Assembly (NCBI GenBank): GCA_963793265.1
Contig: CAWBZI010000007.1
Coordinates: 160,001 to 224,000 of the forward strand
Length of the DNA: 64,000 bases
Direction: 5' to 3'
DNA from: an uncultured cyanobacterium
GTDB taxonomy: Bacteria; Cyanobacteriota; Cyanobacteriia; Phormidesmidales; Phormidesmidaceae
In this document: piece after piece, positions 1-64,000 of the stretch
Numbering within the stretch: position 1 is the stretch's first letter
How the letters are laid out: every line of letters begins with the position of its first letter
Translations under genes and position numbers: made by a program
The notes under the pieces: model-generated
Seen by the model: the letters and a program-made list of their open reading frames with translations, nothing else
Told to the model about the DNA's origin: nothing
Database searches by the model: none

Positions 1-293
1 CAACCGGCAGCGATCGCCTTTTCCCGTTCGCCCGCTAGCGCATCAGCCGTCAGCGCAATCACAGGAATAGCCTGGGTTTCAGGGTTTGCCTTAATCTGTT
101 TTGTGGCCTCCCAGCCATTCATAATAGGCAGGTGCAAATCCATCAAAACTAAATCGGGCTGCTCCAAGCGTGCTTTCGTAACGGCCTCAGCGCCATCAAC
201 CGCCATCACCACCTCGTAGCCTTTGCGTACCAACCGGCGAGAAAGCATGTCTCGATTAATTTCGTTATCTTCAACTAAAAGAATTTTAGACAT
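1..293 (-). CDS. Single-domain response regulator (CheY/DivK-like), runs off the window edge
   Basis: Manual translation from ATG at 293: MSKILLVEDNEINRDMLSRRLVRKGYEV...PDLVLMDLHLPIMNGWEA...IPVIALTA; start overlaps the stop of the upstream ORF. Confidence 0.9.
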   Translation of the reverse strand, partial: MSKILLVEDNEINRDMLSRRLVRKGYEVVMAVDGAEAVTKARLEQPDLVLMDLHLPIMNGWEATKQIKANPETQAIPVIALTADALAGEREKAIAAG

Positions 294-2502
294 GGTGCTT
301 GCCAGTGGAAAGTTTTGATTCTGAAAGTTTTGATTTTGTAGATGCGATCGCTTCATCACTTGCCGACGGTTCAGCAATCCGCTGGCTCATAGCATCAATC
401 GCTTGAGCCAAAGGATGCTCAGGATAGCGCAGCGAGAAAACCTCACTACTGGCTAAATGCATCAGCGCCTCAGAGAACGGTAACACCTTACTCACTGGCA
501 CTTCATAAGCAGTTTCTAACTGTTGCCGGTAGGCAGGCACATCAAAGGCCGGTAGCGCTTTATTCACCACTAGCTGCATCTCTTCTACCGAAAGCATTTT
601 TGCCAGCTCAACCAACACAGAAGTCCCCTGATAGTCTTGATAGTCTGGGCGCAGCACCACCACTAAAAGATTGCACATAGAAATTGTCTGTAGCGTTTCC
701 TCACTAATGCCAGGATGCGTATCAATAAATAGGTAGTCTAGCTGCAGATCGCCAATAAGATCGTGAAAGCCATCGGTCAGCTTCTCTTTTTGATAGCCCT
801 CTCGGGTGATGCGCGTGATATCGCTAGGCTTGGTGCTCGCAGGCACTAGATAGATAGCCCCGTTAGCATTCACACTATTCGGCGGCGAACTCTCTTGCTT
901 TAGTAAATAGCTCAGGTCTTGAGCGGCCTCATAAAGCGTACTCTCACCCCATAGATAGCTGTTCAGCGTGTGGCCCAGCGCCCGGTCTTTTAGGCCAAAC
1001 AGTACATGCACACCTGGAGAGAGCAAATCAGTGTCTACAACGCCAACGCGCTTTCCCTGCTTTGCCATGCTTATCGCCAGGCTACTTGTTATGTTTGACT
1101 TTCCTGTTCCACCACGAAAGGAATGAACAGCAATAATCTTTGAGTTGTCAGCGTGATACTCAGAAGACTCATCTGAAAAAGAGACTTGCTGCGAAAACTG
1201 CTGCGAGAGCGAAGGATACAAAGACGAACGGTATAGGTTCTCAATATCAAGACTGCCTTTTGTTCGTTCCTGAAGCTGCTGAAAATGGTCAGTCTCAACA
1301 ACTTCAGCAATCATCTGTTGCTTCTGGCCGCTATCGATAGACACCTGCAATAAATGTAGCTGCTGCGCCAAATGCTGCTCGCGAGAATGAACCTCTTGAG
1401 CCATATGCTGAAAAACGCGCGCAAGCTGACCTAGTTCGTCAGGATATTGAATAAGATCGTTCAGGCTCTCAGGCTCAAAGCTATTCGCTTCTACGGCGGC
1501 TGCTGCTGTGGTCAAACGCTTTACCTGCTGTAGATACAGAATCTCCTGATCGCGCAGTTGCTTGCGCTCCAAATAAGCACCGATTCTCGCCTTTAATAAA
1601 GTAGGGTCAAACGGCTTGTGTAAATAGTCTTCGGCCCCTAGCTCAATACATCTAACCGCGCCTTCTATCTCATCTAAAGCCGAAATCATAATCACTGGAA
1701 TATGCCGCCAGGTGTCGTGGCTTTTAAGCTGCTGTAGCAGTTCGACCCCGCTCATACCCGGCATAATTACGTCTAGCAAAATCAGATCGTAAGAAAGCGC
1801 TCGCAATAGGCGTAAACCCTGCTGAGCGCTGGTTGCCGTTGTTACTGTATAAGCTTGTTTTTTGAGCTGTCGGGCAAGCAAATCACAGTTAGTAGGGTTG
1901 TCATCAATGACTAAAATCATCCCCCCTTGAGGCGGCTGCTTAAGAGAATCTTGCTGCAATACCTGAAGCGCACTGGTGACGCTTTTTGCCAGGTGAGCGG
2001 CCTCTAAACTTTCGAGCGAAAGCGGGGCCGTACTATCCGACTTGGTGGTGATCATCTGAAGCTGCTGCTGAGCCAAATGAACAATATCACTCGTCAGCGC
2101 TAGTAGCTGCTGAGCTGAGCCGTTGAGCTTGTCAATATCAGGAATTAGCTCAGCTGGGGCCTCCTCTAGTAGCATTTCGCAGTAGCCAATAATCGTGCTT
2201 AGCGGCGTTAGCAGCTCCATTCGCAAAGTAGCGCCAAAGCTATCTAAGTCGCCGTCAATCTGGCTTTTCTCAAGCTGCTCAGGATCGAGAATAGCCGTGA
2301 CCAGCTCTAATAGCTGCTGGCTACAGCTACGGATCTTTTGGAGGTCTTCAAATAAGGTGGATGATGGCTGGCTCTGTAGCTCCTCTAAAAGCAAATCGCT
2401 ATAGCCAATCATGCCGCTAATAGGCGTGCAGAGTTCGTGGCGTAAATAAGTAACTAATGTATGGTGAGCGGGCGCGTGGTGCGCAGGCGTATCTTTCGAC
2501 AT
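286..2502 (-). CDS. Multidomain signalling protein: two HisKA-like segments, a receiver domain, a HAMP-like linker and a MinD/ParA ATPase
   Basis: RHELCTP and RMELLTP H-box-like segments; ILVIDD...LILLDVIMP...KP receiver; DELGQLARVF HAMP-like; deviant Walker A SFRGGTGKS and VVDTD. Confidence 0.85.
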   Translation of the reverse strand: MSKDTPAHHAPAHHTLVTYLRHELCTPISGMIGYSDLLLEELQSQPSSTLFEDLQKIRSCSQQLLELVTAILDPEQLEKSQIDGDLDSFGATLRMELLTPLSTIIGYCEMLLEEAPAELIPDIDKLNGSAQQLLALTSDIVHLAQQQLQMITTKSDSTAPLSLESLEAAHLAKSVTSALQVLQQDSLKQPPQGGMILVIDDNPTNCDLLARQLKKQAYTVTTATSAQQGLRLLRALSYDLILLDVIMPGMSGVELLQQLKSHDTWRHIPVIMISALDEIEGAVRCIELGAEDYLHKPFDPTLLKARIGAYLERKQLRDQEILYLQQVKRLTTAAAAVEANSFEPESLNDLIQYPDELGQLARVFQHMAQEVHSREQHLAQQLHLLQVSIDSGQKQQMIAEVVETDHFQQLQERTKGSLDIENLYRSSLYPSLSQQFSQQVSFSDESSEYHADNSKIIAVHSFRGGTGKSNITSSLAISMAKQGKRVGVVDTDLLSPGVHVLFGLKDRALGHTLNSYLWGESTLYEAAQDLSYLLKQESSPPNSVNANGAIYLVPASTKPSDITRITREGYQKEKLTDGFHDLIGDLQLDYLFIDTHPGISEETLQTISMCNLLVVVLRPDYQDYQGTSVLVELAKMLSVEEMQLVVNKALPAFDVPAYRQQLETAYEVPVSKVLPFSEALMHLASSEVFSLRYPEHPLAQAIDAMSQRIAEPSASDEAIASTKSKLSESKLSTGKHHV

Positions 2503-2534
2503 CTTCGATAACCAGTCCTAATAATAAGCCTTCT

Positions 2535-5042
2535 TTAGTGCGCTGTTAGCAAGTGATTAATCTCGTCTAGCAAAACCTGTTTGCTGCTGCCACCCTTTTG
2601 ATAAATCCGCTGAGTTTTCCCCTCTAGCCAAGCGCGTTCTTCATGGCTCAAATCCTTAGCGGTTAGCACCACTACCGGGATCTGTCGCCACTGCGGACGC
2701 TGGCGAAGCTCGCGAATAAACTCAAACCCGTCCATTTCAGGCATCATCAAGTCCAACAGGATAATGCTCGGCGTTTCAACTGACACTATCTCTAGCGCCC
2801 TACGCCCGTTTTCAGCTTCAACCGTATGCCATCCCGCTTTCGTAAGCTGACGACATATCATCTCACGATTGTCCACATTATCTTCTACAACCATCACAGA
2901 AGATGGTGACAGCTCGGCGCGATACGGCTGCAAAAGCCCCAGCAGTCGGTCGTAATCAATCGGCTTTAACACATAGTCAACTGCGCCTAGAGCGCTGCCT
3001 AGCGACTGGTCATCTACAATGGTCACCATCACCACTGGAATATCGGCCAAATCTGGATCGGACTTGAGCCGACTCAACACCTCCCAACCGTTAAGATTAG
3101 GCATTTTTACATCAAGCAAAATAGCCGCAGGCGATTGTTCTTTAGCCAATCGGATACCCTCTTCGCCACTTGAGGTTGAAAGCGCAATAAACCCTTCTCG
3201 CACTAAAAAACGCTGCATAATATCGCGCGCGGCTGGGTCATCGTCAATCACCAGGATAGTGCTAGCGCCCACGACTGAAGATGATACGCCGGTAGAAGCT
3301 TCACTGGCTTTAGGCAGCGTTGGTGCGATCGCCCCCTCAACCAAAAGTGGCTGCACCCGCTCAGGCAAACGAATGGTAAACGTTGTGCCCCGCCCAGCAT
3401 CGCTCTTAACTTTAATTTGTCCGCCCATCAGCTCACAAAACTGCTGGGTAATCACTAAGCCCAACCCGGTACCGCCATATTTACGCGTGGTTGAAGCGTC
3501 AGCCTGTGAGAAAGAGTGAAACAGCTTGGCCTGCTGCTCAGGGTTCATCCCGATGCCGGTATCGCTTACCCTGAAATCTATCCAGCCTTTTTCTATCTGT
3601 TGTACTTCAAGCGTAATCGTCCCGTTTTCTGTAAACTTGCTGGCATTGCTGAGCAGATTAAACAAACTTTGACGCAGCTTAGTCACATCAGCAGTCATGG
3701 TGCCAATGTCATCAGGGCAGTTTATCACTAGCGTATTGTGGTTTTTAGCAACCAATGGACGCAGCGTATCGGTGACTTCTTTGAGTAGAGGGGCGATCGC
3801 GAACGTCTCTAAAAAGAGTTCCATCTTGCCCGCTTCAACCTTAGAAAGATCCAAAATGTTGTTAATTAGCCCGAGCAAATGCTTGCCCGCCCCGTGAATC
3901 TTTTGCACATCAGGCACCAGGGCGCGCGAGCTGGCATCCGTCATTTCTTCAACCAGCATTTCGCTATAGCCAATAATGGCATTCAGCGGCGTGCGTAGCT
4001 CATGGCTCATATTCGCCAAAAACTTACTCTTAGTCGCGTTTGCCTCTTTGGCCTGAGCCGTTGCCGACTGAGCCACCTTCATACTTTTTGCAAGCTGATG
4101 CGTCCGCTTCTCAACCGCCTGAGCCAGGTTTTGCTCTCGGCTGGCCACCTCTTGAGCCATATGCTGAAACGCGCGGGCAAGCTGTCCGGGCTCGTCGGCG
4201 CGGCGGGCGATTCGATGGATTTTGGGCGAGTCAAACTCACTGACCCTCTTCGCTGTGACAGAGCCAGTCGTCAGCCTTTGGGCAATGCTTGTAAGCTGCT
4301 TAACCGGGCTGATTACCCGCCGCTTGAGTAGCTGACTTACCAGCAGCGAGAGCATCGTGAAAATAGAGATAAAAATACCCATGGTCAATACTAAGTACTG
4401 ACGACCCTTAGCAAATACTGCGCTAGAGGGCACATAAATAGTCTGAGCGGCAACCACACTGCCAAGCTGCCAGCCATAGCCGTTCTGATCCCCGAAGGTT
4501 GCAAGCTGACTTTTGGGGGCAGCCTCAGGTCGGCCATGGCACTGCAAACAGCTAGCCGCCGATACTTTCAAAGGGCGAGAGGTGAAAAAGAGATCTTGCC
4601 CAGCTACGTTTCGGTAGCCAGAGAGCTTAGCCATATCAGGTTGAGCCTGAAACTGTTCTACCAGCCGAGCTTCAAACTCGTCTGCTTTATCTTCAAGATT
4701 AGTCGGGTTCAGCGTCGCTTCTTTGTAGAAGAAATCCTCATACTCGGGCTGCGCTCGAAAGTTATTAAAAACTTCTTTGGCTGAATAGGCAGGCACTACT
4801 TCGCTAATAAAAGCGGGCGCTATGGCTAGCTGGTCTTGCAGCAGAGGGGCCACGTGATCGCTCGTATAGCTTCTGACCGCGTTCATCGTCTGGGTCAAAA
4901 TTTCGGCTTTGGTCGTAATTTCGTCTTCTGCCTTACGCTGCATCGCCTCCGATAGGGTAACGCCGCTGAGGATGATGCCGCCTAAGAAAATTAAGGTTAA
5001 CAGCAGGGTGAATTGAGTGCCAAGCTTAAGTTTTCTAAACAT
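2535..5042 (-). CDS. Hybrid sensor histidine kinase with a periplasmic DUF3365/Tll0287-like heme-c-motif domain, HAMP, HisKA, HATPase and two receiver domains
   Basis: Two TM helices; CLQCH (CxxCH); [35 protein letters not shown]; two REC domains. Confidence 0.9.
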
Positions 5043-5330
5043 TTTTAGCTCTTATATATGTTCGTTAGCTTGGAGAAGACGCGATCGCACGTGAATCCAA
5101 ACGCTTTTCCTAACGTCAGCTCAAAACGGTAGATAGCCAGTGAAATCACGTAATTTGCATAACGTAAAATATACATTTTATCAGAGCATACCGAAGAAAT
5201 TCTTATAAAACTTCCTAATGTGGAAACCTGAAACATTTTTTTACCGCACGTATAGACGCTAGAAATTTTAGCAATCGAGGACTTCTCTCGTTTTTCTTGA
5301 TTGCTATCCTGTTGTCATACTCTTTAAACG

Positions 5331-5383
5331 ACAACAACACCAACAGCGAGATTTTTTACATATCTCTCTATTGATGTTGTTGT
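5331..5383 (-). terminator. Long stem-loop downstream of the cupin gene (possible terminator or processing signal)
   Basis: 22-bp arms at 5331-5352 and 5362-5383 with 3 mismatches, two of which become G-U pairs on the minus strand. Confidence 0.45.
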
Positions 5384-5423
5384 TTTTAGCTGTGTTAGCT
5401 GTGTTAGAAACGAGCGTCTGCGT

Positions 5424-5912
5424 CTAGGCAGCTCTCAAGTACTCAACCTCAAACCCGTGATAATACGGTCTACCCCCTGACGTTAAAAGCTGTTGTAGCT
5501 TAGGAATTTCACCACTGTTATAAACTCGGAACTCGCTTTCTACTTTAGCCGTCTGCTCTCTTACCGCCTGATTAATCACCAGCGAACCGTCTCTATCTGA
5601 CTCAGAGCGGTGAAACGTGCCGGGTGGAATCCGTAGAATATGTTTGTTAGCATCTAGCCTGACCACATGATACGGGTTTTCCCATTCAAAATTAACGAGG
5701 TGAAACGTGCGACCCCCTGAGAGTGCTAGTAAATTGTCTTCCTGACGAGGATGCAAGTAGAACTGCCAGTCGCCTTGTTCAGCATTGTTTGGACTAATCG
5801 CTGGCCCGGTATGGCAAACCAAATCACGGGCGTTAGAAGACGGTACTGTGATGTCAAAAAACTGAACGCTAGGCGTATCTCTGAACTTTTGGAACTGAAG
5901 TAACTCGAACAT
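5424..5912 (-). CDS. Cupin-fold protein (RmlC-like)
   Basis: FYLHPRQEDNL and LRIPPGTFHRS cupin-like motifs. Confidence 0.65.
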   Translation of the reverse strand: MFELLQFQKFRDTPSVQFFDITVPSSNARDLVCHTGPAISPNNAEQGDWQFYLHPRQEDNLLALSGGRTFHLVNFEWENPYHVVRLDANKHILRIPPGTFHRSESDRDGSLVINQAVREQTAKVESEFRVYNSGEIPKLQQLLTSGGRPYYHGFEVEYLRAA

Positions 5913-6016
5913 AGGAACCCCTCATTTGTAAGGTCATTAGAAACTTGACCTCTGTGAATTGTTGTAACCTTAACTTTACCTTTAGCAATGATCAAACCGC
6001 CTGCTGGTATATATCT

Positions 6017-6031
6017 ATGCGCAAAGCGAAT
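6017..6031. promoter_or_regulatory. Putative LysR T-N11-A box
   Basis: ATGCG-CAAAG-CGAAT imperfect dyad directly upstream of the LysR gene in a divergent intergenic region. Confidence 0.4.
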
Positions 6032-6036
6032 ATAAG

Positions 6037-6918
6037 TTGTCTATGAACATTTTTCAGCTGGAAGTGCTCGCTGCGGTCACACAGCACGGTACTTTCTCGG
6101 AGGCAGCGATCGCACTCGAAGTCTCTCAGTCAGCGGTTAGCCGGGCCATTGCCGCTCTAGAAACCGAGCTAGGCATTCCGCTACTCACGCGGGGTCGATT
6201 TGGCGCTAAGCTCACCCCGGTTGGAGAGCGGATTATCCGGCACAGTGAGAAAATGCTGGAACTCAAGGAGCACATAGACTATGAGGCCAATCTAGAAAAG
6301 GGTCTGTACCGCTCTCGCCTGCGAATTTCTTCGTTTCGCAGCGCCGCAACCCATCTGCTACCGGCTAACATCGCCCGATTTCGCAAGCAGTTTCCCTACG
6401 TAGAGATCACCCTTTCAGAGCTTGATCCTGCCGGGGTAGAAAATTCTCTACGAGAAGGCAATACGGATATAGGACTCATTCCCTTGCCGCGCTCGGAAGA
6501 GTTTAGGACAGTTGAAATCGCCCGCGATGAATATGTTGTCTTACTCCCTAAGATAGATCCACCGCCGCCCAAAGATCTAACCTGGGAAGATCTTTCTGGC
6601 TACTCTTTTATTCTGTTTAACTACGCTGAGTGTACGAGCGCTGTACGCGACCATTGGGACAGGTGGAAACAGCCTTTTGAGGTGGCCTATGTTATTAAAG
6701 AAGACTCGACAATTGTGAGTATGGTTGCCCAAGGGTTAGGCGCGGCCATTTTGCCAAGACTCGCCGCGCTGCCGATTCCAGATGAGGTGTATGTGCGATC
6801 GCTACCCATCCGCTTAAATCGCATCATCGGCGCAGCGGTTTTAGCCAATACGCCCCCCTCACCTGCGGTACAAATGTTTTTGGACGTACTGAGCCAGCGG
6901 GGCAGATTCTCTGAGTAG
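6037..6918 (+). CDS. LysR family transcriptional regulator
   Basis: N-terminal HTH GTFSEAAIALEVSQSAVSRAIAALETELG; C-terminal MVAQGLGAAILP. Confidence 0.95.
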   Translation: MSMNIFQLEVLAAVTQHGTFSEAAIALEVSQSAVSRAIAALETELGIPLLTRGRFGAKLTPVGERIIRHSEKMLELKEHIDYEANLEKGLYRSRLRISSFRSAATHLLPANIARFRKQFPYVEITLSELDPAGVENSLREGNTDIGLIPLPRSEEFRTVEIARDEYVVLLPKIDPPPPKDLTWEDLSGYSFILFNYAECTSAVRDHWDRWKQPFEVAYVIKEDSTIVSMVAQGLGAAILPRLAALPIPDEVYVRSLPIRLNRIIGAAVLANTPPSPAVQMFLDVLSQRGRFSE

Positions 6919-6926
6919 GGCTTTTT

Positions 6927-8138
6927 CTAAGTGCCCTTTTGGTCAATCACCAAAGCCTGCTCCAAAGCCGCTTTCTCTTTTGCCCGCCTGGCGTAAGCTT
7001 CTAATGATGAGAGACTAAACCCTGAGAGAATGCTGAGATTTTCCAGACTCATCCCTTTCGTCAGTAGCTCTATGCACCAAGTTTGGCGCGCGTGAAAAGG
7101 CGTCGCTGGTAAGCCCGTGACGGTAAGCGTTTCCGCAGCGATTGTGTTCCACAGCTCAATAATGCCGTCTGTATCCAACGGCTTCGCGTCTGTATCAACA
7201 AACATTTCAGGCTGTTCATCCTGACGACTTTTGAGCCATTGCGTGAGCGGATTTTTGAGATAGGTGCCGTAGCGGTTGCCCAGTATCCAACGGTTCAGCG
7301 GCACCTGTCTGGATATCCGCTGACTACTCGGCTCTGTGATGGTGAGCAGGTGCTGAGATTTGCTGCTTAAGGAGTGCGATCGCAGCAGTCCTACTGCTTC
7401 TTCTACGCGCAGCCCCGCACCAAACAGAACGTAAGTCAAAGCGTATTCCTGCGGGCCGAGCTTCTTTGCTTTTTGGAAGAGCGATCGCACCGTTTCTGCG
7501 GGCAAATCTTCAACAACACCTGTCCCTTCGCTCATCGGGCTATCAGCAGTGATAGCTTGGTCGCTGCTAGCTGCTAAGAACAAAGCATTCGTCGCCGCTA
7601 AAAAGTCTTCCTGGCTCTGTTTAATCCCGTGTCCACCGCTGGCAAACTCCATCACCGCCCGGCCCATCACCAGCATATTTAAAAGGCTCGCGACTGTCTC
7701 TACAGAGAGCCCAGGCGGCAGGCTCACCCCAGCACCGCGTAAGTAGCCTACTGTTTGCTGATTCGCCAGGCACAGCGTTTGCCCCAACGCCTGCAAATTT
7801 TCAGCGGGCGCTTGACCGGCTTCTCCAATGAGCGATCGCACCAGCTCTGGCGCATCTCCTAACAGCTCTAGTCCCAAAGCGCCATAGGCCATCACGGGCT
7901 CATTAGCACCCACGATATCTGCGAGCGCCGCTTGCATACTCTCAACAATAGGCGCTTCTTCTAAAACGGCCAAAAGTAAGCCGTGCTTGCTACCAAACTG
8001 CCGAAACAAAGTCACTTCATTTACCCCAGCCTGCTCAGCCGTTTGCTTGGTCGTTGTCGCCGTAATGCCTTGTGTTAAAAACAGCGATACTGCTGACTTT
8101 AGTATCTTTTCTCTGCTAGATATCTTTTGCTCTGCCAT
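6927..8138 (-). CDS. TetR family regulator fused to a degenerate tyrosine-recombinase-like C-terminal domain
   Basis: TetR HTH (AGVNEVTLFRQFGSK); C-terminal GAGLRVEEAVGL, TPFHARQTW and LSGF...AY resemble integrase boxes. Confidence 0.8.
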   Translation of the reverse strand: MAEQKISSREKILKSAVSLFLTQGITATTTKQTAEQAGVNEVTLFRQFGSKHGLLLAVLEEAPIVESMQAALADIVGANEPVMAYGALGLELLGDAPELVRSLIGEAGQAPAENLQALGQTLCLANQQTVGYLRGAGVSLPPGLSVETVASLLNMLVMGRAVMEFASGGHGIKQSQEDFLAATNALFLAASSDQAITADSPMSEGTGVVEDLPAETVRSLFQKAKKLGPQEYALTYVLFGAGLRVEEAVGLLRSHSLSSKSQHLLTITEPSSQRISRQVPLNRWILGNRYGTYLKNPLTQWLKSRQDEQPEMFVDTDAKPLDTDGIIELWNTIAAETLTVTGLPATPFHARQTWCIELLTKGMSLENLSILSGFSLSSLEAYARRAKEKAALEQALVIDQKGT

Positions 8139-8222
8139 CTTTCTTTAGGGTTGTGTGTACGGTCTTGAAAAGAATATAAATACTTGTCTATAGGAACCTA
8201 GTGAGTCATTCGGAATATATTT

Positions 8223-8286
8223 TGCAAGTAACACTTGCACTATTGTAGCACCTACGCTAGGCTAACAAATGTAAGCAGCACTTGCA
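8223..8286. promoter_or_regulatory. Two 17-bp palindromic operators between tetR and desC
   Basis: TGCAAGT-AAC-ACTTGCA (8223-8239, perfect dyad) and TGTAAGC-AGC-ACTTGCA (8270-8286). Confidence 0.7.
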
Positions 8287-8352
8287 GAGGTTATTCCGCT
8301 GGCCGATCTGTTTACCCAGCAGTCACTATCAATCAATCGTTCAAAGGACACT

Positions 8353-9306
8353 ATGAACACTGGCATTCCCCCCAAAAACTTCCCCTCACCTTCGCTATTT
8401 AAGGGTTCTCTAAGTGAAGGCAGCCTGCGCCCTGCTGCCAAAGCTTCAGTATCCACCGAACCCAACCAGGCAGATCAGCCCACCGACAAGCCCGCCGATA
8501 AAATTAGCTGGCTGACCGTCGGCTTTTTTGGGGTGTTTCACGCGTTTGCGCTGCTTGCGCCCTGGTGTTTCTCCTGGCCTGCGCTCGGAGCAGCCATCTT
8601 TCTACACTGGGTCAGCGGCAGCATTGGCATTTGCATGGGCTATCACCGAATGCTTACCCACCGTAGCTTTAAGGTGCCAAAGTGGCTGGAATACATCATC
8701 GCCACAGCAGGCGCGCTGGCCTTGCAAGGTGGCCCTACGTTCTGGGTCGCAGGCCACCGGCAGCACCACGCCTTTACCGAAGACGTAGAGAAAGATCCGT
8801 ATTCGGCCAAAAAAGGCTTCTGGTGGAGCCACATGGTTTGGATGTTCTACCTCAAGCCAGAAGTGTTTGACCGTAAGATATATGCGAAAAACGCGCCTGA
8901 TATTGCTCGCGACCCTTACTACGCCTTTTTAGACAAGTACTTTCTTGTGCTGCAAGTGCCGGTTGCACTTATTCTATATGCCATGGGCGGCTGGTCGTTT
9001 GTCATCTACGGCGTGTTCGTCAGAGCGGTTGCCCTGTGGCACTGCACCTGGCTAATTAATTCTGCTAATCACATATCCGGCTATCGCCACTTCGAGAGCG
9101 ACGACAACTCTCGAAACCTTTGGTGGGTAGCACTTCTCACCTATGGCGAAGGCTGGCACAACAACCACCACGCTTTTCCTAAAATGGCTAAAGCTGGGTT
9201 GACGAAGTGGGAGATTGACCCGACCTGGTGGTTGATTAAAGGGCTTAAGAAGGTTGGCTTAGCGACTAAAGTTGTGATGCCGCCAGCTAAAGCAAGTGTT
9301 AGATAG
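8353..9306 (+). CDS. desC: Delta-9 acyl-lipid desaturase
   Basis: His boxes HRMLTH, HRQHH and GEGWHNNHH. Confidence 0.9.
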   Translation: MNTGIPPKNFPSPSLFKGSLSEGSLRPAAKASVSTEPNQADQPTDKPADKISWLTVGFFGVFHAFALLAPWCFSWPALGAAIFLHWVSGSIGICMGYHRMLTHRSFKVPKWLEYIIATAGALALQGGPTFWVAGHRQHHAFTEDVEKDPYSAKKGFWWSHMVWMFYLKPEVFDRKIYAKNAPDIARDPYYAFLDKYFLVLQVPVALILYAMGGWSFVIYGVFVRAVALWHCTWLINSANHISGYRHFESDDNSRNLWWVALLTYGEGWHNNHHAFPKMAKAGLTKWEIDPTWWLIKGLKKVGLATKVVMPPAKASVR

Positions 9307-9417
9307 GATTTGAGCTGGCTTTAGGACAATTGAGGCTATGGAATAAGGTCTGGTGATCGCGATCGCCAGACCTTTTATCGTTTTAAAGGACTGGCGTCGA
9401 AATAGAATACCGTTAGT

Positions 9418-9479
9418 GGTCAGTGTTTATTGTCCCGGAGGGCGTAAACCCTTACGCCCTCCGACTCGGACATACTGCC
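9418..9479 (+). promoter_or_regulatory. Structured 5' leader (nested stem-loop) upstream of the antiporter gene
   Basis: Perfect 12-bp stem CGGAGGGCGTAA/TTACGCCCTCCG (9436-9463) extended by TGTCC/GGACA and CAGTG/TACTG. Confidence 0.5.
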
Positions 9480-9517
9480 TTCTCACCTATCTTCAACGAC
9501 ACGTTCTATGGAGTGCG

Positions 9518-11158
9518 ATGCTTGAAAGTATTATCTGGATTTTGCTAGTCGGTTTCTTCGCTGGGCAAATTGCCAGAAGGCTAAAAGCACCACCTTTGGT
9601 CGGCATGGTGTTAGTCGGCATTGTACTGGGCCCTCAGTTCACTAATGTGATCAGCGAGGGCGTACTAGGTGCAGCAGACGGACTCAGAACCATCGCGGTG
9701 ATGGTGATTTTGATGAAGGCCGGGCTGGGGCTAGACCGCGAAAAGCTCACTCAGCAGGGAACGGTAGCGCTGCGGTTGGGGTTTTTGCCGGGGGCTTGCG
9801 AGGCGGTTGTTGTTGCGATCGCATCTATCTGGCTACTCAACTTCGACTGGCCCACCGGCCTACTCCTCGGCAGCATTATCGGCGCAGAATCTCCGGCTGT
9901 GATCGTGCCCGGAATGCTGAGGCTCAAAAGTTTGGGCTGGGGCGTAAAAAAAGGAATTCCCGACGCAATCCTGACCGGCAGTGCCCTTTCAGATGTGCTG
10001 CTGCTGCTTGTATTTAGCCTGCTACTGGCTTTTCTCTCGCAAGATTCGCAGGCTGCTTTTACATTTCCAGGCGGTATTACCATCAGTCCTGTCTTGTTGT
10101 TGCCGGTTCAGGTCATCTCTCAGATCGCAATAGGCATTCTTTTAGGCTGGGTAATTGCTCGGCTGCTGGTGGTCATACTCGCTGGGCAAAAGTGGACTCA
10201 AAGCGTTGTGCAAGACACGCTAGTTGCCGCAGGGCTGGCGCTTTTGTTAGTTGTACTCGCTCAACATTTTCCAATCTTTTCCGGTTATCTAGCTGTGATG
10301 GCAACCGGCTTTTTCTTAATAGAATTCGATGCGCCGCTAGCTCGGCGGTTGCGCAATGGATTTAACGGGCTGTGGGCGATCGCGGAAATCATTCTATTCG
10401 TACTGCTGGGCGCGAGTATTCAGCTTGGCGTACTAGAAGAGACTGTTTGGGTAGGACTGCTGCTGCTGGCAATCGGGACTTTGATCGGGCGATCGCTTGG
10501 CTGGTATCTCTCAACGCTCGGGAGTAACTGGACACTTAGAGAAAAGCTGTTTCTCTTACCGGGAAACTCGGCAAAAGCCACCGTACAAGCAGCCATTGGC
10601 GCGGTGCCACTAGCTCAGGGAATTGCAGGTGGTGAGACAATTTTGGCACTTTCGGCACTCTCTATTTTAGTCACGGCCCCTTTAGGTGCCTGGGCAATTC
10701 CTACTTTTGCCCCTAAGCTATTAGCCAAAGGTGAGGTTGATCCAACAAAGGTTGCGACCGCTCAAAAAACAGTTCTCCTCGCCGCCATAAGCAACTCCCC
10801 TACTACAGCTCAGGTACTCACTAAAGCCGCAGAACTCGCTCGCCAGAGTGAAGGAGAAGTTGTCGTAGTACATGTCGCTCAGGCAGAAGATTCGCAGGCA
10901 GAGATTGAACGGCTCAAGACCCAATCTAAACAGCTACTTGCTGATATTCATCACCAGTTTGTACTATTGGGATACCCTATAGTTCAGCGGGCGGTAGCGC
11001 AAGAGAACAATATAGCCCAAGAAATAATCAGCAGCGCCCAGTTCTACAGCGCCACAGACATCATTATCGGCAAGCGCAGTAGTCTTCAAAGGTCGGTCGG
11101 CTCAGTCTCTAAGATTGTTGTAACAAGTAGTCCTTTGCCCACTATCGTCGTTGAGTAA
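9518..11158 (+). CDS. Cation:proton antiporter with a C-terminal universal stress protein (USP) domain
   Basis: About 12 TM helices; AESPAVIVP and AKATVQAAIG motifs; C-terminal IIIGKR...VGSVS...PLPTIVV. Start moved to ATG 9518 (MLESIIW), in frame with ORF 9353. Confidence 0.85.
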   Translation: MLESIIWILLVGFFAGQIARRLKAPPLVGMVLVGIVLGPQFTNVISEGVLGAADGLRTIAVMVILMKAGLGLDREKLTQQGTVALRLGFLPGACEAVVVAIASIWLLNFDWPTGLLLGSIIGAESPAVIVPGMLRLKSLGWGVKKGIPDAILTGSALSDVLLLLVFSLLLAFLSQDSQAAFTFPGGITISPVLLLPVQVISQIAIGILLGWVIARLLVVILAGQKWTQSVVQDTLVAAGLALLLVVLAQHFPIFSGYLAVMATGFFLIEFDAPLARRLRNGFNGLWAIAEIILFVLLGASIQLGVLEETVWVGLLLLAIGTLIGRSLGWYLSTLGSNWTLREKLFLLPGNSAKATVQAAIGAVPLAQGIAGGETILALSALSILVTAPLGAWAIPTFAPKLLAKGEVDPTKVATAQKTVLLAAISNSPTTAQVLTKAAELARQSEGEVVVVHVAQAEDSQAEIERLKTQSKQLLADIHHQFVLLGYPIVQRAVAQENNIAQEIISSAQFYSATDIIIGKRSSLQRSVGSVSKIVVTSSPLPTIVVE

Positions 11159-11171
11159 TCAAACAAGAGCG

Positions 11172-11798
11172 CTATCTAGAAGATTCTTTACTATTCACCC
11201 ACCACCGATATAGTAGCCAGCCTACAGCTAATACACCAGCTACGACCGCCACCCCGATACTCACCGGCCCTAGCACCACGGAAACTTTTTCATAACCATC
11301 TCTTAGCCAGTAGCCCGCCATCGTCAGCAGCGTAATCCACGCTAGCGATCCTATTGTTGAGTAGATTAGAAAGGGGAAAAACGGCATTTTTGTAACGCCT
11401 GCTGGCACCGAGATATAGGTGCGAATGCCCGGTACCATCCGCCCTAAGCCAACGGCCCAATAGCCGCCCTTGTTAGAAAACCACTTCTGTACAGCAACAA
11501 TCTCTTTACTAGAAATACCCAGCCATCTACCCTGGCTGTCGGCAAGCTCACAAATTCGCTTGAGCCCAAATGCTGAGCCAATGTAATACCAAACCAGCGC
11601 GCCAAGCACTGAGCCAATCGTGCCAGAAGCGATCGCACTCACCAAATTCATCTCCCCCCGCGCGGCAGCAAAGCCCGCCAAAGGCATAATCACCTCCGAA
11701 GGAATCGGCGGAATCACATTCTCTAACAGCATAAGCCCGCCAATTCCCCAGTAGCCGAAGAAGGCGATCGCGTCGGTAATTCTATCTAAAATATCCAA
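11172..11798 (-). CDS. DedA family membrane protein
   Basis: LENVIPPIPSEVIMPLAGF; GRMVPGIRTYISVPAG. Confidence 0.92.
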   Translation of the reverse strand: MDILDRITDAIAFFGYWGIGGLMLLENVIPPIPSEVIMPLAGFAAARGEMNLVSAIASGTIGSVLGALVWYYIGSAFGLKRICELADSQGRWLGISSKEIVAVQKWFSNKGGYWAVGLGRMVPGIRTYISVPAGVTKMPFFPFLIYSTIGSLAWITLLTMAGYWLRDGYEKVSVVLGPVSIGVAVVAGVLAVGWLLYRWWVNSKESSR

Positions 11799-11896
11799 AA
11801 CAGGCAGCAGGCGATAAGGTACCAGCAGTAGTTTCGCACTTCGCTGAGCCTGTGCCCTCTACCCGCCTATACATTTAACATCTATAGCGAACGTAG

Positions 11897-12196
11897 CTAC
11901 ATATCGTCGTGATTATGCTCTTCCATATTCATCTCCATAGATTCGCCATGGTTCATCAGCCCCATACTAGACGGCCCTGAAGCCATAACGCCCATCGAAA
12001 CCAGGCCAGCTGCGAGTACACCCATCGAAACCACGCCAGCGGAAAAAACGCCCATCGAAATTACGCCAATAGAAACAATGCCGTGAGAGATAATACCAAC
12101 GGAAACGATGCCATGGGCCGTGACCCCAACTGCAACGACGCCGTGAGCACCAAGACCAAAAGAGAAAAACTTTTTCCTTGACGGATGGGATGTCAT
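11897..12196 (-). CDS. Small Gly-rich repeat protein with a Met/His/acidic tail
   Basis: Gly recurring about every 5 residues (GVVAVGVTAHGIVSVGIISHG...); tail MNHGESMEMNMEEHNHDDM; AAGGA RBS-like sequence upstream. Confidence 0.65.
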   Translation of the reverse strand: MTSHPSRKKFFSFGLGAHGVVAVGVTAHGIVSVGIISHGIVSIGVISMGVFSAGVVSMGVLAAGLVSMGVMASGPSSMGLMNHGESMEMNMEEHNHDDM

Positions 12197-12267
12197 AGCT
12201 TAGTTCCTTCGTAATTCCCTAGAGGGGTATACAGAAGAAACTAACCTACGAAAGAGAGCCAGCCAAA

Positions 12268-12307
12268 TGACAGCCTGTCAACTGCAATCAGCTTTGACGG
12301 ACTGTCT
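12268..12307. promoter_or_regulatory. Pair of 13-bp dyad boxes in a divergent promoter region
   Basis: TGACAGCCTGTCA (12268-12280) and TGACGGACTGTCT (12295-12307). Confidence 0.45.
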
Positions 12308-12386
12308 GTTGACAACTTTTAAACGCAGAAAAGACACTTAGGCTTAACTCTCTTTTGCTCAGCTCTCTTTTAAAAGCGAGAAAACT

Positions 12387-13850
12387 ATGACTATCACGGA
12401 TGCTCACACAGCAAGTCGCCAGTCGTCTACCACCGAGTCACCGAATAACTACTTCTACCGAACCGTATGGCGCTGGCATTTTTATGCCGGTCTGTTTGTC
12501 ATTCCCTTTATGCTCGTACTGGGCATCACTGGCATTATCTACCTGTTTAAACCGCAGCTAGATAATGCCATGTATTACAATCTCATGTTCGTACAGCCGA
12601 GCGTTTCCGTGCTGCCCTATACACAACAAGTCCAGGCGGCCCAGCTAGCTTATCCAAGCGCAACGGTGACAAAATTCACGCCAGGCCCGGCAGCTAACCG
12701 CAGCGCTGAAGTTATCGTGACCACTGCTGAGGGTCGAGATTTAGCGGTATTTGTTGATCCTTATGCTGGTAAGGTGCTGGGCGATCGCGATGAAGCCAAT
12801 AATTTGCAGGCGATCGCCCGCAAAATCCACGGCGAACTGTTCATTGGCGACTGGGGTGACTACCTGATTGAACTAGCCGCCTGTTGGGCGCTCGTACTGC
12901 TAATCTCAGGCGCTTACCTGTGGCTTCCCCGCAGAAAAGTCTCCTTGGCAGGCACTTTAATCCCTCGCCTGTGGAGTAAAAATAAACGGATCTTCTGGCG
13001 AGACTTACACGCTGTTCCTGGCTTTTATGGCATGTTTCTCATCGGTTTCCTCATCCTAACAGGGCTACCCTGGACAGGCTTCTGGGGAGACACCTTTGCA
13101 CAAGTATGGGGCCGTTTTCCCGATAAGATGTGGGACAACGTACCTGAGTCCACGCTAGTATCAGGCTCACTTAATCAACGCGGCGACATTTTTGTGCCTT
13201 GGGCTGCTGAGCAAATGCCCATACCGCAGTCGCGACTTAGTAAGGGTGAATCGAGCAATTTCAGCAGCTCCTACACAGCAAAATTAGTAGCCGACCAGCA
13301 AAGCACTGCTGCGACCCTCTCACCTGTGTTTAACCAGATAGTTGCCCGAGCCATTAATGCAGGGGCACCACCTGGATTCAGCATTGCCTTTCCCTCAGAT
13401 AAAACGGGCGTATACACAGCCTCAGCTTTTCCAAACGATCCCAAGCAAGAAGTCACGATGCACATGGATCAGTACAGCGGTGAAATGCTCGCAAGCGTAG
13501 GCTGGAAAGACTATGGCCTGGTTCCTAAAGCAGTTGAGATGGGCATCTCTATCCACATGGGCAAATACTTCGGGCTGGCCAATCAGCTATTGATGCTGTT
13601 TGCCGCAGCCGTCACTATTTTGCTTTCTGTGACAGGGGCAGTGATGTGGTGGCGGCGGCGTCCGCAGGGCTCCGGCTTACTAGGCGCACCAGCGATGCCC
13701 CCTTACGTGCAGCATTGGAAAGTCCCGCTGGTGATTGTTGCCGTTTTAGGATTCATTTTCCCGCTGGTAGGGCTTTCTTTAGTGGTTGTTCTTCTGTTGG
13801 ACTATCTCTTAATTTCCCGTGTGCCTTTCCTAAGAAGGCTGTTGGGTTAG
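12387..13850 (+). CDS. PepSY-associated TM helix domain protein (PiuB-like)
   Basis: WRWHFYAGL, VFVDPYAGKVLG, IHGEL, RDLHAVPG, DQYSGE, IHMG motifs. Confidence 0.9.
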   Translation: MTITDAHTASRQSSTTESPNNYFYRTVWRWHFYAGLFVIPFMLVLGITGIIYLFKPQLDNAMYYNLMFVQPSVSVLPYTQQVQAAQLAYPSATVTKFTPGPAANRSAEVIVTTAEGRDLAVFVDPYAGKVLGDRDEANNLQAIARKIHGELFIGDWGDYLIELAACWALVLLISGAYLWLPRRKVSLAGTLIPRLWSKNKRIFWRDLHAVPGFYGMFLIGFLILTGLPWTGFWGDTFAQVWGRFPDKMWDNVPESTLVSGSLNQRGDIFVPWAAEQMPIPQSRLSKGESSNFSSSYTAKLVADQQSTAATLSPVFNQIVARAINAGAPPGFSIAFPSDKTGVYTASAFPNDPKQEVTMHMDQYSGEMLASVGWKDYGLVPKAVEMGISIHMGKYFGLANQLLMLFAAAVTILLSVTGAVMWWRRRPQGSGLLGAPAMPPYVQHWKVPLVIVAVLGFIFPLVGLSLVVVLLLDYLLISRVPFLRRLLG

Positions 13851-13882
13851 AAGAAAAGATAGCCTACATAATATTTAGCTGC

Positions 13883-15187
13883 TCAGTAGTGCTCTACCGA
13901 CCGCACAGGCTGCGGAATCACGGCATACAAAACAGCATATAAAATAGCTGCCGTCACAATCCCATTAACCGGGCCGATTCCCCAGTTTGCATTGCCAGTA
14001 AAGTAGGCCACCAAAGAGCCGACAACATAGGCAATAATGCCTGCCCAGTTAAAATCTGGCAGGCGAGAAGAGAGACTGGGGAAGTGACCCTTATGTCGCA
14101 GCCAAAAATCGACCATGATAATCCCCCCAACTGGCGGAATAATGGTGCCTAAAAATAGCAGGTAGGTGGGCAACAAACTGTAGATGCCAGATAGCGTAAG
14201 CGCCAGTGCGAAAGTCGCCCCGCCGAGAACAAACGCATGACGCTTGTGAGTGCGAAACATATTAGCTCCGGCCACCGAGAACGAATAGATCGTATTGTCC
14301 TGCGTTGTCCACACGTTCAAAATCAGCAAGATTACGCCGCCTGCCAAAATGCCCTGGCTGCTCATCGCCTTAATCAAATCTTCCGAGCCATACACCATCG
14401 AACAAAACGCGCCTGCAAACACCAACAGCCCGTTCACAAACAAAAAGGCGCTCAGTGTAGCCACAATCGCCTCTTTGCCCGAGCTAGCAAACCGGCTCCA
14501 GTTGGTCGCTTGCGTACCGCCAGAGATGAAAGAACCAATGATAATCGCCAGCGCTGCGCCAACGCCAAGCTCTCCAGTGGGGGCCGCGATCGCAGCGCTC
14601 CCATAGTCTCCGGCTGCTAAAACAAGACTGACCGTAACTAGAATGAGCATCGCAGGCACCGCTAGTCGGCTAAGCAAATCGATTGCCCGATAGCCAATAT
14701 AGGCGGTTGCGCAAAAGGCATAGTTAAAGAAAAGCACCAGCAGGACGAACAAAAGGCCGGTTGCAGGCGCACCGAATAGCTCTAGCAGCACTTGCACGAT
14801 CACCGCTGTGGTAAAGGCATACCAGCCGATTTGGGTGAACCCCAAAATAAAATCAACCCAGCGAGAGCCTGCATTGCCGAAGCTAAAGCGCGCCATTAAT
14901 ACGGTGGTTAATCCGCTCTTTGCCGCGATAAATCCTAATGCCGCGCAATACGCACCTAAGATTAAGTTGCCGCCTACAATAATAGCGATGAGCTGAGGAA
15001 AGCTAAAAGATGGGCCAATTGCGCCGCCCGCAAATAGTGTTGTAGAGGTTAACGCAAAGCCCATCAGCAATAGCGAGAGCGACCAAAAGGACTTGCGATC
15101 TGTCATCGGCACCGCGCTTAGCGGGTAATCTTCTGTTGCTGACTTTGCAGCAGGCGGCGCGACCGACGGTTTAGTAGATAAAGGCAT
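13883..15187 (-). CDS. codB: Cytosine/purine permease (NCS1 family)
   Basis: DYPLSAVP, GLTTVLMARFSFG, TQIGWY, GSFISGGT, NVWTTQDN. Confidence 0.8.
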   Translation of the reverse strand: MPLSTKPSVAPPAAKSATEDYPLSAVPMTDRKSFWSLSLLLMGFALTSTTLFAGGAIGPSFSFPQLIAIIVGGNLILGAYCAALGFIAAKSGLTTVLMARFSFGNAGSRWVDFILGFTQIGWYAFTTAVIVQVLLELFGAPATGLLFVLLVLFFNYAFCATAYIGYRAIDLLSRLAVPAMLILVTVSLVLAAGDYGSAAIAAPTGELGVGAALAIIIGSFISGGTQATNWSRFASSGKEAIVATLSAFLFVNGLLVFAGAFCSMVYGSEDLIKAMSSQGILAGGVILLILNVWTTQDNTIYSFSVAGANMFRTHKRHAFVLGGATFALALTLSGIYSLLPTYLLFLGTIIPPVGGIIMVDFWLRHKGHFPSLSSRLPDFNWAGIIAYVVGSLVAYFTGNANWGIGPVNGIVTAAILYAVLYAVIPQPVRSVEHY

Positions 15188-15252
15188 ACATCTAACCGAA
15201 CAATGTTTACTTTGACTTAATCTATTTTTAGGTGTGTTTAGTCACATAGATA

Positions 15253-15266
15253 GTATCTTTAGCTAC
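15253..15266. promoter_or_regulatory. Putative NtcA binding site
   Basis: GTA-TCTTTAGC-TAC matches GTA-N8-TAC and lies between divergent nitrogen-scavenging genes. Confidence 0.55.
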
Positions 15267-15310
15267 GGTCAAAAAAAGAACGCGATCCCGACCCCTCACC
15301 ATACTTAGCT

Positions 15311-16798
15311 ATGACACAGACTCCTTCGACCTCGCGATCGCCCCTCAGCTTTGCCGATCAGGACTTCTGGGCACTTCCCACCCCGATCCCCGACGCCGAA
15401 GCCCGTCTGCACTCCCTAGCCGCCGCCCTCTACTCAGACCTTGAAATTGTCAGCTATCCCGGACGTAACTGGGACTACAGCCGCGACCCCGCTATTTTAG
15501 AAGTGGCCATCTTAGGTGCAGGCCAGGCGGGAAAGTCAGCCGCCTTCGGCTTGCGGCAGCACGGCATCGGGCGCGTTCGCATTTTCGATCAGCGGCCAGC
15601 AGGCTACGAGGGCGTGTGGCGAACGTTTGCTCGCAATGCAAAGTTGCGATCACCCAAAAAAGTCACGGGTGGCCTCCACTGGGGCGTCCCTAACCTCAGC
15701 TTCCGCCGCTGGTGCGCTGCCCTCTATGGCGAAGACTACTGGCAAAAGATTCAATACATCCCCCGCCCGCTGTGGGCCGAATACCTGGACTGGCACGGCA
15801 AAGTCCTCGACTTACCGATTCAAAACGATACCGCGATTCAAGACATTACCTGGAATGACGCAGAGCAGTGTTTTTGGCTACAGGCAGAGCACCAGGGTCA
15901 GCGAGAACTATACAAAGCGCGATTCGTTATTTTTGCGACCGGCATGGCCTGTGCAGGCGGCAAAAATATTCCCAGCATTGTAAAAGAGAGTTTGCCTGAG
16001 CATTGCTACCATCACACGATGGACAGCATTGATTTTCCTAGCTTTAAGGGCAAACGAATTGTGATCGTAGGGGGAGGGGCAAGTGCTTTTGATAATGCTT
16101 TGTTGTTGTTGAAAGCAGGTGCCGCGTCTGTTGATCTTACTGTGAGGCGGTCGCACCTGCCAAACCTCAACAGAATCCGCTGGAGCGAATGGAACGGCTA
16201 CCACCGTCACTACATCGATCTATCCGACGCCGAAAAATGGGACTATACCCTATCAGAAGCCCGGCTCGGACAACTGCCGCCCGCTCACACCTACCAGCAG
16301 GCCATCAGCCATCCTCGCTTCACCATCCATACCGATGCGCCGCTCCAAAGCCTCAGCTACGACAACAAAGAGATTGTGAGTGTCTACGGTGAGTCCGGTT
16401 CATCCACTCGTACGTTTCATCACGACGCCCTTCTCTGCGGCACTGGTTTTATCACTAATCTCGATTATCAGCTAGAGCTACAAACGCTTTCTCCTTACAT
16501 TGCTCGGTGGCGCGATCGCTTCACCCCACCCGTCGGTGACGAACACAGCGAAATGAGTCAGTACCCATATCTCGGCAAAAGCCTCGAATTCACACCCAAA
16601 GACCCCGCGCACAGCTACCTTCAGCGCTGCTATTATCCTTCCTGTGGCGCTGCCATGCTCAGCGGCTATCGAGCAAACCTAACTGACTTAGAATTTGCCT
16701 TACCCCGAATCATCTATGACATCGGTCGGCAGCTATTCATAGAGCACCAAGACGATATCAAAGCTGACTTTGAAGCTTACGACAAGTTTGAGTATTAA
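15311..16798 (+). CDS. FAD/NAD(P)-dependent oxidoreductase (class B flavoprotein monooxygenase, HpyO-like)
   Basis: GAGQAG FAD motif, FATG, GGGASAFD NAD(P) motif, CGTGF. Confidence 0.75.
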   Translation: MTQTPSTSRSPLSFADQDFWALPTPIPDAEARLHSLAAALYSDLEIVSYPGRNWDYSRDPAILEVAILGAGQAGKSAAFGLRQHGIGRVRIFDQRPAGYEGVWRTFARNAKLRSPKKVTGGLHWGVPNLSFRRWCAALYGEDYWQKIQYIPRPLWAEYLDWHGKVLDLPIQNDTAIQDITWNDAEQCFWLQAEHQGQRELYKARFVIFATGMACAGGKNIPSIVKESLPEHCYHHTMDSIDFPSFKGKRIVIVGGGASAFDNALLLLKAGAASVDLTVRRSHLPNLNRIRWSEWNGYHRHYIDLSDAEKWDYTLSEARLGQLPPAHTYQQAISHPRFTIHTDAPLQSLSYDNKEIVSVYGESGSSTRTFHHDALLCGTGFITNLDYQLELQTLSPYIARWRDRFTPPVGDEHSEMSQYPYLGKSLEFTPKDPAHSYLQRCYYPSCGAAMLSGYRANLTDLEFALPRIIYDIGRQLFIEHQDDIKADFEAYDKFEY

Positions 16799-16806
16799 AG
16801 CAGGGT

Positions 16807-17034
16807 TTAAGCTTTCTTTTTGCCTAGCAAAAACCACCAAAGCTCTAATCCAACCAGCCCAGCGCCCGCAGCAGCAACGCCTACTTTAATAGCCAGTGGT
16901 TGCTCAATACGACGGAACTCACTGGCATCGGGTTCTGAGATTTGAGCTTTGGCAGGATGAGGGATACCTAGCAGTAGACCGACGCTGAGCAGACCGCCGA
17001 GCAGATACGTTCTCTTGAAAGATTTTAGTTTCAT
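16807..17034 (-). CDS. Small membrane protein downstream of the Cu-ATPase
   Basis: Signal-like N-terminus, FRRIEQPL, then TM ending GLELWWFL; directly follows the ATPase on the same strand. Confidence 0.65.
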   Translation of the reverse strand: MKLKSFKRTYLLGGLLSVGLLLGIPHPAKAQISEPDASEFRRIEQPLAIKVGVAAAGAGLVGLELWWFLLGKKKA

Positions 17035-19305
17035 AGATCCAACTGTATTGAAAGTTTGGCCGAACATCTAACGAACGCCTTTGGGCTGAAATTTTCTAAG
17101 CCGCAGCGCATTCGTTACAACAGAAACTGAGCTAAAGGCCATGGCCGCACCTGCAATCACAGGATTCAACAGCCAGCCGAAAATGGGATAGAGAATACCG
17201 GCTGCAATTGGAATACCGGCAACGTTGTAAATGAAGGCGAAAAAGAGATTCTGGCGAATATTTGCAATTGTGGCTTTGCTGAGCTGAATAGCGGTGACGA
17301 TGCCACGCAAGTCACCAGAGATTAGAGTGATGTCGCTAGCGGCGATCGCAACATCTGTCCCTGTCCCGATCGAAATCCCCACATCCGCCTGAGCCAGCGC
17401 AGGCGCATCATTAATGCCATCGCCCACCATTGCCACCTGCTTCCCTGGAGCTTCAGACTGCAATAGTTTAATCTGCGCGGCCTTTTGGTCAGGGCGAACT
17501 TCAGCAAACACTCGACGAATGCCGATTTCTTGTGCGATCGCCTCAGCCGTCTGCTGATTGTCCCCCGTCAGCATCACCACCTCTAACCCCATCTTCTGCA
17601 AAGCACCCACCGCTCGGGCAGACGTCCTCTTCAACGCATCAAAAATCCCCAGCAGCCCCTCAGCCTTACCATCCACAGCAATCCAGGCCGTTGTTTTAGC
17701 CGCCGATTCCCAAGCCCGCCGCTGAGACTGCAAAGCTTCAGTATCAACGCCCATACTCTGCATCCAGCGCTCAGTCCCAATCTGCACCAAACGACCGTTC
17801 ACAACGCCCTGAACCCCTCTACCCGTCACCGCATCAAAGCCTTTCGCACCCGTCATCTTCTGTTTGCTAATACCCTGCGACTCAGCATAGTTCACCACAG
17901 CTTCTGCCAGCGGATGCTCCGAGTTACGCTCTACAGCAGCGGCCATCTGCAACAGTTTTATCTCATTGCTATTAGCGCTACCTCTCACCGTCAGGTAGTC
18001 CGTAACCGTTGGCTTCCCCTCCGTCAAAGTCCCCGTCTTATCAACCACAACAACCTGTAGCTGATGGGCTCGCTCCAAACTCTCAGCATCTTTAATCAAA
18101 ATGCCATTCTCAGCGCCCTTACCCGTTCCCACCATAATCGAGGTAGGCGTCGCCAGGCCCAGTGCACAGGGACAGGCGATAATCAATACACCGACTGTCG
18201 TAAGCAGTGCTAGCGTCGTGTTGCCCGTGAGTATGAACCAAAGTACGAAGGTGAAAATAGCGATCGCAATCACAACCGGCACAAACCAACCCGTCACCTG
18301 ATCGGCCAGCTTCTGAATCGGAGCTTTAGACCCCTGTGCATCCTGCACAAGCTGAACAATCTGCGCCAGCACCGTATCCTTACCCACCCGTGACGCCCTC
18401 AGCCTAAAGCTCCCAGTCTTATTAATCGTTGCACCAATCACCTCCGCACCCGTGTCCTTCTTCACCGGCACCGGCTCGCCCGTCACCATCGATTCATCAA
18501 CCGTAGAGCGCCCTTTAATCACTTCACCGTCCACCAGAATCTTCTCACCCGGACGAACAACAACAACATCGCCCACAACGACATCTTCTATAGGCAAATC
18601 AATCTCATCGCCCTGCCGAACAACTCGCGCGGTGTTAGCCTGCAATCCCATAAGTTGCCGAATCGCATCTGAAGTCTGCCCCCGCGCCCGATTCTCCAAA
18701 TACCGGCCCAGCAGCAGCAGCGCGATAATCACAACAGCCGCTTCGTAATAGACCTCTGGCGCGAGCCCTTGGGCAATCAGTAAATTAGGAAACAGGGTCA
18801 CAAAAACAGAATAGAGATAGGCCGTGCCCGTGCCCAGTGCCACTAGAGTGTTCATGTTCGCGGCACGATACGTAAAGGCTTTAGCAGCCCCCATATAAAA
18901 AGACTGACCACACCAGAACAGAACAGGAGTAGCTAGGATGAGCTGTAGCCAGGAGTTGTGCAAAAACATCGGCCAGCCTGGAATATCTACCCCGAGCATC
19001 ACCGGCAAAGTTCCTAACACCAAAACAATGCCGATAACCCCGCTGACCAAAACCTTATTTAAGAGATCTCGCTGTTGAGCCTTGCGTTCTGCTTGCTCTT
19101 TCGCATCCGCTTCACCCGTGCTCAAACCCTCCCTGGCGCTGGCTTCATACCCAGCCGCTGCAACTGCTGCCTGAATTGATTCCAGGCTAGTACGCCTTTC
19201 ATCGTAATCAACCCTGGCCTGCTCCGCCGCAAAGTTAACCTGAACGCTACTCACGCCTGGCATGCATATTCACATGACTTCGGCAGGCATTCACACCTAA
19301 CTTCG

Positions 19306-21071
19306 GGCTCTTACGCACTTTAGGTGATCCTTTCAAGTCACATGGAAAACAGACTGAAACCTCCTATCTCTGACGAATTCCATGGAACTCTTACAGCATC
19401 TACTTCCTAGCCAAACAGACATAGCTTTGAACCACTGGAACTTGAACGCAGCCACCGGGCAGATAGTCGTCCATCTGAGTTCAACGCAATCGGTGGCGCA
19501 ATGCCCACTTTGCCGTTGCGCTAGCCACCGCGTTCATAGCCACTACGAGCGCACCCTGAAGGACTTACCCTTAGCTCAATTCACGTTAGTGATACTGCTA
19601 GCGGTCAGCAAGTTTTTCTGCTTAAATGACAGCTGCCAACGCCGCATCTTCAGTGAACGTCTGCCGACTGTCGTTGCGCCTTGGGCGAGACGTACCGCTC
19701 GATATACTGAGAAGCTGAAAGCGATGGGATTGGCACTAGGGGGAGCAGCAGCGGCAAGATTAAGTTGCCACCTGAGCTATGGCTACAGCCGTGACGCAAT
19801 CCTGCGTTTGATTTCCACCTTACCGCTGCCAGTGATCGCCACCCCCCGCATCCTTGGCGTAGATGATTTTGCGCTCCGCAAAGGCCATGTCTACGGCACT
19901 ATCCTGGTTGACTTGGAAATCCGCCAACCGATTGCCCTGCTGCCAGACCGCACCGCTGAGACATTGGCAACGTGGCTCAAAGCGCATCCTGGCATCGAAA
20001 TCCTATCGCGTGACCGTTCCAAGACTTATAAACGCGGGATGAGCGAAGGCGCACCCGAGGCCACTCAAGTCGCGGATCGCTTCCATCTGTTGCACAACCT
20101 TGAGGAGACTCTAGAGAAAGTTTTCAAAAGCGAGTATTCAGCCCTGAAGGAAGTTGAACGAAGCCAGCTCGAAGCAGAGGCCGTATGCGTTTCTCAACCT
20201 TCTAATTTCATCATGGCTCGTCGAGAGAAACAAACGCAAAAGCGTGCCCAGCGCCTAGCGAATTATGAGCAGGTTCATGCTTTACGGGCGCAGGGACATC
20301 AGGTTAGTGACATCGCCTATCACCTCAGCATGGGTGAGCGCACTGTCTACACCTATTTGTCTCATTCGACCTTTCCAGAGTGGCAACCGACCGTCCATCA
20401 TCGTCGCCGCAAGAGCGAGCTAGATGACTACAAACCTTATCTCAAAGCGCAATGGCAGCAGGGGCATACAGTCACGAAAGAATTGTTTAAGGAAATTCAG
20501 CAGCAGGGCTATTCGGGCACCTACAAGAGCGTGACTTGCTACACGCGAAAGCTGCGCCAACAAAAGTGTGAGGCACTCAGTGAATTGCCGGGGCGAGGGC
20601 CTGCACCAAAAGTCAACGCTGCTGACAAAAAGCCTTTGAGTGCCTCGCGTGCAGCTTGGCTAATCATGCGCCGGGAGGAAACACTGACCACCGGGGAGAA
20701 GGCTATCATCGAACAACTGTCTCAGCATCCAAAGCTAGCAACACCTATCGCACTGACACGAGGTTTTCTATCACTGGTACGAGAGCGCTTACCTCAGCAG
20801 CTTGATAGCTGGTTAGAGCAGGCTAAGCATGGTGAAATACCTGCCTTTCAGAGTTTCTCGAAGGGAGTAGAAGAAGACTATGATGCGGTCAAAGCGGGTG
20901 TCACCTTAGAGGTCAGCAACGGGCAGGTAGAGGGTCAGAACAACCGCTTAAAGATGCTGAAACGACAGATGTTTGGACGCGCTGATCTCGATCTGCTCGC
21001 TAGGCGATTCATTCTGACTAGTTGATCTGTTTTTGGGTAAAAAGCTAGATCACCTAAAGTGCGTAAGAGCC
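19306..21071 (+). mobile_element. ISL3 family insertion sequence
   Basis: Perfect 24-bp IRs GGCTCTTACGCACTTTAGGTGATC (19306-19329 and 21048-21071) around the transposase. Confidence 0.9.
19382..21025 (+). CDS. ISL3 family transposase
   Basis: CPLC zinc finger, LGVDDFA, YGTILVDLE, SRDR, VADRFHL, SNGQVEGQNNRLKMLKRQMFGR. Confidence 0.95.
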   Translation: MELLQHLLPSQTDIALNHWNLNAATGQIVVHLSSTQSVAQCPLCRCASHRVHSHYERTLKDLPLAQFTLVILLAVSKFFCLNDSCQRRIFSERLPTVVAPWARRTARYTEKLKAMGLALGGAAAARLSCHLSYGYSRDAILRLISTLPLPVIATPRILGVDDFALRKGHVYGTILVDLEIRQPIALLPDRTAETLATWLKAHPGIEILSRDRSKTYKRGMSEGAPEATQVADRFHLLHNLEETLEKVFKSEYSALKEVERSQLEAEAVCVSQPSNFIMARREKQTQKRAQRLANYEQVHALRAQGHQVSDIAYHLSMGERTVYTYLSHSTFPEWQPTVHHRRRKSELDDYKPYLKAQWQQGHTVTKELFKEIQQQGYSGTYKSVTCYTRKLRQQKCEALSELPGRGPAPKVNAADKKPLSASRAAWLIMRREETLTTGEKAIIEQLSQHPKLATPIALTRGFLSLVRERLPQQLDSWLEQAKHGEIPAFQSFSKGVEEDYDAVKAGVTLEVSNGQVEGQNNRLKMLKRQMFGRADLDLLARRFILTS

Positions 21072-21203
21072 CGAAGTTAGTGTGATTTTGCATGGCACCT
21101 GCTGAATAGCACTTTCAATACTATTGGCACAAGAAGCACAGCTCATATCTTTGAGTTTGAGGGTAGTTGCACTCATCGGATTCTCCCCTGAATGAATATC
21201 TAA

Positions 21204-21235
21204 AGAATAGATCCTCTAGTTGACTAGAGAGTCCA
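21204..21235 (-). promoter_or_regulatory. MerR/CueR-type promoter of the Cu-ATPase gene
   Basis: Minus strand: -35 TGGACT and -10 TATTCT with a 20-bp spacer that contains the dyad CTCTAGT-TG-ACTAGAG (21214-21229). Confidence 0.65.
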
Positions 21236-21405
21236 GGGGCGCTGAGTAAATGTTCATAAAGGAATAGTTGGTTTTATTCTTTGGCTATAGGCGGCTCATT
21301 TGCCATGGATATTGCAAAGTCAAGGATTCGTTGTCTAGCAGCCTCAAAGTCTTCACTGAAAGATATGTCTCTCTAAAACAGGATGTAAGACTCTTCAGTG
21401 ATACT

Positions 21406-21732
21406 TTAAGAAGCGTATGCAATATCCTGATGTTCAGATTGATAGGCTATTGCAATTCGATCAGGAGAAATGCCGGACTCTATCAAGTTTTGGGCTACGC
21501 CACATTCCATTCCGTCGTACTCAATCACAACTCTTTCGTCCTGTAGCGTGATATAGATAAGGTTTCCTCGAACCCGTCGCCCTCTATCCCACCCTACTTG
21601 CATCAGAGCATAATGTTTCTGCTCATCGTCGAAGACGGTATCCAAACGGATATCGCCATGAGACGGTTTCAACCGAGCATATTGGTTGATGATATCTTTT
21701 ACGATGTTTGAGAGCTGCGTGGTGGAATCCAT
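21406..21732 (-). CDS. xisI: XisI family protein
   Basis: FDDEQKHYALMQVGWD...IEYDGMECGVAQNLIESGIS...IAIAY. Confidence 0.85.
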   Translation of the reverse strand: MDSTTQLSNIVKDIINQYARLKPSHGDIRLDTVFDDEQKHYALMQVGWDRGRRVRGNLIYITLQDERVVIEYDGMECGVAQNLIESGISPDRIAIAYQSEHQDIAYAS

Positions 21733-22166
21733 TGCTGAACCTCTACAGTTTTTCGATTAACGACAATCAAATTTAGCGGTAGCTCGCTAATAACGAGTTC
21801 TCCGATTGGTTCACTCAGAATTTGATCATAGTCTAAATCGTTGACTGCGAGATAAAGACGCCGACTTGGATCAATTTGGTCGAGCAATAGGCGATAGAGT
21901 ACATACTGACCAATGGCTTGCTCTAGAGACGCGACTGCTGACTGACCTCGAAATTCTTTGATTTCTACGGCAATTCTTTGACTGTTCTTAGCAGCGCCAA
22001 TAAAACGACCTTGCAAGCTGTTGGGCCTTTCCTTCGCAGTAGCAGCCAAATCAACGAACAAAAACCTTTCACCGTACGATATGACGTAGGGATCGTCTGT
22101 AATTTGCCATCCATCTTTGACTAAAGCCTGTTTAACTAGGTCGTGAATGGCATCTCTTCTTGGCAT
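21699..22166 (-). CDS. xisH: XisH family protein (PD-(D/E)xK fold)
   Basis: ALVKDGWQITDDPY, IAVEIKEF, AIGQYVLYR, RRLYLAV. Confidence 0.88.
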   Translation of the reverse strand: MPRRDAIHDLVKQALVKDGWQITDDPYVISYGERFLFVDLAATAKERPNSLQGRFIGAAKNSQRIAVEIKEFRGQSAVASLEQAIGQYVLYRLLLDQIDPSRRLYLAVNDLDYDQILSEPIGELVISELPLNLIVVNRKTVEVQQWIPPRSSQTS

Positions 22167-22186
22167 TATGAAAAGATTTTAGGGAA

Positions 22187-22229
22187 TGGACGTACGCCGA
22201 CTCGAACGGCGAACCTCATCGATGTCAAC
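22187..22229 (-). repeat. 3' half of tRNA-Val(GAC); att-like boundary of island A
   Basis: 43-nt direct repeat of 31319-31361 with one mismatch. Confidence 0.92.
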
Positions 22230-22388
22230 AAGGCTTTCTAGGCTCTGAAACCTAATCACACCAGAGGATTCAGAGGCCATCTTTTTTCTTGCACCAATTT
22301 TGCACCAATCTACATCATATGGCCTGTCACACATTTGGGTATCAATCACTATGCATTAGCCACGGTATAGAAAGCTTTGTTAAAGCGA

Positions 22389-22694
22389 TTAAACCGGCTG
22401 CTCTTGCTTAACAGTGACAGATAGCTTCAACCCTAGTTCATTCAGTAAGGTCAGAAGTGTAGGCAGTGCTGGCATTTCTGCTTGCTTTAACGACTGGTAA
22501 CATTCCTCCCAATCGGCATTGATTTTATGAGTGCCATCAGGTAACGTCCTACGAGCCTCGGCAACATTTCTGAGCGCCAGTGACACTTCTTCTGGATTGC
22601 CATCTTCAAAGACGGCATCTAGATAAGCGGCGGCTTCTTCTTTATCTTTTAGCGACTCAATTAGGTATGAGTGATAGCTTTTAGAGGTTTGCAT
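22389..22694 (-). CDS. Addiction-module antidote (antitoxin)
   Basis: LKDKEEAAAYLDAVFEDG...LALRNVAEAR; start set at ATG 22694, 4 nt after the toxin stop. Confidence 0.8.
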   Translation of the reverse strand: MQTSKSYHSYLIESLKDKEEAAAYLDAVFEDGNPEEVSLALRNVAEARRTLPDGTHKINADWEECYQSLKQAEMPALPTLLTLLNELGLKLSVTVKQEQPV

Positions 22695-22698
22695 CGTC

Positions 22699-23037
22699 TT
22701 AATTTTGAACTGACTTTTGAAAAGCCATCCAGTACTGCTGTGCTCTAAGGATATCTCTATTCTGAGTCTTTTTGTCTCCGCCACACAACAAAAGGATAAT
22801 ATGCTGCCCTGTTTGAGCAAAATAAATTCTGTACCCTGGGCCGTAGTTGACTCTAAGTTCCAAGACACCTTTTCCAACGGCCTTGAAATCACCCATATTA
22901 CCGAGTTCAAGCCTGTCCAAACGCTGCTTGATCTTGGCTTTTGCTTGCCGGTCTTTCAAACCTTCTAACCAATGCACAAATGGACAGCTTCCATCTGGCA
23001 GTAGGTACAAGCTAATTTCCTTTGGTGACGCATCCAT
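22699..23037 (-). CDS. RelE/ParE (HigB-like) addiction-module toxin
   Basis: RLELGNMGDFKAVGKGVLELRVNYGPGYRIYF...LLLCGGDKKTQNRDI. Confidence 0.92.
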   Translation of the reverse strand: MDASPKEISLYLLPDGSCPFVHWLEGLKDRQAKAKIKQRLDRLELGNMGDFKAVGKGVLELRVNYGPGYRIYFAQTGQHIILLLCGGDKKTQNRDILRAQQYWMAFQKSVQN

Positions 23038-23138
23038 CAATGACCTTTCGTCCTAGTAAAGATGAGGTAATAATACCGTCTCAACTAATTTACATCATAT
23101 AGTGTAAACTTTGATCGATGTAACTTGTTTGCTCATTG

Positions 23139-24644
23139 ATGCAATTTGACCGTGTCCGTCAATGGAATGGATCTGCTCAAGCGCTGACTGAAGAAATTCA
23201 GTATCAGCTCGGTTCGTTGAGCATTCCAATAGAGCCGCCTGCACTGCGAACGATTCGACTTTGGCGGTCTAAGAAGCTGCTCTCTCAGCCGAAGGGCAAG
23301 AAGTTTGGGTTTCGCCAAATCTTAGAAGGCTTGGCTACGGTATTGCTATTAAAAAGGGGCTGGACGCTATCGGCAATTGGGCAGGTCTTACCGAATTTTT
23401 CTGATGCTGATATCGAGAGGCAAATTCTGGCTGAGTCGGAAAATAGAGATCCTAATTGGTCAGCTGTGATCGCACAAAGCCCTACATTCGCAACCAGTTT
23501 GCGGAGCATTGCAGACATCGCAGAAGATGCAGTCGTTTTACTCGCTCAGGGCATTTTGAAACAGTACACGCGTGTTCTTAATCAAGAAATCGTACGGCAA
23601 GACGACCGTATCCCCTCCGAACTCTACAGGGCGATGTGTAAACTAGGTCGTCTATATATTGAGGAAGGATTACCCGATAAAGCCGCTTGTGTTCATACCG
23701 TACTCAATCACGCTCGACACAGTTTTAATTCAGAGATTTGGCAGTTAAAGGTCTTTAGCCAAGATGATTTTCGGTTTTCGGAGGTTGTTCTCATTGAGCC
23801 TGATTTATATGTACCTACGTCAGACTGTACTGAAATTGCTCAGGCTAATGGCGGCTGGGGAGAAGATAACGTCGTTGAGTATCGCTTATATCAAAGACTA
23901 AAAGCATCTACAGAAGAACTGGGCGCACGTAGGCAGCATCTTGGATACACTGCACTACGAGAACTCGCTGTCCGGCATTCTCTCATCACCGAAAAGGCAC
24001 TGTGGGAATATCTCGAAGATCATCAGTTGACGCCTCTTCAGGAGATGATTATTGGTACCTTCTTCGATCGAGTTCCAGAGAGCTGGCTAATCGAGGGAAA
24101 GGCAAATCGGTGTGCTCACTGTGGGACGTTGATGCATCCGCATCCCAACCGTAAACAATTTTCAAAAGGGCGGTGCCCTATCAGACAATGCAATAGTTGC
24201 TATCCACCCAAAGTCAGTGAGGCGATAGATCCAAGGCACCATCGTCTACTCATTGCGAAGCCTCAGATTTTGACCTATTGGACAGGCCCAGGCATTGATG
24301 AGCTTGCCATTTTCGATGCTGCGAAGAACCAAGGGCTGAAGGCTGAACTGTATCCCGAATCGGATTTGTGTGATGTGTCACTCGATGACTATGCAATTGG
24401 AATAGATGCAAAATCATATATCAGTCCAGTTTCGCTAGCGTTACGACTCAATCAGAGTATCGGTGGTCTTGGTTATTACCGTCGTCGCATTATTGCCATC
24501 AGCGATCAGCTTATTGCAGATAATCCAAGCTATTTATCAACTTTGCAGTCAACACTCTCAAAAAAAGGCGATCTAGAAACGCTGGAAGTCTTTTCTGTGT
24601 CTGCTGTGCTGAAGCTTTTGAAGGAGGTTGCTTATGCGAGTTAA
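23139..24644 (+). CDS. Restriction-endonuclease-fold protein of a pPIWI-RE-type island, with an N-terminal MerR-like HTH and a Zn ribbon
   Basis: N-terminal RTIRLWRSKKLL (MerR-like); CAHC...CPIRQC; YPESDLCDV...IDAKSY PD-(D/E)xK-like core; gene order. Confidence 0.75.
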   Translation: MQFDRVRQWNGSAQALTEEIQYQLGSLSIPIEPPALRTIRLWRSKKLLSQPKGKKFGFRQILEGLATVLLLKRGWTLSAIGQVLPNFSDADIERQILAESENRDPNWSAVIAQSPTFATSLRSIADIAEDAVVLLAQGILKQYTRVLNQEIVRQDDRIPSELYRAMCKLGRLYIEEGLPDKAACVHTVLNHARHSFNSEIWQLKVFSQDDFRFSEVVLIEPDLYVPTSDCTEIAQANGGWGEDNVVEYRLYQRLKASTEELGARRQHLGYTALRELAVRHSLITEKALWEYLEDHQLTPLQEMIIGTFFDRVPESWLIEGKANRCAHCGTLMHPHPNRKQFSKGRCPIRQCNSCYPPKVSEAIDPRHHRLLIAKPQILTYWTGPGIDELAIFDAAKNQGLKAELYPESDLCDVSLDDYAIGIDAKSYISPVSLALRLNQSIGGLGYYRRRIIAISDQLIADNPSYLSTLQSTLSKKGDLETLEVFSVSAVLKLLKEVAYAS

Positions 24645-27600
24645 GCCTGACTTTTGGAAAGGGCCGGATCAAATTTGCTGGCTTTGTGTCTTGATGGAGT
24701 TTTTTGTAGGAAGCCAGTCTTTAGAACATGCGCCTGCTGTAATGTCTGGGATGGAAAGTGTTTTGAATGCACCTGCGCTCGCGGATGCACGTCAGGCTGT
24801 TTTTAATTTGAGGCAGATGTCTTTAGCTTATGCGACACAGCGCTCAGTTGATCATGCGATCGCAGTCTATAACAACCATCACTATGTGAAAGGCACACAA
24901 GGCGTTTATAGAATTGATGCTAAGCAGCTAACTTTTGAAAGAACAGACCCTTTGGAAAACTCTTTAATTACGCAGGCCAAGGAACTTCTGCGATCTCCAA
25001 TTGCCTACCAGCCCAATACGGCTAAAGTTGCTGAGGCAAATCAAGGAATGAGTATTGCACTAGGGGCAGAAGCTACGTCCACAAGAATTCCAATTCCACC
25101 GATTGAAGTAGAAATCGCGCCAAGGCATTACCATTCGCTGAACCGACAGCCTTTAGGGGATATTCAGATTCCCCTAAAGGCATTAAAGTTGCTTGCCGTT
25201 GAGATGGATAAAAGGGAGTTGAAATATCCTGAACGGCGTCCTGGCCAATGGGCCAGTCGGTTAGACAGGTTTATGCTGACGGTGCCTACAGAAGTAGGTT
25301 TGCAATCAATAGACATCCTAAACTTGTCGGGCATAAAGCACCTGATCGGATTACCAGGCTCAGGAAAGACAACAATTCTCATTCTTGTAGCCGTATGGCT
25401 AGGGCGGAAAGATTACAAAGCAATGTTTGTTTTTCCCTCTATTGAAGTTGCCCGTCAATATATGGATGTTTTGCAGTTCCATACGGTTAAAGTCGGTATG
25501 TTGGTAGGGCAAAGCGATGAAACGCGCAGGCGACATGCTGATAATTTGGCAGAGGCGATCGCAGCAGCACATCCCAACAAAGGATTTGCTCACACGCTAG
25601 GCGTTGCCGATATTTTTAGCCTTAACTGTGTGCTACCGGCTTTTTCTAATGCAGACACCTCAATGTGGGGATTTGGCTACGCACCTTGCAATGCTGTTTT
25701 GCAAAGTGGTGCAAAAGGAAAGTTAAAACAGTGTCTTTGTCCACTTTGGACAATGTGTGGGCGTAATAAATCCGTACGAGAGCTGACAGATGCCAACATT
25801 TGGGTTGGCCATATTCGCTCTATGGATACGAAAGTCTCACCTCATGCCATCCAAGCTCAAATTCGATATTTTGAACTGATTGCCCGCACCTTTGATGTGG
25901 TGGTATTTGACGAGGCTGACATGGTGCAATCAGATTTAGATACCTACGGTGCCGCAACACTAAGTATTTCAGGATCGGAGAAATCTATTCACCGCACTAT
26001 TCAAGAACAAATTCACAATCGCTTTGCAGGCGAAGACAACCACCGATTAGCGGATCCTGATGTCGGAGCCTTTAGTCGGCACCTGGCGGAATTTGGAAAT
26101 CACAATAATGCGCTTGTCACTACGGTTCAAAATCTGAATGAATCTTATGTTGGAGAAAAATATGAGAACCAGCTACTCACCGTACTCAAAATTGTCAGTG
26201 ACCTGCTCAATGAGAATAATCAGCACTCAGATAAAGTAACTTCACATCAGGAAGAAGCTGATAAGGCGAAAATCTCTAGGCTAAAGATTGATCGCAGCCG
26301 AGCCTTGACAGATTTTTGGGAGACTGCTGCGTATGAGGCTTTTTACAACCGGACGAGTAGCAGTGTAGAAGAGTGGAAAAACTTGGCCTTTAATGCCACT
26401 ACTCTGGAAATTTCGGAAAAAGACTTGGAAAGGAAACGGAATAAGCTGATTCAGCACTTTCGGCGCTATCTGGCAGAAGATTTAGCCCAGCCAAGAGATG
26501 ATATAGCCCTAAAAATCTCTCGTTTCTACTTATCACTCTGCTTCCCTGAACACTCACCAACAGGAGAAAAGTCTGATGCTATCAAACTACTTATTGCCAT
26601 AACATTCGTTATTCTTGGCTATCAGCGCATTATTCCAGGAACCAGGGCGCTCGTTGCGGAAGGTCTTATTCGAGATCCTATTATTCAATCTACGGCTTCT
26701 AGGTCGCTACGGCGAATGATTCCTAGTAGCCTGCTCGGTTCACTCTCTGGCGTAAAATATACCTTTTCCAAGGCCCAAACAACCCGTAAAAACGCTAAGA
26801 ATGTAGAAATATCTTACATAGCATTTGTCGGAGCCCCCCGAATGCTGATGTACCGATTCCATCAGTTACTATCAGCAGACAATAACCATCCTGGGCCGGT
26901 AACCCTACTGACGTCTGCAACATCATTTTTGGAAGCTAGCCCCGCCTACAACGTCAATATCAAACCAGACTATCTACTCAAGCCCCGCGAGTCTTTGCAA
27001 AAAACAGAACCTAGTCGATATGAATTCAAGTGGCAGGCAGACAGCGAATGGAAAGGTCAGCCACTACGCTATAGCGGGGCTGGAGAGTACAGAGAGCGCA
27101 ATCTGAGAAAAATGGTGGAAGAACTGGTTAAAGGTGGAACTAGGGAAGGGGACAGCAGGCAATCTGAGATCTATAAATCTATCAATAACTTTGATGTTCG
27201 CGACGGGCAAAAGCGAAAAGCCGCGCTCATTGTAAACAGCTATGAGCAAGCGAGAATGATTAAAACATTTTTGAACAGATATTATCCAGAGACGGGACGC
27301 CGGACTAAAGCAGTTGTTCGATTCCTGAAAGATGGAGAGAAATCTGATGACTATGTAACCACAGGTCAATGCGAGTCTTTAGGTGATGACGATGCTTGCG
27401 ATATTATTATTTTTCCAATGTTAGCGATTGGGCGAGGGGTAAATATTGTGTTTACCCAAGGACCTCGGACACTGGATGCCGCCATTGGCTCTCTCTATTT
27501 TTTGACTAGGCCGCATCCTACCAGTGATGACATGCAGCTGTTGTATAGCTTAGCAGGACGGGCGACGCAGGCTTTTGATAATAAAGTGTTTGGGGAAGAA

Positions 27601-28071
27601 GATGTGGGTGTGATCGCCAAGTCTTGGCAGCAGGCTAGAAAAGACCTATGGAAAACAGCTAATCAGCTTCTACGTGAGCCTATTATGGCTAGTCGGCTAA
27701 GCCCTGAACTATTTAAAGCTTTCACCGCTAATCAAATGGTTGCCATTTTACAAACCATTGGTCGAGGGATGCGCAACGGTTGTCCGGTTGCCGTCTACTT
27801 TGTAGATGCTGCTTGGGCCATGAACTCTGCTGTGGGAAAAACCGACTCAGGCAGAGACAGCATGTTAGTTCAAATGCGCGTCATTTTAGAAGACTGTATG
27901 AATCATCCTGATCCGATTGATCGTTCAATTTATCAAGAACTCTATGGCGCTTTTTTAGAACCCTTAAGAAAAATCTCCGGCGTCAACTATCTCAGAGATC
28001 TACAGCATACTTCAGATGAAATATCTGAAACAGACGACTTCGATTCACATTCATATTTCTACGAACAGTAA
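24634..28071 (+). CDS. DinG-like SF2 helicase of a pPIWI-RE-type island
   Basis: GLPGSGKT, VVFDEAD, TSATS, AIGRGVNI, QTIGRGMR; Cys cluster after Walker A; AAGGAGG RBS before ATG 24634, which overlaps the upstream stop. Confidence 0.85.
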   Translation: MRVKPDFWKGPDQICWLCVLMEFFVGSQSLEHAPAVMSGMESVLNAPALADARQAVFNLRQMSLAYATQRSVDHAIAVYNNHHYVKGTQGVYRIDAKQLTFERTDPLENSLITQAKELLRSPIAYQPNTAKVAEANQGMSIALGAEATSTRIPIPPIEVEIAPRHYHSLNRQPLGDIQIPLKALKLLAVEMDKRELKYPERRPGQWASRLDRFMLTVPTEVGLQSIDILNLSGIKHLIGLPGSGKTTILILVAVWLGRKDYKAMFVFPSIEVARQYMDVLQFHTVKVGMLVGQSDETRRRHADNLAEAIAAAHPNKGFAHTLGVADIFSLNCVLPAFSNADTSMWGFGYAPCNAVLQSGAKGKLKQCLCPLWTMCGRNKSVRELTDANIWVGHIRSMDTKVSPHAIQAQIRYFELIARTFDVVVFDEADMVQSDLDTYGAATLSISGSEKSIHRTIQEQIHNRFAGEDNHRLADPDVGAFSRHLAEFGNHNNALVTTVQNLNESYVGEKYENQLLTVLKIVSDLLNENNQHSDKVTSHQEEADKAKISRLKIDRSRALTDFWETAAYEAFYNRTSSSVEEWKNLAFNATTLEISEKDLERKRNKLIQHFRRYLAEDLAQPRDDIALKISRFYLSLCFPEHSPTGEKSDAIKLLIAITFVILGYQRIIPGTRALVAEGLIRDPIIQSTASRSLRRMIPSSLLGSLSGVKYTFSKAQTTRKNAKNVEISYIAFVGAPRMLMYRFHQLLSADNNHPGPVTLLTSATSFLEASPAYNVNIKPDYLLKPRESLQKTEPSRYEFKWQADSEWKGQPLRYSGAGEYRERNLRKMVEELVKGGTREGDSRQSEIYKSINNFDVRDGQKRKAALIVNSYEQARMIKTFLNRYYPETGRRTKAVVRFLKDGEKSDDYVTTGQCESLGDDDACDIIIFPMLAIGRGVNIVFTQGPRTLDAAIGSLYFLTRPHPTSDDMQLLYSLAGRATQAFDNKVFGEEDVGVIAKSWQQARKDLWKTANQLLREPIMASRLSPELFKAFTANQMVAILQTIGRGMRNGCPVAVYFVDAAWAMNSAVGKTDSGRDSMLVQMRVILEDCMNHPDPIDRSIYQELYGAFLEPLRKISGVNYLRDLQHTSDEISETDDFDSHSYFYEQ

Positions 28072-28081
28072 TCAATCATCC

Positions 28082-31000
28082 ATGAAAAATCAATTCGTTC
28101 AAGTCGGCCAAATTAAAAAGCTGCGCGATGTCTCTTTAGCATTTACAGTTCCAGATGACTTACCCTCGATTCTGATCAGTGGCACAACACTCGTTTGGAC
28201 AAAACAAGCCCTAAAGACCTTCAGTGACATTCACAGGGCTGCTTATGAAGAAAATGAGAAGTTCAAGGAACTCCCTTATCAATCGCTCAGAGGAGGATTA
28301 ACTGTCAATCTAGAGGCCATCACTCGAATCGAATCGCACTTAGGCTTAGAACATTCTCTGATTAGAAACGTTCGTAGCGATAAGCCTCAGGAGTATAGCT
28401 TCGCGTGCTTGCTAGATAGCAATGATAACAATCAGCTTAAAAAAAGGTTGCGCTCTACTTTAAACAATTGGCTTGTCAACTACTTAAGACCGTTCTGCAA
28501 AGAAAAGAACGTTCCCGACAACCTACTGGATCAAGTCCAGAATCTGATCGAGCATAACGAACTAATACGCCTTTCCACTTTTGGATTTAACTTATTACCA
28601 TGGGCAGCAGGAGAAAATGGTACAACAGAACCTGAAGATGGCCGTGCTTACATCGTAGTTGTAGACTACGTTGCTCGCTTAATCGCAGGAAAGGAGCTAT
28701 TTGAGGGTTGCGGCCCAATGCGGCGAGTCATCTCCAGCTATGGTAAATTCGCGAGCAATATTGCTGAGCTTATAACTTCTCCTATCTTTATAGAAAATAA
28801 AGGGCGTTTTAGCTTGGTGATAAAGCTACAGGTCGTCACCTTTGCCTCAATTAGCCAACCTATCATTAAGCTGGATGTTTCCAAACGCCGGTGGCTGGAT
28901 TTACTTGATGCACCTGAGCGCGATCGCCAAAAGATTTCTGGCTATGCATTTTCTTCAACTCTTCAAGACCGCACATTCAGTTTCAAAGTCGCTCCTTGCA
29001 AAGATAATAATGAGTGGACTTGGAAAACAGAAAAAGACTTTGGTGCCATTCGGCGTCAACTAGAGCTAGGTATGCAGACGTTTAGCGGTCAGGATATCGT
29101 TTTAGGAAACGCTGATATTGGTGGCTCTCAGCTTGTGCTCTGTCATCGCAATAGCCTGGGGAAACACGGTATTGATGCAGGCGTACCAGAAGTTGACAAG
29201 TTAGAGGCTTACACAAAAGTAGAAAAGATAGTAAGTACTCTTGGCCTCGTACCTTTCGCAGCGTATGAACCCATTGGGAACAAAAGTAGCAAAAGACAGG
29301 AAGAGAAAGAGATCAAACTACCAACGCTGTTGAGCGCTCTACTCCAAATCAGTGATTCTGACTCACCCGCTCCTACACTTGATTACATAAACAAGCTTAG
29401 CGATAGTCAGCTCAATCAGCAGCTAGCAAAAGCGTTTCGTTTCTCTTCAGAATCCGTTAAATTCGGTAGGAAGGCATTTCAAGTCAGCCAGCCAAAGGAA
29501 AGTGATTTTGAAGAACTCCAAGCAATAAGAGAACGAAACAGCAATGCTTTAAAGCGGTTGTATCCAGGAGAGAAGCTATCACTCTTTATATTTTATCAAG
29601 ATGGCTTTTGAGAAGAACTGAAGTTTCTGACAGCATTAGCACAATTACTATGGGGAGAATCTGTTGAAATTGTAACCAATAGCTTGCCACCAAATACGCA
29701 TGGCTCAAGGCATGACTTGCCAAACCCGAAAGCAAAAGCGCAGGAGCGCTCTAAGCAGCGCATTAAAGCGTGGGAGTCAACTGCAAAGCAACTCGCTGAG
29801 CGAGAGGGGCGAATCTTCTGCCTTGTGCTTGCCGCAAAATTCTTCAAAGATGAAGATGGCACCGATAAGCGAGACGATCCCATCAACAAACCATCTACAA
29901 GGAGGGCATTGGCGAGCCTGTGTGGCGCTTGCGTACAATTCATCACCCAGATGAATAGAACTAAAAACAACCTAATTGATTTAGTAGATTATTCTCGTCG
30001 GGGGCAGCAAGCGCTGAAAGATTTGCTATCTGCGCATTCAGGGCGAGTAGAAAGTATTAAAGATAAAGTCGATGAGTGTTTGCAAATACCGTCAGCATCC
30101 AAACCCAAAGAAATTATTGCTATCACCATTGTACGCAAACAAAAGGGCCGCGTACGAGGTCGTATTGAGAGTACTTTTCTACCTGTTGCCATTCGTATTC
30201 AGGTTGAAACGGAGCGGTGTGACATGCGCTGTGCTTACGCAATTGAGGAGAAACTAACGACAACGGAATGGGAGAAGTTTCCTGATGCACTTGCTAGAAT
30301 CGCAAATATTTCTCCTGTTAAGATAGGAAACAGTCATCAAACACGGAAGAGAAATTTCATGCAGTTTGTGAGGAACGTTATCTCTTCCTCCGTTAAACAA
30401 GAGATGCAACCCTTGGTAATAATAGATTCAACCAATTGCGTTCAACTATGGCCCTGGCTAGCTGACAGCCGCATAAACGCGAATAATATCCAGCTTGAGG
30501 GCGTTTCTAGCTGGATGTACAAAGAGTGGGCAGGGGCCAGACTCGTCCGCATCAAACAAGGCTTTACACCCGCGATTATCGAAGAGAAAGTACGCTACAT
30601 CATGGAATCATCGATAAGCGATGAAAGATCTTTAGATGAATTGAAACAGCTAGATGCAGACATTAAGATTCCATCCGCATCTAGCACCCTTGGAAAGCTA
30701 TTCCGATTGAAGGCGTCTAATTCAACGGGATGTATTGTTTATTTATCCATAGGTAGTAGAGCTGTTCAACAAGAGTGGAGAGGACAAAGCTGTTATCATG
30801 CTATACCCGCTTATACTTCTGTGAGGCTTCAGGATACTGATGAAACTTCAGAAAAAGGCATCTCTAAAGAGAGACCTAAAAAACTAAAAAACGCCGCTGG
30901 AATCGAGATGCGTGAATCGTCTGAAAAGCCACCCTTTATAAAACAATGGCCAACACCCAATCCACTTGAAATTTTAGTCACTTTACACCAGGATGACGAT

Positions 31001-31162
31001 AATCCTGACCAAGTAGCAGCTCTCGTTGAGTCTCTGCGATATGTCCTCGGACACTATGCAGAATCAACGACTCTACCAGCTCCACTATTCTTTGAGCGTG
31101 TCGTTAGAGACTACATCAGCGATTTTTCAATTGAGGATGACTCTGAGAATGAGGAATTTTAG
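28082..31162 (+). pseudogene. pPIWI-RE-like (divergent PIWI/Argonaute superfamily) protein of about 1026 codons with a single in-frame TGA at 29609-29611
   Basis: ORFs 28016-29611 and 29684-31162 are in the same frame (offset 1668 nt); translation across the stop is ...FYQDGF*EELKFLTALAQLLWG...; motifs LPYQSL, KRRW, DPINKPSTRRALA, DSTNCVQLWPWLAD, ARLVRI, PNPLEI, LR...TLPAPLFF. Confidence 0.75.
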
Positions 31163-31318
31163 TGGTTCCCTTTTGTAAGGGCTTTGCCAACGCACAGAGG
31201 GTAGTGCTTACGTCAAGGGCATAGCAGGGGTATGGCTACTACCAATGAGTTGCATCTGTAAACTCATGTGTCAAACGTTTCCTTTCCGAAAACCTCTTAT
31301 GAAAATGGCTTTAATAAA

Positions 31319-31392
31319 TGGACGTACGCCGACTCGAACGGCGGACCTCATCGATGTCAACGATGCGCTCTAACCAACTGAGCTATACGTCC
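31319..31392 (-). tRNA. trnV: tRNA-Val(GAC)
   Basis: GGACGTA TAGCTCAGTTGGTTAGAGC G CATCG TTGACAT CGATG AGGTC CGCCG TTCGAGT CGGCG TACGTCC A; complete cloverleaf. Confidence 0.97.
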
Positions 31393-31420
31393 TGAAGCGA
31401 TGCTTTTACACCGGGCTTTG

Positions 31421-31450
31421 AATATACCACAGCGGTTTGGGTTGGTGCAA
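31421..31450 (-). promoter_or_regulatory. Sigma-70-type promoter for the intact tRNA, located inside island B
   Basis: Minus strand TTGCAC-N18-TATATT with a TG extended -10. Confidence 0.55.
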
Positions 31451-31606
31451 TACTTGATTTTAGCTATATGGGCTTAAACTCTAAGTTGCCTGAATCTACA
31501 GGGCTATATTCTAGAGTTTTCAATCAAATTGGTAGACGACTGGTAGAAAATCTTTGCTTACTATACATAGGTTCTAGCGTCTGAGCCATACACTAGACGC
31601 TAGAAA

Positions 31607-31852
31607 ATGGAGTTCAATCTGACGACTGATAAAGGTAGCTATCGAATTGATTTTACTTTAGATGGGAAGCGTAAGCGTTTTCATCCAGGCACTAAGGACG
31701 AGATCACCGCTAAGCAGTTAGTAGCGCAAATGACGTATGAGTGGAATATAGGGAAGTTTGATGTAACTCTACACTCCTACAAGCTCAGGAATAGAATCCA
31801 GGCACTGCTGCGTTTGTTCAGCCTTGGAGCGGGTGGAAAGAACCATCCATAA
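31607..31852 (+). pseudogene. Integrase N-terminal Arm DNA-binding domain remnant
   Basis: YRIDFTLDGKRKRFH...AKQLVAQM...GKFDVTLHSYK, adjacent to the tRNA; no catalytic domain follows. Confidence 0.7.
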
Positions 31853-32934
31853 TTTGGGCAATGAGTGTAGCAACTACGGGTTCTATGAAATCACCAACTG
31901 TGGATATTATTACTAATCCATTATGGGAGTTGGACAGTCAGGAGAGTGAAGATAGGGACTACGTTGTAGACGATGTTACGATGGAAGCTCTTATTCAAGT
32001 CTATCAACATAATCCCAGAGGGCTGTTAGTACATAGAGATGAGCTAGATGGCTTGTTTAAAAGTGATAATAAATATCGTGGTGGGAAAGGAGATGATTCA
32101 CAGAAATGGCTATCTCTTTACAGCGGTAAACCTATCAAAGTCAATCGAAAGGGAATTGAAAGCGACAAATTACAACTCAATAAAACGACTGTATCAGTTA
32201 CAGGTACTATTCAGCCTGAGATATTAAGACAGTATCTCAAAGGAATTCAAACCCATAGTGGATTTAATTCAAGGTGGTTATTCTGTAGTTCTCAAATGCC
32301 TTCTGCGAAATATACCGGTAAAGATTCTCCAGATGTTAGGGATATTTTGACGCAGCTCTATTTGGCATTGGGAAAAGTCCCAGATGGTTCTACGTTTGTA
32401 TTTTCTAGCGAGGCTAAAGATTGCTTTGTTAGAGACTGGCATGACCCTATTGTCGAAAGAATAGAGCAAGAGCAAAATCCTTTTATTCAGGCTATTCTAG
32501 CCAAGATGAAAGGGTATTGTGCCAAGATAGCTTCGATTATCCATTGCATTAATGAGGCCATTGCAACTAGCCATAACAATTCAGAAACTGCCATAGATAT
32601 CTCGAAAGAAATATCCTTAGAGACGATTCAAAAGGCAATAGCCCTATCTTTTTTCTATGTAGCCCAAGCAGAAAAGATTTATGGAGTAGTAAGAGAAACT
32701 CAAAACCCCACATACGATGTCTGGATGATTCTGAAACAGCTATCTGAAGACAGTGGCGGATGGATAAAAGCTAGAGATGCTGGTCAGAAAACCAAAAGGA
32801 TTAAGGGAGCAGACAACTTCCGTAAACTATTTCAGAGTATGGCTTCTGATGGGTTTGGAGAAGTCCAAGGTGAAGGAAAAAACCTTGAGTGGAGGTATGG
32901 AGAGTCTATAGAAATAGCTTCTACACTTCTGTAA
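31795..32934 (+). pseudogene. DUF3987/YfjI-like primase-helicase-associated protein, 5'-truncated
   Basis: Frame open from 31795: WKEPSIIWA...TGSMKSP, DVTMEAL, PRGLLVHRDELDG, VSVTGTIQP, GFNSRWLF. Confidence 0.7.
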
Positions 32935-32962
32935 AACGCTGAAAGTATTGTAGCTTAAAGGC

Positions 32963-33002
32963 TTAGCTGTAGAGCTACTGCTAGAAATAGCTCTACAGCT
33001 AA
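32963..33002. repeat. Perfect 15-bp inverted repeat
   Basis: TTAGCTGTAGAGCTA-N10-TAGCTCTACAGCTAA. Confidence 0.85.
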
Positions 33003-33096
33003 ACAGAATTTTCGTATGTCAAAATGTGTTAACAAGCGCATCTATACTTTCTATATCGGTGCCTTACGGATTGCGCTGAGTCTCTCCATATCATTT

Positions 33097-33744
33097 CTAT
33101 GCTTTCACATGGACTATCCCAGGAAGTCTTAGCATGCAACTTAAGTTTGCGTTTTTGGGAATTCCACTTGAGTTCAATCGAGTTTTACTAGCCGAGAAAA
33201 AAATTTGCTTCCTTGCTCTAGTTACACCTACATAAAATACGCTCAATTCTTCCAAGAATGGTTTTCTGTTTTTATCGCTCACTGTTAAGTTGCAACTATT
33301 TTTATAATTGCAACTTCCACAAAGCCCGCGCCAGTTAGGAATAGAATATTGTTCCATGTCTGGCATTAAGACGTAGTCCCATTCTAGTCCTTTTGCTCCG
33401 TGGATCGTTGAAATAATAACGCTTCTATCAATATATTCCATGTTTTGTTTCAAGGTTTTATTGTCAAAGGTATCTCTTATTAGGACTACTTTGTCCTCAG
33501 CACTCAAAAAGGAATAATCAGTTGATACCCTATCTAAAAATACTCGTAGTAGATTCAGTAACGACGCTATGACAGGTTTTCCACTATCTCTAAATGTTTT
33601 TTCAACTCGAAGGCATAATTTTCCTAGACTTCCTTTTGAAATCTTAATGCCTTCTCTTAATTGATCAGTAAACTGAGAGGAACACTCTCTATGAAATAAC
33701 AAGTAGTCTGGGTCATCATCTACAAAGAGGGCATAAAAATAAGG
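33097..33744 (-). pseudogene. C-terminal fragment of a UvrD/Rep-type SF1 helicase, truncated at IS1
   Basis: STIHGAKGLEWDYV and FYVGVTRAR present; no Walker A/B; abuts the IS1 left end. Confidence 0.8.
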
Positions 33745-34571
33745 GGTAGTCCTTAACGTGTAAGGATAATTCTATCGATTAGGCGATGCGATCGCACAAA
33801 CGATTGGGTGATAATAGTAACGTTGCAACCTTAACTTTTCTAGTGACTTCCGCTCTTCCAACCTGCCCTGATTGCCATTCTGATTCTGTTGTTAAGAATG
33901 GATTTATTCACAACGGCAAGCAAAATCATCTGTGTAAAGACTGCGGACGACAATTCGTCAAAGACCCGCAGAATAAGGTGATTAGCGATGAGACGAAGGC
34001 GTTGATAGACAAACTATTGCTAGAGAAAATACCGCTGGCTGGGATTGCTAGAGTGGCTGATGTTTCTGAGGTATGGCTACAAGGTTACGTGAATAAGAAA
34101 TATGCATCGGTACCGCGCGAAGTCAACGTGCGGGCCAAAAAAAGGGGCGATTGACCATCCAATGCGATGAGATGTGGTCATTCGTGGGCAACAAAGGCAA
34201 CAAACAGTGGGTATGGCTGGCGATAGATATTGAAAGTCGAGAAGTTGTAGGGCTCTACATCGGTCGTCGAAGTCGAGTCGGTGCGCGTGGGCTATGGGCC
34301 ACACTGCCTCCCGTCTATCGGCAGTGTGCTGTGGCCTATACTGACTTCTGGGAAGCTTATGAACAGGTAATTCCAAGCAAACGGCATCGAGCAGTAGGGA
34401 AGGAAACGGGACTGACCAATCGGATTGAACGACTCAACTGTACCCTGCGTCAACGTATCTCTAGATTAGTGCGTAAAACGCTCTCATTTTCTAAAAAGTT
34501 GGAGAATCATATAGGCGCTATCTGGTACTTCATCCATCACTACAACGCATCCTTACCGCTTTAGGACTACC
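33745..34571 (+). mobile_element. IS1 family insertion sequence
   Basis: IRs GGTAGTCCTTAACGTGTAAGGAT and (rc) GGTAGTCCTAAAGCGGTAAGGAT; no target duplication. Confidence 0.92.
33843..34564 (+). CDS. IS1 transposase InsAB (programmed -1 frameshift)
   Basis: InsA CPDC...KNG...CKDC; slippery A7G4 at 34137-34147; InsB CDEMWSFV, YTDFWEAY, IERLNCTLRQRISRLVRKTLSFSK. Confidence 0.9.
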
Positions 34572-34753
34572 ATGACCTAATTACTATAACGAACTACATA
34601 CGTATTAGGTTTTCTTTTTTCTAATTATACTGAGTCTCAAAATATACTGATGCTACAATGGAACAGTTAGCTATTTAGACGATGAGATTCATGAAAAGTA
34701 TCATTTTAATTAGGGCAGTATAAAGATACATTTACCGTACCAAATAACTTCTC

Positions 34754-35818
34754 ATGCAACTTCTGCGTAAAAGAACTATTAAATCTGATTCCGATGCAAG
34801 TAACACTGGTAGTCTTCAAGAACAGCTTGAAGAGAAAATGTTTAATCTTTTTGGACAGGTAGTAGAGAAGCGAAGCGACTATTATGACTCCCATCAAAAT
34901 GAGTTGCCAACAATTCAAAGTCTTCCTACACTAACCAAATATTGTGGCAATCAAAATGCTGCGATTTCCGGTGGTGCTAGCTTAGTTCCTGGGCCTTTAG
35001 ACATGGTGGCAGTAGTTCCCGAAATCACGTGGATTATCAAAAATCAAGTGGAGATGGTCTACGATATTGGCGTTGCATACGGTTACAGAAAGCAATTATC
35101 ACCTGAACTCCTTGCCAGCGTAGTCGGGTATGCATTAGGCGCAGGCACTCTAGGTCTAATAGCGCTACATGGACAAAAAGTGCTGGTAAAAAGAGCATCG
35201 CTTAGACTAATGCAAAAGCTCGTTAAGCTGATGGCAGGAAAAGTATCACAGAGACTACTCAAATCTATGGTGGGTAAGTGGGTTCCCGTTGCTGGTGCTG
35301 TTGCTTTAGCAGCATGGTCTAAATATTCAACACATGCAGTAGCTAAAAAGGCTATCTCTATTTTCGAGAAAGAATTTGTATTTTCTGATGATGAGGTAGG
35401 TCTTGAAGGGTATATGGAAAATCAGGATTCTTTAGAAGTATCAAAGGGCAATAGCTCAGGTACAGAGAGTCGAATCGAAAAAGCGAAGATTGAATCGCTT
35501 ATTAGCCTTATGCGTATAGACGGAGAAATTAAGTCAGAAGAACAAAAATTTATCGGACTCATTATTGAGGATTCTACTGTTCCTGATGGTGAGAGGATTG
35601 ACCTAATCAAGAAGATGAATCAAACTACCAAGTTGCAAGTCGATTATTCAGAAATCAAGAAGTCACCTGAAGATGCCGTCAGTCTGACTATTGATTTGGT
35701 AGCTCTATCGAAACAAGATGGTGAGTTTCACATTTCTGAGAAGATGTTCATTAAACAAGTAGGCAAAATGGTGGGCATGTCTCAAGACGACTTATCCGAA
35801 GTCATGTTGGCCTCATAG
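34754..35818 (+). CDS. EcsC-like protein with a C-terminal TerB-like domain
   Basis: GGASLVPG...QVEMVYDIGVAYG...GKWVPVAGA; C-terminal RIDGEIKSEE and KQDGEFHISEKMFI. Confidence 0.6.
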   Translation: MQLLRKRTIKSDSDASNTGSLQEQLEEKMFNLFGQVVEKRSDYYDSHQNELPTIQSLPTLTKYCGNQNAAISGGASLVPGPLDMVAVVPEITWIIKNQVEMVYDIGVAYGYRKQLSPELLASVVGYALGAGTLGLIALHGQKVLVKRASLRLMQKLVKLMAGKVSQRLLKSMVGKWVPVAGAVALAAWSKYSTHAVAKKAISIFEKEFVFSDDEVGLEGYMENQDSLEVSKGNSSGTESRIEKAKIESLISLMRIDGEIKSEEQKFIGLIIEDSTVPDGERIDLIKKMNQTTKLQVDYSEIKKSPEDAVSLTIDLVALSKQDGEFHISEKMFIKQVGKMVGMSQDDLSEVMLAS

Positions 35819-36186
35819 TTTGACATCTTCAAATTAGAGGTGTTTGCAAGATACTAATGTCAATGTAGTGATCTCATTAAGGGTTTATGTGCAGTGGTAA
35901 TTGTAGGTTTATTAGTACTTAATTGTACTGTCTAAGCTAATCTTAGCCAGGAAAACGACGCGCTAAACCTGTCTAAGACCTTATAAGACCCTAGTTATAG
36001 GAAAACTCTATCAAGCTCCTCTTTACTAAAATAGATTCAGTAGAGAAGGGCTAATCCATCTCATACCTATTTTCATACAGACAAGAATACTCGATTTATC
36101 CAGTTGAGCTATTAATGTTTGGGAGAGAAGTGCTAGATTCTACAGACTTGATACGCTAGAACCCTTATGTAAAAAGCAAGATACCA

Positions 36187-36229
36187 ATCGATGTCAACGA
36201 TGCGCTCTAACCAACTGAGCTATACGTCC
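36187..36229 (-). repeat. 5' half of tRNA-Val(GAC); outer boundary of island B
   Basis: 43-nt exact repeat of 31350-31392. Confidence 0.92.
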
Positions 36230-36330
36230 TTAGTGGAAACTGGGCATAGCATGGCGGTTGCCTCCTATGCAAGTATGGATTTTGTTGAGGCAAAACTGCA
36301 CATGACGAAAGTTTAGTCTACTGGGAGTAT

Positions 36331-37173
36331 TTGATTTTGAGACGTTTGGTGTGGGGAATAGGCGCGATCGCACTACTCTATCTCGGGGCCTGCATAGCGC
36401 TATGGGCCTATCAGCCACGAATGATATTTTTCCCTGATGCTTTGGTGAAGAGTAGGCCAACTGAGGTAGGGCTAGCTTACGAAGACATAGAGCTGCAAGT
36501 TCAGGGCGATACTGTGCATGGATGGTGGATTCCGGCGGTGGGTGAGACGGCCCCGGTTGTGCTGTACCTGCATGGGAATGGCAGCAACGTGGGGGATTTG
36601 GTGGCGCGGGCGCAAAGGTTTCATGAGTGGAATTACAATGTGCTGCTGATCGACTATCGAGGGTATGGGCGTAGCAGCGGAAAGTTTCCGAATGAGCGGC
36701 GGGTGTATGAGGATGCTGAGGCAGCTTGGCAATATCTGACGCAGGAGCGGCAGGTGGCGGCAGAGCGGATTGTGATTTTTGGTCAGTCTTTGGGGGGAGC
36801 GATCGCAGTGCAGCTAGCGAGCCAAAAAAACGATGCAGCGGGGCTGATAGTCGAGTCGTCTTTTACGTCTATGAGAGAGATGGTGGGGCACTCATATTCG
36901 CGGCTACCGTCGCTGGTGCCAGTGAATTTGATTTTGACGCAGCGGTTTGATTCTTTGGCGAAGGTGCGATCGCTCAAAATGCCCTTACTGCTGCTGCATG
37001 GCACCGAAGATCAGATGGTACCGGCCAGGATGAGCCAGGCTTTGTACGATGCGGCAGGCGGTGAGAAGTCATTGGTGTGGCTTGAAGGCGGTGGGCACAA
37101 CGATTTGCCTTATAGAGAAGGGAGTGAGTATGCAGATAGTATTAGAGCCTTCGTCGAGCGGTATGCTAAGTAG
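36331..37173 (+). CDS. Alpha/beta hydrolase (ABHD/Bem46-like)
   Basis: YLHGNG, DYRGYGRS, GQSLGG, HGTED, GGGHND. Confidence 0.92.
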   Translation: MILRRLVWGIGAIALLYLGACIALWAYQPRMIFFPDALVKSRPTEVGLAYEDIELQVQGDTVHGWWIPAVGETAPVVLYLHGNGSNVGDLVARAQRFHEWNYNVLLIDYRGYGRSSGKFPNERRVYEDAEAAWQYLTQERQVAAERIVIFGQSLGGAIAVQLASQKNDAAGLIVESSFTSMREMVGHSYSRLPSLVPVNLILTQRFDSLAKVRSLKMPLLLLHGTEDQMVPARMSQALYDAAGGEKSLVWLEGGGHNDLPYREGSEYADSIRAFVERYAK

Positions 37174-37198
37174 CAATTAATCGATTGCGCCTACTACG

Positions 37199-38833
37199 AT
37201 GAGCCGTATTGCAGCCAACTCACACTCTCAGCGTCGCCTCTGGAGCTGGATTGTTGTCATCCTTTTATGTTTGGGCGTTTTGTTTCGAGTGTCCTATCTC
37301 GATCGGCCTGTGTACTGGGTGGATGAGGTGGCAACGTCTATGCGGGTGTCGGGGTATACGCACGCGGATGTGCGGGAGCAGGTGGCGACAGGGTTGCCGG
37401 TTACGGTGGCGGATTTGCAGACGTTTCAGATGATTAGGGGCGATCGCCCCCGTTCAGATTTGTCGCGAGTGCTTACCCAAAGCCCAGAACATGCGCCGCT
37501 TTATTTTGTATTAGCCAGGTTTTGGGCAGAGGCATTGGGTGGTTCTGTTGTGGTGATGCGAAGCTTGCCCGTGTTGTTTGGGTTGTTGGCCTTCCCGGCA
37601 ATGTATGGACTAGGGAGAGCGCTGTTTCAAAAGCATCAAGGGCGGCATTTGATTGGGCTAAGTGCGATGGGGCTGCTAGCGATTTCTCCCTTTTTTGTAG
37701 CCTACTCGCAGGAGGCGCGGCCCTATAGCCTTTGGATACTGCTGCTGTTGCTGGTGAGTCAGTTTTTAGCGCGATCGCTCCAATCAAACCGCTGGCAGTG
37801 GTGGCTCAGCTACGCCCTTTCTCTTATTCTATGTTTGTACACCTCCCTGCTAACGGTGCTTGTTGTCTTTGGTCAGGGGCTAGCGGTGATAGCTTTTCAT
37901 CCCAAACGACGGCTCTCCTATACGATTGTGACAGGGGCTTCGCTGGTCGCGCTTCTACCCTGGGTAGTTGTGGTGTTTACCCACTGGACGAAGCTACAGA
38001 GCAATACGGTTTGGATGCAGGTGCCAACAACAATATGGGCGATTTTAGGCACATGGTTTTATAGCCTAGCAGTGCTGTTCTTTGATGTGCCAGTGGCGGT
38101 AAATCCAGTGCTATTCGTGATGGAAGTGGTTGCAGCAACGCTAACGCTAGCGGTAATTGGCTATGCTTTTTACCACCTCATCCGCAGCGCACCTCGTTCT
38201 GTAATAGGATTCTTTTTGGCAGGGACGTTTTCAATCCCGCTGATGCTGTTGTTAATTGACATTGTTCGTGACGGACAGGCCGCTGCTACGCCCAGATACC
38301 TGATGCCGACTCATATAGGTGCTTTGGTGGCAACGGCTTATCTAATAGGCGATCGCCTTTTTGCAGCGAATAATTTGACAGGAAATCAGACAGCTAAGCT
38401 GTCAACTAAGCAGTGGAATAGTGCGATCGCCTTACTCCTATCCGTCAGCCTATTGTCTTGCATTATCGGTCTGAATAAAGACTCTCCCTATCTAAAAAGT
38501 CGCAACCTGAGCAACGCAGGAATTATAGCCGAGCTAAACAACGTCCAATTTGTTCAGCTTGTCACAACGCCCTACTACATTCAAGATGTGATCTCTTTAA
38601 GCTATCGGTTAAATCCTGACATCAGCATCTATTTCTTACCCGAGAAAAGCGACCCCGGCGAGCTACTGACAAAAGTTGTGAGCCTAAATAAGCCCACCTT
38701 CTTGTTTACACCTTCAGAAGAGCTGAAAGCAGTTGTAAAAGAGAATCAGTTCGGTAATTTGCGATCCGTCTTCGAGCCTGCACCTCTCATTTCAGGAGAC
38801 TACGGTCTGACGCTTTGGAGGCTTGAATCATGA
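37199..38833 (+). CDS. GT-C fold glycosyltransferase (family 39/PMT-like)
   Basis: YWVDE, EHAPLYF, RSLPVLFG, SPFFVAYSQEARPYSL; multiple TM helices. Confidence 0.88.
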   Translation: MSRIAANSHSQRRLWSWIVVILLCLGVLFRVSYLDRPVYWVDEVATSMRVSGYTHADVREQVATGLPVTVADLQTFQMIRGDRPRSDLSRVLTQSPEHAPLYFVLARFWAEALGGSVVVMRSLPVLFGLLAFPAMYGLGRALFQKHQGRHLIGLSAMGLLAISPFFVAYSQEARPYSLWILLLLLVSQFLARSLQSNRWQWWLSYALSLILCLYTSLLTVLVVFGQGLAVIAFHPKRRLSYTIVTGASLVALLPWVVVVFTHWTKLQSNTVWMQVPTTIWAILGTWFYSLAVLFFDVPVAVNPVLFVMEVVAATLTLAVIGYAFYHLIRSAPRSVIGFFLAGTFSIPLMLLLIDIVRDGQAAATPRYLMPTHIGALVATAYLIGDRLFAANNLTGNQTAKLSTKQWNSAIALLLSVSLLSCIIGLNKDSPYLKSRNLSNAGIIAELNNVQFVQLVTTPYYIQDVISLSYRLNPDISIYFLPEKSDPGELLTKVVSLNKPTFLFTPSEELKAVVKENQFGNLRSVFEPAPLISGDYGLTLWRLES

Positions 38834-40065
38834 AGATTGCAATTATTAGCTCTGGGTTTTTGCCGGTTGTTGATGGGGTGACGGTAGCCCTTTACCAGCG
38901 GCTGCGAGTGCTGAGCGAATTGAAACACGAGGTATTAGTGCTATGTCCAGACTATGCATCGATTGAGTCAGTCTATCCTAGTTGGCGCGATTATCAGGGC
39001 GAGGTTTTACCGGGGGTGCAGGTAAAGGGGGTGCCGAGCGAGCCTTTCATGGGGGTGGCGTTTGAGCGGAATATGAGCGGGAAGGCTAATCAGGTGTTGC
39101 AGCAGACGCTAAAGGCTTTTAATCCAGATGTTGTGCATGTAGACGAGCCCGATCGGCTGTTTTTAGGGCTATTGAAAGCGCCTGGTGTTGCTTATGCTAA
39201 GAGAAACCACGTTCCCTGTCTGGGGTTCTATCATACGAACTTCATTGACTATATCGAAGACTTTTTGCCGCTGCGGGGCGTTGCAATTTCTTTTTTGCAG
39301 TGGGTTTCGATGTTGTTTATACGGCCCGTGCTGCACGCTTACGATGCGATTTTGGTGTCTAGTCCGGCAGCAGAGGCTAGGCTAAAACAATTGCGAGTGA
39401 AGGGCGTGGTGTGCGATCGCTTCTTAGGCGTAGACACAGCAGCCTTTGACGCGCAGACACGCCAGCCCAATTTCTTCAAAGCACAGTACGGCATTAACGA
39501 CATTGACAACAAAGTAAAAATAGTCTTCTTAGGGCGGCTGACGCCTGATAAAGGCTGGCAGTTTACGCTGAAGGCTTTGGCGGCTTGGATGAAAGATCCT
39601 GCGAATCAAGCGATCGCCTCTCAGATGGCAATCGTAATTGTAGGCAGCGGCGAGCTAAAAGTCGAAATTGAATCAAAACTACAGTCTCTGGGGCTAACGG
39701 CTTATTTCCTGGGACGGATTGCGCCTGATGCGGTGCCTGCTCTGCTGGTGAATAGTGATATTCATGTGACGACTTCTGAAAAGGAGACGCTGGGGTTGAC
39801 GATATTAGAGGCTTTTGCGGCAGGGATTCCAGCGATCGCGCCCAATGCAGGCGGCGTCACAACGCTTATGCGCGACGGTGAGAACGGGCTGTTGTTCGAG
39901 CCTCAGAATATCGAGAGTTTTGGGCGATCGCTCTCAATGCTGGTCGTAAATGAGGGAATGCGGCAGCAGATGGGCGATCGCGGAAGACGAGATGTCGAGC
40001 CCTACAGTTGGCGCGTGGTGGTGAATAATTTGATCGAGGTCTGGAAAGCTTACATACCCGACTGA
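38830..40065 (+). CDS. Glycosyltransferase family 4 (SqdX/PimB-like)
   Basis: FLPVVDGVT, YHTNF, GRLTPDKG, ETLGLTILEAFAAG; ATGA overlap with the upstream gene. Confidence 0.9.
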   Translation: MKIAIISSGFLPVVDGVTVALYQRLRVLSELKHEVLVLCPDYASIESVYPSWRDYQGEVLPGVQVKGVPSEPFMGVAFERNMSGKANQVLQQTLKAFNPDVVHVDEPDRLFLGLLKAPGVAYAKRNHVPCLGFYHTNFIDYIEDFLPLRGVAISFLQWVSMLFIRPVLHAYDAILVSSPAAEARLKQLRVKGVVCDRFLGVDTAAFDAQTRQPNFFKAQYGINDIDNKVKIVFLGRLTPDKGWQFTLKALAAWMKDPANQAIASQMAIVIVGSGELKVEIESKLQSLGLTAYFLGRIAPDAVPALLVNSDIHVTTSEKETLGLTILEAFAAGIPAIAPNAGGVTTLMRDGENGLLFEPQNIESFGRSLSMLVVNEGMRQQMGDRGRRDVEPYSWRVVVNNLIEVWKAYIPD

Positions 40066-40192
40066 ATATGGAACCAGCGCCTTCCAAATCTGGCTAATTT
40101 TATGGAACCTTGTCTTGACAGCGCCGTTCTTTCAGTTTAGTTAGATATATACAGTCAGCTCTAAAAGTACGCATTCACAAACTTCCTCACGC

Positions 40193-43100
40193 ATGAGTTC
40201 ATCCCGGTCTGCTTCGCCTGAGCCTATTGCAATTGTCGGTATTGGCTGCCGATATCCGGGGGGCGCTAATACGCCTGACGCCTTTTGGCAAATGATTCGC
40301 AATGGCATCGATAGCGTGACGGAGGTACCCGCCTCTCGCTGGAATGCAGCCGCTATTTATGACCCTGATGTGAGTGTGCCGAATAAAACGAATACTCGCT
40401 GGGGTGGCTTTTTAGAGCAAGTCGATCAGTTTGACCCGCAATTTTTTGGCATTGCGCCGCGCGAAGTGGCGACGATGGATCCACAGCAAAGGCTTTTGCT
40501 AGAGGTGACCTGGGAGGCGCTAGAAGATGCCGGGCAAATTCCCGAGCGTTTGCGCGGGTCTAAAACGGGCGTTTTTATTGGGATAGGGACGCACGACTAC
40601 TCGATTATGCTGTGGCAGCAGCCGGTGAATGACCCGTATGCGACAACCGGTACGGGGAACTGCATTGCGGCGAATCGAATCTCTTATCTGTTCGACTTTA
40701 AGGGGCCGAGCTTAGCGGTAGATACGGCCTGTTCATCGTCGTCGGTGGCGGTGCATTTGGCCTGCCAGAGTATCTGGAATGGTGAGAGCCAAATGGCGGT
40801 GGCGGGCGGCGTGAATGTGCTGCTGCTGCCGACGGTGACAGCCGGGTTTTCTAAGGGCGGCTTTATGTCGGGTGAGGGCCGGTGCAAGAGCTTTGATGCG
40901 AGTGCCGATGGCTATGTGCGCAGTGAAGGTGCAGGGCTGGTGATATTGAAGCCGCTCTCGCAGGCGGTGGCTGATAATGACGCGGTATACGCGGTAATTC
41001 GTGGAAGCGCGGTTAATCAGGACGGCTTTAGTCAGGGGATGGCGGCTCCAAATGCTGAAGCGCAGGCGGCGGTGCTGCGGGTGGCGTATGAACAGGCGGG
41101 TGTTGACCCGGCGAAGGTGCGGTATGTGGAGGCGCACGGGACAGGGACGAAGCTGGGCGATCCGGTGGAGGCGCAGGCGCTAGGGGCGGTTTTGAGTGGG
41201 GGGCGATCGCCTGAAAATCCTTGTATTATCGGCTCTGTAAAAAGCAACATCGGCCACACTGAAACAGCAGCTGGGGTCGCAGGTGTGATCAAAGCGGCTT
41301 TAATCCTCAAGCACAAGGAGATTCCGCCTAGCCTGCATTTTTACTCAGCAAATCCGGCGATTGACTTTGAGCAGTTGAGGCTGCGGGTAGAGACAGGCGT
41401 TACGTCTCTTTCACAGGAGTCTGAGATATATGTGGGCGTGAATTCTTTTGGGTTTGGAGGGACTAATGCACATACCGTATTAGCTTCGTTTGAGACGGCT
41501 AAAGTAGAACAGAATAAGTCTGTTTTAGAGGCTCAGATTTTAGCGCTTTCAGCTAAGAGTGAAGCGGCGCTAAGGGATTTAGTTGTGCGGTATCAGGAGC
41601 TATTACGCTTAGAGCCTGATCTGGGGGCTTTGTGCAGAGCGGCGGGGGTGAAGCGATCGCACTTTTCTCATCGGGTTTCTTTTGTGGCCAAGTCAGTCTT
41701 GCAGCTACAAGAAAAGATAAAGGACTGGCTAGCTGGCGATGACGCAATCGGCGCTGTGTCTGGTCGGAAGGCAGAGACTACCGGCATTGCCTTTCTCTTT
41801 ACCGGGCAAGGGTCGCAGGCAGTAGGCATGGGGCGATCGCTCTACAAAACTCAGCCTGCTTTTCGCGACGCGCTAGATTGCTGTTCTAAAATACTCAGTC
41901 AGCACAATGTCCCTTTATTAGATGTGTTGTTTGAGGGGAAGCCGACCGCAGAGGCCATTCATCAAACAGCTTATACGCAGCCGGTTTTATTCGCTTTTGA
42001 ATATGCACTGGCTCGACTTTGGATGTCGTGGGGCATTCAGCCTTCGGTAGTGCTAGGACATAGCTTAGGCGAATATATGGCTGCTTGCCTGGCGGGCGTG
42101 TTTAGTTTAGAAGATGCGCTGAAGCTAGTTACAGCCAGAGGTCGGCTGATGCAGGCGTTGCCGTCAGGAGGAGCGATGGTGTCTGTGATGGCGAGTGCGG
42201 CACTATGTAAAGAGGCCATTGCGGCAGTCGGTAAGGAAGCTTCGATTGCAGCGGTGAATGGGCCGCAGAGTACTGTTGTTTCTGGGCATGAGGAGGCGAT
42301 CGCGCAAATCACCCAACAGCTCGAACAACAAAACATTAAGTGCAAGCCGCTTACCGTCTCTCACGCCTTTCATTCAGATCTCATGGAGCCGATGCTAGAT
42401 GAGTTTCGAGAAGTGGCAAATTCGGTCATTTTCCATAAGCCCGAGCTGCCGCTAATTTCTATGCTTACAGGAGAGGTAGCCACCGCAGAGATCGCGACGG
42501 CTGACTATTGGGTGCGACATGTGCGATCGCCCGTCCAATTCCTAGATGCCATAAAAACCCTACATAAAAGACAAGAACGCACCTATCTTGAAATTGGCGC
42601 AAAGCCCATTCTGCTCGGGATGGCTCGAATCTGTTTGCCCAATGCCGAAGATGTGCGCTGGTTGCCTAGCTTGCGGCCTCAACAATCTTCTGAGCAAGTC
42701 GAAATGCTCACTAGCCTGGCGAAGCTCTACGTACAGGGCGCAAACGTCAACTGGGCGGCAGTTGATCCCAACCTGAAAGCAACCGCGATATCGCTACCCA
42801 CTTATCCCTTTCAGCGGCAGCGCTACTGGTGGGAAGGGGCGAGCATTCCTAGTATGGAGCCTCGGCAGTCAGCGTCTCAAGGACTGGCTTCTACCACAGA
42901 ACATCCTCTAATTGGCAATCGTCTGCTGCTAGCAGGCACTAGAGAGCAGCGGTTTCAAAGCTTATTGAGTGCTCAATCACCTGGCTATCTAGCAGATCAT
43001 CGTGTTTTAGAGAACGTTGTTTTGCCGGGAGCGGCTTATTTAGAGATGGCGATCGCCACGGCGGCTCACTGGTGCGGTTCTACAAAATTCTCACTCTCTC

Positions 43101-46100
43101 AGGTATCTATCGAACAACCGCTAATACTAAAAGAGAAGGCAACAGTAATACAGTCGGTACTAGCACCTGATCAAAATGAGCAGGCCACGGTTCAAATATT
43201 TAGCTCAGATTTGTCCGAAGAGAATTTTACACGTCATGCGATGGCGACAGTTGAAAAAGTCTCTTCCAAAGAGAACTTACTGCTAGAGAGGCGATCGCTT
43301 AAGAACATTCAAGCTGCCTTGCAGTTTCACGCTGTTGATGTTGACGGCTACTATCAAAAGCTTAGCGAGCAAGGGCTGAACTACGGCAAAAGTTTTCGGG
43401 TTATTCAACAGCTTTGGCGACATGAAGGGCAGGCGCTAAGCCAAATCAGCCGTGAGGGCGCTATAGATCTTGCATATTCTCTTCATCCCGCCCTGCTAGA
43501 CGGCTGCTTTCAAACCATAGGCGCGGCGGTGCAGAACAACATAGCACTCGGCACTTACCTCCCTGTTGGACTAGATTGGCTTCAGGTTTACCGCCCACTG
43601 CGGCAGTCGGGCTGGTGCGCCGTAAAGATCACGCAGCCTGATGCAAGCGCTAACGGCAGCCGAGACGGGGCAACACCTACGCAGATCAAAGCCAACCTGT
43701 CCATTTGGGATGAAGCAGGCGAGCTGGCAGCGCAAATCACAGGAATGACGCTTAGATACGTCAATCGCAGCGCTTTACAACAGCTTTTTGGTGCGCCCGA
43801 AACGCCCGCACACAATTGGCTATACGATTTCGCCTGGTTAGCTCAGCCCAAGCCAGAAGGTAAGAAGAAAATAGTGGCTCAAGATACGTCTACCTGGATT
43901 ATCTTTGCAGATGACAAAGGCATTGGGCAACAGATTACAGAAGCTTTGCAGGCGGCGAGCGGCTCAGTTAAAGTCGGATCGCAGCAGCGCTGTATTTCGG
44001 TGAAGAAGGGCGATCGCTATCAAGCCTTAAAGAAAAACACATACGCGCTAAATCCTGCTAGCGCCGAAGATTTCACGCAGCTATTCACCGATCTCACCAT
44101 TACCTTAGCGGCTGAGCAAGGCGATCTCAACTGTCGAATGCTCTATCTATGGGGTTTGGATGCTGAAGGCAGCGAGATTGGAGACTTGAGCGTACAGGAA
44201 CACGTTTGCGGCGGACTGTTGAACTTAGTAGGCGCGATCGCTCAGTTCCCTGCTCTTTCTGCTCGCCTATGGATCACAACGCAAGCGGCACAGGCAGTAG
44301 ACGGCCCTTCATCGCTCAAGCTTCAGCAAACGCCACTATGGGGCCTGGCGCGAACCCTGCGATTAGAGCATCCCGGTTTGCAGTGCATCTGCTTAGATGT
44401 CGCAGAGACATTCTTTTCTAAACTCAGCCCGAAGAGCTTGAACCTGTTGCTAGCCGATCTCTGTTACCCGGATGCCGAAGAACAGATTGCCTATCGACAA
44501 GATCTCCGGTTTGTCGCTCGCCTACTTTCTCACTCAGATGAAAAAGCCTCTCAACCCTTACAAGTTCCTGACAGTGACTCTTTCCGCCTGGGTCTTTCGA
44601 GCTACGGCGTACTCGATCATCTAACGCTAGTGCCCGCAAAACGACGCTTTCATGCAGGCGCAGCAACGCCCCAAGCGGGAGAAGTTGAAATTCAGGTGAA
44701 GGCTTCAGGGCTAAACTTTCGTGATGTGTTGAACGCGCTAGGAATGCTGCAATCGGTGGCAGAGAGCATGGGCTATGCCACCTCGGCGGAGGTGCCTTTT
44801 GGTGGTGAGTGTGCAGGGATTATAACGGCAGTTGGGCCAGGCGTGAAGCGTGTGCAGGTGGGCGATGCAGTGATTGCCGCGCAGGCCGTAGGCAGCTTGA
44901 GTCAGTTTGTAACGGTGCCGGTAGATTTTGTGGTGCCAAAGCCGCCGTCTATGAGCTTTGCCGATGCGGCGACGATACCCACCACGTTTTTGACGGCCTA
45001 TTATGGGCTGGTGCACTGCGCTAGGTTGAAGAAGGGCGATCGCATCTTGATTCATGCCGCAGCAGGCGGTGTAGGGCAGTCGGCGGTTCAGCTCGCACAG
45101 CAGATTGGTGCTGAGGTGTTTGCAACCGCAAGCGAGCCTAAGTGGAACTTCTTGCGGGCGATGGGTGTTAAGTATGTCAGTAACTCTCGATCACTTGACT
45201 TTGCCGATGAGATCTTGGCGCTGACAGAGGGTAAAGGCGTAGATGTTGTCTTCAACAGTTTGAATGGAGAGGTAATCGGCAAAAATATAGAGGTACTAGC
45301 GCCACAGGGTCGGTTTGTTGAAATCGGTAAAATTGGGATCTGGACGACGGATCAGATGCAGGCGACTCGGCCCGATGTGAGCTATTTCCCATTTGACCTG
45401 CTAGAGGTTTCTAATGCTGACTCACAAATTATTGCTCAAATGTTTGCTGAGCTGATGACCCGCTTCAAGTCAAGAAGTCTTCAGCCTTTACCTAAAACTG
45501 TGTTTCCCATTGAGTTTGCTCCTGACGCCTTCCGCTATATGGCCCAGTCGCGGCACATTGGGAAGGTTGTGCTGACGCTGCCGGAGATTGCGCCGTATCA
45601 GGAGATGATTGATGGTGAGGCGAATTATTTGCTGGCTGGGGGATTGGGGGCCTTAGGGCTTAGGGTGGCTGAGTGGCTAGTGAGTCAGGGTGCGCGTCAT
45701 TTGATTCTGTTAGGGAGGCGATCACCTGCTGCCGCTGCAAAAGAAACTATCTCGCATCTTGAAAACGAAGGCGCTACTGTTAAAGTTATCCAAACTGACA
45801 TTGCCAGTGCAAAAGAACTTAAAACGGCCCTTTCTTCTTTCATAAACGCCTCATCTGCTCACCCGATCAAAGGCGTGTTTCATTTAGCGGGCGTTCTAGA
45901 AGACAAACTCCTTATAAACCAAACCTGGGAAAGCTTTGAAACTGTCATGAAGCCCAAGATTGCGGGCGCTTGGAACTTACACTATCTCACTCAAGACCTA
46001 CCGCTCGATCACTTTGTCTGTTTTTCTTCGATTGTCTCTTTGATGGGTTCTTTGGGGCAAGGCAACTATGCGGCGGCGAATACCTTTCTCGATGGCCTAG

Positions 46101-48136
46101 CACATCATCGTCGCGGGCTCGGACTGCCAGCGCTAAGCATCAACTGGGGGCCTTGGGCCGAAGCTGGGATGGTCGCTGAGCTAGACACTCGCAGCCAAGA
46201 CCGCATGAAAGCGCAAGGATTGACGGCAATCTCGCCGGACGTGGGTCTACAGATATTAGGTGAGGCGATGCACCAAGCGAGAACGCAGGTGGGCGTAGTG
46301 CCGATTGACTGGGCTGCGTTTATGGCATCCGCAGGCGGGCAGGCGAGCGGCGCAAAGTCCTCGCTGTTTACAGCACTCAGACCAGCGGCTAAACCGGCTA
46401 AGGCGGCATTACGCGCTGAGGTGCTTCAGCAGTTGACGACCGTCGATGCGCGAGATCGCCCCGCCCTATTAGCCACCTACATTCAAGCTCAGCTCGCAAA
46501 AGTCATGGGCTTCAGCTCACCAGAGGCCATCAGCCTCAACGAACAGTTTGGCGACTTAGGCATGGATTCTCTCATGGCCGTCGAATTCAGCAATCGCCTG
46601 CAAACCAATCTCAATCACCCCATTCCACAAACGCTCGCCTTTGACTATCCCACCGTCAATGCCCTATCCAAGTATTTAGTGCAAAAAATCGCGCCTGCAA
46701 CAGATGCCGAAAAAGCACAGCCTGCCGCTATGAAGAAAGCACCAGCCTCTACGTCTATTAAATCCACTGCCGCTGAATCCACTGCCGCTAAATCCACTAC
46801 CGCTGAATCCACTACCGCTGAATCCACTACCGCTAAATCTACTGCTGTTGAACCTATAGCAGAACATTCTCTTCCCCCAAAACACACGCCGAAGCAAAAC
46901 AAAGCTCCCTCATACAAGCCTCCGGCAGCGCACTATCAGTTCTCACAAATGCCTGACTACCGGCGATTACAGCAGGATCTAGAGCGGCTCGAAGATCTCA
47001 AAAATCCTTTCTTCGCCGTTCACGATGGTATTGCCAAAGACACCACGCATATTCAGGGGCGATCGCTCATAAACTACGCCAGCTACAACTATCTCGGACT
47101 CTCAGGCCATCCCGCCGTCAGCGAAGCCGCCCAAAAGGCAATTACGCAATACGGCACCTCCGTTTCGGCAAGTCGAGTGGTTTCAGGCGAGCGCAGTGTT
47201 CATCTGAAATTAGAGCAGGCGATCGCACAGTTCTTAGGCACCGAAGACTGCATTACCTTCATCGGCGGACACGCCACCAACGTAACTACCATCGGCCACC
47301 TCTTCCAAGAAAAAGACCTCATCCTTTGCGACGCGCTTAGCCACAACAGCATTCGCGAAGGATGCAAGCTCTCAGGTGCAACCATTATCGAGTTTCCTCA
47401 CAACGACTGGCAGGCGCTTGACGAGCTTTTATATGAACATCGCCCTCATCATGAGAAAGTATTGGTCGCCATTGAAGGCGTTTATAGTACAGATGGCGAT
47501 CTGGCTGTGCTGACAGAATTTGTGCGGCTAAAAGCAGCGCATAAGGTGTTCTTGATGGTAGATGAGGCGCATTCTATTGGCGTGACGGGTGCGACCGGGC
47601 GAGGTGTGGGTGAGCACTTTGGCGTAGCTGCTGGCGATGTAGATATGTGGATGGGCACGTTGAGTAAGTCTTTTGCGAGCTGTGGCGGCTATATCGCTGG
47701 GTGTTCTGAGCTGGTGAAATACCTGAAATATACGGCTCCAGGATTCTTGTTTAGTGTGGGAATGGCTCCTGCGAATGCAGCAGCAGCACTCGCGGCTTTG
47801 CAAACAGTTCAGCGAGAGCCAGAGCGGGTGACTCAGGTGCAGGCGCGATCGCGTTTGTTCCTCTCTTTAGCCAAAGCCCAAGGACTCAACACCGGAGACA
47901 GCCACGATTCTCCCGTAGTCCCCATTATTGTTGGCGAACCTTACAAGGCCGTTCAACTCTCTTACACACTGCTTCAGCAAGGCATCAACGTACAGCCAAT
48001 GGTTTACCCTTCAGTGCCTTACAACGCCGCTCGCTTACGATTCTTTTTAAGCTGCTTACACACCGAAGAACAGATTACAAAAACCGTACAGACTATTGCC
48101 GACGAGCTAATGATTATCAACGCAGCGGCCTTATAG
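40193..48136 (+). CDS. Type I polyketide synthase KS-AT-DH-ER-KR-ACP with a C-terminal PLP-dependent AONS/serine-palmitoyltransferase-like domain
   Basis: KS DTACSSS/EAHGTGT/KSNIGH; AT GHSLG/HAFHS; DH LADHRV...LPG and LDGCFQ; ER IHAAAGGVG; KR GGLGALG/YAAAN; ACP GMDSLM; AONS SYNYLGL/DEAH/GTLSKS. Confidence 0.93.
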   Translation: MSSSRSASPEPIAIVGIGCRYPGGANTPDAFWQMIRNGIDSVTEVPASRWNAAAIYDPDVSVPNKTNTRWGGFLEQVDQFDPQFFGIAPREVATMDPQQRLLLEVTWEALEDAGQIPERLRGSKTGVFIGIGTHDYSIMLWQQPVNDPYATTGTGNCIAANRISYLFDFKGPSLAVDTACSSSSVAVHLACQSIWNGESQMAVAGGVNVLLLPTVTAGFSKGGFMSGEGRCKSFDASADGYVRSEGAGLVILKPLSQAVADNDAVYAVIRGSAVNQDGFSQGMAAPNAEAQAAVLRVAYEQAGVDPAKVRYVEAHGTGTKLGDPVEAQALGAVLSGGRSPENPCIIGSVKSNIGHTETAAGVAGVIKAALILKHKEIPPSLHFYSANPAIDFEQLRLRVETGVTSLSQESEIYVGVNSFGFGGTNAHTVLASFETAKVEQNKSVLEAQILALSAKSEAALRDLVVRYQELLRLEPDLGALCRAAGVKRSHFSHRVSFVAKSVLQLQEKIKDWLAGDDAIGAVSGRKAETTGIAFLFTGQGSQAVGMGRSLYKTQPAFRDALDCCSKILSQHNVPLLDVLFEGKPTAEAIHQTAYTQPVLFAFEYALARLWMSWGIQPSVVLGHSLGEYMAACLAGVFSLEDALKLVTARGRLMQALPSGGAMVSVMASAALCKEAIAAVGKEASIAAVNGPQSTVVSGHEEAIAQITQQLEQQNIKCKPLTVSHAFHSDLMEPMLDEFREVANSVIFHKPELPLISMLTGEVATAEIATADYWVRHVRSPVQFLDAIKTLHKRQERTYLEIGAKPILLGMARICLPNAEDVRWLPSLRPQQSSEQVEMLTSLAKLYVQGANVNWAAVDPNLKATAISLPTYPFQRQRYWWEGASIPSMEPRQSASQGLASTTEHPLIGNRLLLAGTREQRFQSLLSAQSPGYLADHRVLENVVLPGAAYLEMAIATAAHWCGSTKFSLSQVSIEQPLILKEKATVIQSVLAPDQNEQATVQIFSSDLSEENFTRHAMATVEKVSSKENLLLERRSLKNIQAALQFHAVDVDGYYQKLSEQGLNYGKSFRVIQQLWRHEGQALSQISREGAIDLAYSLHPALLDGCFQTIGAAVQNNIALGTYLPVGLDWLQVYRPLRQSGWCAVKITQPDASANGSRDGATPTQIKANLSIWDEAGELAAQITGMTLRYVNRSALQQLFGAPETPAHNWLYDFAWLAQPKPEGKKKIVAQDTSTWIIFADDKGIGQQITEALQAASGSVKVGSQQRCISVKKGDRYQALKKNTYALNPASAEDFTQLFTDLTITLAAEQGDLNCRMLYLWGLDAEGSEIGDLSVQEHVCGGLLNLVGAIAQFPALSARLWITTQAAQAVDGPSSLKLQQTPLWGLARTLRLEHPGLQCICLDVAETFFSKLSPKSLNLLLADLCYPDAEEQIAYRQDLRFVARLLSHSDEKASQPLQVPDSDSFRLGLSSYGVLDHLTLVPAKRRFHAGAATPQAGEVEIQVKASGLNFRDVLNALGMLQSVAESMGYATSAEVPFGGECAGIITAVGPGVKRVQVGDAVIAAQAVGSLSQFVTVPVDFVVPKPPSMSFADAATIPTTFLTAYYGLVHCARLKKGDRILIHAAAGGVGQSAVQLAQQIGAEVFATASEPKWNFLRAMGVKYVSNSRSLDFADEILALTEGKGVDVVFNSLNGEVIGKNIEVLAPQGRFVEIGKIGIWTTDQMQATRPDVSYFPFDLLEVSNADSQIIAQMFAELMTRFKSRSLQPLPKTVFPIEFAPDAFRYMAQSRHIGKVVLTLPEIAPYQEMIDGEANYLLAGGLGALGLRVAEWLVSQGARHLILLGRRSPAAAAKETISHLENEGATVKVIQTDIASAKELKTALSSFINASSAHPIKGVFHLAGVLEDKLLINQTWESFETVMKPKIAGAWNLHYLTQDLPLDHFVCFSSIVSLMGSLGQGNYAAANTFLDGLAHHRRGLGLPALSINWGPWAEAGMVAELDTRSQDRMKAQGLTAISPDVGLQILGEAMHQARTQVGVVPIDWAAFMASAGGQASGAKSSLFTALRPAAKPAKAALRAEVLQQLTTVDARDRPALLATYIQAQLAKVMGFSSPEAISLNEQFGDLGMDSLMAVEFSNRLQTNLNHPIPQTLAFDYPTVNALSKYLVQKIAPATDAEKAQPAAMKKAPASTSIKSTAAESTAAKSTTAESTTAESTTAKSTAVEPIAEHSLPPKHTPKQNKAPSYKPPAAHYQFSQMPDYRRLQQDLERLEDLKNPFFAVHDGIAKDTTHIQGRSLINYASYNYLGLSGHPAVSEAAQKAITQYGTSVSASRVVSGERSVHLKLEQAIAQFLGTEDCITFIGGHATNVTTIGHLFQEKDLILCDALSHNSIREGCKLSGATIIEFPHNDWQALDELLYEHRPHHEKVLVAIEGVYSTDGDLAVLTEFVRLKAAHKVFLMVDEAHSIGVTGATGRGVGEHFGVAAGDVDMWMGTLSKSFASCGGYIAGCSELVKYLKYTAPGFLFSVGMAPANAAAALAALQTVQREPERVTQVQARSRLFLSLAKAQGLNTGDSHDSPVVPIIVGEPYKAVQLSYTLLQQGINVQPMVYPSVPYNAARLRFFLSCLHTEEQITKTVQTIADELMIINAAAL
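46761..46850 (+). repeat. Six 15-bp tandem repeats in the ACP-AONS linker
   Basis: AATCCACT(G/A)CCGCT(G/A) x5 plus one degenerate unit, encoding (K/E)ST(A/T)A. Confidence 0.92.
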
Positions 48137-49191
48137 TGGCTGTCAAATCTTCTCGCACCTACCGAATCGTCGCGCTACCGGGTGAAGGCATTGGCCCTGA
48201 AGTGGTAGAAGCTTGTCTGAAAATTCTTCAAGAACTGTCAGGAACAGAGGGCTTTACGGTTGTAATAGATTACGGTTGGATTGGCGAACCGGCCCGGCAA
48301 CAGTTTGGCTCTGCCTTGCCCAAGGAGACTTTGCAGCTATGCGAAGGTGCGGACGGTATTTTGTTCGGTGCGGTTACTAAAGGAGGACTGTTAGAGCTAC
48401 GGCGACACTTTGACTTATTTACCAACCTGCGTCCGGTTCGGCCTTCATTGAGCTTGATCCATACCTCCGCTATTAAAGCCGAGCGGTTGCAAAACGTCGA
48501 TTTACTCTTTGTTCGAGAGCTAGTCAGCGGAATCTATTTTGGCGAGTCGGGGCGATCGCACAGCGAAGGATTTCACACCATGCGCTACGCCGACAGTGAA
48601 ATTCGTCGAGTTGCAAAAGTCGCTCTGGGATATGCACAGTCTCGGCGGCAACGCCTTTGTGTGGCGCACAAGGAGAACGCACTGCCTCATTTGCACTGGA
48701 CACGAATCGTAAAAGAAGAGGCGCAAGCTTTTGAAACTGTGAAGGTAGAGCCGATGCTGGTAGACAATTTGGCAATGCAGCTTGTAACGCGGCCTGCTGA
48801 CTTTGATGTTGTGCTGGCGGGGAATTTATTTGGTGATATTTTGAGTGATTTAGGAGGTGCGATCGCTGGCTCAATCGGTTTACTCGGCTCAGCTAGCCTT
48901 AACGCCGACGGGTTTGGTATGTACGAAGCTGTGCATGGTACGGCCCCTGACATTGCCGGTAAAGGCATTGCTAATCCGCTCGGAACCTTAGCAGGTGTCG
49001 TCTTGATGCTAGAGCAATGGGGTGAAATTCGAGCGGCTAAGAGGCTCGTGTCTATCCAAGAAAAGCTGCTTGCTCAGGGCTACCGAACGGCTGACTTATT
49101 TCAACCGAACGCACCGCATCATCAGCAAATGGTCACCACTGCCGAACTTGTTAATCTATTTATCACATTAATTCGGGAGCCTGACCGGTAG
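48136..49191 (+). CDS. Isocitrate/isopropylmalate dehydrogenase family protein
   Basis: LPGEGIGPEV, NLRPV, VRELVSGIYFG, NLFGDILSD, YEAVHGTAPDIAGKGIANP; start overlaps the PKS stop. Confidence 0.9.
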   Translation: MAVKSSRTYRIVALPGEGIGPEVVEACLKILQELSGTEGFTVVIDYGWIGEPARQQFGSALPKETLQLCEGADGILFGAVTKGGLLELRRHFDLFTNLRPVRPSLSLIHTSAIKAERLQNVDLLFVRELVSGIYFGESGRSHSEGFHTMRYADSEIRRVAKVALGYAQSRRQRLCVAHKENALPHLHWTRIVKEEAQAFETVKVEPMLVDNLAMQLVTRPADFDVVLAGNLFGDILSDLGGAIAGSIGLLGSASLNADGFGMYEAVHGTAPDIAGKGIANPLGTLAGVVLMLEQWGEIRAAKRLVSIQEKLLAQGYRTADLFQPNAPHHQQMVTTAELVNLFITLIREPDR

Positions 49192-49238
49192 AATGCGATC
49201 ACTTTATTCAATATGTCCTATTACTTTTTTTCCTACAA

Positions 49239-50042
49239 ATGAAAGCTCAAGAAAACACTATGATCTGCTTTAATCGATTGCTGGCAGGCAAACGCTTGAG
49301 CTATACAAAAGCGGTTTTGTTAAGTGCAATTTGTGTAAATGTGATTGCGCCCGGCGAGGCACTAGCCGAACCTTTACCCAGTGTCACCTCTACAATCGAT
49401 GCCTCAGACGGAATCGCAACAGTACAAGACGATTGGAAGAGTGAGCCTGCCGCTGAAGCTCTACAGCCCAGCAGTCAGCTTACCAGTGAGTTTATCCCTG
49501 AAGAGATTTCTCTTAGCGCTGAGAATCCTTCTGTTCTACTCACTCAGCTCGAAGATGAAACAGATGAGACGCCAAAGTTTGGCACCGCTGGTAAGCAACG
49601 ACTGTATGTACAAGGCGCAGTTGCAAGTGATTTTGATGATGAAACGCTCGGCTTGGTCGGTGTAGGCGTATCTCATTTCTTCTATGACGCGCACAGCGTT
49701 AATTTAGAGCTGAACGCGCTGGCTTTTGATCAGCCAGGAGACAATGCGCTCGGGTTAAATCTGAATCTTTTGGTGCGATCGCACTGGATTCGCGGCGAAA
49801 ACTGGTCTGTTTTCATCGATGGCGGCGCAGGCATCATCGGCACCACCAGCGACGTACCCAGCGAAGGATCAAGCTTCAACTTCACCCCCCAAGTCGGCGG
49901 CGGCGCAACCTTCCAAATCAACGATAAACAGCGGCTTATGACCGGCCTCCGCTACTACCACATCTCCAACGCCGACACCTTTGAGAGCAACCCAGGCTTG
50001 GACGCCTTGATGGGCTATGTGGGCCTCAACTTTCCGCTATAA
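49239..50042 (+). CDS. Outer-membrane beta-barrel, PagL/acyloxyacyl hydrolase-like
   Basis: Signal peptide; GSSFNFTPQVGGG; RYYHISNA...NPGLD. Confidence 0.75.
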   Translation: MKAQENTMICFNRLLAGKRLSYTKAVLLSAICVNVIAPGEALAEPLPSVTSTIDASDGIATVQDDWKSEPAAEALQPSSQLTSEFIPEEISLSAENPSVLLTQLEDETDETPKFGTAGKQRLYVQGAVASDFDDETLGLVGVGVSHFFYDAHSVNLELNALAFDQPGDNALGLNLNLLVRSHWIRGENWSVFIDGGAGIIGTTSDVPSEGSSFNFTPQVGGGATFQINDKQRLMTGLRYYHISNADTFESNPGLDALMGYVGLNFPL

Positions 50043-50147
50043 ATCTTTTCAAGGATCCGTTGGCATCTATGAGCTAGATACTCTGTTTGCAACTGTCAAT
50101 TACATTTTCAAGCAATGTAAGCAACAGTTGAAGGCATTGGTAAGCGC

Positions 50148-50885
50148 CTAACTTGCGGCTTTGGTTGCAGCGCCAATGTACATTACGCAATCGCCCTCAA
50201 AGCTCACCTGAAACTCACCGCTCTCCCAATACCGCCGTAAACTCTTCCACTTTCCTAACACACCTTTCCCGAACAGATCAAAGCCATTCACGGCAACAGT
50301 CTGCATTTTCTGTTCTTCAATCATCCCCACGAGTTCTGCGGGCTTAATGAACTTATCCCAATCGTGAACGCCGCAGGGAATTTGTCTGAGCGTATTTTCT
50401 AGTAGCCAAATCATCACCAGCTTTGACTGCCAGGTGCGGTTGATCGTATCGAAGCAAAACCAGCCGCTCGGCCCTAGCACTCGGCCAATCTCAGCAATAG
50501 TCTGCTGTGGATCTTCGACATGTTCTAAAACATCTACGCACACGACTACATCAAATGCTGCATCGTGAAAAGGTAGCTGCTCAGCATAACCCTGCTGATA
50601 GCTAATTTTAAGATTCACTTCATCCGCGTGACGACTAGCGGCTGCAATACAGGCGGCTGATTGATCGATTCCCGTTACCTGTGCGCCGCGTTCTGCTAAA
50701 AACTCACAGGTAAAGCCGCCCCCACAGCCAATGTCTAAGACGCTAAGTCCTCGCCAGTCGGTAATATACTGGTCAAAAAACTGGAACCGTAGCGGATTAA
50801 GCCGACTGAGCGGGGCGACGGTGGCGCTTTTGTTCCACCATTGAGCGGCCCACTGGTCATAATAGGAGAGGTTGTTACGCTGCAT
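50148..50885 (-). CDS. UbiG-like SAM-dependent O-methyltransferase
   Basis: LNPLRFQF, VLDIGCGGG, DVLEHV, DTINRT, HDWDKFIKP. Confidence 0.85.
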   Translation of the reverse strand: MQRNNLSYYDQWAAQWWNKSATVAPLSRLNPLRFQFFDQYITDWRGLSVLDIGCGGGFTCEFLAERGAQVTGIDQSAACIAAASRHADEVNLKISYQQGYAEQLPFHDAAFDVVVCVDVLEHVEDPQQTIAEIGRVLGPSGWFCFDTINRTWQSKLVMIWLLENTLRQIPCGVHDWDKFIKPAELVGMIEEQKMQTVAVNGFDLFGKGVLGKWKSLRRYWESGEFQVSFEGDCVMYIGAATKAAS

Positions 50886-50893
50886 GAATTAGG

Positions 50894-51664
50894 GTGATTG
50901 ATACAAAAGAGGCTAACGTTTCTATCATTATTCCGACGCTAAATGAGGGCCGCTGTTTGGCCAGGACGCTTCGTCATCTAACCATATTGGAGCCCCCTGC
51001 TAAAGAAATTATTGTTGTTGACGGTGGCAGTACGGATGATACGGTAGCGATCGCTCAAGCCGCCAAACAGTCCGCAAAACAGTCCGTCAACGCCACTATC
51101 CTCCATAGCCCCCAGCCCAACCGCGCCCTACAAATGAACTTAGGCGCTGCGCAAGCCACAGGCGATTTCCTGTGCTTTCTACACGGCGACACGCTAGTGC
51201 CTGACGATTTAGTCGCTATCATTGCCACGACCCTGTCCGATTCTAAAGTAGCAGGCGGCGGTTTTATCTCGTTGATGACAGGCAAAACAACCCGGTGGGG
51301 CACTTCGCTGCACAACAGCTTAAAGACGTACTACGCGCCATTACTCTTTCGGCCCAGACTGTTCTTCCAAAGAGGATTGAGGCTGTTGTTTGGAGATCAG
51401 GTCATCTTTTGTCGTCGGCAAAATTTTATGGACTGCGGCGGCTACGACAGCGCACTTAGCATTATGGAAGAAGCTGATTTGTGTATTAAGCTGGCGCAAA
51501 AAGGTCGCATCTGCCAGGTTAACCGCACTGTACGTTCAAGCGATCGCAGAGTTGCAAAGTGGGGGCCACTAAAAGCCAACTTCATCTATCTATCCATTGG
51601 CTTTCTATGGGGCATCGGCGTTTCATCCAACACGCTCAAACGCTTTTACGAAGAAGTCCGCTGA
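50894..51664 (+). CDS. Glycosyltransferase family 2, TIGR04283-like
   Basis: SIIIPTLNE, VVDGGSTD, RALQMNLGA, FLHGDT, FGDQ, SDRR. Confidence 0.85.
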   Translation: MIDTKEANVSIIIPTLNEGRCLARTLRHLTILEPPAKEIIVVDGGSTDDTVAIAQAAKQSAKQSVNATILHSPQPNRALQMNLGAAQATGDFLCFLHGDTLVPDDLVAIIATTLSDSKVAGGGFISLMTGKTTRWGTSLHNSLKTYYAPLLFRPRLFFQRGLRLLFGDQVIFCRRQNFMDCGGYDSALSIMEEADLCIKLAQKGRICQVNRTVRSSDRRVAKWGPLKANFIYLSIGFLWGIGVSSNTLKRFYEEVR

Positions 51665-52350
51665 TTTAAAGCCCAGCTATAGGGAAGATACGCTATCTCA
51701 ACAGTGGTTGGAATTTTAGCGTTGTCAAGATAAGACTGAATATATTGAGGAACGGAATCGGCCTGCTTGAGAAAGTCTTCTTCGTACCATTCGAAGATTT
51801 TGCTGCAATAGAGTGTTTGCCTATCAGCGTCGTAATCAACTTTTTCAGGATTGTTGATAAAACGGTGTGCGTCTTCTTCTAGCTGCTCGTTCACCTGTTC
51901 TGGAAAGTAAGCACCGCTTCTTAGCAAAGGACAGCCTGAAGAGGCACACACCAGAGCAAAGTGCATACGCGGTTCGCTATAGCGCTGCTGCAAAATATCT
52001 TTTTCAATATTGTCTAAGCTTAGCGATCGCCCATTGAGCGTATAGATCTTTCCCTTGAAAAATAACAGAAAGCTAGCCCAGTTAGGAATGCCTAAAATTT
52101 CGGGCCGAATAGAGTCAATCGGATACTTTTGCAAAACCTGTCTAATGGTCAGCGCGTTATAAAGGTTGATCAGAAAGGCGATCGCGCCATCCCGAGTCAA
52201 CTGCTCGATATCAACAGCACTCACGTCCAAAAGCCATTGCTCAAGCCGATCTATTGACGCTACCTGCCACCGCTTGTAGTCCACCGCCCCAGCACTCACG
52301 TACTCACGCAGCATTTCATCCAATGGCCTAAAATCAATTGAGCTGTCCAT
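51646..52350 (-). CDS. DUF547 domain protein
   Basis: AFLINLYNALTI, SLDNIE, EPRMHFALVCASSGCPLL, SKIFEWYEEDF, YSWALN. Confidence 0.9.
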   Translation of the reverse strand: MDSSIDFRPLDEMLREYVSAGAVDYKRWQVASIDRLEQWLLDVSAVDIEQLTRDGAIAFLINLYNALTIRQVLQKYPIDSIRPEILGIPNWASFLLFFKGKIYTLNGRSLSLDNIEKDILQQRYSEPRMHFALVCASSGCPLLRSGAYFPEQVNEQLEEDAHRFINNPEKVDYDADRQTLYCSKIFEWYEEDFLKQADSVPQYIQSYLDNAKIPTTVEIAYLPYSWALNQRTSS

Positions 52351-52382
52351 AAAACCTTCTTTATCACACCTACTTTTTAGCA

Positions 52383-52862
52383 ATGTCTTGGCTTTCTACC
52401 CCTGCCCGTTCGGTTCGATCATTAGCCTGGCAAGGGGTGAAAAGCTGGGTACGCCGTAGTTTCCCATCAGTGCCCGCAGTTTCTACCACAACCCTAGCAG
52501 GCTGGCTGCAAAAGGAAACAGTTCAGCTGCTGCTAATCGACGTGCGCGCTGAAGAAGAGTATGCGATTAGCCATTTACCCCATGCCCACCGGGCGAAAAC
52601 AGTGGCCGAAGCTGAGCGCCTTATTCAGCGTATCAACCCAGTCGGACAGACGCCAGTCGTACTCTATTGCTCGGTAGGCTATCGCTCAGCGCGGCTGGGG
52701 AAAGCGCTTCAAGCAGCGGGCTACGATGTGGCGAATTTAGAAGGATCTATTTTTCAGTGGGCCAATGAAGGACGGCAGATGGTGAGTGAGAATGGGCCGA
52801 CGCAGCAGGTGCATCCTTATAGTCAAGTTTGGGGATGGCTGCTAGCGCCACCTGAAGATTGA
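52383..52862 (+). CDS. Rhodanese-like domain protein
   Basis: IDVRAEEEYAISHLPHA, YCSVGYRS, NLEGSIFQWANEG. Confidence 0.9.
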   Translation: MSWLSTPARSVRSLAWQGVKSWVRRSFPSVPAVSTTTLAGWLQKETVQLLLIDVRAEEEYAISHLPHAHRAKTVAEAERLIQRINPVGQTPVVLYCSVGYRSARLGKALQAAGYDVANLEGSIFQWANEGRQMVSENGPTQQVHPYSQVWGWLLAPPED

Positions 52863-53551
52863 GTGCGTTTCAGCTCGTACCACAGGGGCAAATCTTCTGG
52901 ACGATCGATGTCAGAGAGGGGATTGAGTCGGGCAGTAGAAAGATTGTGGTGAGTTGCGATCGCCTCCGTTTCTGTCAGTACCCGCTCTGTGCTCCAGGGA
53001 ATATTCTCAAACAAAAATGGATAAAACTGGCTGAGCCCAATTAAATAATAGCCCCCGTCTAGCGCAGGCCCTAACGCCACATCATGCGTATCTAATAGTC
53101 TCAGCGCTGCCAAGATCTTCTGATTATCTAGCTGCGGGCAGTCGCTCCCTACAACAATAATCTTGCTCAGCCCGCCCTGAAATCCTTGCCTTAACGCTGC
53201 TACTAACCGATCTCCCAAGCTTCCTGACTGTTGTGGAATGAGAGTTTGAACGGTGGGGAACTTAGGGCTTAGCCAATCTGACATTTGTTCGGTGGTGCCG
53301 CCTGCAAAGTGGATCTGAAGGGATAGCGATCGCTCAGAAAACTGCTGAAACCGCGATAGTAAATGTTCGGTCATTTGCTGCTGCAAGTCAGCGGCTCCGC
53401 GATCGCCCAAAGCCGGGATAAGCCGCGTTTTAGTGCATCCCGGCTGAGGAAATCGGGTAAACACAAAGAGTCCGTCGCTAGCTAAAGGCTTCAAAATACT
53501 ATTATCAGACCTATCTTGTGAAATAGAAATAAGAGAAGGAGAAGCAACCAT
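52823..53551 (-). CDS. TIGR04282/DUF2064-like glycosyltransferase-fold protein
   Basis: FTRFPQPGCTKTRLIP, GSLGDRL, GSDCP, LGPALDGGYYLIGL, IPWST, DIDRPEDL. Confidence 0.88.
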   Translation of the reverse strand: MVASPSLISISQDRSDNSILKPLASDGLFVFTRFPQPGCTKTRLIPALGDRGAADLQQQMTEHLLSRFQQFSERSLSLQIHFAGGTTEQMSDWLSPKFPTVQTLIPQQSGSLGDRLVAALRQGFQGGLSKIIVVGSDCPQLDNQKILAALRLLDTHDVALGPALDGGYYLIGLSQFYPFLFENIPWSTERVLTETEAIATHHNLSTARLNPLSDIDRPEDLPLWYELKRTQSSGGASSHPQT

Positions 53552-53657
53552 AGTCTGAAAAATCTTAATTTCTCTGTACTTTGACAGAGAAAGCACGCTT
53601 AGCGGATCGCTTTAAGGAGGTAAAAACGTTACGATCCTAGAGTCGCTGGATAGTTTT

Positions 53658-54317
53658 ATGCCTCAAGTGCCCGCTGCATTAGTCAATCAAGCTGCTGTCG
53701 AAATTGAAGGCCATCAGGCCCAGCTTGTCACCTTCAACACCGTTGAAAATCACCCCCTAACCTGGCAGCAAATCGCTCAGCACCTGACCAAAGACAGCGA
53801 CTTTCGCACGCTATGGAACCACACCTGGGCGACCCTTCCCTTTGATTTTGAATGGAAGCCCGTTCCCATTCATCCTTACACCGCCCAGACGCATCCTTTT
53901 TTTGCGATCGCCTTCCCCGCCAAATTTCGCCCGGCTAATCCCAAAGACTTTCAGCACTACCTCACAGACTTAGCACCAGATGAGCTAACGGCAACGTTCG
54001 ATAATTTTTCAGGCGACGCGCAGCTACTTATTCCTGCTAATACAGGAGACTACGGCCATATTGCCGCTTTTTGTAGAACGGCTGAGCCCGAGGCTGCGCG
54101 CGCGCTTTGGCAGGAGGTAGGAAAGCTTTGCTTGGCGGCGATCGCCCAGCAAACCCCAGTCTGGTGCAACACCCACGGTCACGGCGTACCCTGGCTACAC
54201 GTTCGCTTCGATAGCCGGTTAAAGTACTCGATATTCCCACCTCGCGGCAACATCACCGCAAACTCTCAAGCCGTTTGGTACGAACAGATATACGCTCAGG
54301 TGCAGCCGGACAACTGA
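53658..54317 (+). CDS. Conserved hypothetical protein (possibly DUF6940-like)
   Basis: FDNFSGDAQLLIP, YGHIAAF, HGVPWLHVRFD. Confidence 0.6.
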   Translation: MPQVPAALVNQAAVEIEGHQAQLVTFNTVENHPLTWQQIAQHLTKDSDFRTLWNHTWATLPFDFEWKPVPIHPYTAQTHPFFAIAFPAKFRPANPKDFQHYLTDLAPDELTATFDNFSGDAQLLIPANTGDYGHIAAFCRTAEPEAARALWQEVGKLCLAAIAQQTPVWCNTHGHGVPWLHVRFDSRLKYSIFPPRGNITANSQAVWYEQIYAQVQPDN

Positions 54318-54357
54318 AGTTGGTACTATAGCCAGTAATCGTTTATGCGCCAAATCT

Positions 54358-54978
54358 ATGACGGCTGCTATTACAGACGCTATCAAGACCATAGCTGTAG
54401 CAGAACAGCGCTTTAATCTATCAAGAGCAGAGAACGAGACGTTTTTTACTGAATGGCAGACGACGCTGCCTGAGCTTAGCGAGCGCACAAAAATCCAGCT
54501 AGATGAGCTACGTCAGCGCTACCTATACCAGCGCTCATCTGGGCAGCTCTTGGAGGGAACAGTCACCTTACTTTTAGCCTCTCCGTTGCTGGCAGCAGCG
54601 GGTTTTTATGATCCGCCTTTTCTAGTCAAAGCCGAAAATTCTATTCAACTGCGAATAGAAGATAGTGAAGAAGTGCTCTGCGGACAGATAGACGTGCTGG
54701 TACTGAAAGATCGGCTGTGGGTTGTCGTATTAGAGTCTAAGAAGACGGCGCTATCAGCGTGGGCTGCACTCCCGCAAACGCTCGCCTATCTAATGGCAAA
54801 CCCTCAACCGGATCAGCCTAGCTTTGGTATGGTCACCAATGGCGACGATATCTTTTTTATCAAGCTTATGCAGCAGCCTCAGCCGCAATATGCTTTATCG
54901 CGCGTGTTCTCACCGCTTATCTCCAAGCAAGAGCTTTACAACACATTGCAAATTCTGAGGCGACTTGCGCAGGTGTAG
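54358..54978 (+). CDS. Cyanobacterial HsdR N-terminal-like PD-(D/E)xK protein
   Basis: GQIDVLVL...VVLESKK...LPQTLAYL...GMVTNG. Confidence 0.75.
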   Translation: MTAAITDAIKTIAVAEQRFNLSRAENETFFTEWQTTLPELSERTKIQLDELRQRYLYQRSSGQLLEGTVTLLLASPLLAAAGFYDPPFLVKAENSIQLRIEDSEEVLCGQIDVLVLKDRLWVVVLESKKTALSAWAALPQTLAYLMANPQPDQPSFGMVTNGDDIFFIKLMQQPQPQYALSRVFSPLISKQELYNTLQILRRLAQV

Positions 54979-54994
54979 TTTGAAGAAAGTCGCC

Positions 54995-55291
54995 TTAGTT
55001 GATTTTTAATAGCGACAACAAAGACTCTCCTGTCAACTGTTCAATTACAATGCTTTCTTTTTTAGCTTTAGACAGCCGTTTGATTCGATATTCAGCTTTA
55101 GCTGCTAAAGAGCGAATGCCGATCTCAGCCGAGTAGACCATCGTCAGCGGCCCCTTAGCTCTAAGATATTTAGCACCCTGCTTACCGCTCTCGTGCTCGG
55201 CTAGTCGCTGCAATACGTCTGTAGTAATGCCAGTATACAAGGTGTTGTAGCGGGTTCTGACAAGGTATACAAACCAGGTTGATTTACTCAT
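54995..55291 (-). CDS. GIY-YIG nuclease family protein (UPF0213)
   Basis: WFVYLV...[13 protein letters not shown]...GAKY...AEYRIKRL. Confidence 0.9.
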
Positions 55292-55321
55292 TGTTGCACC
55301 GTTCGTTGCACTGCGCTGTGC

Positions 55322-56227
55322 CTATGCTATCTGCTGGCTTTGCTTTTTTATGCTGCTCAGCGCACTGTACAAGTCTTGCGTGTGCGGCCAGCCGACAAAT
55401 CCTGCAAAAAGACAGTCTCCCATATAGTTTGATAAAAATACATGGTGAATGTTCATGCGGCTACGCCAGGTGCGGAGGACTAAGCTGTCGGGCAGCAGCG
55501 CCCAGACTTCAGACTTTTCAAAGCCGCGATAGTGAGCGTCTGTAATACCAGGAATGGCCTGCAACTGGCGGATGAGGCGATCGCAATAGCTCTCAACCGG
55601 CTCGGGCACACACAGGCCCCCCTCATGCTGCCAAAACTCTCGAATAATGCTAGCCACCTCAGGATGCTTCTTCATCCGATCGTGGTTGATGTGGTTCACT
55701 TCTACATAGCTCGCTCGGTGAAACCGTGTGCACTCCACCGGCACCACGCCATCGCTGCCATCGTCATAGTCACCTGCAATAATCAGCGTCGGCACCTCAG
55801 CCGCTATTCGCTCAGCTAAGGCCCGCCGGTTTGTGCCCAAATCTCTAGCAATGCCAATCCCCATCCCCAGCGGATCGACCATGCGGCTAAGGTCTGCACC
55901 CCCCACAGGAGAAGCGACTAATACCAAAGACTCCACCATTGGCCACCATTCAGGATGTCGGGTAAGCACTTCTAGCCAGATCAAACCGCCCATCGAATGC
56001 CCCACAATTCGTAGCGGCGTATCGGGCTGCTGGGCCTGGGTTTGTTGCGCGATCGCCTCTACTCGATCAATCAAAGGGGCTATCCGAATCCAGGTATTCA
56101 CAAAGCCTAAATTTGGAACAACTACCTGCGCCTGCGGGCTGGCAATTTGTTTTGCTAGCTTTCCGATGCCTGTATCGATATCGGCCCAACCGTGCTGCGC
56201 GTAGAGAATGTAGTCAGGCTCAAGCAT
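55322..56227 (-). CDS. Alpha/beta hydrolase (lipase-like)
   Basis: AQHGWAD, GHSMGG, SDGVV. Confidence 0.85.
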   Translation of the reverse strand: MLEPDYILYAQHGWADIDTGIGKLAKQIASPQAQVVVPNLGFVNTWIRIAPLIDRVEAIAQQTQAQQPDTPLRIVGHSMGGLIWLEVLTRHPEWWPMVESLVLVASPVGGADLSRMVDPLGMGIGIARDLGTNRRALAERIAAEVPTLIIAGDYDDGSDGVVPVECTRFHRASYVEVNHINHDRMKKHPEVASIIREFWQHEGGLCVPEPVESYCDRLIRQLQAIPGITDAHYRGFEKSEVWALLPDSLVLRTWRSRMNIHHVFLSNYMGDCLFAGFVGWPHTQDLYSALSSIKKQSQQIA

Positions 56228-56330
56228 AAGAATTAAGAGAGACTTTAGGAGATATTTGCGCTTACTGTAGTCAGTGATTATGCGCTGCGTCTAGTGTGGG
56301 TAGACATCTTGGCAATTGTCTTTACGGACG

Positions 56331-57233
56331 TTAGCAGAGTCGCAAAATAGCGGGCGGCTCGGCCACAACGTATAAAGTTTTCCCGGTACGTGGATGCAAA
56401 AATCGCAGGCGGTGTGCGTGCAAATGGTAGCCACAGTCACCCGGCATCGCCTTGCTACCTGCAATCGGCACACCACCAGCGGCATAGAGCGGATCGCCTA
56501 GCATGGGGAAGCCTGCCGCCGCTAAATGAATCCGAATTTGATGCGGCCTGCCGGTCAAAATAGAAACATCTACCAGGGTCGAGTCGGCATCGCGACGCAG
56601 CACCGTGCACTCACTTTTTGAAGCTAGGCCGCCTTCACAGTGGCCGTATAAGTAGCTCAGTCCTTCGTAGGGCAGCTTGCCGATGGGATAGTCGCAGGTG
56701 AAGCGATCGCTCAACTCATCCACCGAAGCAGGCCCAATCAAGGCCCGATAAACCTTGCTCAAAGACCTCACTCTAAACTGCTGCGAAAGCAGCTCTCTAG
56801 CAGTCTGAGACTTCGCCACTAAGATTGCGCCTGAGGTGCCTCGGCCTAGTCTGTGTACGGGTACGGGCGTTTCGTTTGGGTAGCGCGATCGCATCTGATG
56901 CAGCAGCGTGTGCTCTAAAAAGCCGCCGCCGGGCAGTACGGGTAGGCCAGAAGGTTTCGCGATCGCCCAAAAGTCCTCATCCTCATACAGCACCCCAAAA
57001 TCTAGCGGCACCATCGGCTCTGCCCAGGGCAGTCGGTAGTAGGAAAGCTCTCCTGTAGATAAGCGTGTTTGCGGGGTCACTGACTGGCCGTTCAGCAGAA
57101 TCTGGCCGGTTTCGATGCGCGATCGCCATTCCTCACGGGTCGAATGCTGATAGCGCGAGGTGTAATAGTCCAGCACTGTTTGACCCACCGCCGCAGGCTT
57201 CACCCGGTCAAAATACGTCCAGCCCTGGTTCAT
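56331..57233 (-). CDS. RluA family pseudouridine synthase
   Basis: KPSGLPV, VHRLGRGTSG, TGRPHQIRIHLA, GDPLY; probable start MNQGW. Confidence 0.85.
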   Translation of the reverse strand: MNQGWTYFDRVKPAAVGQTVLDYYTSRYQHSTREEWRSRIETGQILLNGQSVTPQTRLSTGELSYYRLPWAEPMVPLDFGVLYEDEDFWAIAKPSGLPVLPGGGFLEHTLLHQMRSRYPNETPVPVHRLGRGTSGAILVAKSQTARELLSQQFRVRSLSKVYRALIGPASVDELSDRFTCDYPIGKLPYEGLSYLYGHCEGGLASKSECTVLRRDADSTLVDVSILTGRPHQIRIHLAAAGFPMLGDPLYAAGGVPIAGSKAMPGDCGYHLHAHRLRFLHPRTGKTLYVVAEPPAILRLC

Positions 57234-57308
57234 CACGTGTTGTAAATCAGCCTGCACGTCTTCGTCGCCTGATAGATAATCTATCGTGAGCATACATTTT
57301 TCCAACGC

Positions 57309-58484
57309 TTGCTAATGTCTATTGATACATCCATTCAGCGGTCGAAAGTATTACTGACGGCTTTTTTAGCGGCTATCTTACTTGGCGGCTGCGCCCTGCC
57401 CCAGGTCAGCGCCCAAGACCGACTGTTTTTAGATGTCTCTGCGGAGCTAACCGGCAGCACCGTTTTGAGTGAGCAGAGTTTTGAGGGTGAGCCAGTGGGA
57501 GGAATTTCTGCGATCGCCTACGATATTCCGCGTGATCGCCTCTACGCCCTTTCAGATAATCGCGATCGCCCCCGCTTCTACACCCTCACCACCGCCGACT
57601 TACAAACCCAAAACCCCACCCTCGCTGTCGAAAGCGTCACCTACCTCAAAGACGAACAGGGCAACCCCTACACCCCCGGCGACATCGACCCTGAAGGCAT
57701 GGCCCTTACCCCCACTGGCACCCTACTAATTTCCAGTGAAGGCTCCCCTACCCGACGCGTCGCCCCCGCTATTGGCGAATACGATTTGGCAACCGGCAAA
57801 CTTCAAAAAGCCTTCCCGCTCCCGACCCGCTACATTCCAGACAGCGTACTCAGCGCAGACGCCTCCGCCCTCGGCAAAGACCAGACTCAGGGCGTCCAAG
57901 AAAACCTCAGCTTTGAAGCGCTTACCATCAACGTCTCATCCGGTGCAGGCGGCGTCTACGAGCCCTACCGCCTCTTTGTTGCCACTGAAGGCCCCTTACT
58001 GCAAGACCTCGACTTTGCCCCCGATATTCCCTACAAAAACCGTCTGCTCCACTACACCATCGACCCCTATCAAACCACCATCATCTCCGAGCACCTCTAC
58101 GAAATGGACTTAGCTCCCTCTGGCGCAGTGCTCCACGGCCTCTCAGAGCTTACGCTGCTCGACCGCGGCGGTCACTTCTTAGCACTAGAGCGTTCCTACG
58201 GCTTTCAAGGCTTTGCAATTCGGCTCTATCAGTTGGCCTCAGGTGGCGCGACAGATATTAGTGCCATCGACTCTCTTAAAGCCGACACCAGCGGCATCAG
58301 CCCTATCCGCAAAGAACTCGTACTCGATTTAGCTGAGCTGCCCATACCGCTACAGAACTACGAAGCGATGACCTTTGGCCCTAGCCCCTCAGAGCGTAGC
58401 CGCACATTATTAGTGATGAGCGATGATAACTTTGACGCAGATCAAGAAACCAGGCTGCTTGTGTTTCAGCTTCAGGCGTCCTAA
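57309..58484 (+). CDS. Esterase-like activity of phytase family lipoprotein
   Basis: Lipobox LGGC; GGISAI, LSD, DPEG, SSEG, NLSFEAL, LERS, NYEAM, SDDNF. Confidence 0.85.
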   Translation: MLMSIDTSIQRSKVLLTAFLAAILLGGCALPQVSAQDRLFLDVSAELTGSTVLSEQSFEGEPVGGISAIAYDIPRDRLYALSDNRDRPRFYTLTTADLQTQNPTLAVESVTYLKDEQGNPYTPGDIDPEGMALTPTGTLLISSEGSPTRRVAPAIGEYDLATGKLQKAFPLPTRYIPDSVLSADASALGKDQTQGVQENLSFEALTINVSSGAGGVYEPYRLFVATEGPLLQDLDFAPDIPYKNRLLHYTIDPYQTTIISEHLYEMDLAPSGAVLHGLSELTLLDRGGHFLALERSYGFQGFAIRLYQLASGGATDISAIDSLKADTSGISPIRKELVLDLAELPIPLQNYEAMTFGPSPSERSRTLLVMSDDNFDADQETRLLVFQLQAS

Positions 58485-58857
58485 ACTTCGGCTGCTAACT
58501 TCTATCAAAAGAGAGAGGGAGTTTAGTTTGGTTTTAAGTAGCTGTTGGCGACGCTTTAACTTTTTCTTATTTTTCTTAAGCGGCGCTTATTTTAAGACAG
58601 CTTTTTGTGCAGTCACTTAATGCATTTTTTAGGCCGCTAAAAGTTATTATTTTTGGCGACCTTACTCAACTTCAAAAAACGCTGAAACCCTAGCAAATAA
58701 AGCACTTTGATTCAGATCGTCAGATCTCAGAATCGGCATTTACACCGGCCTTACAGCTCATTTATCGACCGCCTGCTTTGCAAGAAATTACGCATCCTTG
58801 CGCCCAAACGATGATAAATTGAGCAACAGCAAAGGTCAATTATTAAAGGTTTCATAA

Positions 58858-60018
<1,161 letters not shown>

Positions 60019-60171
60019 GCTCTGATCGTTTGAGTTTGATTGGTGAAAAGGTCAGTTTGCATGTTTGAAGTGCCGACTGGCCTTTTTACTAGCTACTGGC
60101 ATCTTCAATTCGGTTTCCTCTACACGCTTCCGTACACTTACTTCTACTACTGCCACGCACTTTTTTAATCT

Positions 60172-61317
60172 ATGCGAATTGCAATTTTCACGGAAACCTT
60201 TCTGCCTAAAGTGGACGGGATTGTCACTCGTTTGAAGCACACCGTTGAGCACTTGCAGAGCTTCGGGAACGAGGTGTGCGTGTTTTGCCCTGATGGCGGG
60301 CTGCGTGAGTACAAAGGCGCAAAAGTAGAAGGGATTTCTGGCTTCCCGCTGCCGCTTTACCCAGAGCTAAAGCTGGCCTTACCTCGACCTTCGATGCGAG
60401 AGGCGATTGAAGCTTTTAAACCCGACCTAATTCACGTTGTCAATCCTGCCGTTCTAGGCGTGGGCGGCATCTACTACAGCCGCTCGCTCAACATTCCGCT
60501 GATTGCGTCCTATCACACGCACCTGCCTAAGTATTTGGAGCACTACAACCTTGGCATGTTAGAAGGGGTGCTGTGGGAGCTGCTGAAGGCGATGCACAAC
60601 AAAGCGGCTTTGAATTTGTGTACCTCTTCGGTTTTGCAGCAAGAGCTAATCGATCATGAGATCGAGCGGGTAGAGGTGTGGCAGCGCGGGGTTGATACTG
60701 AGCTGTTTCGCCCAGATTTGCGCAGCGATGAAATGCGATCGCGCCTCACAAACGGTCATCCCGACGCGCCAATCTTGATTTACATCGGTCGTCTCTCTGC
60801 CGAAAAAGAAATTGATCGCATTAAGCCCGTCCTAGACGCTATGCCGGGCGCTCGTTTGGCCTTAGTCGGCGACGGCCCTTATCGTGAAGAACTCGAAAAG
60901 CATTTTGCAGGTACGCCTACAAACTTTGTGGGCTACCTGGCGGGCGAAGAACTTGGTGCGGCCTATGCCTCTGCTGATGCGTTTATTTTCCCTTCTCGAA
61001 CTGAGACATTGGGTTTGGTGCTGCTAGAAGCGATGGCCGCAGGCTGTCCGGTGGTGGCTGCTCGCGCGGGTGGTATTCCTGATATTGTGACCGATGGCGT
61101 CAATGGCTTTATGTTTGACCCGACCGATGAGCAGGGGGCGATCGCAGCGACTCAAAAGCTATTAGGGATGAAAGCCGAGCGCGAACTATTACGGCAAAAT
61201 GCTCGGGTAGAAGCTGAGCGCTGGGGTTGGGAAGCTTCTACCCGGCAGCTAGAGCGATACTATATTGCAGTTTTAAGCAGGGGTTTGAATGGGGGAGAAA
61301 TGGTGATCGCAGCTTAG
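60172..61317 (+). CDS. sqdX: Sulfoquinovosyldiacylglycerol synthase (GT4)
   Basis: MRIAIFTETFLPKVDGIVTRL, ETLGLVLLEAMAAG; directly downstream of sqdB. Confidence 0.92.
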   Translation: MRIAIFTETFLPKVDGIVTRLKHTVEHLQSFGNEVCVFCPDGGLREYKGAKVEGISGFPLPLYPELKLALPRPSMREAIEAFKPDLIHVVNPAVLGVGGIYYSRSLNIPLIASYHTHLPKYLEHYNLGMLEGVLWELLKAMHNKAALNLCTSSVLQQELIDHEIERVEVWQRGVDTELFRPDLRSDEMRSRLTNGHPDAPILIYIGRLSAEKEIDRIKPVLDAMPGARLALVGDGPYREELEKHFAGTPTNFVGYLAGEELGAAYASADAFIFPSRTETLGLVLLEAMAAGCPVVAARAGGIPDIVTDGVNGFMFDPTDEQGAIAATQKLLGMKAERELLRQNARVEAERWGWEASTRQLERYYIAVLSRGLNGGEMVIAA

Positions 61318-61677
61318 CTACGCCAAGCTGCGATCACCAGTACCGAAATCGGTATACTGGCGCACCTCGGGCTCATGAAAAGCAAGCACAATATCTTCTT
61401 TAGGAACGCCCATCTCTACTAGCTGATTGGCAATACCGACTTCTGTGCCATCGTGCTGAATCCAGATTTTGCCGTCTTTGATGTCAAGATGTAAAAGACA
61501 GCCGAAGCTACGTTTATTGCCACGCCAGCCAACGTGAAGTAACTGGTAATGATTTCTTTCAGTGTCAAAAAGCGTCTGAATTTCATACTCGCGCGCGTTC
61601 TTTTGCAGTGAAGAAGCTCGTTGACTACGCTCAAAAAGAAGATCTTGAATATACTGCTGATACTGCTCTACGGCCAT
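61318..61677 (-). CDS. xisI: XisI family protein
   Basis: FDTERNHYQLLHVGW...HLDIKDGKIWIQHDGTEVGIA..LVEMGVPKEDIVLAFH. Confidence 0.93.
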   Translation of the reverse strand: MAVEQYQQYIQDLLFERSQRASSLQKNAREYEIQTLFDTERNHYQLLHVGWRGNKRSFGCLLHLDIKDGKIWIQHDGTEVGIANQLVEMGVPKEDIVLAFHEPEVRQYTDFGTGDRSLA

Positions 61678-62078
61678 TTCTCAATTACCTCCTGCTCTAC
61701 ATTGTAGACTAGGAGCTGTAGCTGGTATCGACGCACCGCAGCCGTGATAAACTTTCTTTGAAAAAAGCTTTCGTAGATAGGCGTACGTACGGCGAGGAAA
61801 AGCTGACGGTCTGGCTCAACTATCTCAAGCGCATCTCTGTAGTTGAGAAACTGTCCTAGTGCCGTATGAAAGTCTGAGACGTTAGAGGGGCTAATAAAGC
61901 TCTTGATCTCTACGGCAATCTTCTGAGTGTCTCGAATAGCTGCTACTAGCTGCTCAGCGGCTAAATCTATCTCAAAGTCTACATCATCAACATCGATAGT
62001 ATAGGGATCGTCTGTGATTTGCCAGCCTTCTTTTTCTAAGGCTATTCTAACGACTTGATGGAAACGATCCCTGGCCAT
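61668..62078 (-). CDS. xisH: XisH family protein
   Basis: ARDRFHQVVRIALEKEGWQITDDP, IDLAAE, IAVEIKSF, FHTALGQFLNYR. Confidence 0.93.
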   Translation of the reverse strand: MARDRFHQVVRIALEKEGWQITDDPYTIDVDDVDFEIDLAAEQLVAAIRDTQKIAVEIKSFISPSNVSDFHTALGQFLNYRDALEIVEPDRQLFLAVRTPIYESFFQRKFITAAVRRYQLQLLVYNVEQEVIEKWP

Positions 62079-62246
62079 AGTGCACTGTATAAATTAACTA
62101 AAAAGTCTGCTAGTTTTACTAAGCTACATTTCATGGTGCTTCTATACTCAAACTATTTTATTGAACCTTAACGGAGCAAAGCTGAGCTACTGTCTGTCGA
62201 TAGTGAGCGTATCTAGCTTATTTGTGCTATGAGTAGGTCAAGAAGC

Positions 62247-63434
62247 TTATGCAGTACAGGGCTTGTTTAGATCTAATATACGCATAAAGTTAGCGGATAA
62301 ACGTAGGGTTTCTAGATCTGCTTCTGAAAACGGATCGGGGTCAAAATGCATGATGTCATTTCGTAAGCTACGGATAGCATCCAAGTGTTTTATGAAAATC
62401 TTACGATCAACAAAAATGTTCAAAGAATCCCAGGATTCAGCTCGACCTATCAATCTCAGCGCTTCTCCAAACGATAAATCCGCTACATTGTTGATGGTAC
62501 GATTATCGCTAGGATCTTGTCCTTCAGCGAGCTGATCTCGCGTGAACTTACCATCAATCAGTCTGCGAATATAGTTCTCAATTTCACCGACTAAAAGGAA
62601 TGGCTCTGCTAGTTGGCGAAACTGTAGGCTTAAATCTGTTGTTGTGACAATTCCTGTTATTCTACTATCTTGTTGGCGAACAAGAACGTATCCATGCTTA
62701 ACAATTAATTCTATAGCTGAGAAAAGTGATGATTCAGACTGAACCTCTACAGCTATTCCCATACAGTCTCGAACAAAGATACATTCATTTCCAAGAGCGC
62801 TATGTTCACCAATCGATTCCCAGCTAATAACGCCCTTAATAGTTCTCTCGTTTTGCATGACTGGGAGTTGAGAAAAATTATGCAGCATCATTAGCGTAGT
62901 TGCCTCTGATATCTTTGAGTCTGGCTTAACAGCAATGAGCTGAGTATCGGCTGAAGGCAGTTTTCCCATACGAAATGTCGGGTCTTGAATAGAACCAGAT
63001 ACATATTCCTCAACACATTCTGCATCTACCTCCGTAACGCCTTCACTATCATCACTTGGAAGAGAAGAGGTGATATTCGAAGCATCTTCTTTTCTAACAG
63101 GTACAAAGCGCACAACCGCATCAATGTATACGTTTGAAAAGTCTGGATCGGTCACCAAACCAGCATCTGTTAAAGCTTGCCTAATGAAATGGACGACGTA
63201 TGAACCTCTCCTTCTTGCGCCAAACCAACCCAATAAAACTCTGACGCTTTCTTTTACTTCTTAATCTTTTTCTCTTACCTGTATAGAAATTTCTTGTAAT
63301 CTACTCCATCCCGTCTGGCTATCTTCGCTGTTTACATTATCTCCATACTCAGCGTTGACTAGCATTATGTTATCTTCAGCAGTCTCACGTACGTCGAGAT
63401 CCCCTTCATGATTTTTTGCTTGGTCGTAAGACAT
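62247..63434 (-). pseudogene. CBS-pair protein with a C-terminal HEPN-like (RxxxxH) domain; single in-frame TAA at 63261-63263
   Basis: Frame open from ATG 63434 (MSYDQAK...VREKD*EVKESVRVLLGWFGARRRG); CBS segments HNFSQLPVM and ITGIVTTTDL; IENYIRRLI...IRSLRNDIMHF. Confidence 0.7.
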
Positions 63435-63842
63435 AAAATTCGGTCGTAGATTTTGATGTATCTTAGTCTACTTTCGCACTTTGTTCTCGTGAAATCCTTT
63501 TATTACCTAAGATGAGTGGCTACTTAGTTTGATTTCCTACAACCAGCCTGTGACATAGATCGCTATAAAGATTTTAAACCGCTATGAAGACATATAGAAA
63601 CAGCCCATCATCTGCTGACTATCGTAGCTAGCCTGTCGCGGTGAAAGGCTGATGAGTCACGAGAGGCAAAGTCATAGAATTAGCTCCAAATATTTACCCC
63701 TTTCAGTAGATTCTTTTATAGAGATAATCTGCGATAGTAAGAGGCAGTAGATGGTGCACCTTTTAAAAGCAAAAGCCTTATATTTTAAGGTAACTAAAGG
63801 CGTCGCTTAATTCTACTGTTTGCTCACCCGCCTAAAGTCTTC

Positions 63843-64000
63843 ATGAAAAATACGTCCCAATCTTCCAACCTCGTTAGGAGCTATCTCAAAAATATCGGTC
63901 GCTTTCCTCTACTCACCCATGAACAAGAAATTAAGCTGGGCAAGAAAGTTCAGCAGTATATGGCATTGCAGGAAGTGAAGTCTGACTTGGCCGAGTCAAC
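63843..64000 (+). CDS. RNA polymerase sigma-70 factor (RpoD/SigA family, probably group 2), runs off the window edge
   Basis: MKNTSQSSNLVRSYLKNIGRFPLLTHEQEIKLGKKVQ is sigma region 1.2. Confidence 0.85.
   Translation, partial: MKNTSQSSNLVRSYLKNIGRFPLLTHEQEIKLGKKVQQYMALQEVKSDLAES

Follow-up and report, generated by a model that had tools for sequence, protein, structure and literature searches.

Where do the two halves and the promoter of the only tRNA-Val(GAC) gene in this cyanobacterium come from? We found that the window, i.e., the whole stretch of 64,000 nucleotides analysed here, contains a single tRNA gene by ARAGORN, tRNA-Val(GAC) at 31319-31392 on the minus strand, and that a detached piece of the same gene lies at some distance on either side of it. 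The locus is composed as follows.

22187-22229, minus strand: displaced 3' fragment of tRNA-Val(GAC), tRNA positions 32-74, the attR core of island A (BLAST 42/43, E 1e-15)
22230-31318: island A, a decayed classical (3'-restoring) tRNA-Val island without integrase
31319-31392, minus strand: intact tRNA-Val(GAC) (ARAGORN; Rfam 66.9 bits at the same place)
31393-36186: island B (5'-restoring), to which the promoter and the tRNA 5' part that it probably brought also belong
36187-36229, minus strand: displaced 5' fragment of tRNA-Val(GAC), tRNA positions 1-43 (BLAST 43/43, E 5e-18)

The fragments were found by a BLAST search of tRNA-Val(GAC) against the whole 5.68-Mb genome, which detected no further fragments near the locus, and an Rfam scan of 20500-37500 returned no match other than tRNA. 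The three copies are statistically solid, and the layout of the original prediction (3' half, intact gene and 5' half, all on the minus strand) is thus borne out. The two halves overlap only in the anticodon arm, as had also been proposed, by the 12 nt of tRNA positions 32-43 (ATCGATGTCAAC on the plus strand). The sole mismatch of the 3' fragment lies in the variable loop (GGTTC versus GGTCC), and the intact gene is identical at 74/74 positions to the gene in 9 of 12 loci of relatives. It is the only Val-GAC copy among the 43 tRNA genes of the genome, whose Val-TAC and Val-CAC genes are located on other contigs.

We propose that one tRNA-Val(GAC) gene was hit in its anticodon loop by two tyrosine-integrase islands of opposite polarity, both of which have since decayed, and we consider this explanation likely. 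The attP of island A would have carried the tRNA 3' part, the resident 3' part being displaced to 22187-22229 upon integration, while the attP of island B would have carried the promoter and 5' part of the tRNA, and the sequence at 36187-36229 would be the 5' part displaced by its insertion. This would give a working gene made up of the B promoter, the B 5' part and the A 3' part, joined in the anticodon arm, and the same final gene would result whichever island inserted first. The original prediction had divided the gene between the two islands in just this way, with both crossovers in the anticodon arm, and it finds support mainly in another species of the genus (G046).

The G046 array consists of a 5' half (46 nt), a 5.35-kb element, an intact tRNA, a 5.4-kb A-type island and a 3' half. 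The 5.35-kb element encodes a 384-aa tyrosine integrase (PF00589, 3.1e-19), a DUF3987 protein and a DUF4429 protein, and is flanked by an exact 348-nt repeat that has a sharp left edge inside a DUF1350 gene. The outer repeat copy is continuous with the complete DUF1350 gene and the syntenic genes next to it; the inner copy is element-borne, as it includes no more than the first 186 nt of DUF1350. G046 looks like a short-read assembly in which an unoccupied site and a separate circular form could also account for the repeat, and either resolution implies that the element carries the 348-nt segment. This shows an element that carries the promoter and the tRNA 5' part. The window matches the G046 junction at 36112-36229 (80.5% identity over 118 nt) and the G046 element at 31530-31804 (75% identity). 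The parts of island B recognised in the window are listed below.

31528-31579, minus strand: arm-type sites of the integrase side (TTTTCTACCA / TCTACCAAT) and a CGCTAGAACC box
31607-31852, plus strand: remnant of a B-type tyrosine integrase, an 81-aa ORF that is homologous over its first ~69 residues only (72%)
31861-32934, plus strand: DUF3987 protein, N-terminally truncated (357 aa versus 517 aa in G046)
33097-33702, minus strand: C-terminal fragment of a GajB gene (Gabija UvrD-like helicase)
33745-34571, plus strand: multi-copy IS1-family insertion inside island B (InsA/InsB ORFs 33786-34564)
34754-35818, plus strand: TerB-domain cargo protein
36112-36186, minus strand: far end of island B, with GGTTCTAGCG (36154-36163) and a degenerate arm site (36117-36138), adjoining the 5' half

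Like a reversed island, island B has a co-oriented 5' fragment upstream of the intact gene, and its homology with G046 suggests that the element itself carried the 5' part and the promoter; it has no complete integrase gene, everything beyond ~69 codons being deleted in the window. Its integrase-side arm sites are common to two contigs of G046 (C5 and C23) and to G050, and they are inverted relative to the tRNA in the classical element of G074. A 5' half joined to the far-end motif of B is also found at tRNA-Pro(CGG) in G018, and G046:C23 and G050 have an integrase divergent from the neighbouring tRNA, which is tRNA-Ala(GGC) in the former and tRNA-Val(CAC) in the latter. A tree of 30 integrases groups the two reversed ones of full length in a clade (100/96) that is nested inside the classical integrases of G074 (100/98) and G068 (100/100), which are 68 and 54% identical to the reversed G046 elements; the 3' fragment of G068 lies 24.3 kb downstream. 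On this tree, the B-type integrases are a small reversed-orientation clade among classical tRNA-Val integrases. A metagenome search with an alignment of four integrase sequences yielded one close relative, a classical one at tRNA-Val(CAC), while a query for related loci with a single integrase returned its own locus and distant matches only. Upstream of the relocated tRNA-Val in G020, G053, G013 and G017, we detected no arm-like or CGCTAGAACC-like motif within 450 nt. A candidate 5' half in G006 was rejected, its two 5'-part matches being overlapping contig ends.

Island A is bounded in the manner of a classical island, by the intact tDNA and a co-oriented 3' fragment downstream (42/43), and contains the following features.

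22289-22309, minus strand: attR arm-type repeat, ATTGGTGCAA twice, ~60 nt inside island A from the 3' fragment
22389-23040, minus strand: Gp49/HI1420-like toxin-antitoxin pair, cargo
23136-24644: PprRE, cargo (match 2e-130)
24628-28071: PprDinG, cargo (match E 0)
28016-31162: PprPIWI, cargo, with an in-frame TGA at 29609-29611

The attR 21-mer is present in 11 of 46 genomes of the genus (reversed control pattern, 0), and a tRNA-Val 3' piece follows the repeat at 10 of 19 sites. Elsewhere the arm motif lies directly upstream of a 375-aa integrase gene (PF00589, 3.4e-14), which itself is downstream of the tRNA, and A-type arrays are found in G046 and G049. Island A thus has the arm-type sites of a classical island and lacks its integrase gene: no ORF of 22230-31318 matches PF00589, and a genome-wide tblastn search with the A-type integrase gave no match. 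Near the tRNA there is no A-type attL arm motif (ATCGAATCT..TGC), whose two matches in the window (3.0 expected) both lie elsewhere. The only PF00589 match in the genome is a TetR-integrase fusion at 6927-8138. The idea that the islands bear integrases therefore does not hold for this genome, where neither A nor B has a complete one. Because of this, mobility is not demonstrable in this strain; both islands are fossils and are presumably now fixed.

We next consider the alternatives, the strongest of which concerns the extent of the foreign DNA. GC content falls from ~0.52-0.55 to 0.38-0.46 between ~21000 and ~36300, and the number of HIP1 sites (GCGATCGC) is 24 in 1-21000, 4 in 21001-36229 and 47 in 36230-64000. 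The last count agrees with the claim of HIP1-rich DNA beyond 36230, while the left boundary corrects the island edge that had been placed at 22187, since the low-GC stretch begins near 21000, ~1.1 kb outside the 3' half. At this edge lies a further mobile gene.

19382-21025: ISL3 transposase gene, at the left edge of the low-GC block

These boundaries raise the possibility, unlikely on balance, that the whole ~15-kb low-GC block (~21050-36320), with both halves, was acquired or translocated as a unit, in which case the halves would be left over from a locus at another place or in a donor and the tRNA would still be the product of two elements. The neighbouring genes are consistent with such a move. 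tRNA-Val lies beside DUF1350 in 9 of 13 loci of the genus, and the DUF1350 gene of this genome (G000, C4:699350) has no adjoining tRNA or promoter; we found no decayed promoter or tRNA at this junction (z <= 1.1 versus 10 references). The original prediction expected relatives to carry tRNA-Val next to the alpha/beta hydrolase gene, which failed: none of 13 hydrolase loci has a tRNA within 1.5 kb, and in G020 and G053 the tRNA adjoins another gene. The outer site may therefore never have been the resident locus here. Against the movement of one block, no repeats or target duplication were found at its edges, and DUF1350 is likewise without an adjoining tRNA in G013, G020 and G053, so the break between DUF1350 and the tRNA need not be specific to this genome. 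The same three genomes weaken a related idea, in which a single break would have separated the C4 junction from the outer promoter.

A second alternative turns on which upstream region is native. Two promoter-like sequences were compared.

31421-31450, minus strand: inner promoter, in island B: TTGCAC (31445-31450), 18-nt spacer, TGgTATATT (31421-31429)
36243-36272, minus strand: outer promoter-like sequence: TTGCAT, 18-nt spacer, TGcTATGCC; probably native and inactive

The inner -10 ends 28 nt before the tRNA, and the motif is kept at the same place in 15 relatives of the genus, to whose native upstream regions the inner upstream region is similar with z values of 7-29 (0/200 shuffles). The claim that island B holds a promoter for the intact copy gains from this conservation, although a consensus scan of 31200-31700 called no promoter; the scan misses the inner promoter because its -35 matches at only 3/6 positions. 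The outer upstream region is similar (z > 2) to that of 3 of the 15 relatives, clearly so to L015 (z 5.0) and L017 (z 3.2), and lacks the conserved -10 (TATGCC versus TATATT or TATAGT in the 15 relatives). A consensus scan of 36050-36450 called only an unrelated site (36421-36449). The 5' half is identical at 43/43 positions, but the adjoining boxes differ at ~9 of 24 positions conserved in relatives, a contrast that simple neutral decay of both cannot give.

Taken alone, the likeness of the inner upstream region to the relatives would favour the inner copy as the native one. In that case the inner promoter and tRNA 5' part would be native and the outer 5' half foreign or duplicated, having come with island DNA. 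All 15 relatives match the inner region strongly and the outer one weakly, and no relative has the tRNA beside the hydrolase, which fits; we nonetheless judge this explanation improbable. The inner promoter is immediately preceded by an integrase remnant and arm sites, in the order seen in G046, where the inner copy is element-borne (186 nt of DUF1350 only), and the outer half, like those of G046 and G018, meets the far-end motif of B precisely where the anticodon stem ends. The original prediction named the presence of the 31393-31450 upstream sequence at the native tRNA locus of relatives as grounds for refutation; taken literally, this is the case, since relatives have a homologous promoter there, but it is not diagnostic, as any element that restores the 5' part has to bring its own copy of the promoter.

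A third alternative is that a single composite element with its own complete tRNA-Val split the resident gene, no restoration being involved. The outer halves by themselves do rebuild a tRNA, and there is no integrase to separate two parts. We regard this as very improbable, since A-type islands occur at tRNA-Val without B in other genomes, B-type elements occur at other tRNAs without A, and the G046 repeat flanks B alone.

An assembly artefact in which the three copies are mis-joined repeats has a negligible chance: public unitigs do end at each tRNA copy, but the repeats are merely 43 nt, every unique junction is spanned, with 0-3 differences, by unitigs from the runs of two studies (one perhaps the source of the assembly), and the same array occurs independently in G046. 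Breaks of the unitigs inside the tRNA repeats are expected at k=31. No empty-site or circle joint was found in public contigs, where its absence proves nothing.

Returning to two islands of opposite polarity, the tRNA would probably be transcribed from ~31414, inside island B, and the outer promoter is presumably dead. The host would then depend on island DNA to express tRNA-Val(GAC), and some of the decoding may be done by the product of the tRNA-Val(UAC) gene. We further consider it possible, without leaning towards it, that in one cyanobacterial lineage of tRNA integrases the capture of host DNA from upstream of the target reversed the polarity and so gave rise to elements that replace tRNA promoters, and that after integrase loss and a change in the native -10 the only tRNA-Val(GAC) was locked onto fossil mobile DNA for its promoter and both halves. 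If true, two unrelated elements would have replaced a gene of an essential class completely and irreversibly.

This mode of insertion is rare but already known. Zhao and Williams reportedly described in 2002 (J Bacteriol 184:859) tDNA islands that leave a 5' fragment, under the term 'reversed target orientation'. Table 1 of Islander gives 159 islands with a 5' fragment versus 3760 with a 3' fragment (159/3919), and 2083 anticodon-centred sites (PMC4383910). In the relevant statement of another study, 5'-distal recombination is 'considerably less frequent' (PMC6563490). Island B resembles reversed tDNA islands in its tyrosine-integrase crossover within a tRNA gene and the restoration of the 5' part, for which the element must supply a promoter. 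To these islands our data add a cyanobacterial subclade nested in classical tRNA-Val integrases, the use of at least four tRNA species, an element-borne 348-nt segment in G046 that reaches into a neighbouring protein gene, and a copy, in the window, that has lost its integrase. Classical tandem tDNA arrays (Islander 'tandems') likewise have several islands per tRNA gene, each with its own displaced fragment, but the arrays listed there stack 3' fragments downstream, whereas here there is one island per side, so that no part of the working gene or promoter would be original. Our literature search, which was not exhaustive, found no description of such a case.

The locus would thus be a clear example from nature of a working tRNA gene that integrative elements have replaced in every part, its promoter included. 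The reversed G046, classical G074 (68%) and classical G068 (54%) integrases offer a closely related set for the study of integration polarity, which is relevant to integrase-based genome engineering. For annotation, island finders that need an integrase gene would miss both islands here.

The cargo of island A resembles pPIWI_RE (Ppr) defence islands, with the REase, DinG-like helicase and pPIWI genes (PprRE, PprDinG and PprPIWI) in a row. It differs from them in that the PIWI reading frame is interrupted in the assembly by the TGA at 29609-29611 and the island is a fossil without integrase; public contigs of X1 and X3 read C at 29609, giving CGA instead of TGA. In island B, the IS1 insertion has a depth of 50-63 and loose ends at 33744 and 34571 in public unitigs, and the 3' end of the TerB-domain gene also matches the start of G046:C23. 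Defence cargo is present in both islands.

We found that the window holds a single tRNA as predicted by ARAGORN, a tRNA-Val(GAC), and Rfam concurs. A BLAST search of the entire genome (7 contigs, 5.68 Mb) with this gene matched tRNA positions 1-43 at 36187-36229 (43/43) and positions 32-74 at 22187-22229 (42/43), both displaced halves in the same orientation as the intact gene, and found no further tRNA-Val(GAC) fragment nearby. The halves overlap at tRNA positions 32-43 (i.e., the anticodon loop plus the 3' strand of its stem). The three-copy arrangement of the original prediction is therefore borne out by ARAGORN, Rfam, and genome-wide BLAST, and the search it proposed for a second Val-GAC gene found none among the genome's 43 tRNA genes. 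GC content and HIP1 density both fall across about 21000 to 36300. Followed in the direction of the tRNA gene, the locus runs:

36331-37173, divergent from the tRNA: alpha/beta hydrolase gene
between the hydrolase and the 5' half: weak promoter-like stretch
36187-36229 (-): displaced 5' half
31393-36186: island B (4.8 kb), with an 81-aa ORF, an N-truncated DUF3987 gene, a GajB C-terminal fragment, an IS1 copy, and a TerB-domain gene
beside the intact tRNA: conserved promoter
31319-31392 (-): intact tRNA-Val(GAC)
22230-31318: island A (9.1 kb), with a Gp49/HI1420-like toxin-antitoxin pair and a pPIWI_RE system (PprRE, PprDinG, PprPIWI)
22187-22229 (-): displaced 3' half
21406-22166: XisH/XisI pair

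Unitigs from four metagenome runs of two studies (the assembly may come from one of these studies) cover five unique junctions: XisH to the 3' half, 3' half to island A, tRNA to inner promoter and island B, island B to the 5' half, and 5' half to the hydrolase. The unitigs end within the 43-nt repeats, and no alternative joint appears among them, a negative that carries no weight for contigs. No gene of either island has an integrase domain; PF00589 matches once in the whole genome, in a TetR-integrase fusion protein encoded at 6927-8138 (minus strand; 403 aa, a TetR_N DNA-binding domain plus a tyrosine recombinase domain).

An array identical in layout is present in G046, the genome of one other species of the genus, and consists of a 46-nt 5' half, a 5.35-kb element, an intact tRNA, a 5.4-kb island, and a 43-nt 3' half. 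The 5.35-kb element carries genes for a DUF4429 protein, a DUF3987 protein of 517 aa, and a tyrosine integrase of 384 aa; the integrase gene begins 425 nt upstream of the tRNA and is transcribed away from it. A perfect direct repeat of 348 nt bounds the element (L044:10319-10666 and 15672-16019). The repeat comprises 302 nt of sequence upstream of the tRNA and 46 nt of tRNA sequence, and its sharp left edge falls inside the neighbouring DUF1350 gene. Of the two copies, only the outer one extends through the whole DUF1350 gene to the conserved genes next to it; the inner one has no more than the first 186 nt of DUF1350. In G046 we therefore assign the outer copy to the chromosome and the inner one to the element. 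Because the repeat takes in these 186 nt of host DUF1350 coding sequence, our data suggest that this reversed (i.e., 5'-restoring) element picked up host DNA in the manner of aberrant excision.

Island B has homology to the G046 element at both ends, and its 81-aa ORF corresponds to the first ~69 residues of the G046-type integrase. Common to the two are a GGTTCTAGCG box and arm-type repeats (TTTCTACCA) on both sides, the far-end repeat of island B being degenerate. Judging by these sequence likenesses, island B is probably a decayed element of reversed orientation, and the geometry common with G046 upholds its proposed role as supplier of the tRNA 5' part and promoter. In G018, the 5' part of tRNA-Pro(CGG) continues through the anticodon stem into the island B far-end motif, a junction as in the window. 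At tRNA-Ala(GGC) in G046:C23 and tRNA-Val(CAC) in G050, an integrase is divergent from the adjoining tRNA. The contigs at these other targets of B-type elements (L080, G046:C23; L083, G050:C88; L046, G018:C82) end within the elements, with one junction visible for each.

Upstream of tRNA-Val(GAC), 15 genus relatives carry TTGC(A/C/G), an 18-nt spacer, and TGgTATA(T/G)T. The inner upstream region of the window, beside the intact tRNA, strongly matches 15/15 of them (z 7-29). The outer region, beside the displaced 5' half, matches weakly (z >2 against 3/15 relatives; clear only for loci L015, z 5.0, and L017, z 3.2); it reads TTGCAT, an 18-nt spacer, and TGcTATGCC, a promoter-like sequence without the -10 conserved in the 15 relatives. 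Relatives do carry a homologue of the inner upstream sequence at their own tRNA-Val loci, which is literally the observation by which the original prediction was to fall. Sequence comparison alone is not decisive here, and we judge the inner promoter copy to be element-borne because its geometry is common to the window and G046. Across 36187-36272, the displaced 5' half agrees with the gene at 43/43 positions, but the boxes next to it differ at about 9/24 positions conserved in relatives. Equal neutral decay does not account for this contrast. It is possible that the 5' half underwent gene conversion from the intact tRNA copy, that a recent insertion met an outer promoter already diverged by then, or that selection acted against the outer promoter.

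We found ATTGGTGCAA twice at the far end of island A, about 60 nt from the 3' fragment. The island A 21-mer repeat occurs in 11/46 genus genomes (control pattern, 0); a tRNA-Val 3' piece follows it at 10/19 sites, and at four other sites it lies just downstream of the tRNA, with an integrase gene, or what is left of one, beginning directly after it. The intact A-type integrase has 375 aa, a PF00589 match, and 25% identity to the B-type integrase. The window contains no trace of the A-type integrase and lacks the A-type attL arm motif, with attL likeness limited to about 30 nt after the tRNA (20/31 positions in a by-eye comparison). Island A appears to be a decayed classical (i.e., 3'-restoring) island by its far-end repeat, typical of the tRNA-Val family, in agreement with its predicted role as 3'-half supplier. 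Another genome, G049 (L094 and L099-L105), has seven A-type arm motif copies on six contigs. A tRNA-Val 3' piece follows five of them, clear in four cases and degenerate in one, which suggests that G049 holds long tandem arrays of A-type islands.

Homologues of the B-type integrase with >50% identity are few among 173 genomes of the order: G046 (two copies), G074, and G068, with partial copies in G018, G050, and the window's own genome. The G074 (68%) and G068 (54%) loci are classical, tRNA then integrase, with the G068 3' fragment 24.3 kb downstream; the single close metagenomic relative is classical too. Among 30 loci with a full-length integrase (L053 and L066, partial or broken, being excluded), we classed 21 as classical and 2 as reversed; the remaining 7 loci contain no tRNA. 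Under midpoint rooting only, the two reversed integrases form one clade (100/96), nested within G074 (100/98) and next within G068 (100/100). Elements restoring the tRNA 5' part are already known and rare; figures given for Islander are 159 islands with a 5' fragment versus 3760 with a 3' fragment (PMC4383910), and a review citing Zhao & Williams 2002 describes 5'-distal recombination as considerably less frequent (PMC6563490). A narrow literature search found no description of a single tRNA gene between islands of opposite polarity. The consequence would be that the working tRNA gene and its promoter retain no original part.

The expected synteny, tRNA-Val next to the hydrolase gene in relatives, was found at 0/13 hydrolase loci. 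DUF1350 lies divergently upstream of tRNA-Val at 9/13 genus loci (8/12 plus G046). In the window's genome a different contig carries DUF1350, and neither a promoter nor a tRNA adjoins the gene there; G013, G020, and G053 likewise have no tRNA adjoining DUF1350, and in G020 and G053 tRNA-Val adjoins a different gene. Our data indicate that the tRNA-Val locus has moved repeatedly within the genus, and the block may have come to its place beside the hydrolase as one unit.

Within island A, the PprPIWI gene (28016-31162) is interrupted by an in-frame TGA at 29609-29611. Because contigs from metagenome runs X1 and X3 have C at 29609 (codon CGA), an X2 unitig stopping at 29608, this looks like a polymorphism within the population. 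The IS1-family element of island B (33745-34571) is multi-copy (depth 50-63 versus about 8) and adjoins the GajB C-terminal fragment (33097-33702); the two are probably a disrupted Gabija system. Beyond the 3' half and the XisH/XisI pair lies an ISL3-family transposase gene (19382-21025), and since low GC begins already near 21000, 19382-22186 may hold a relic of another island.
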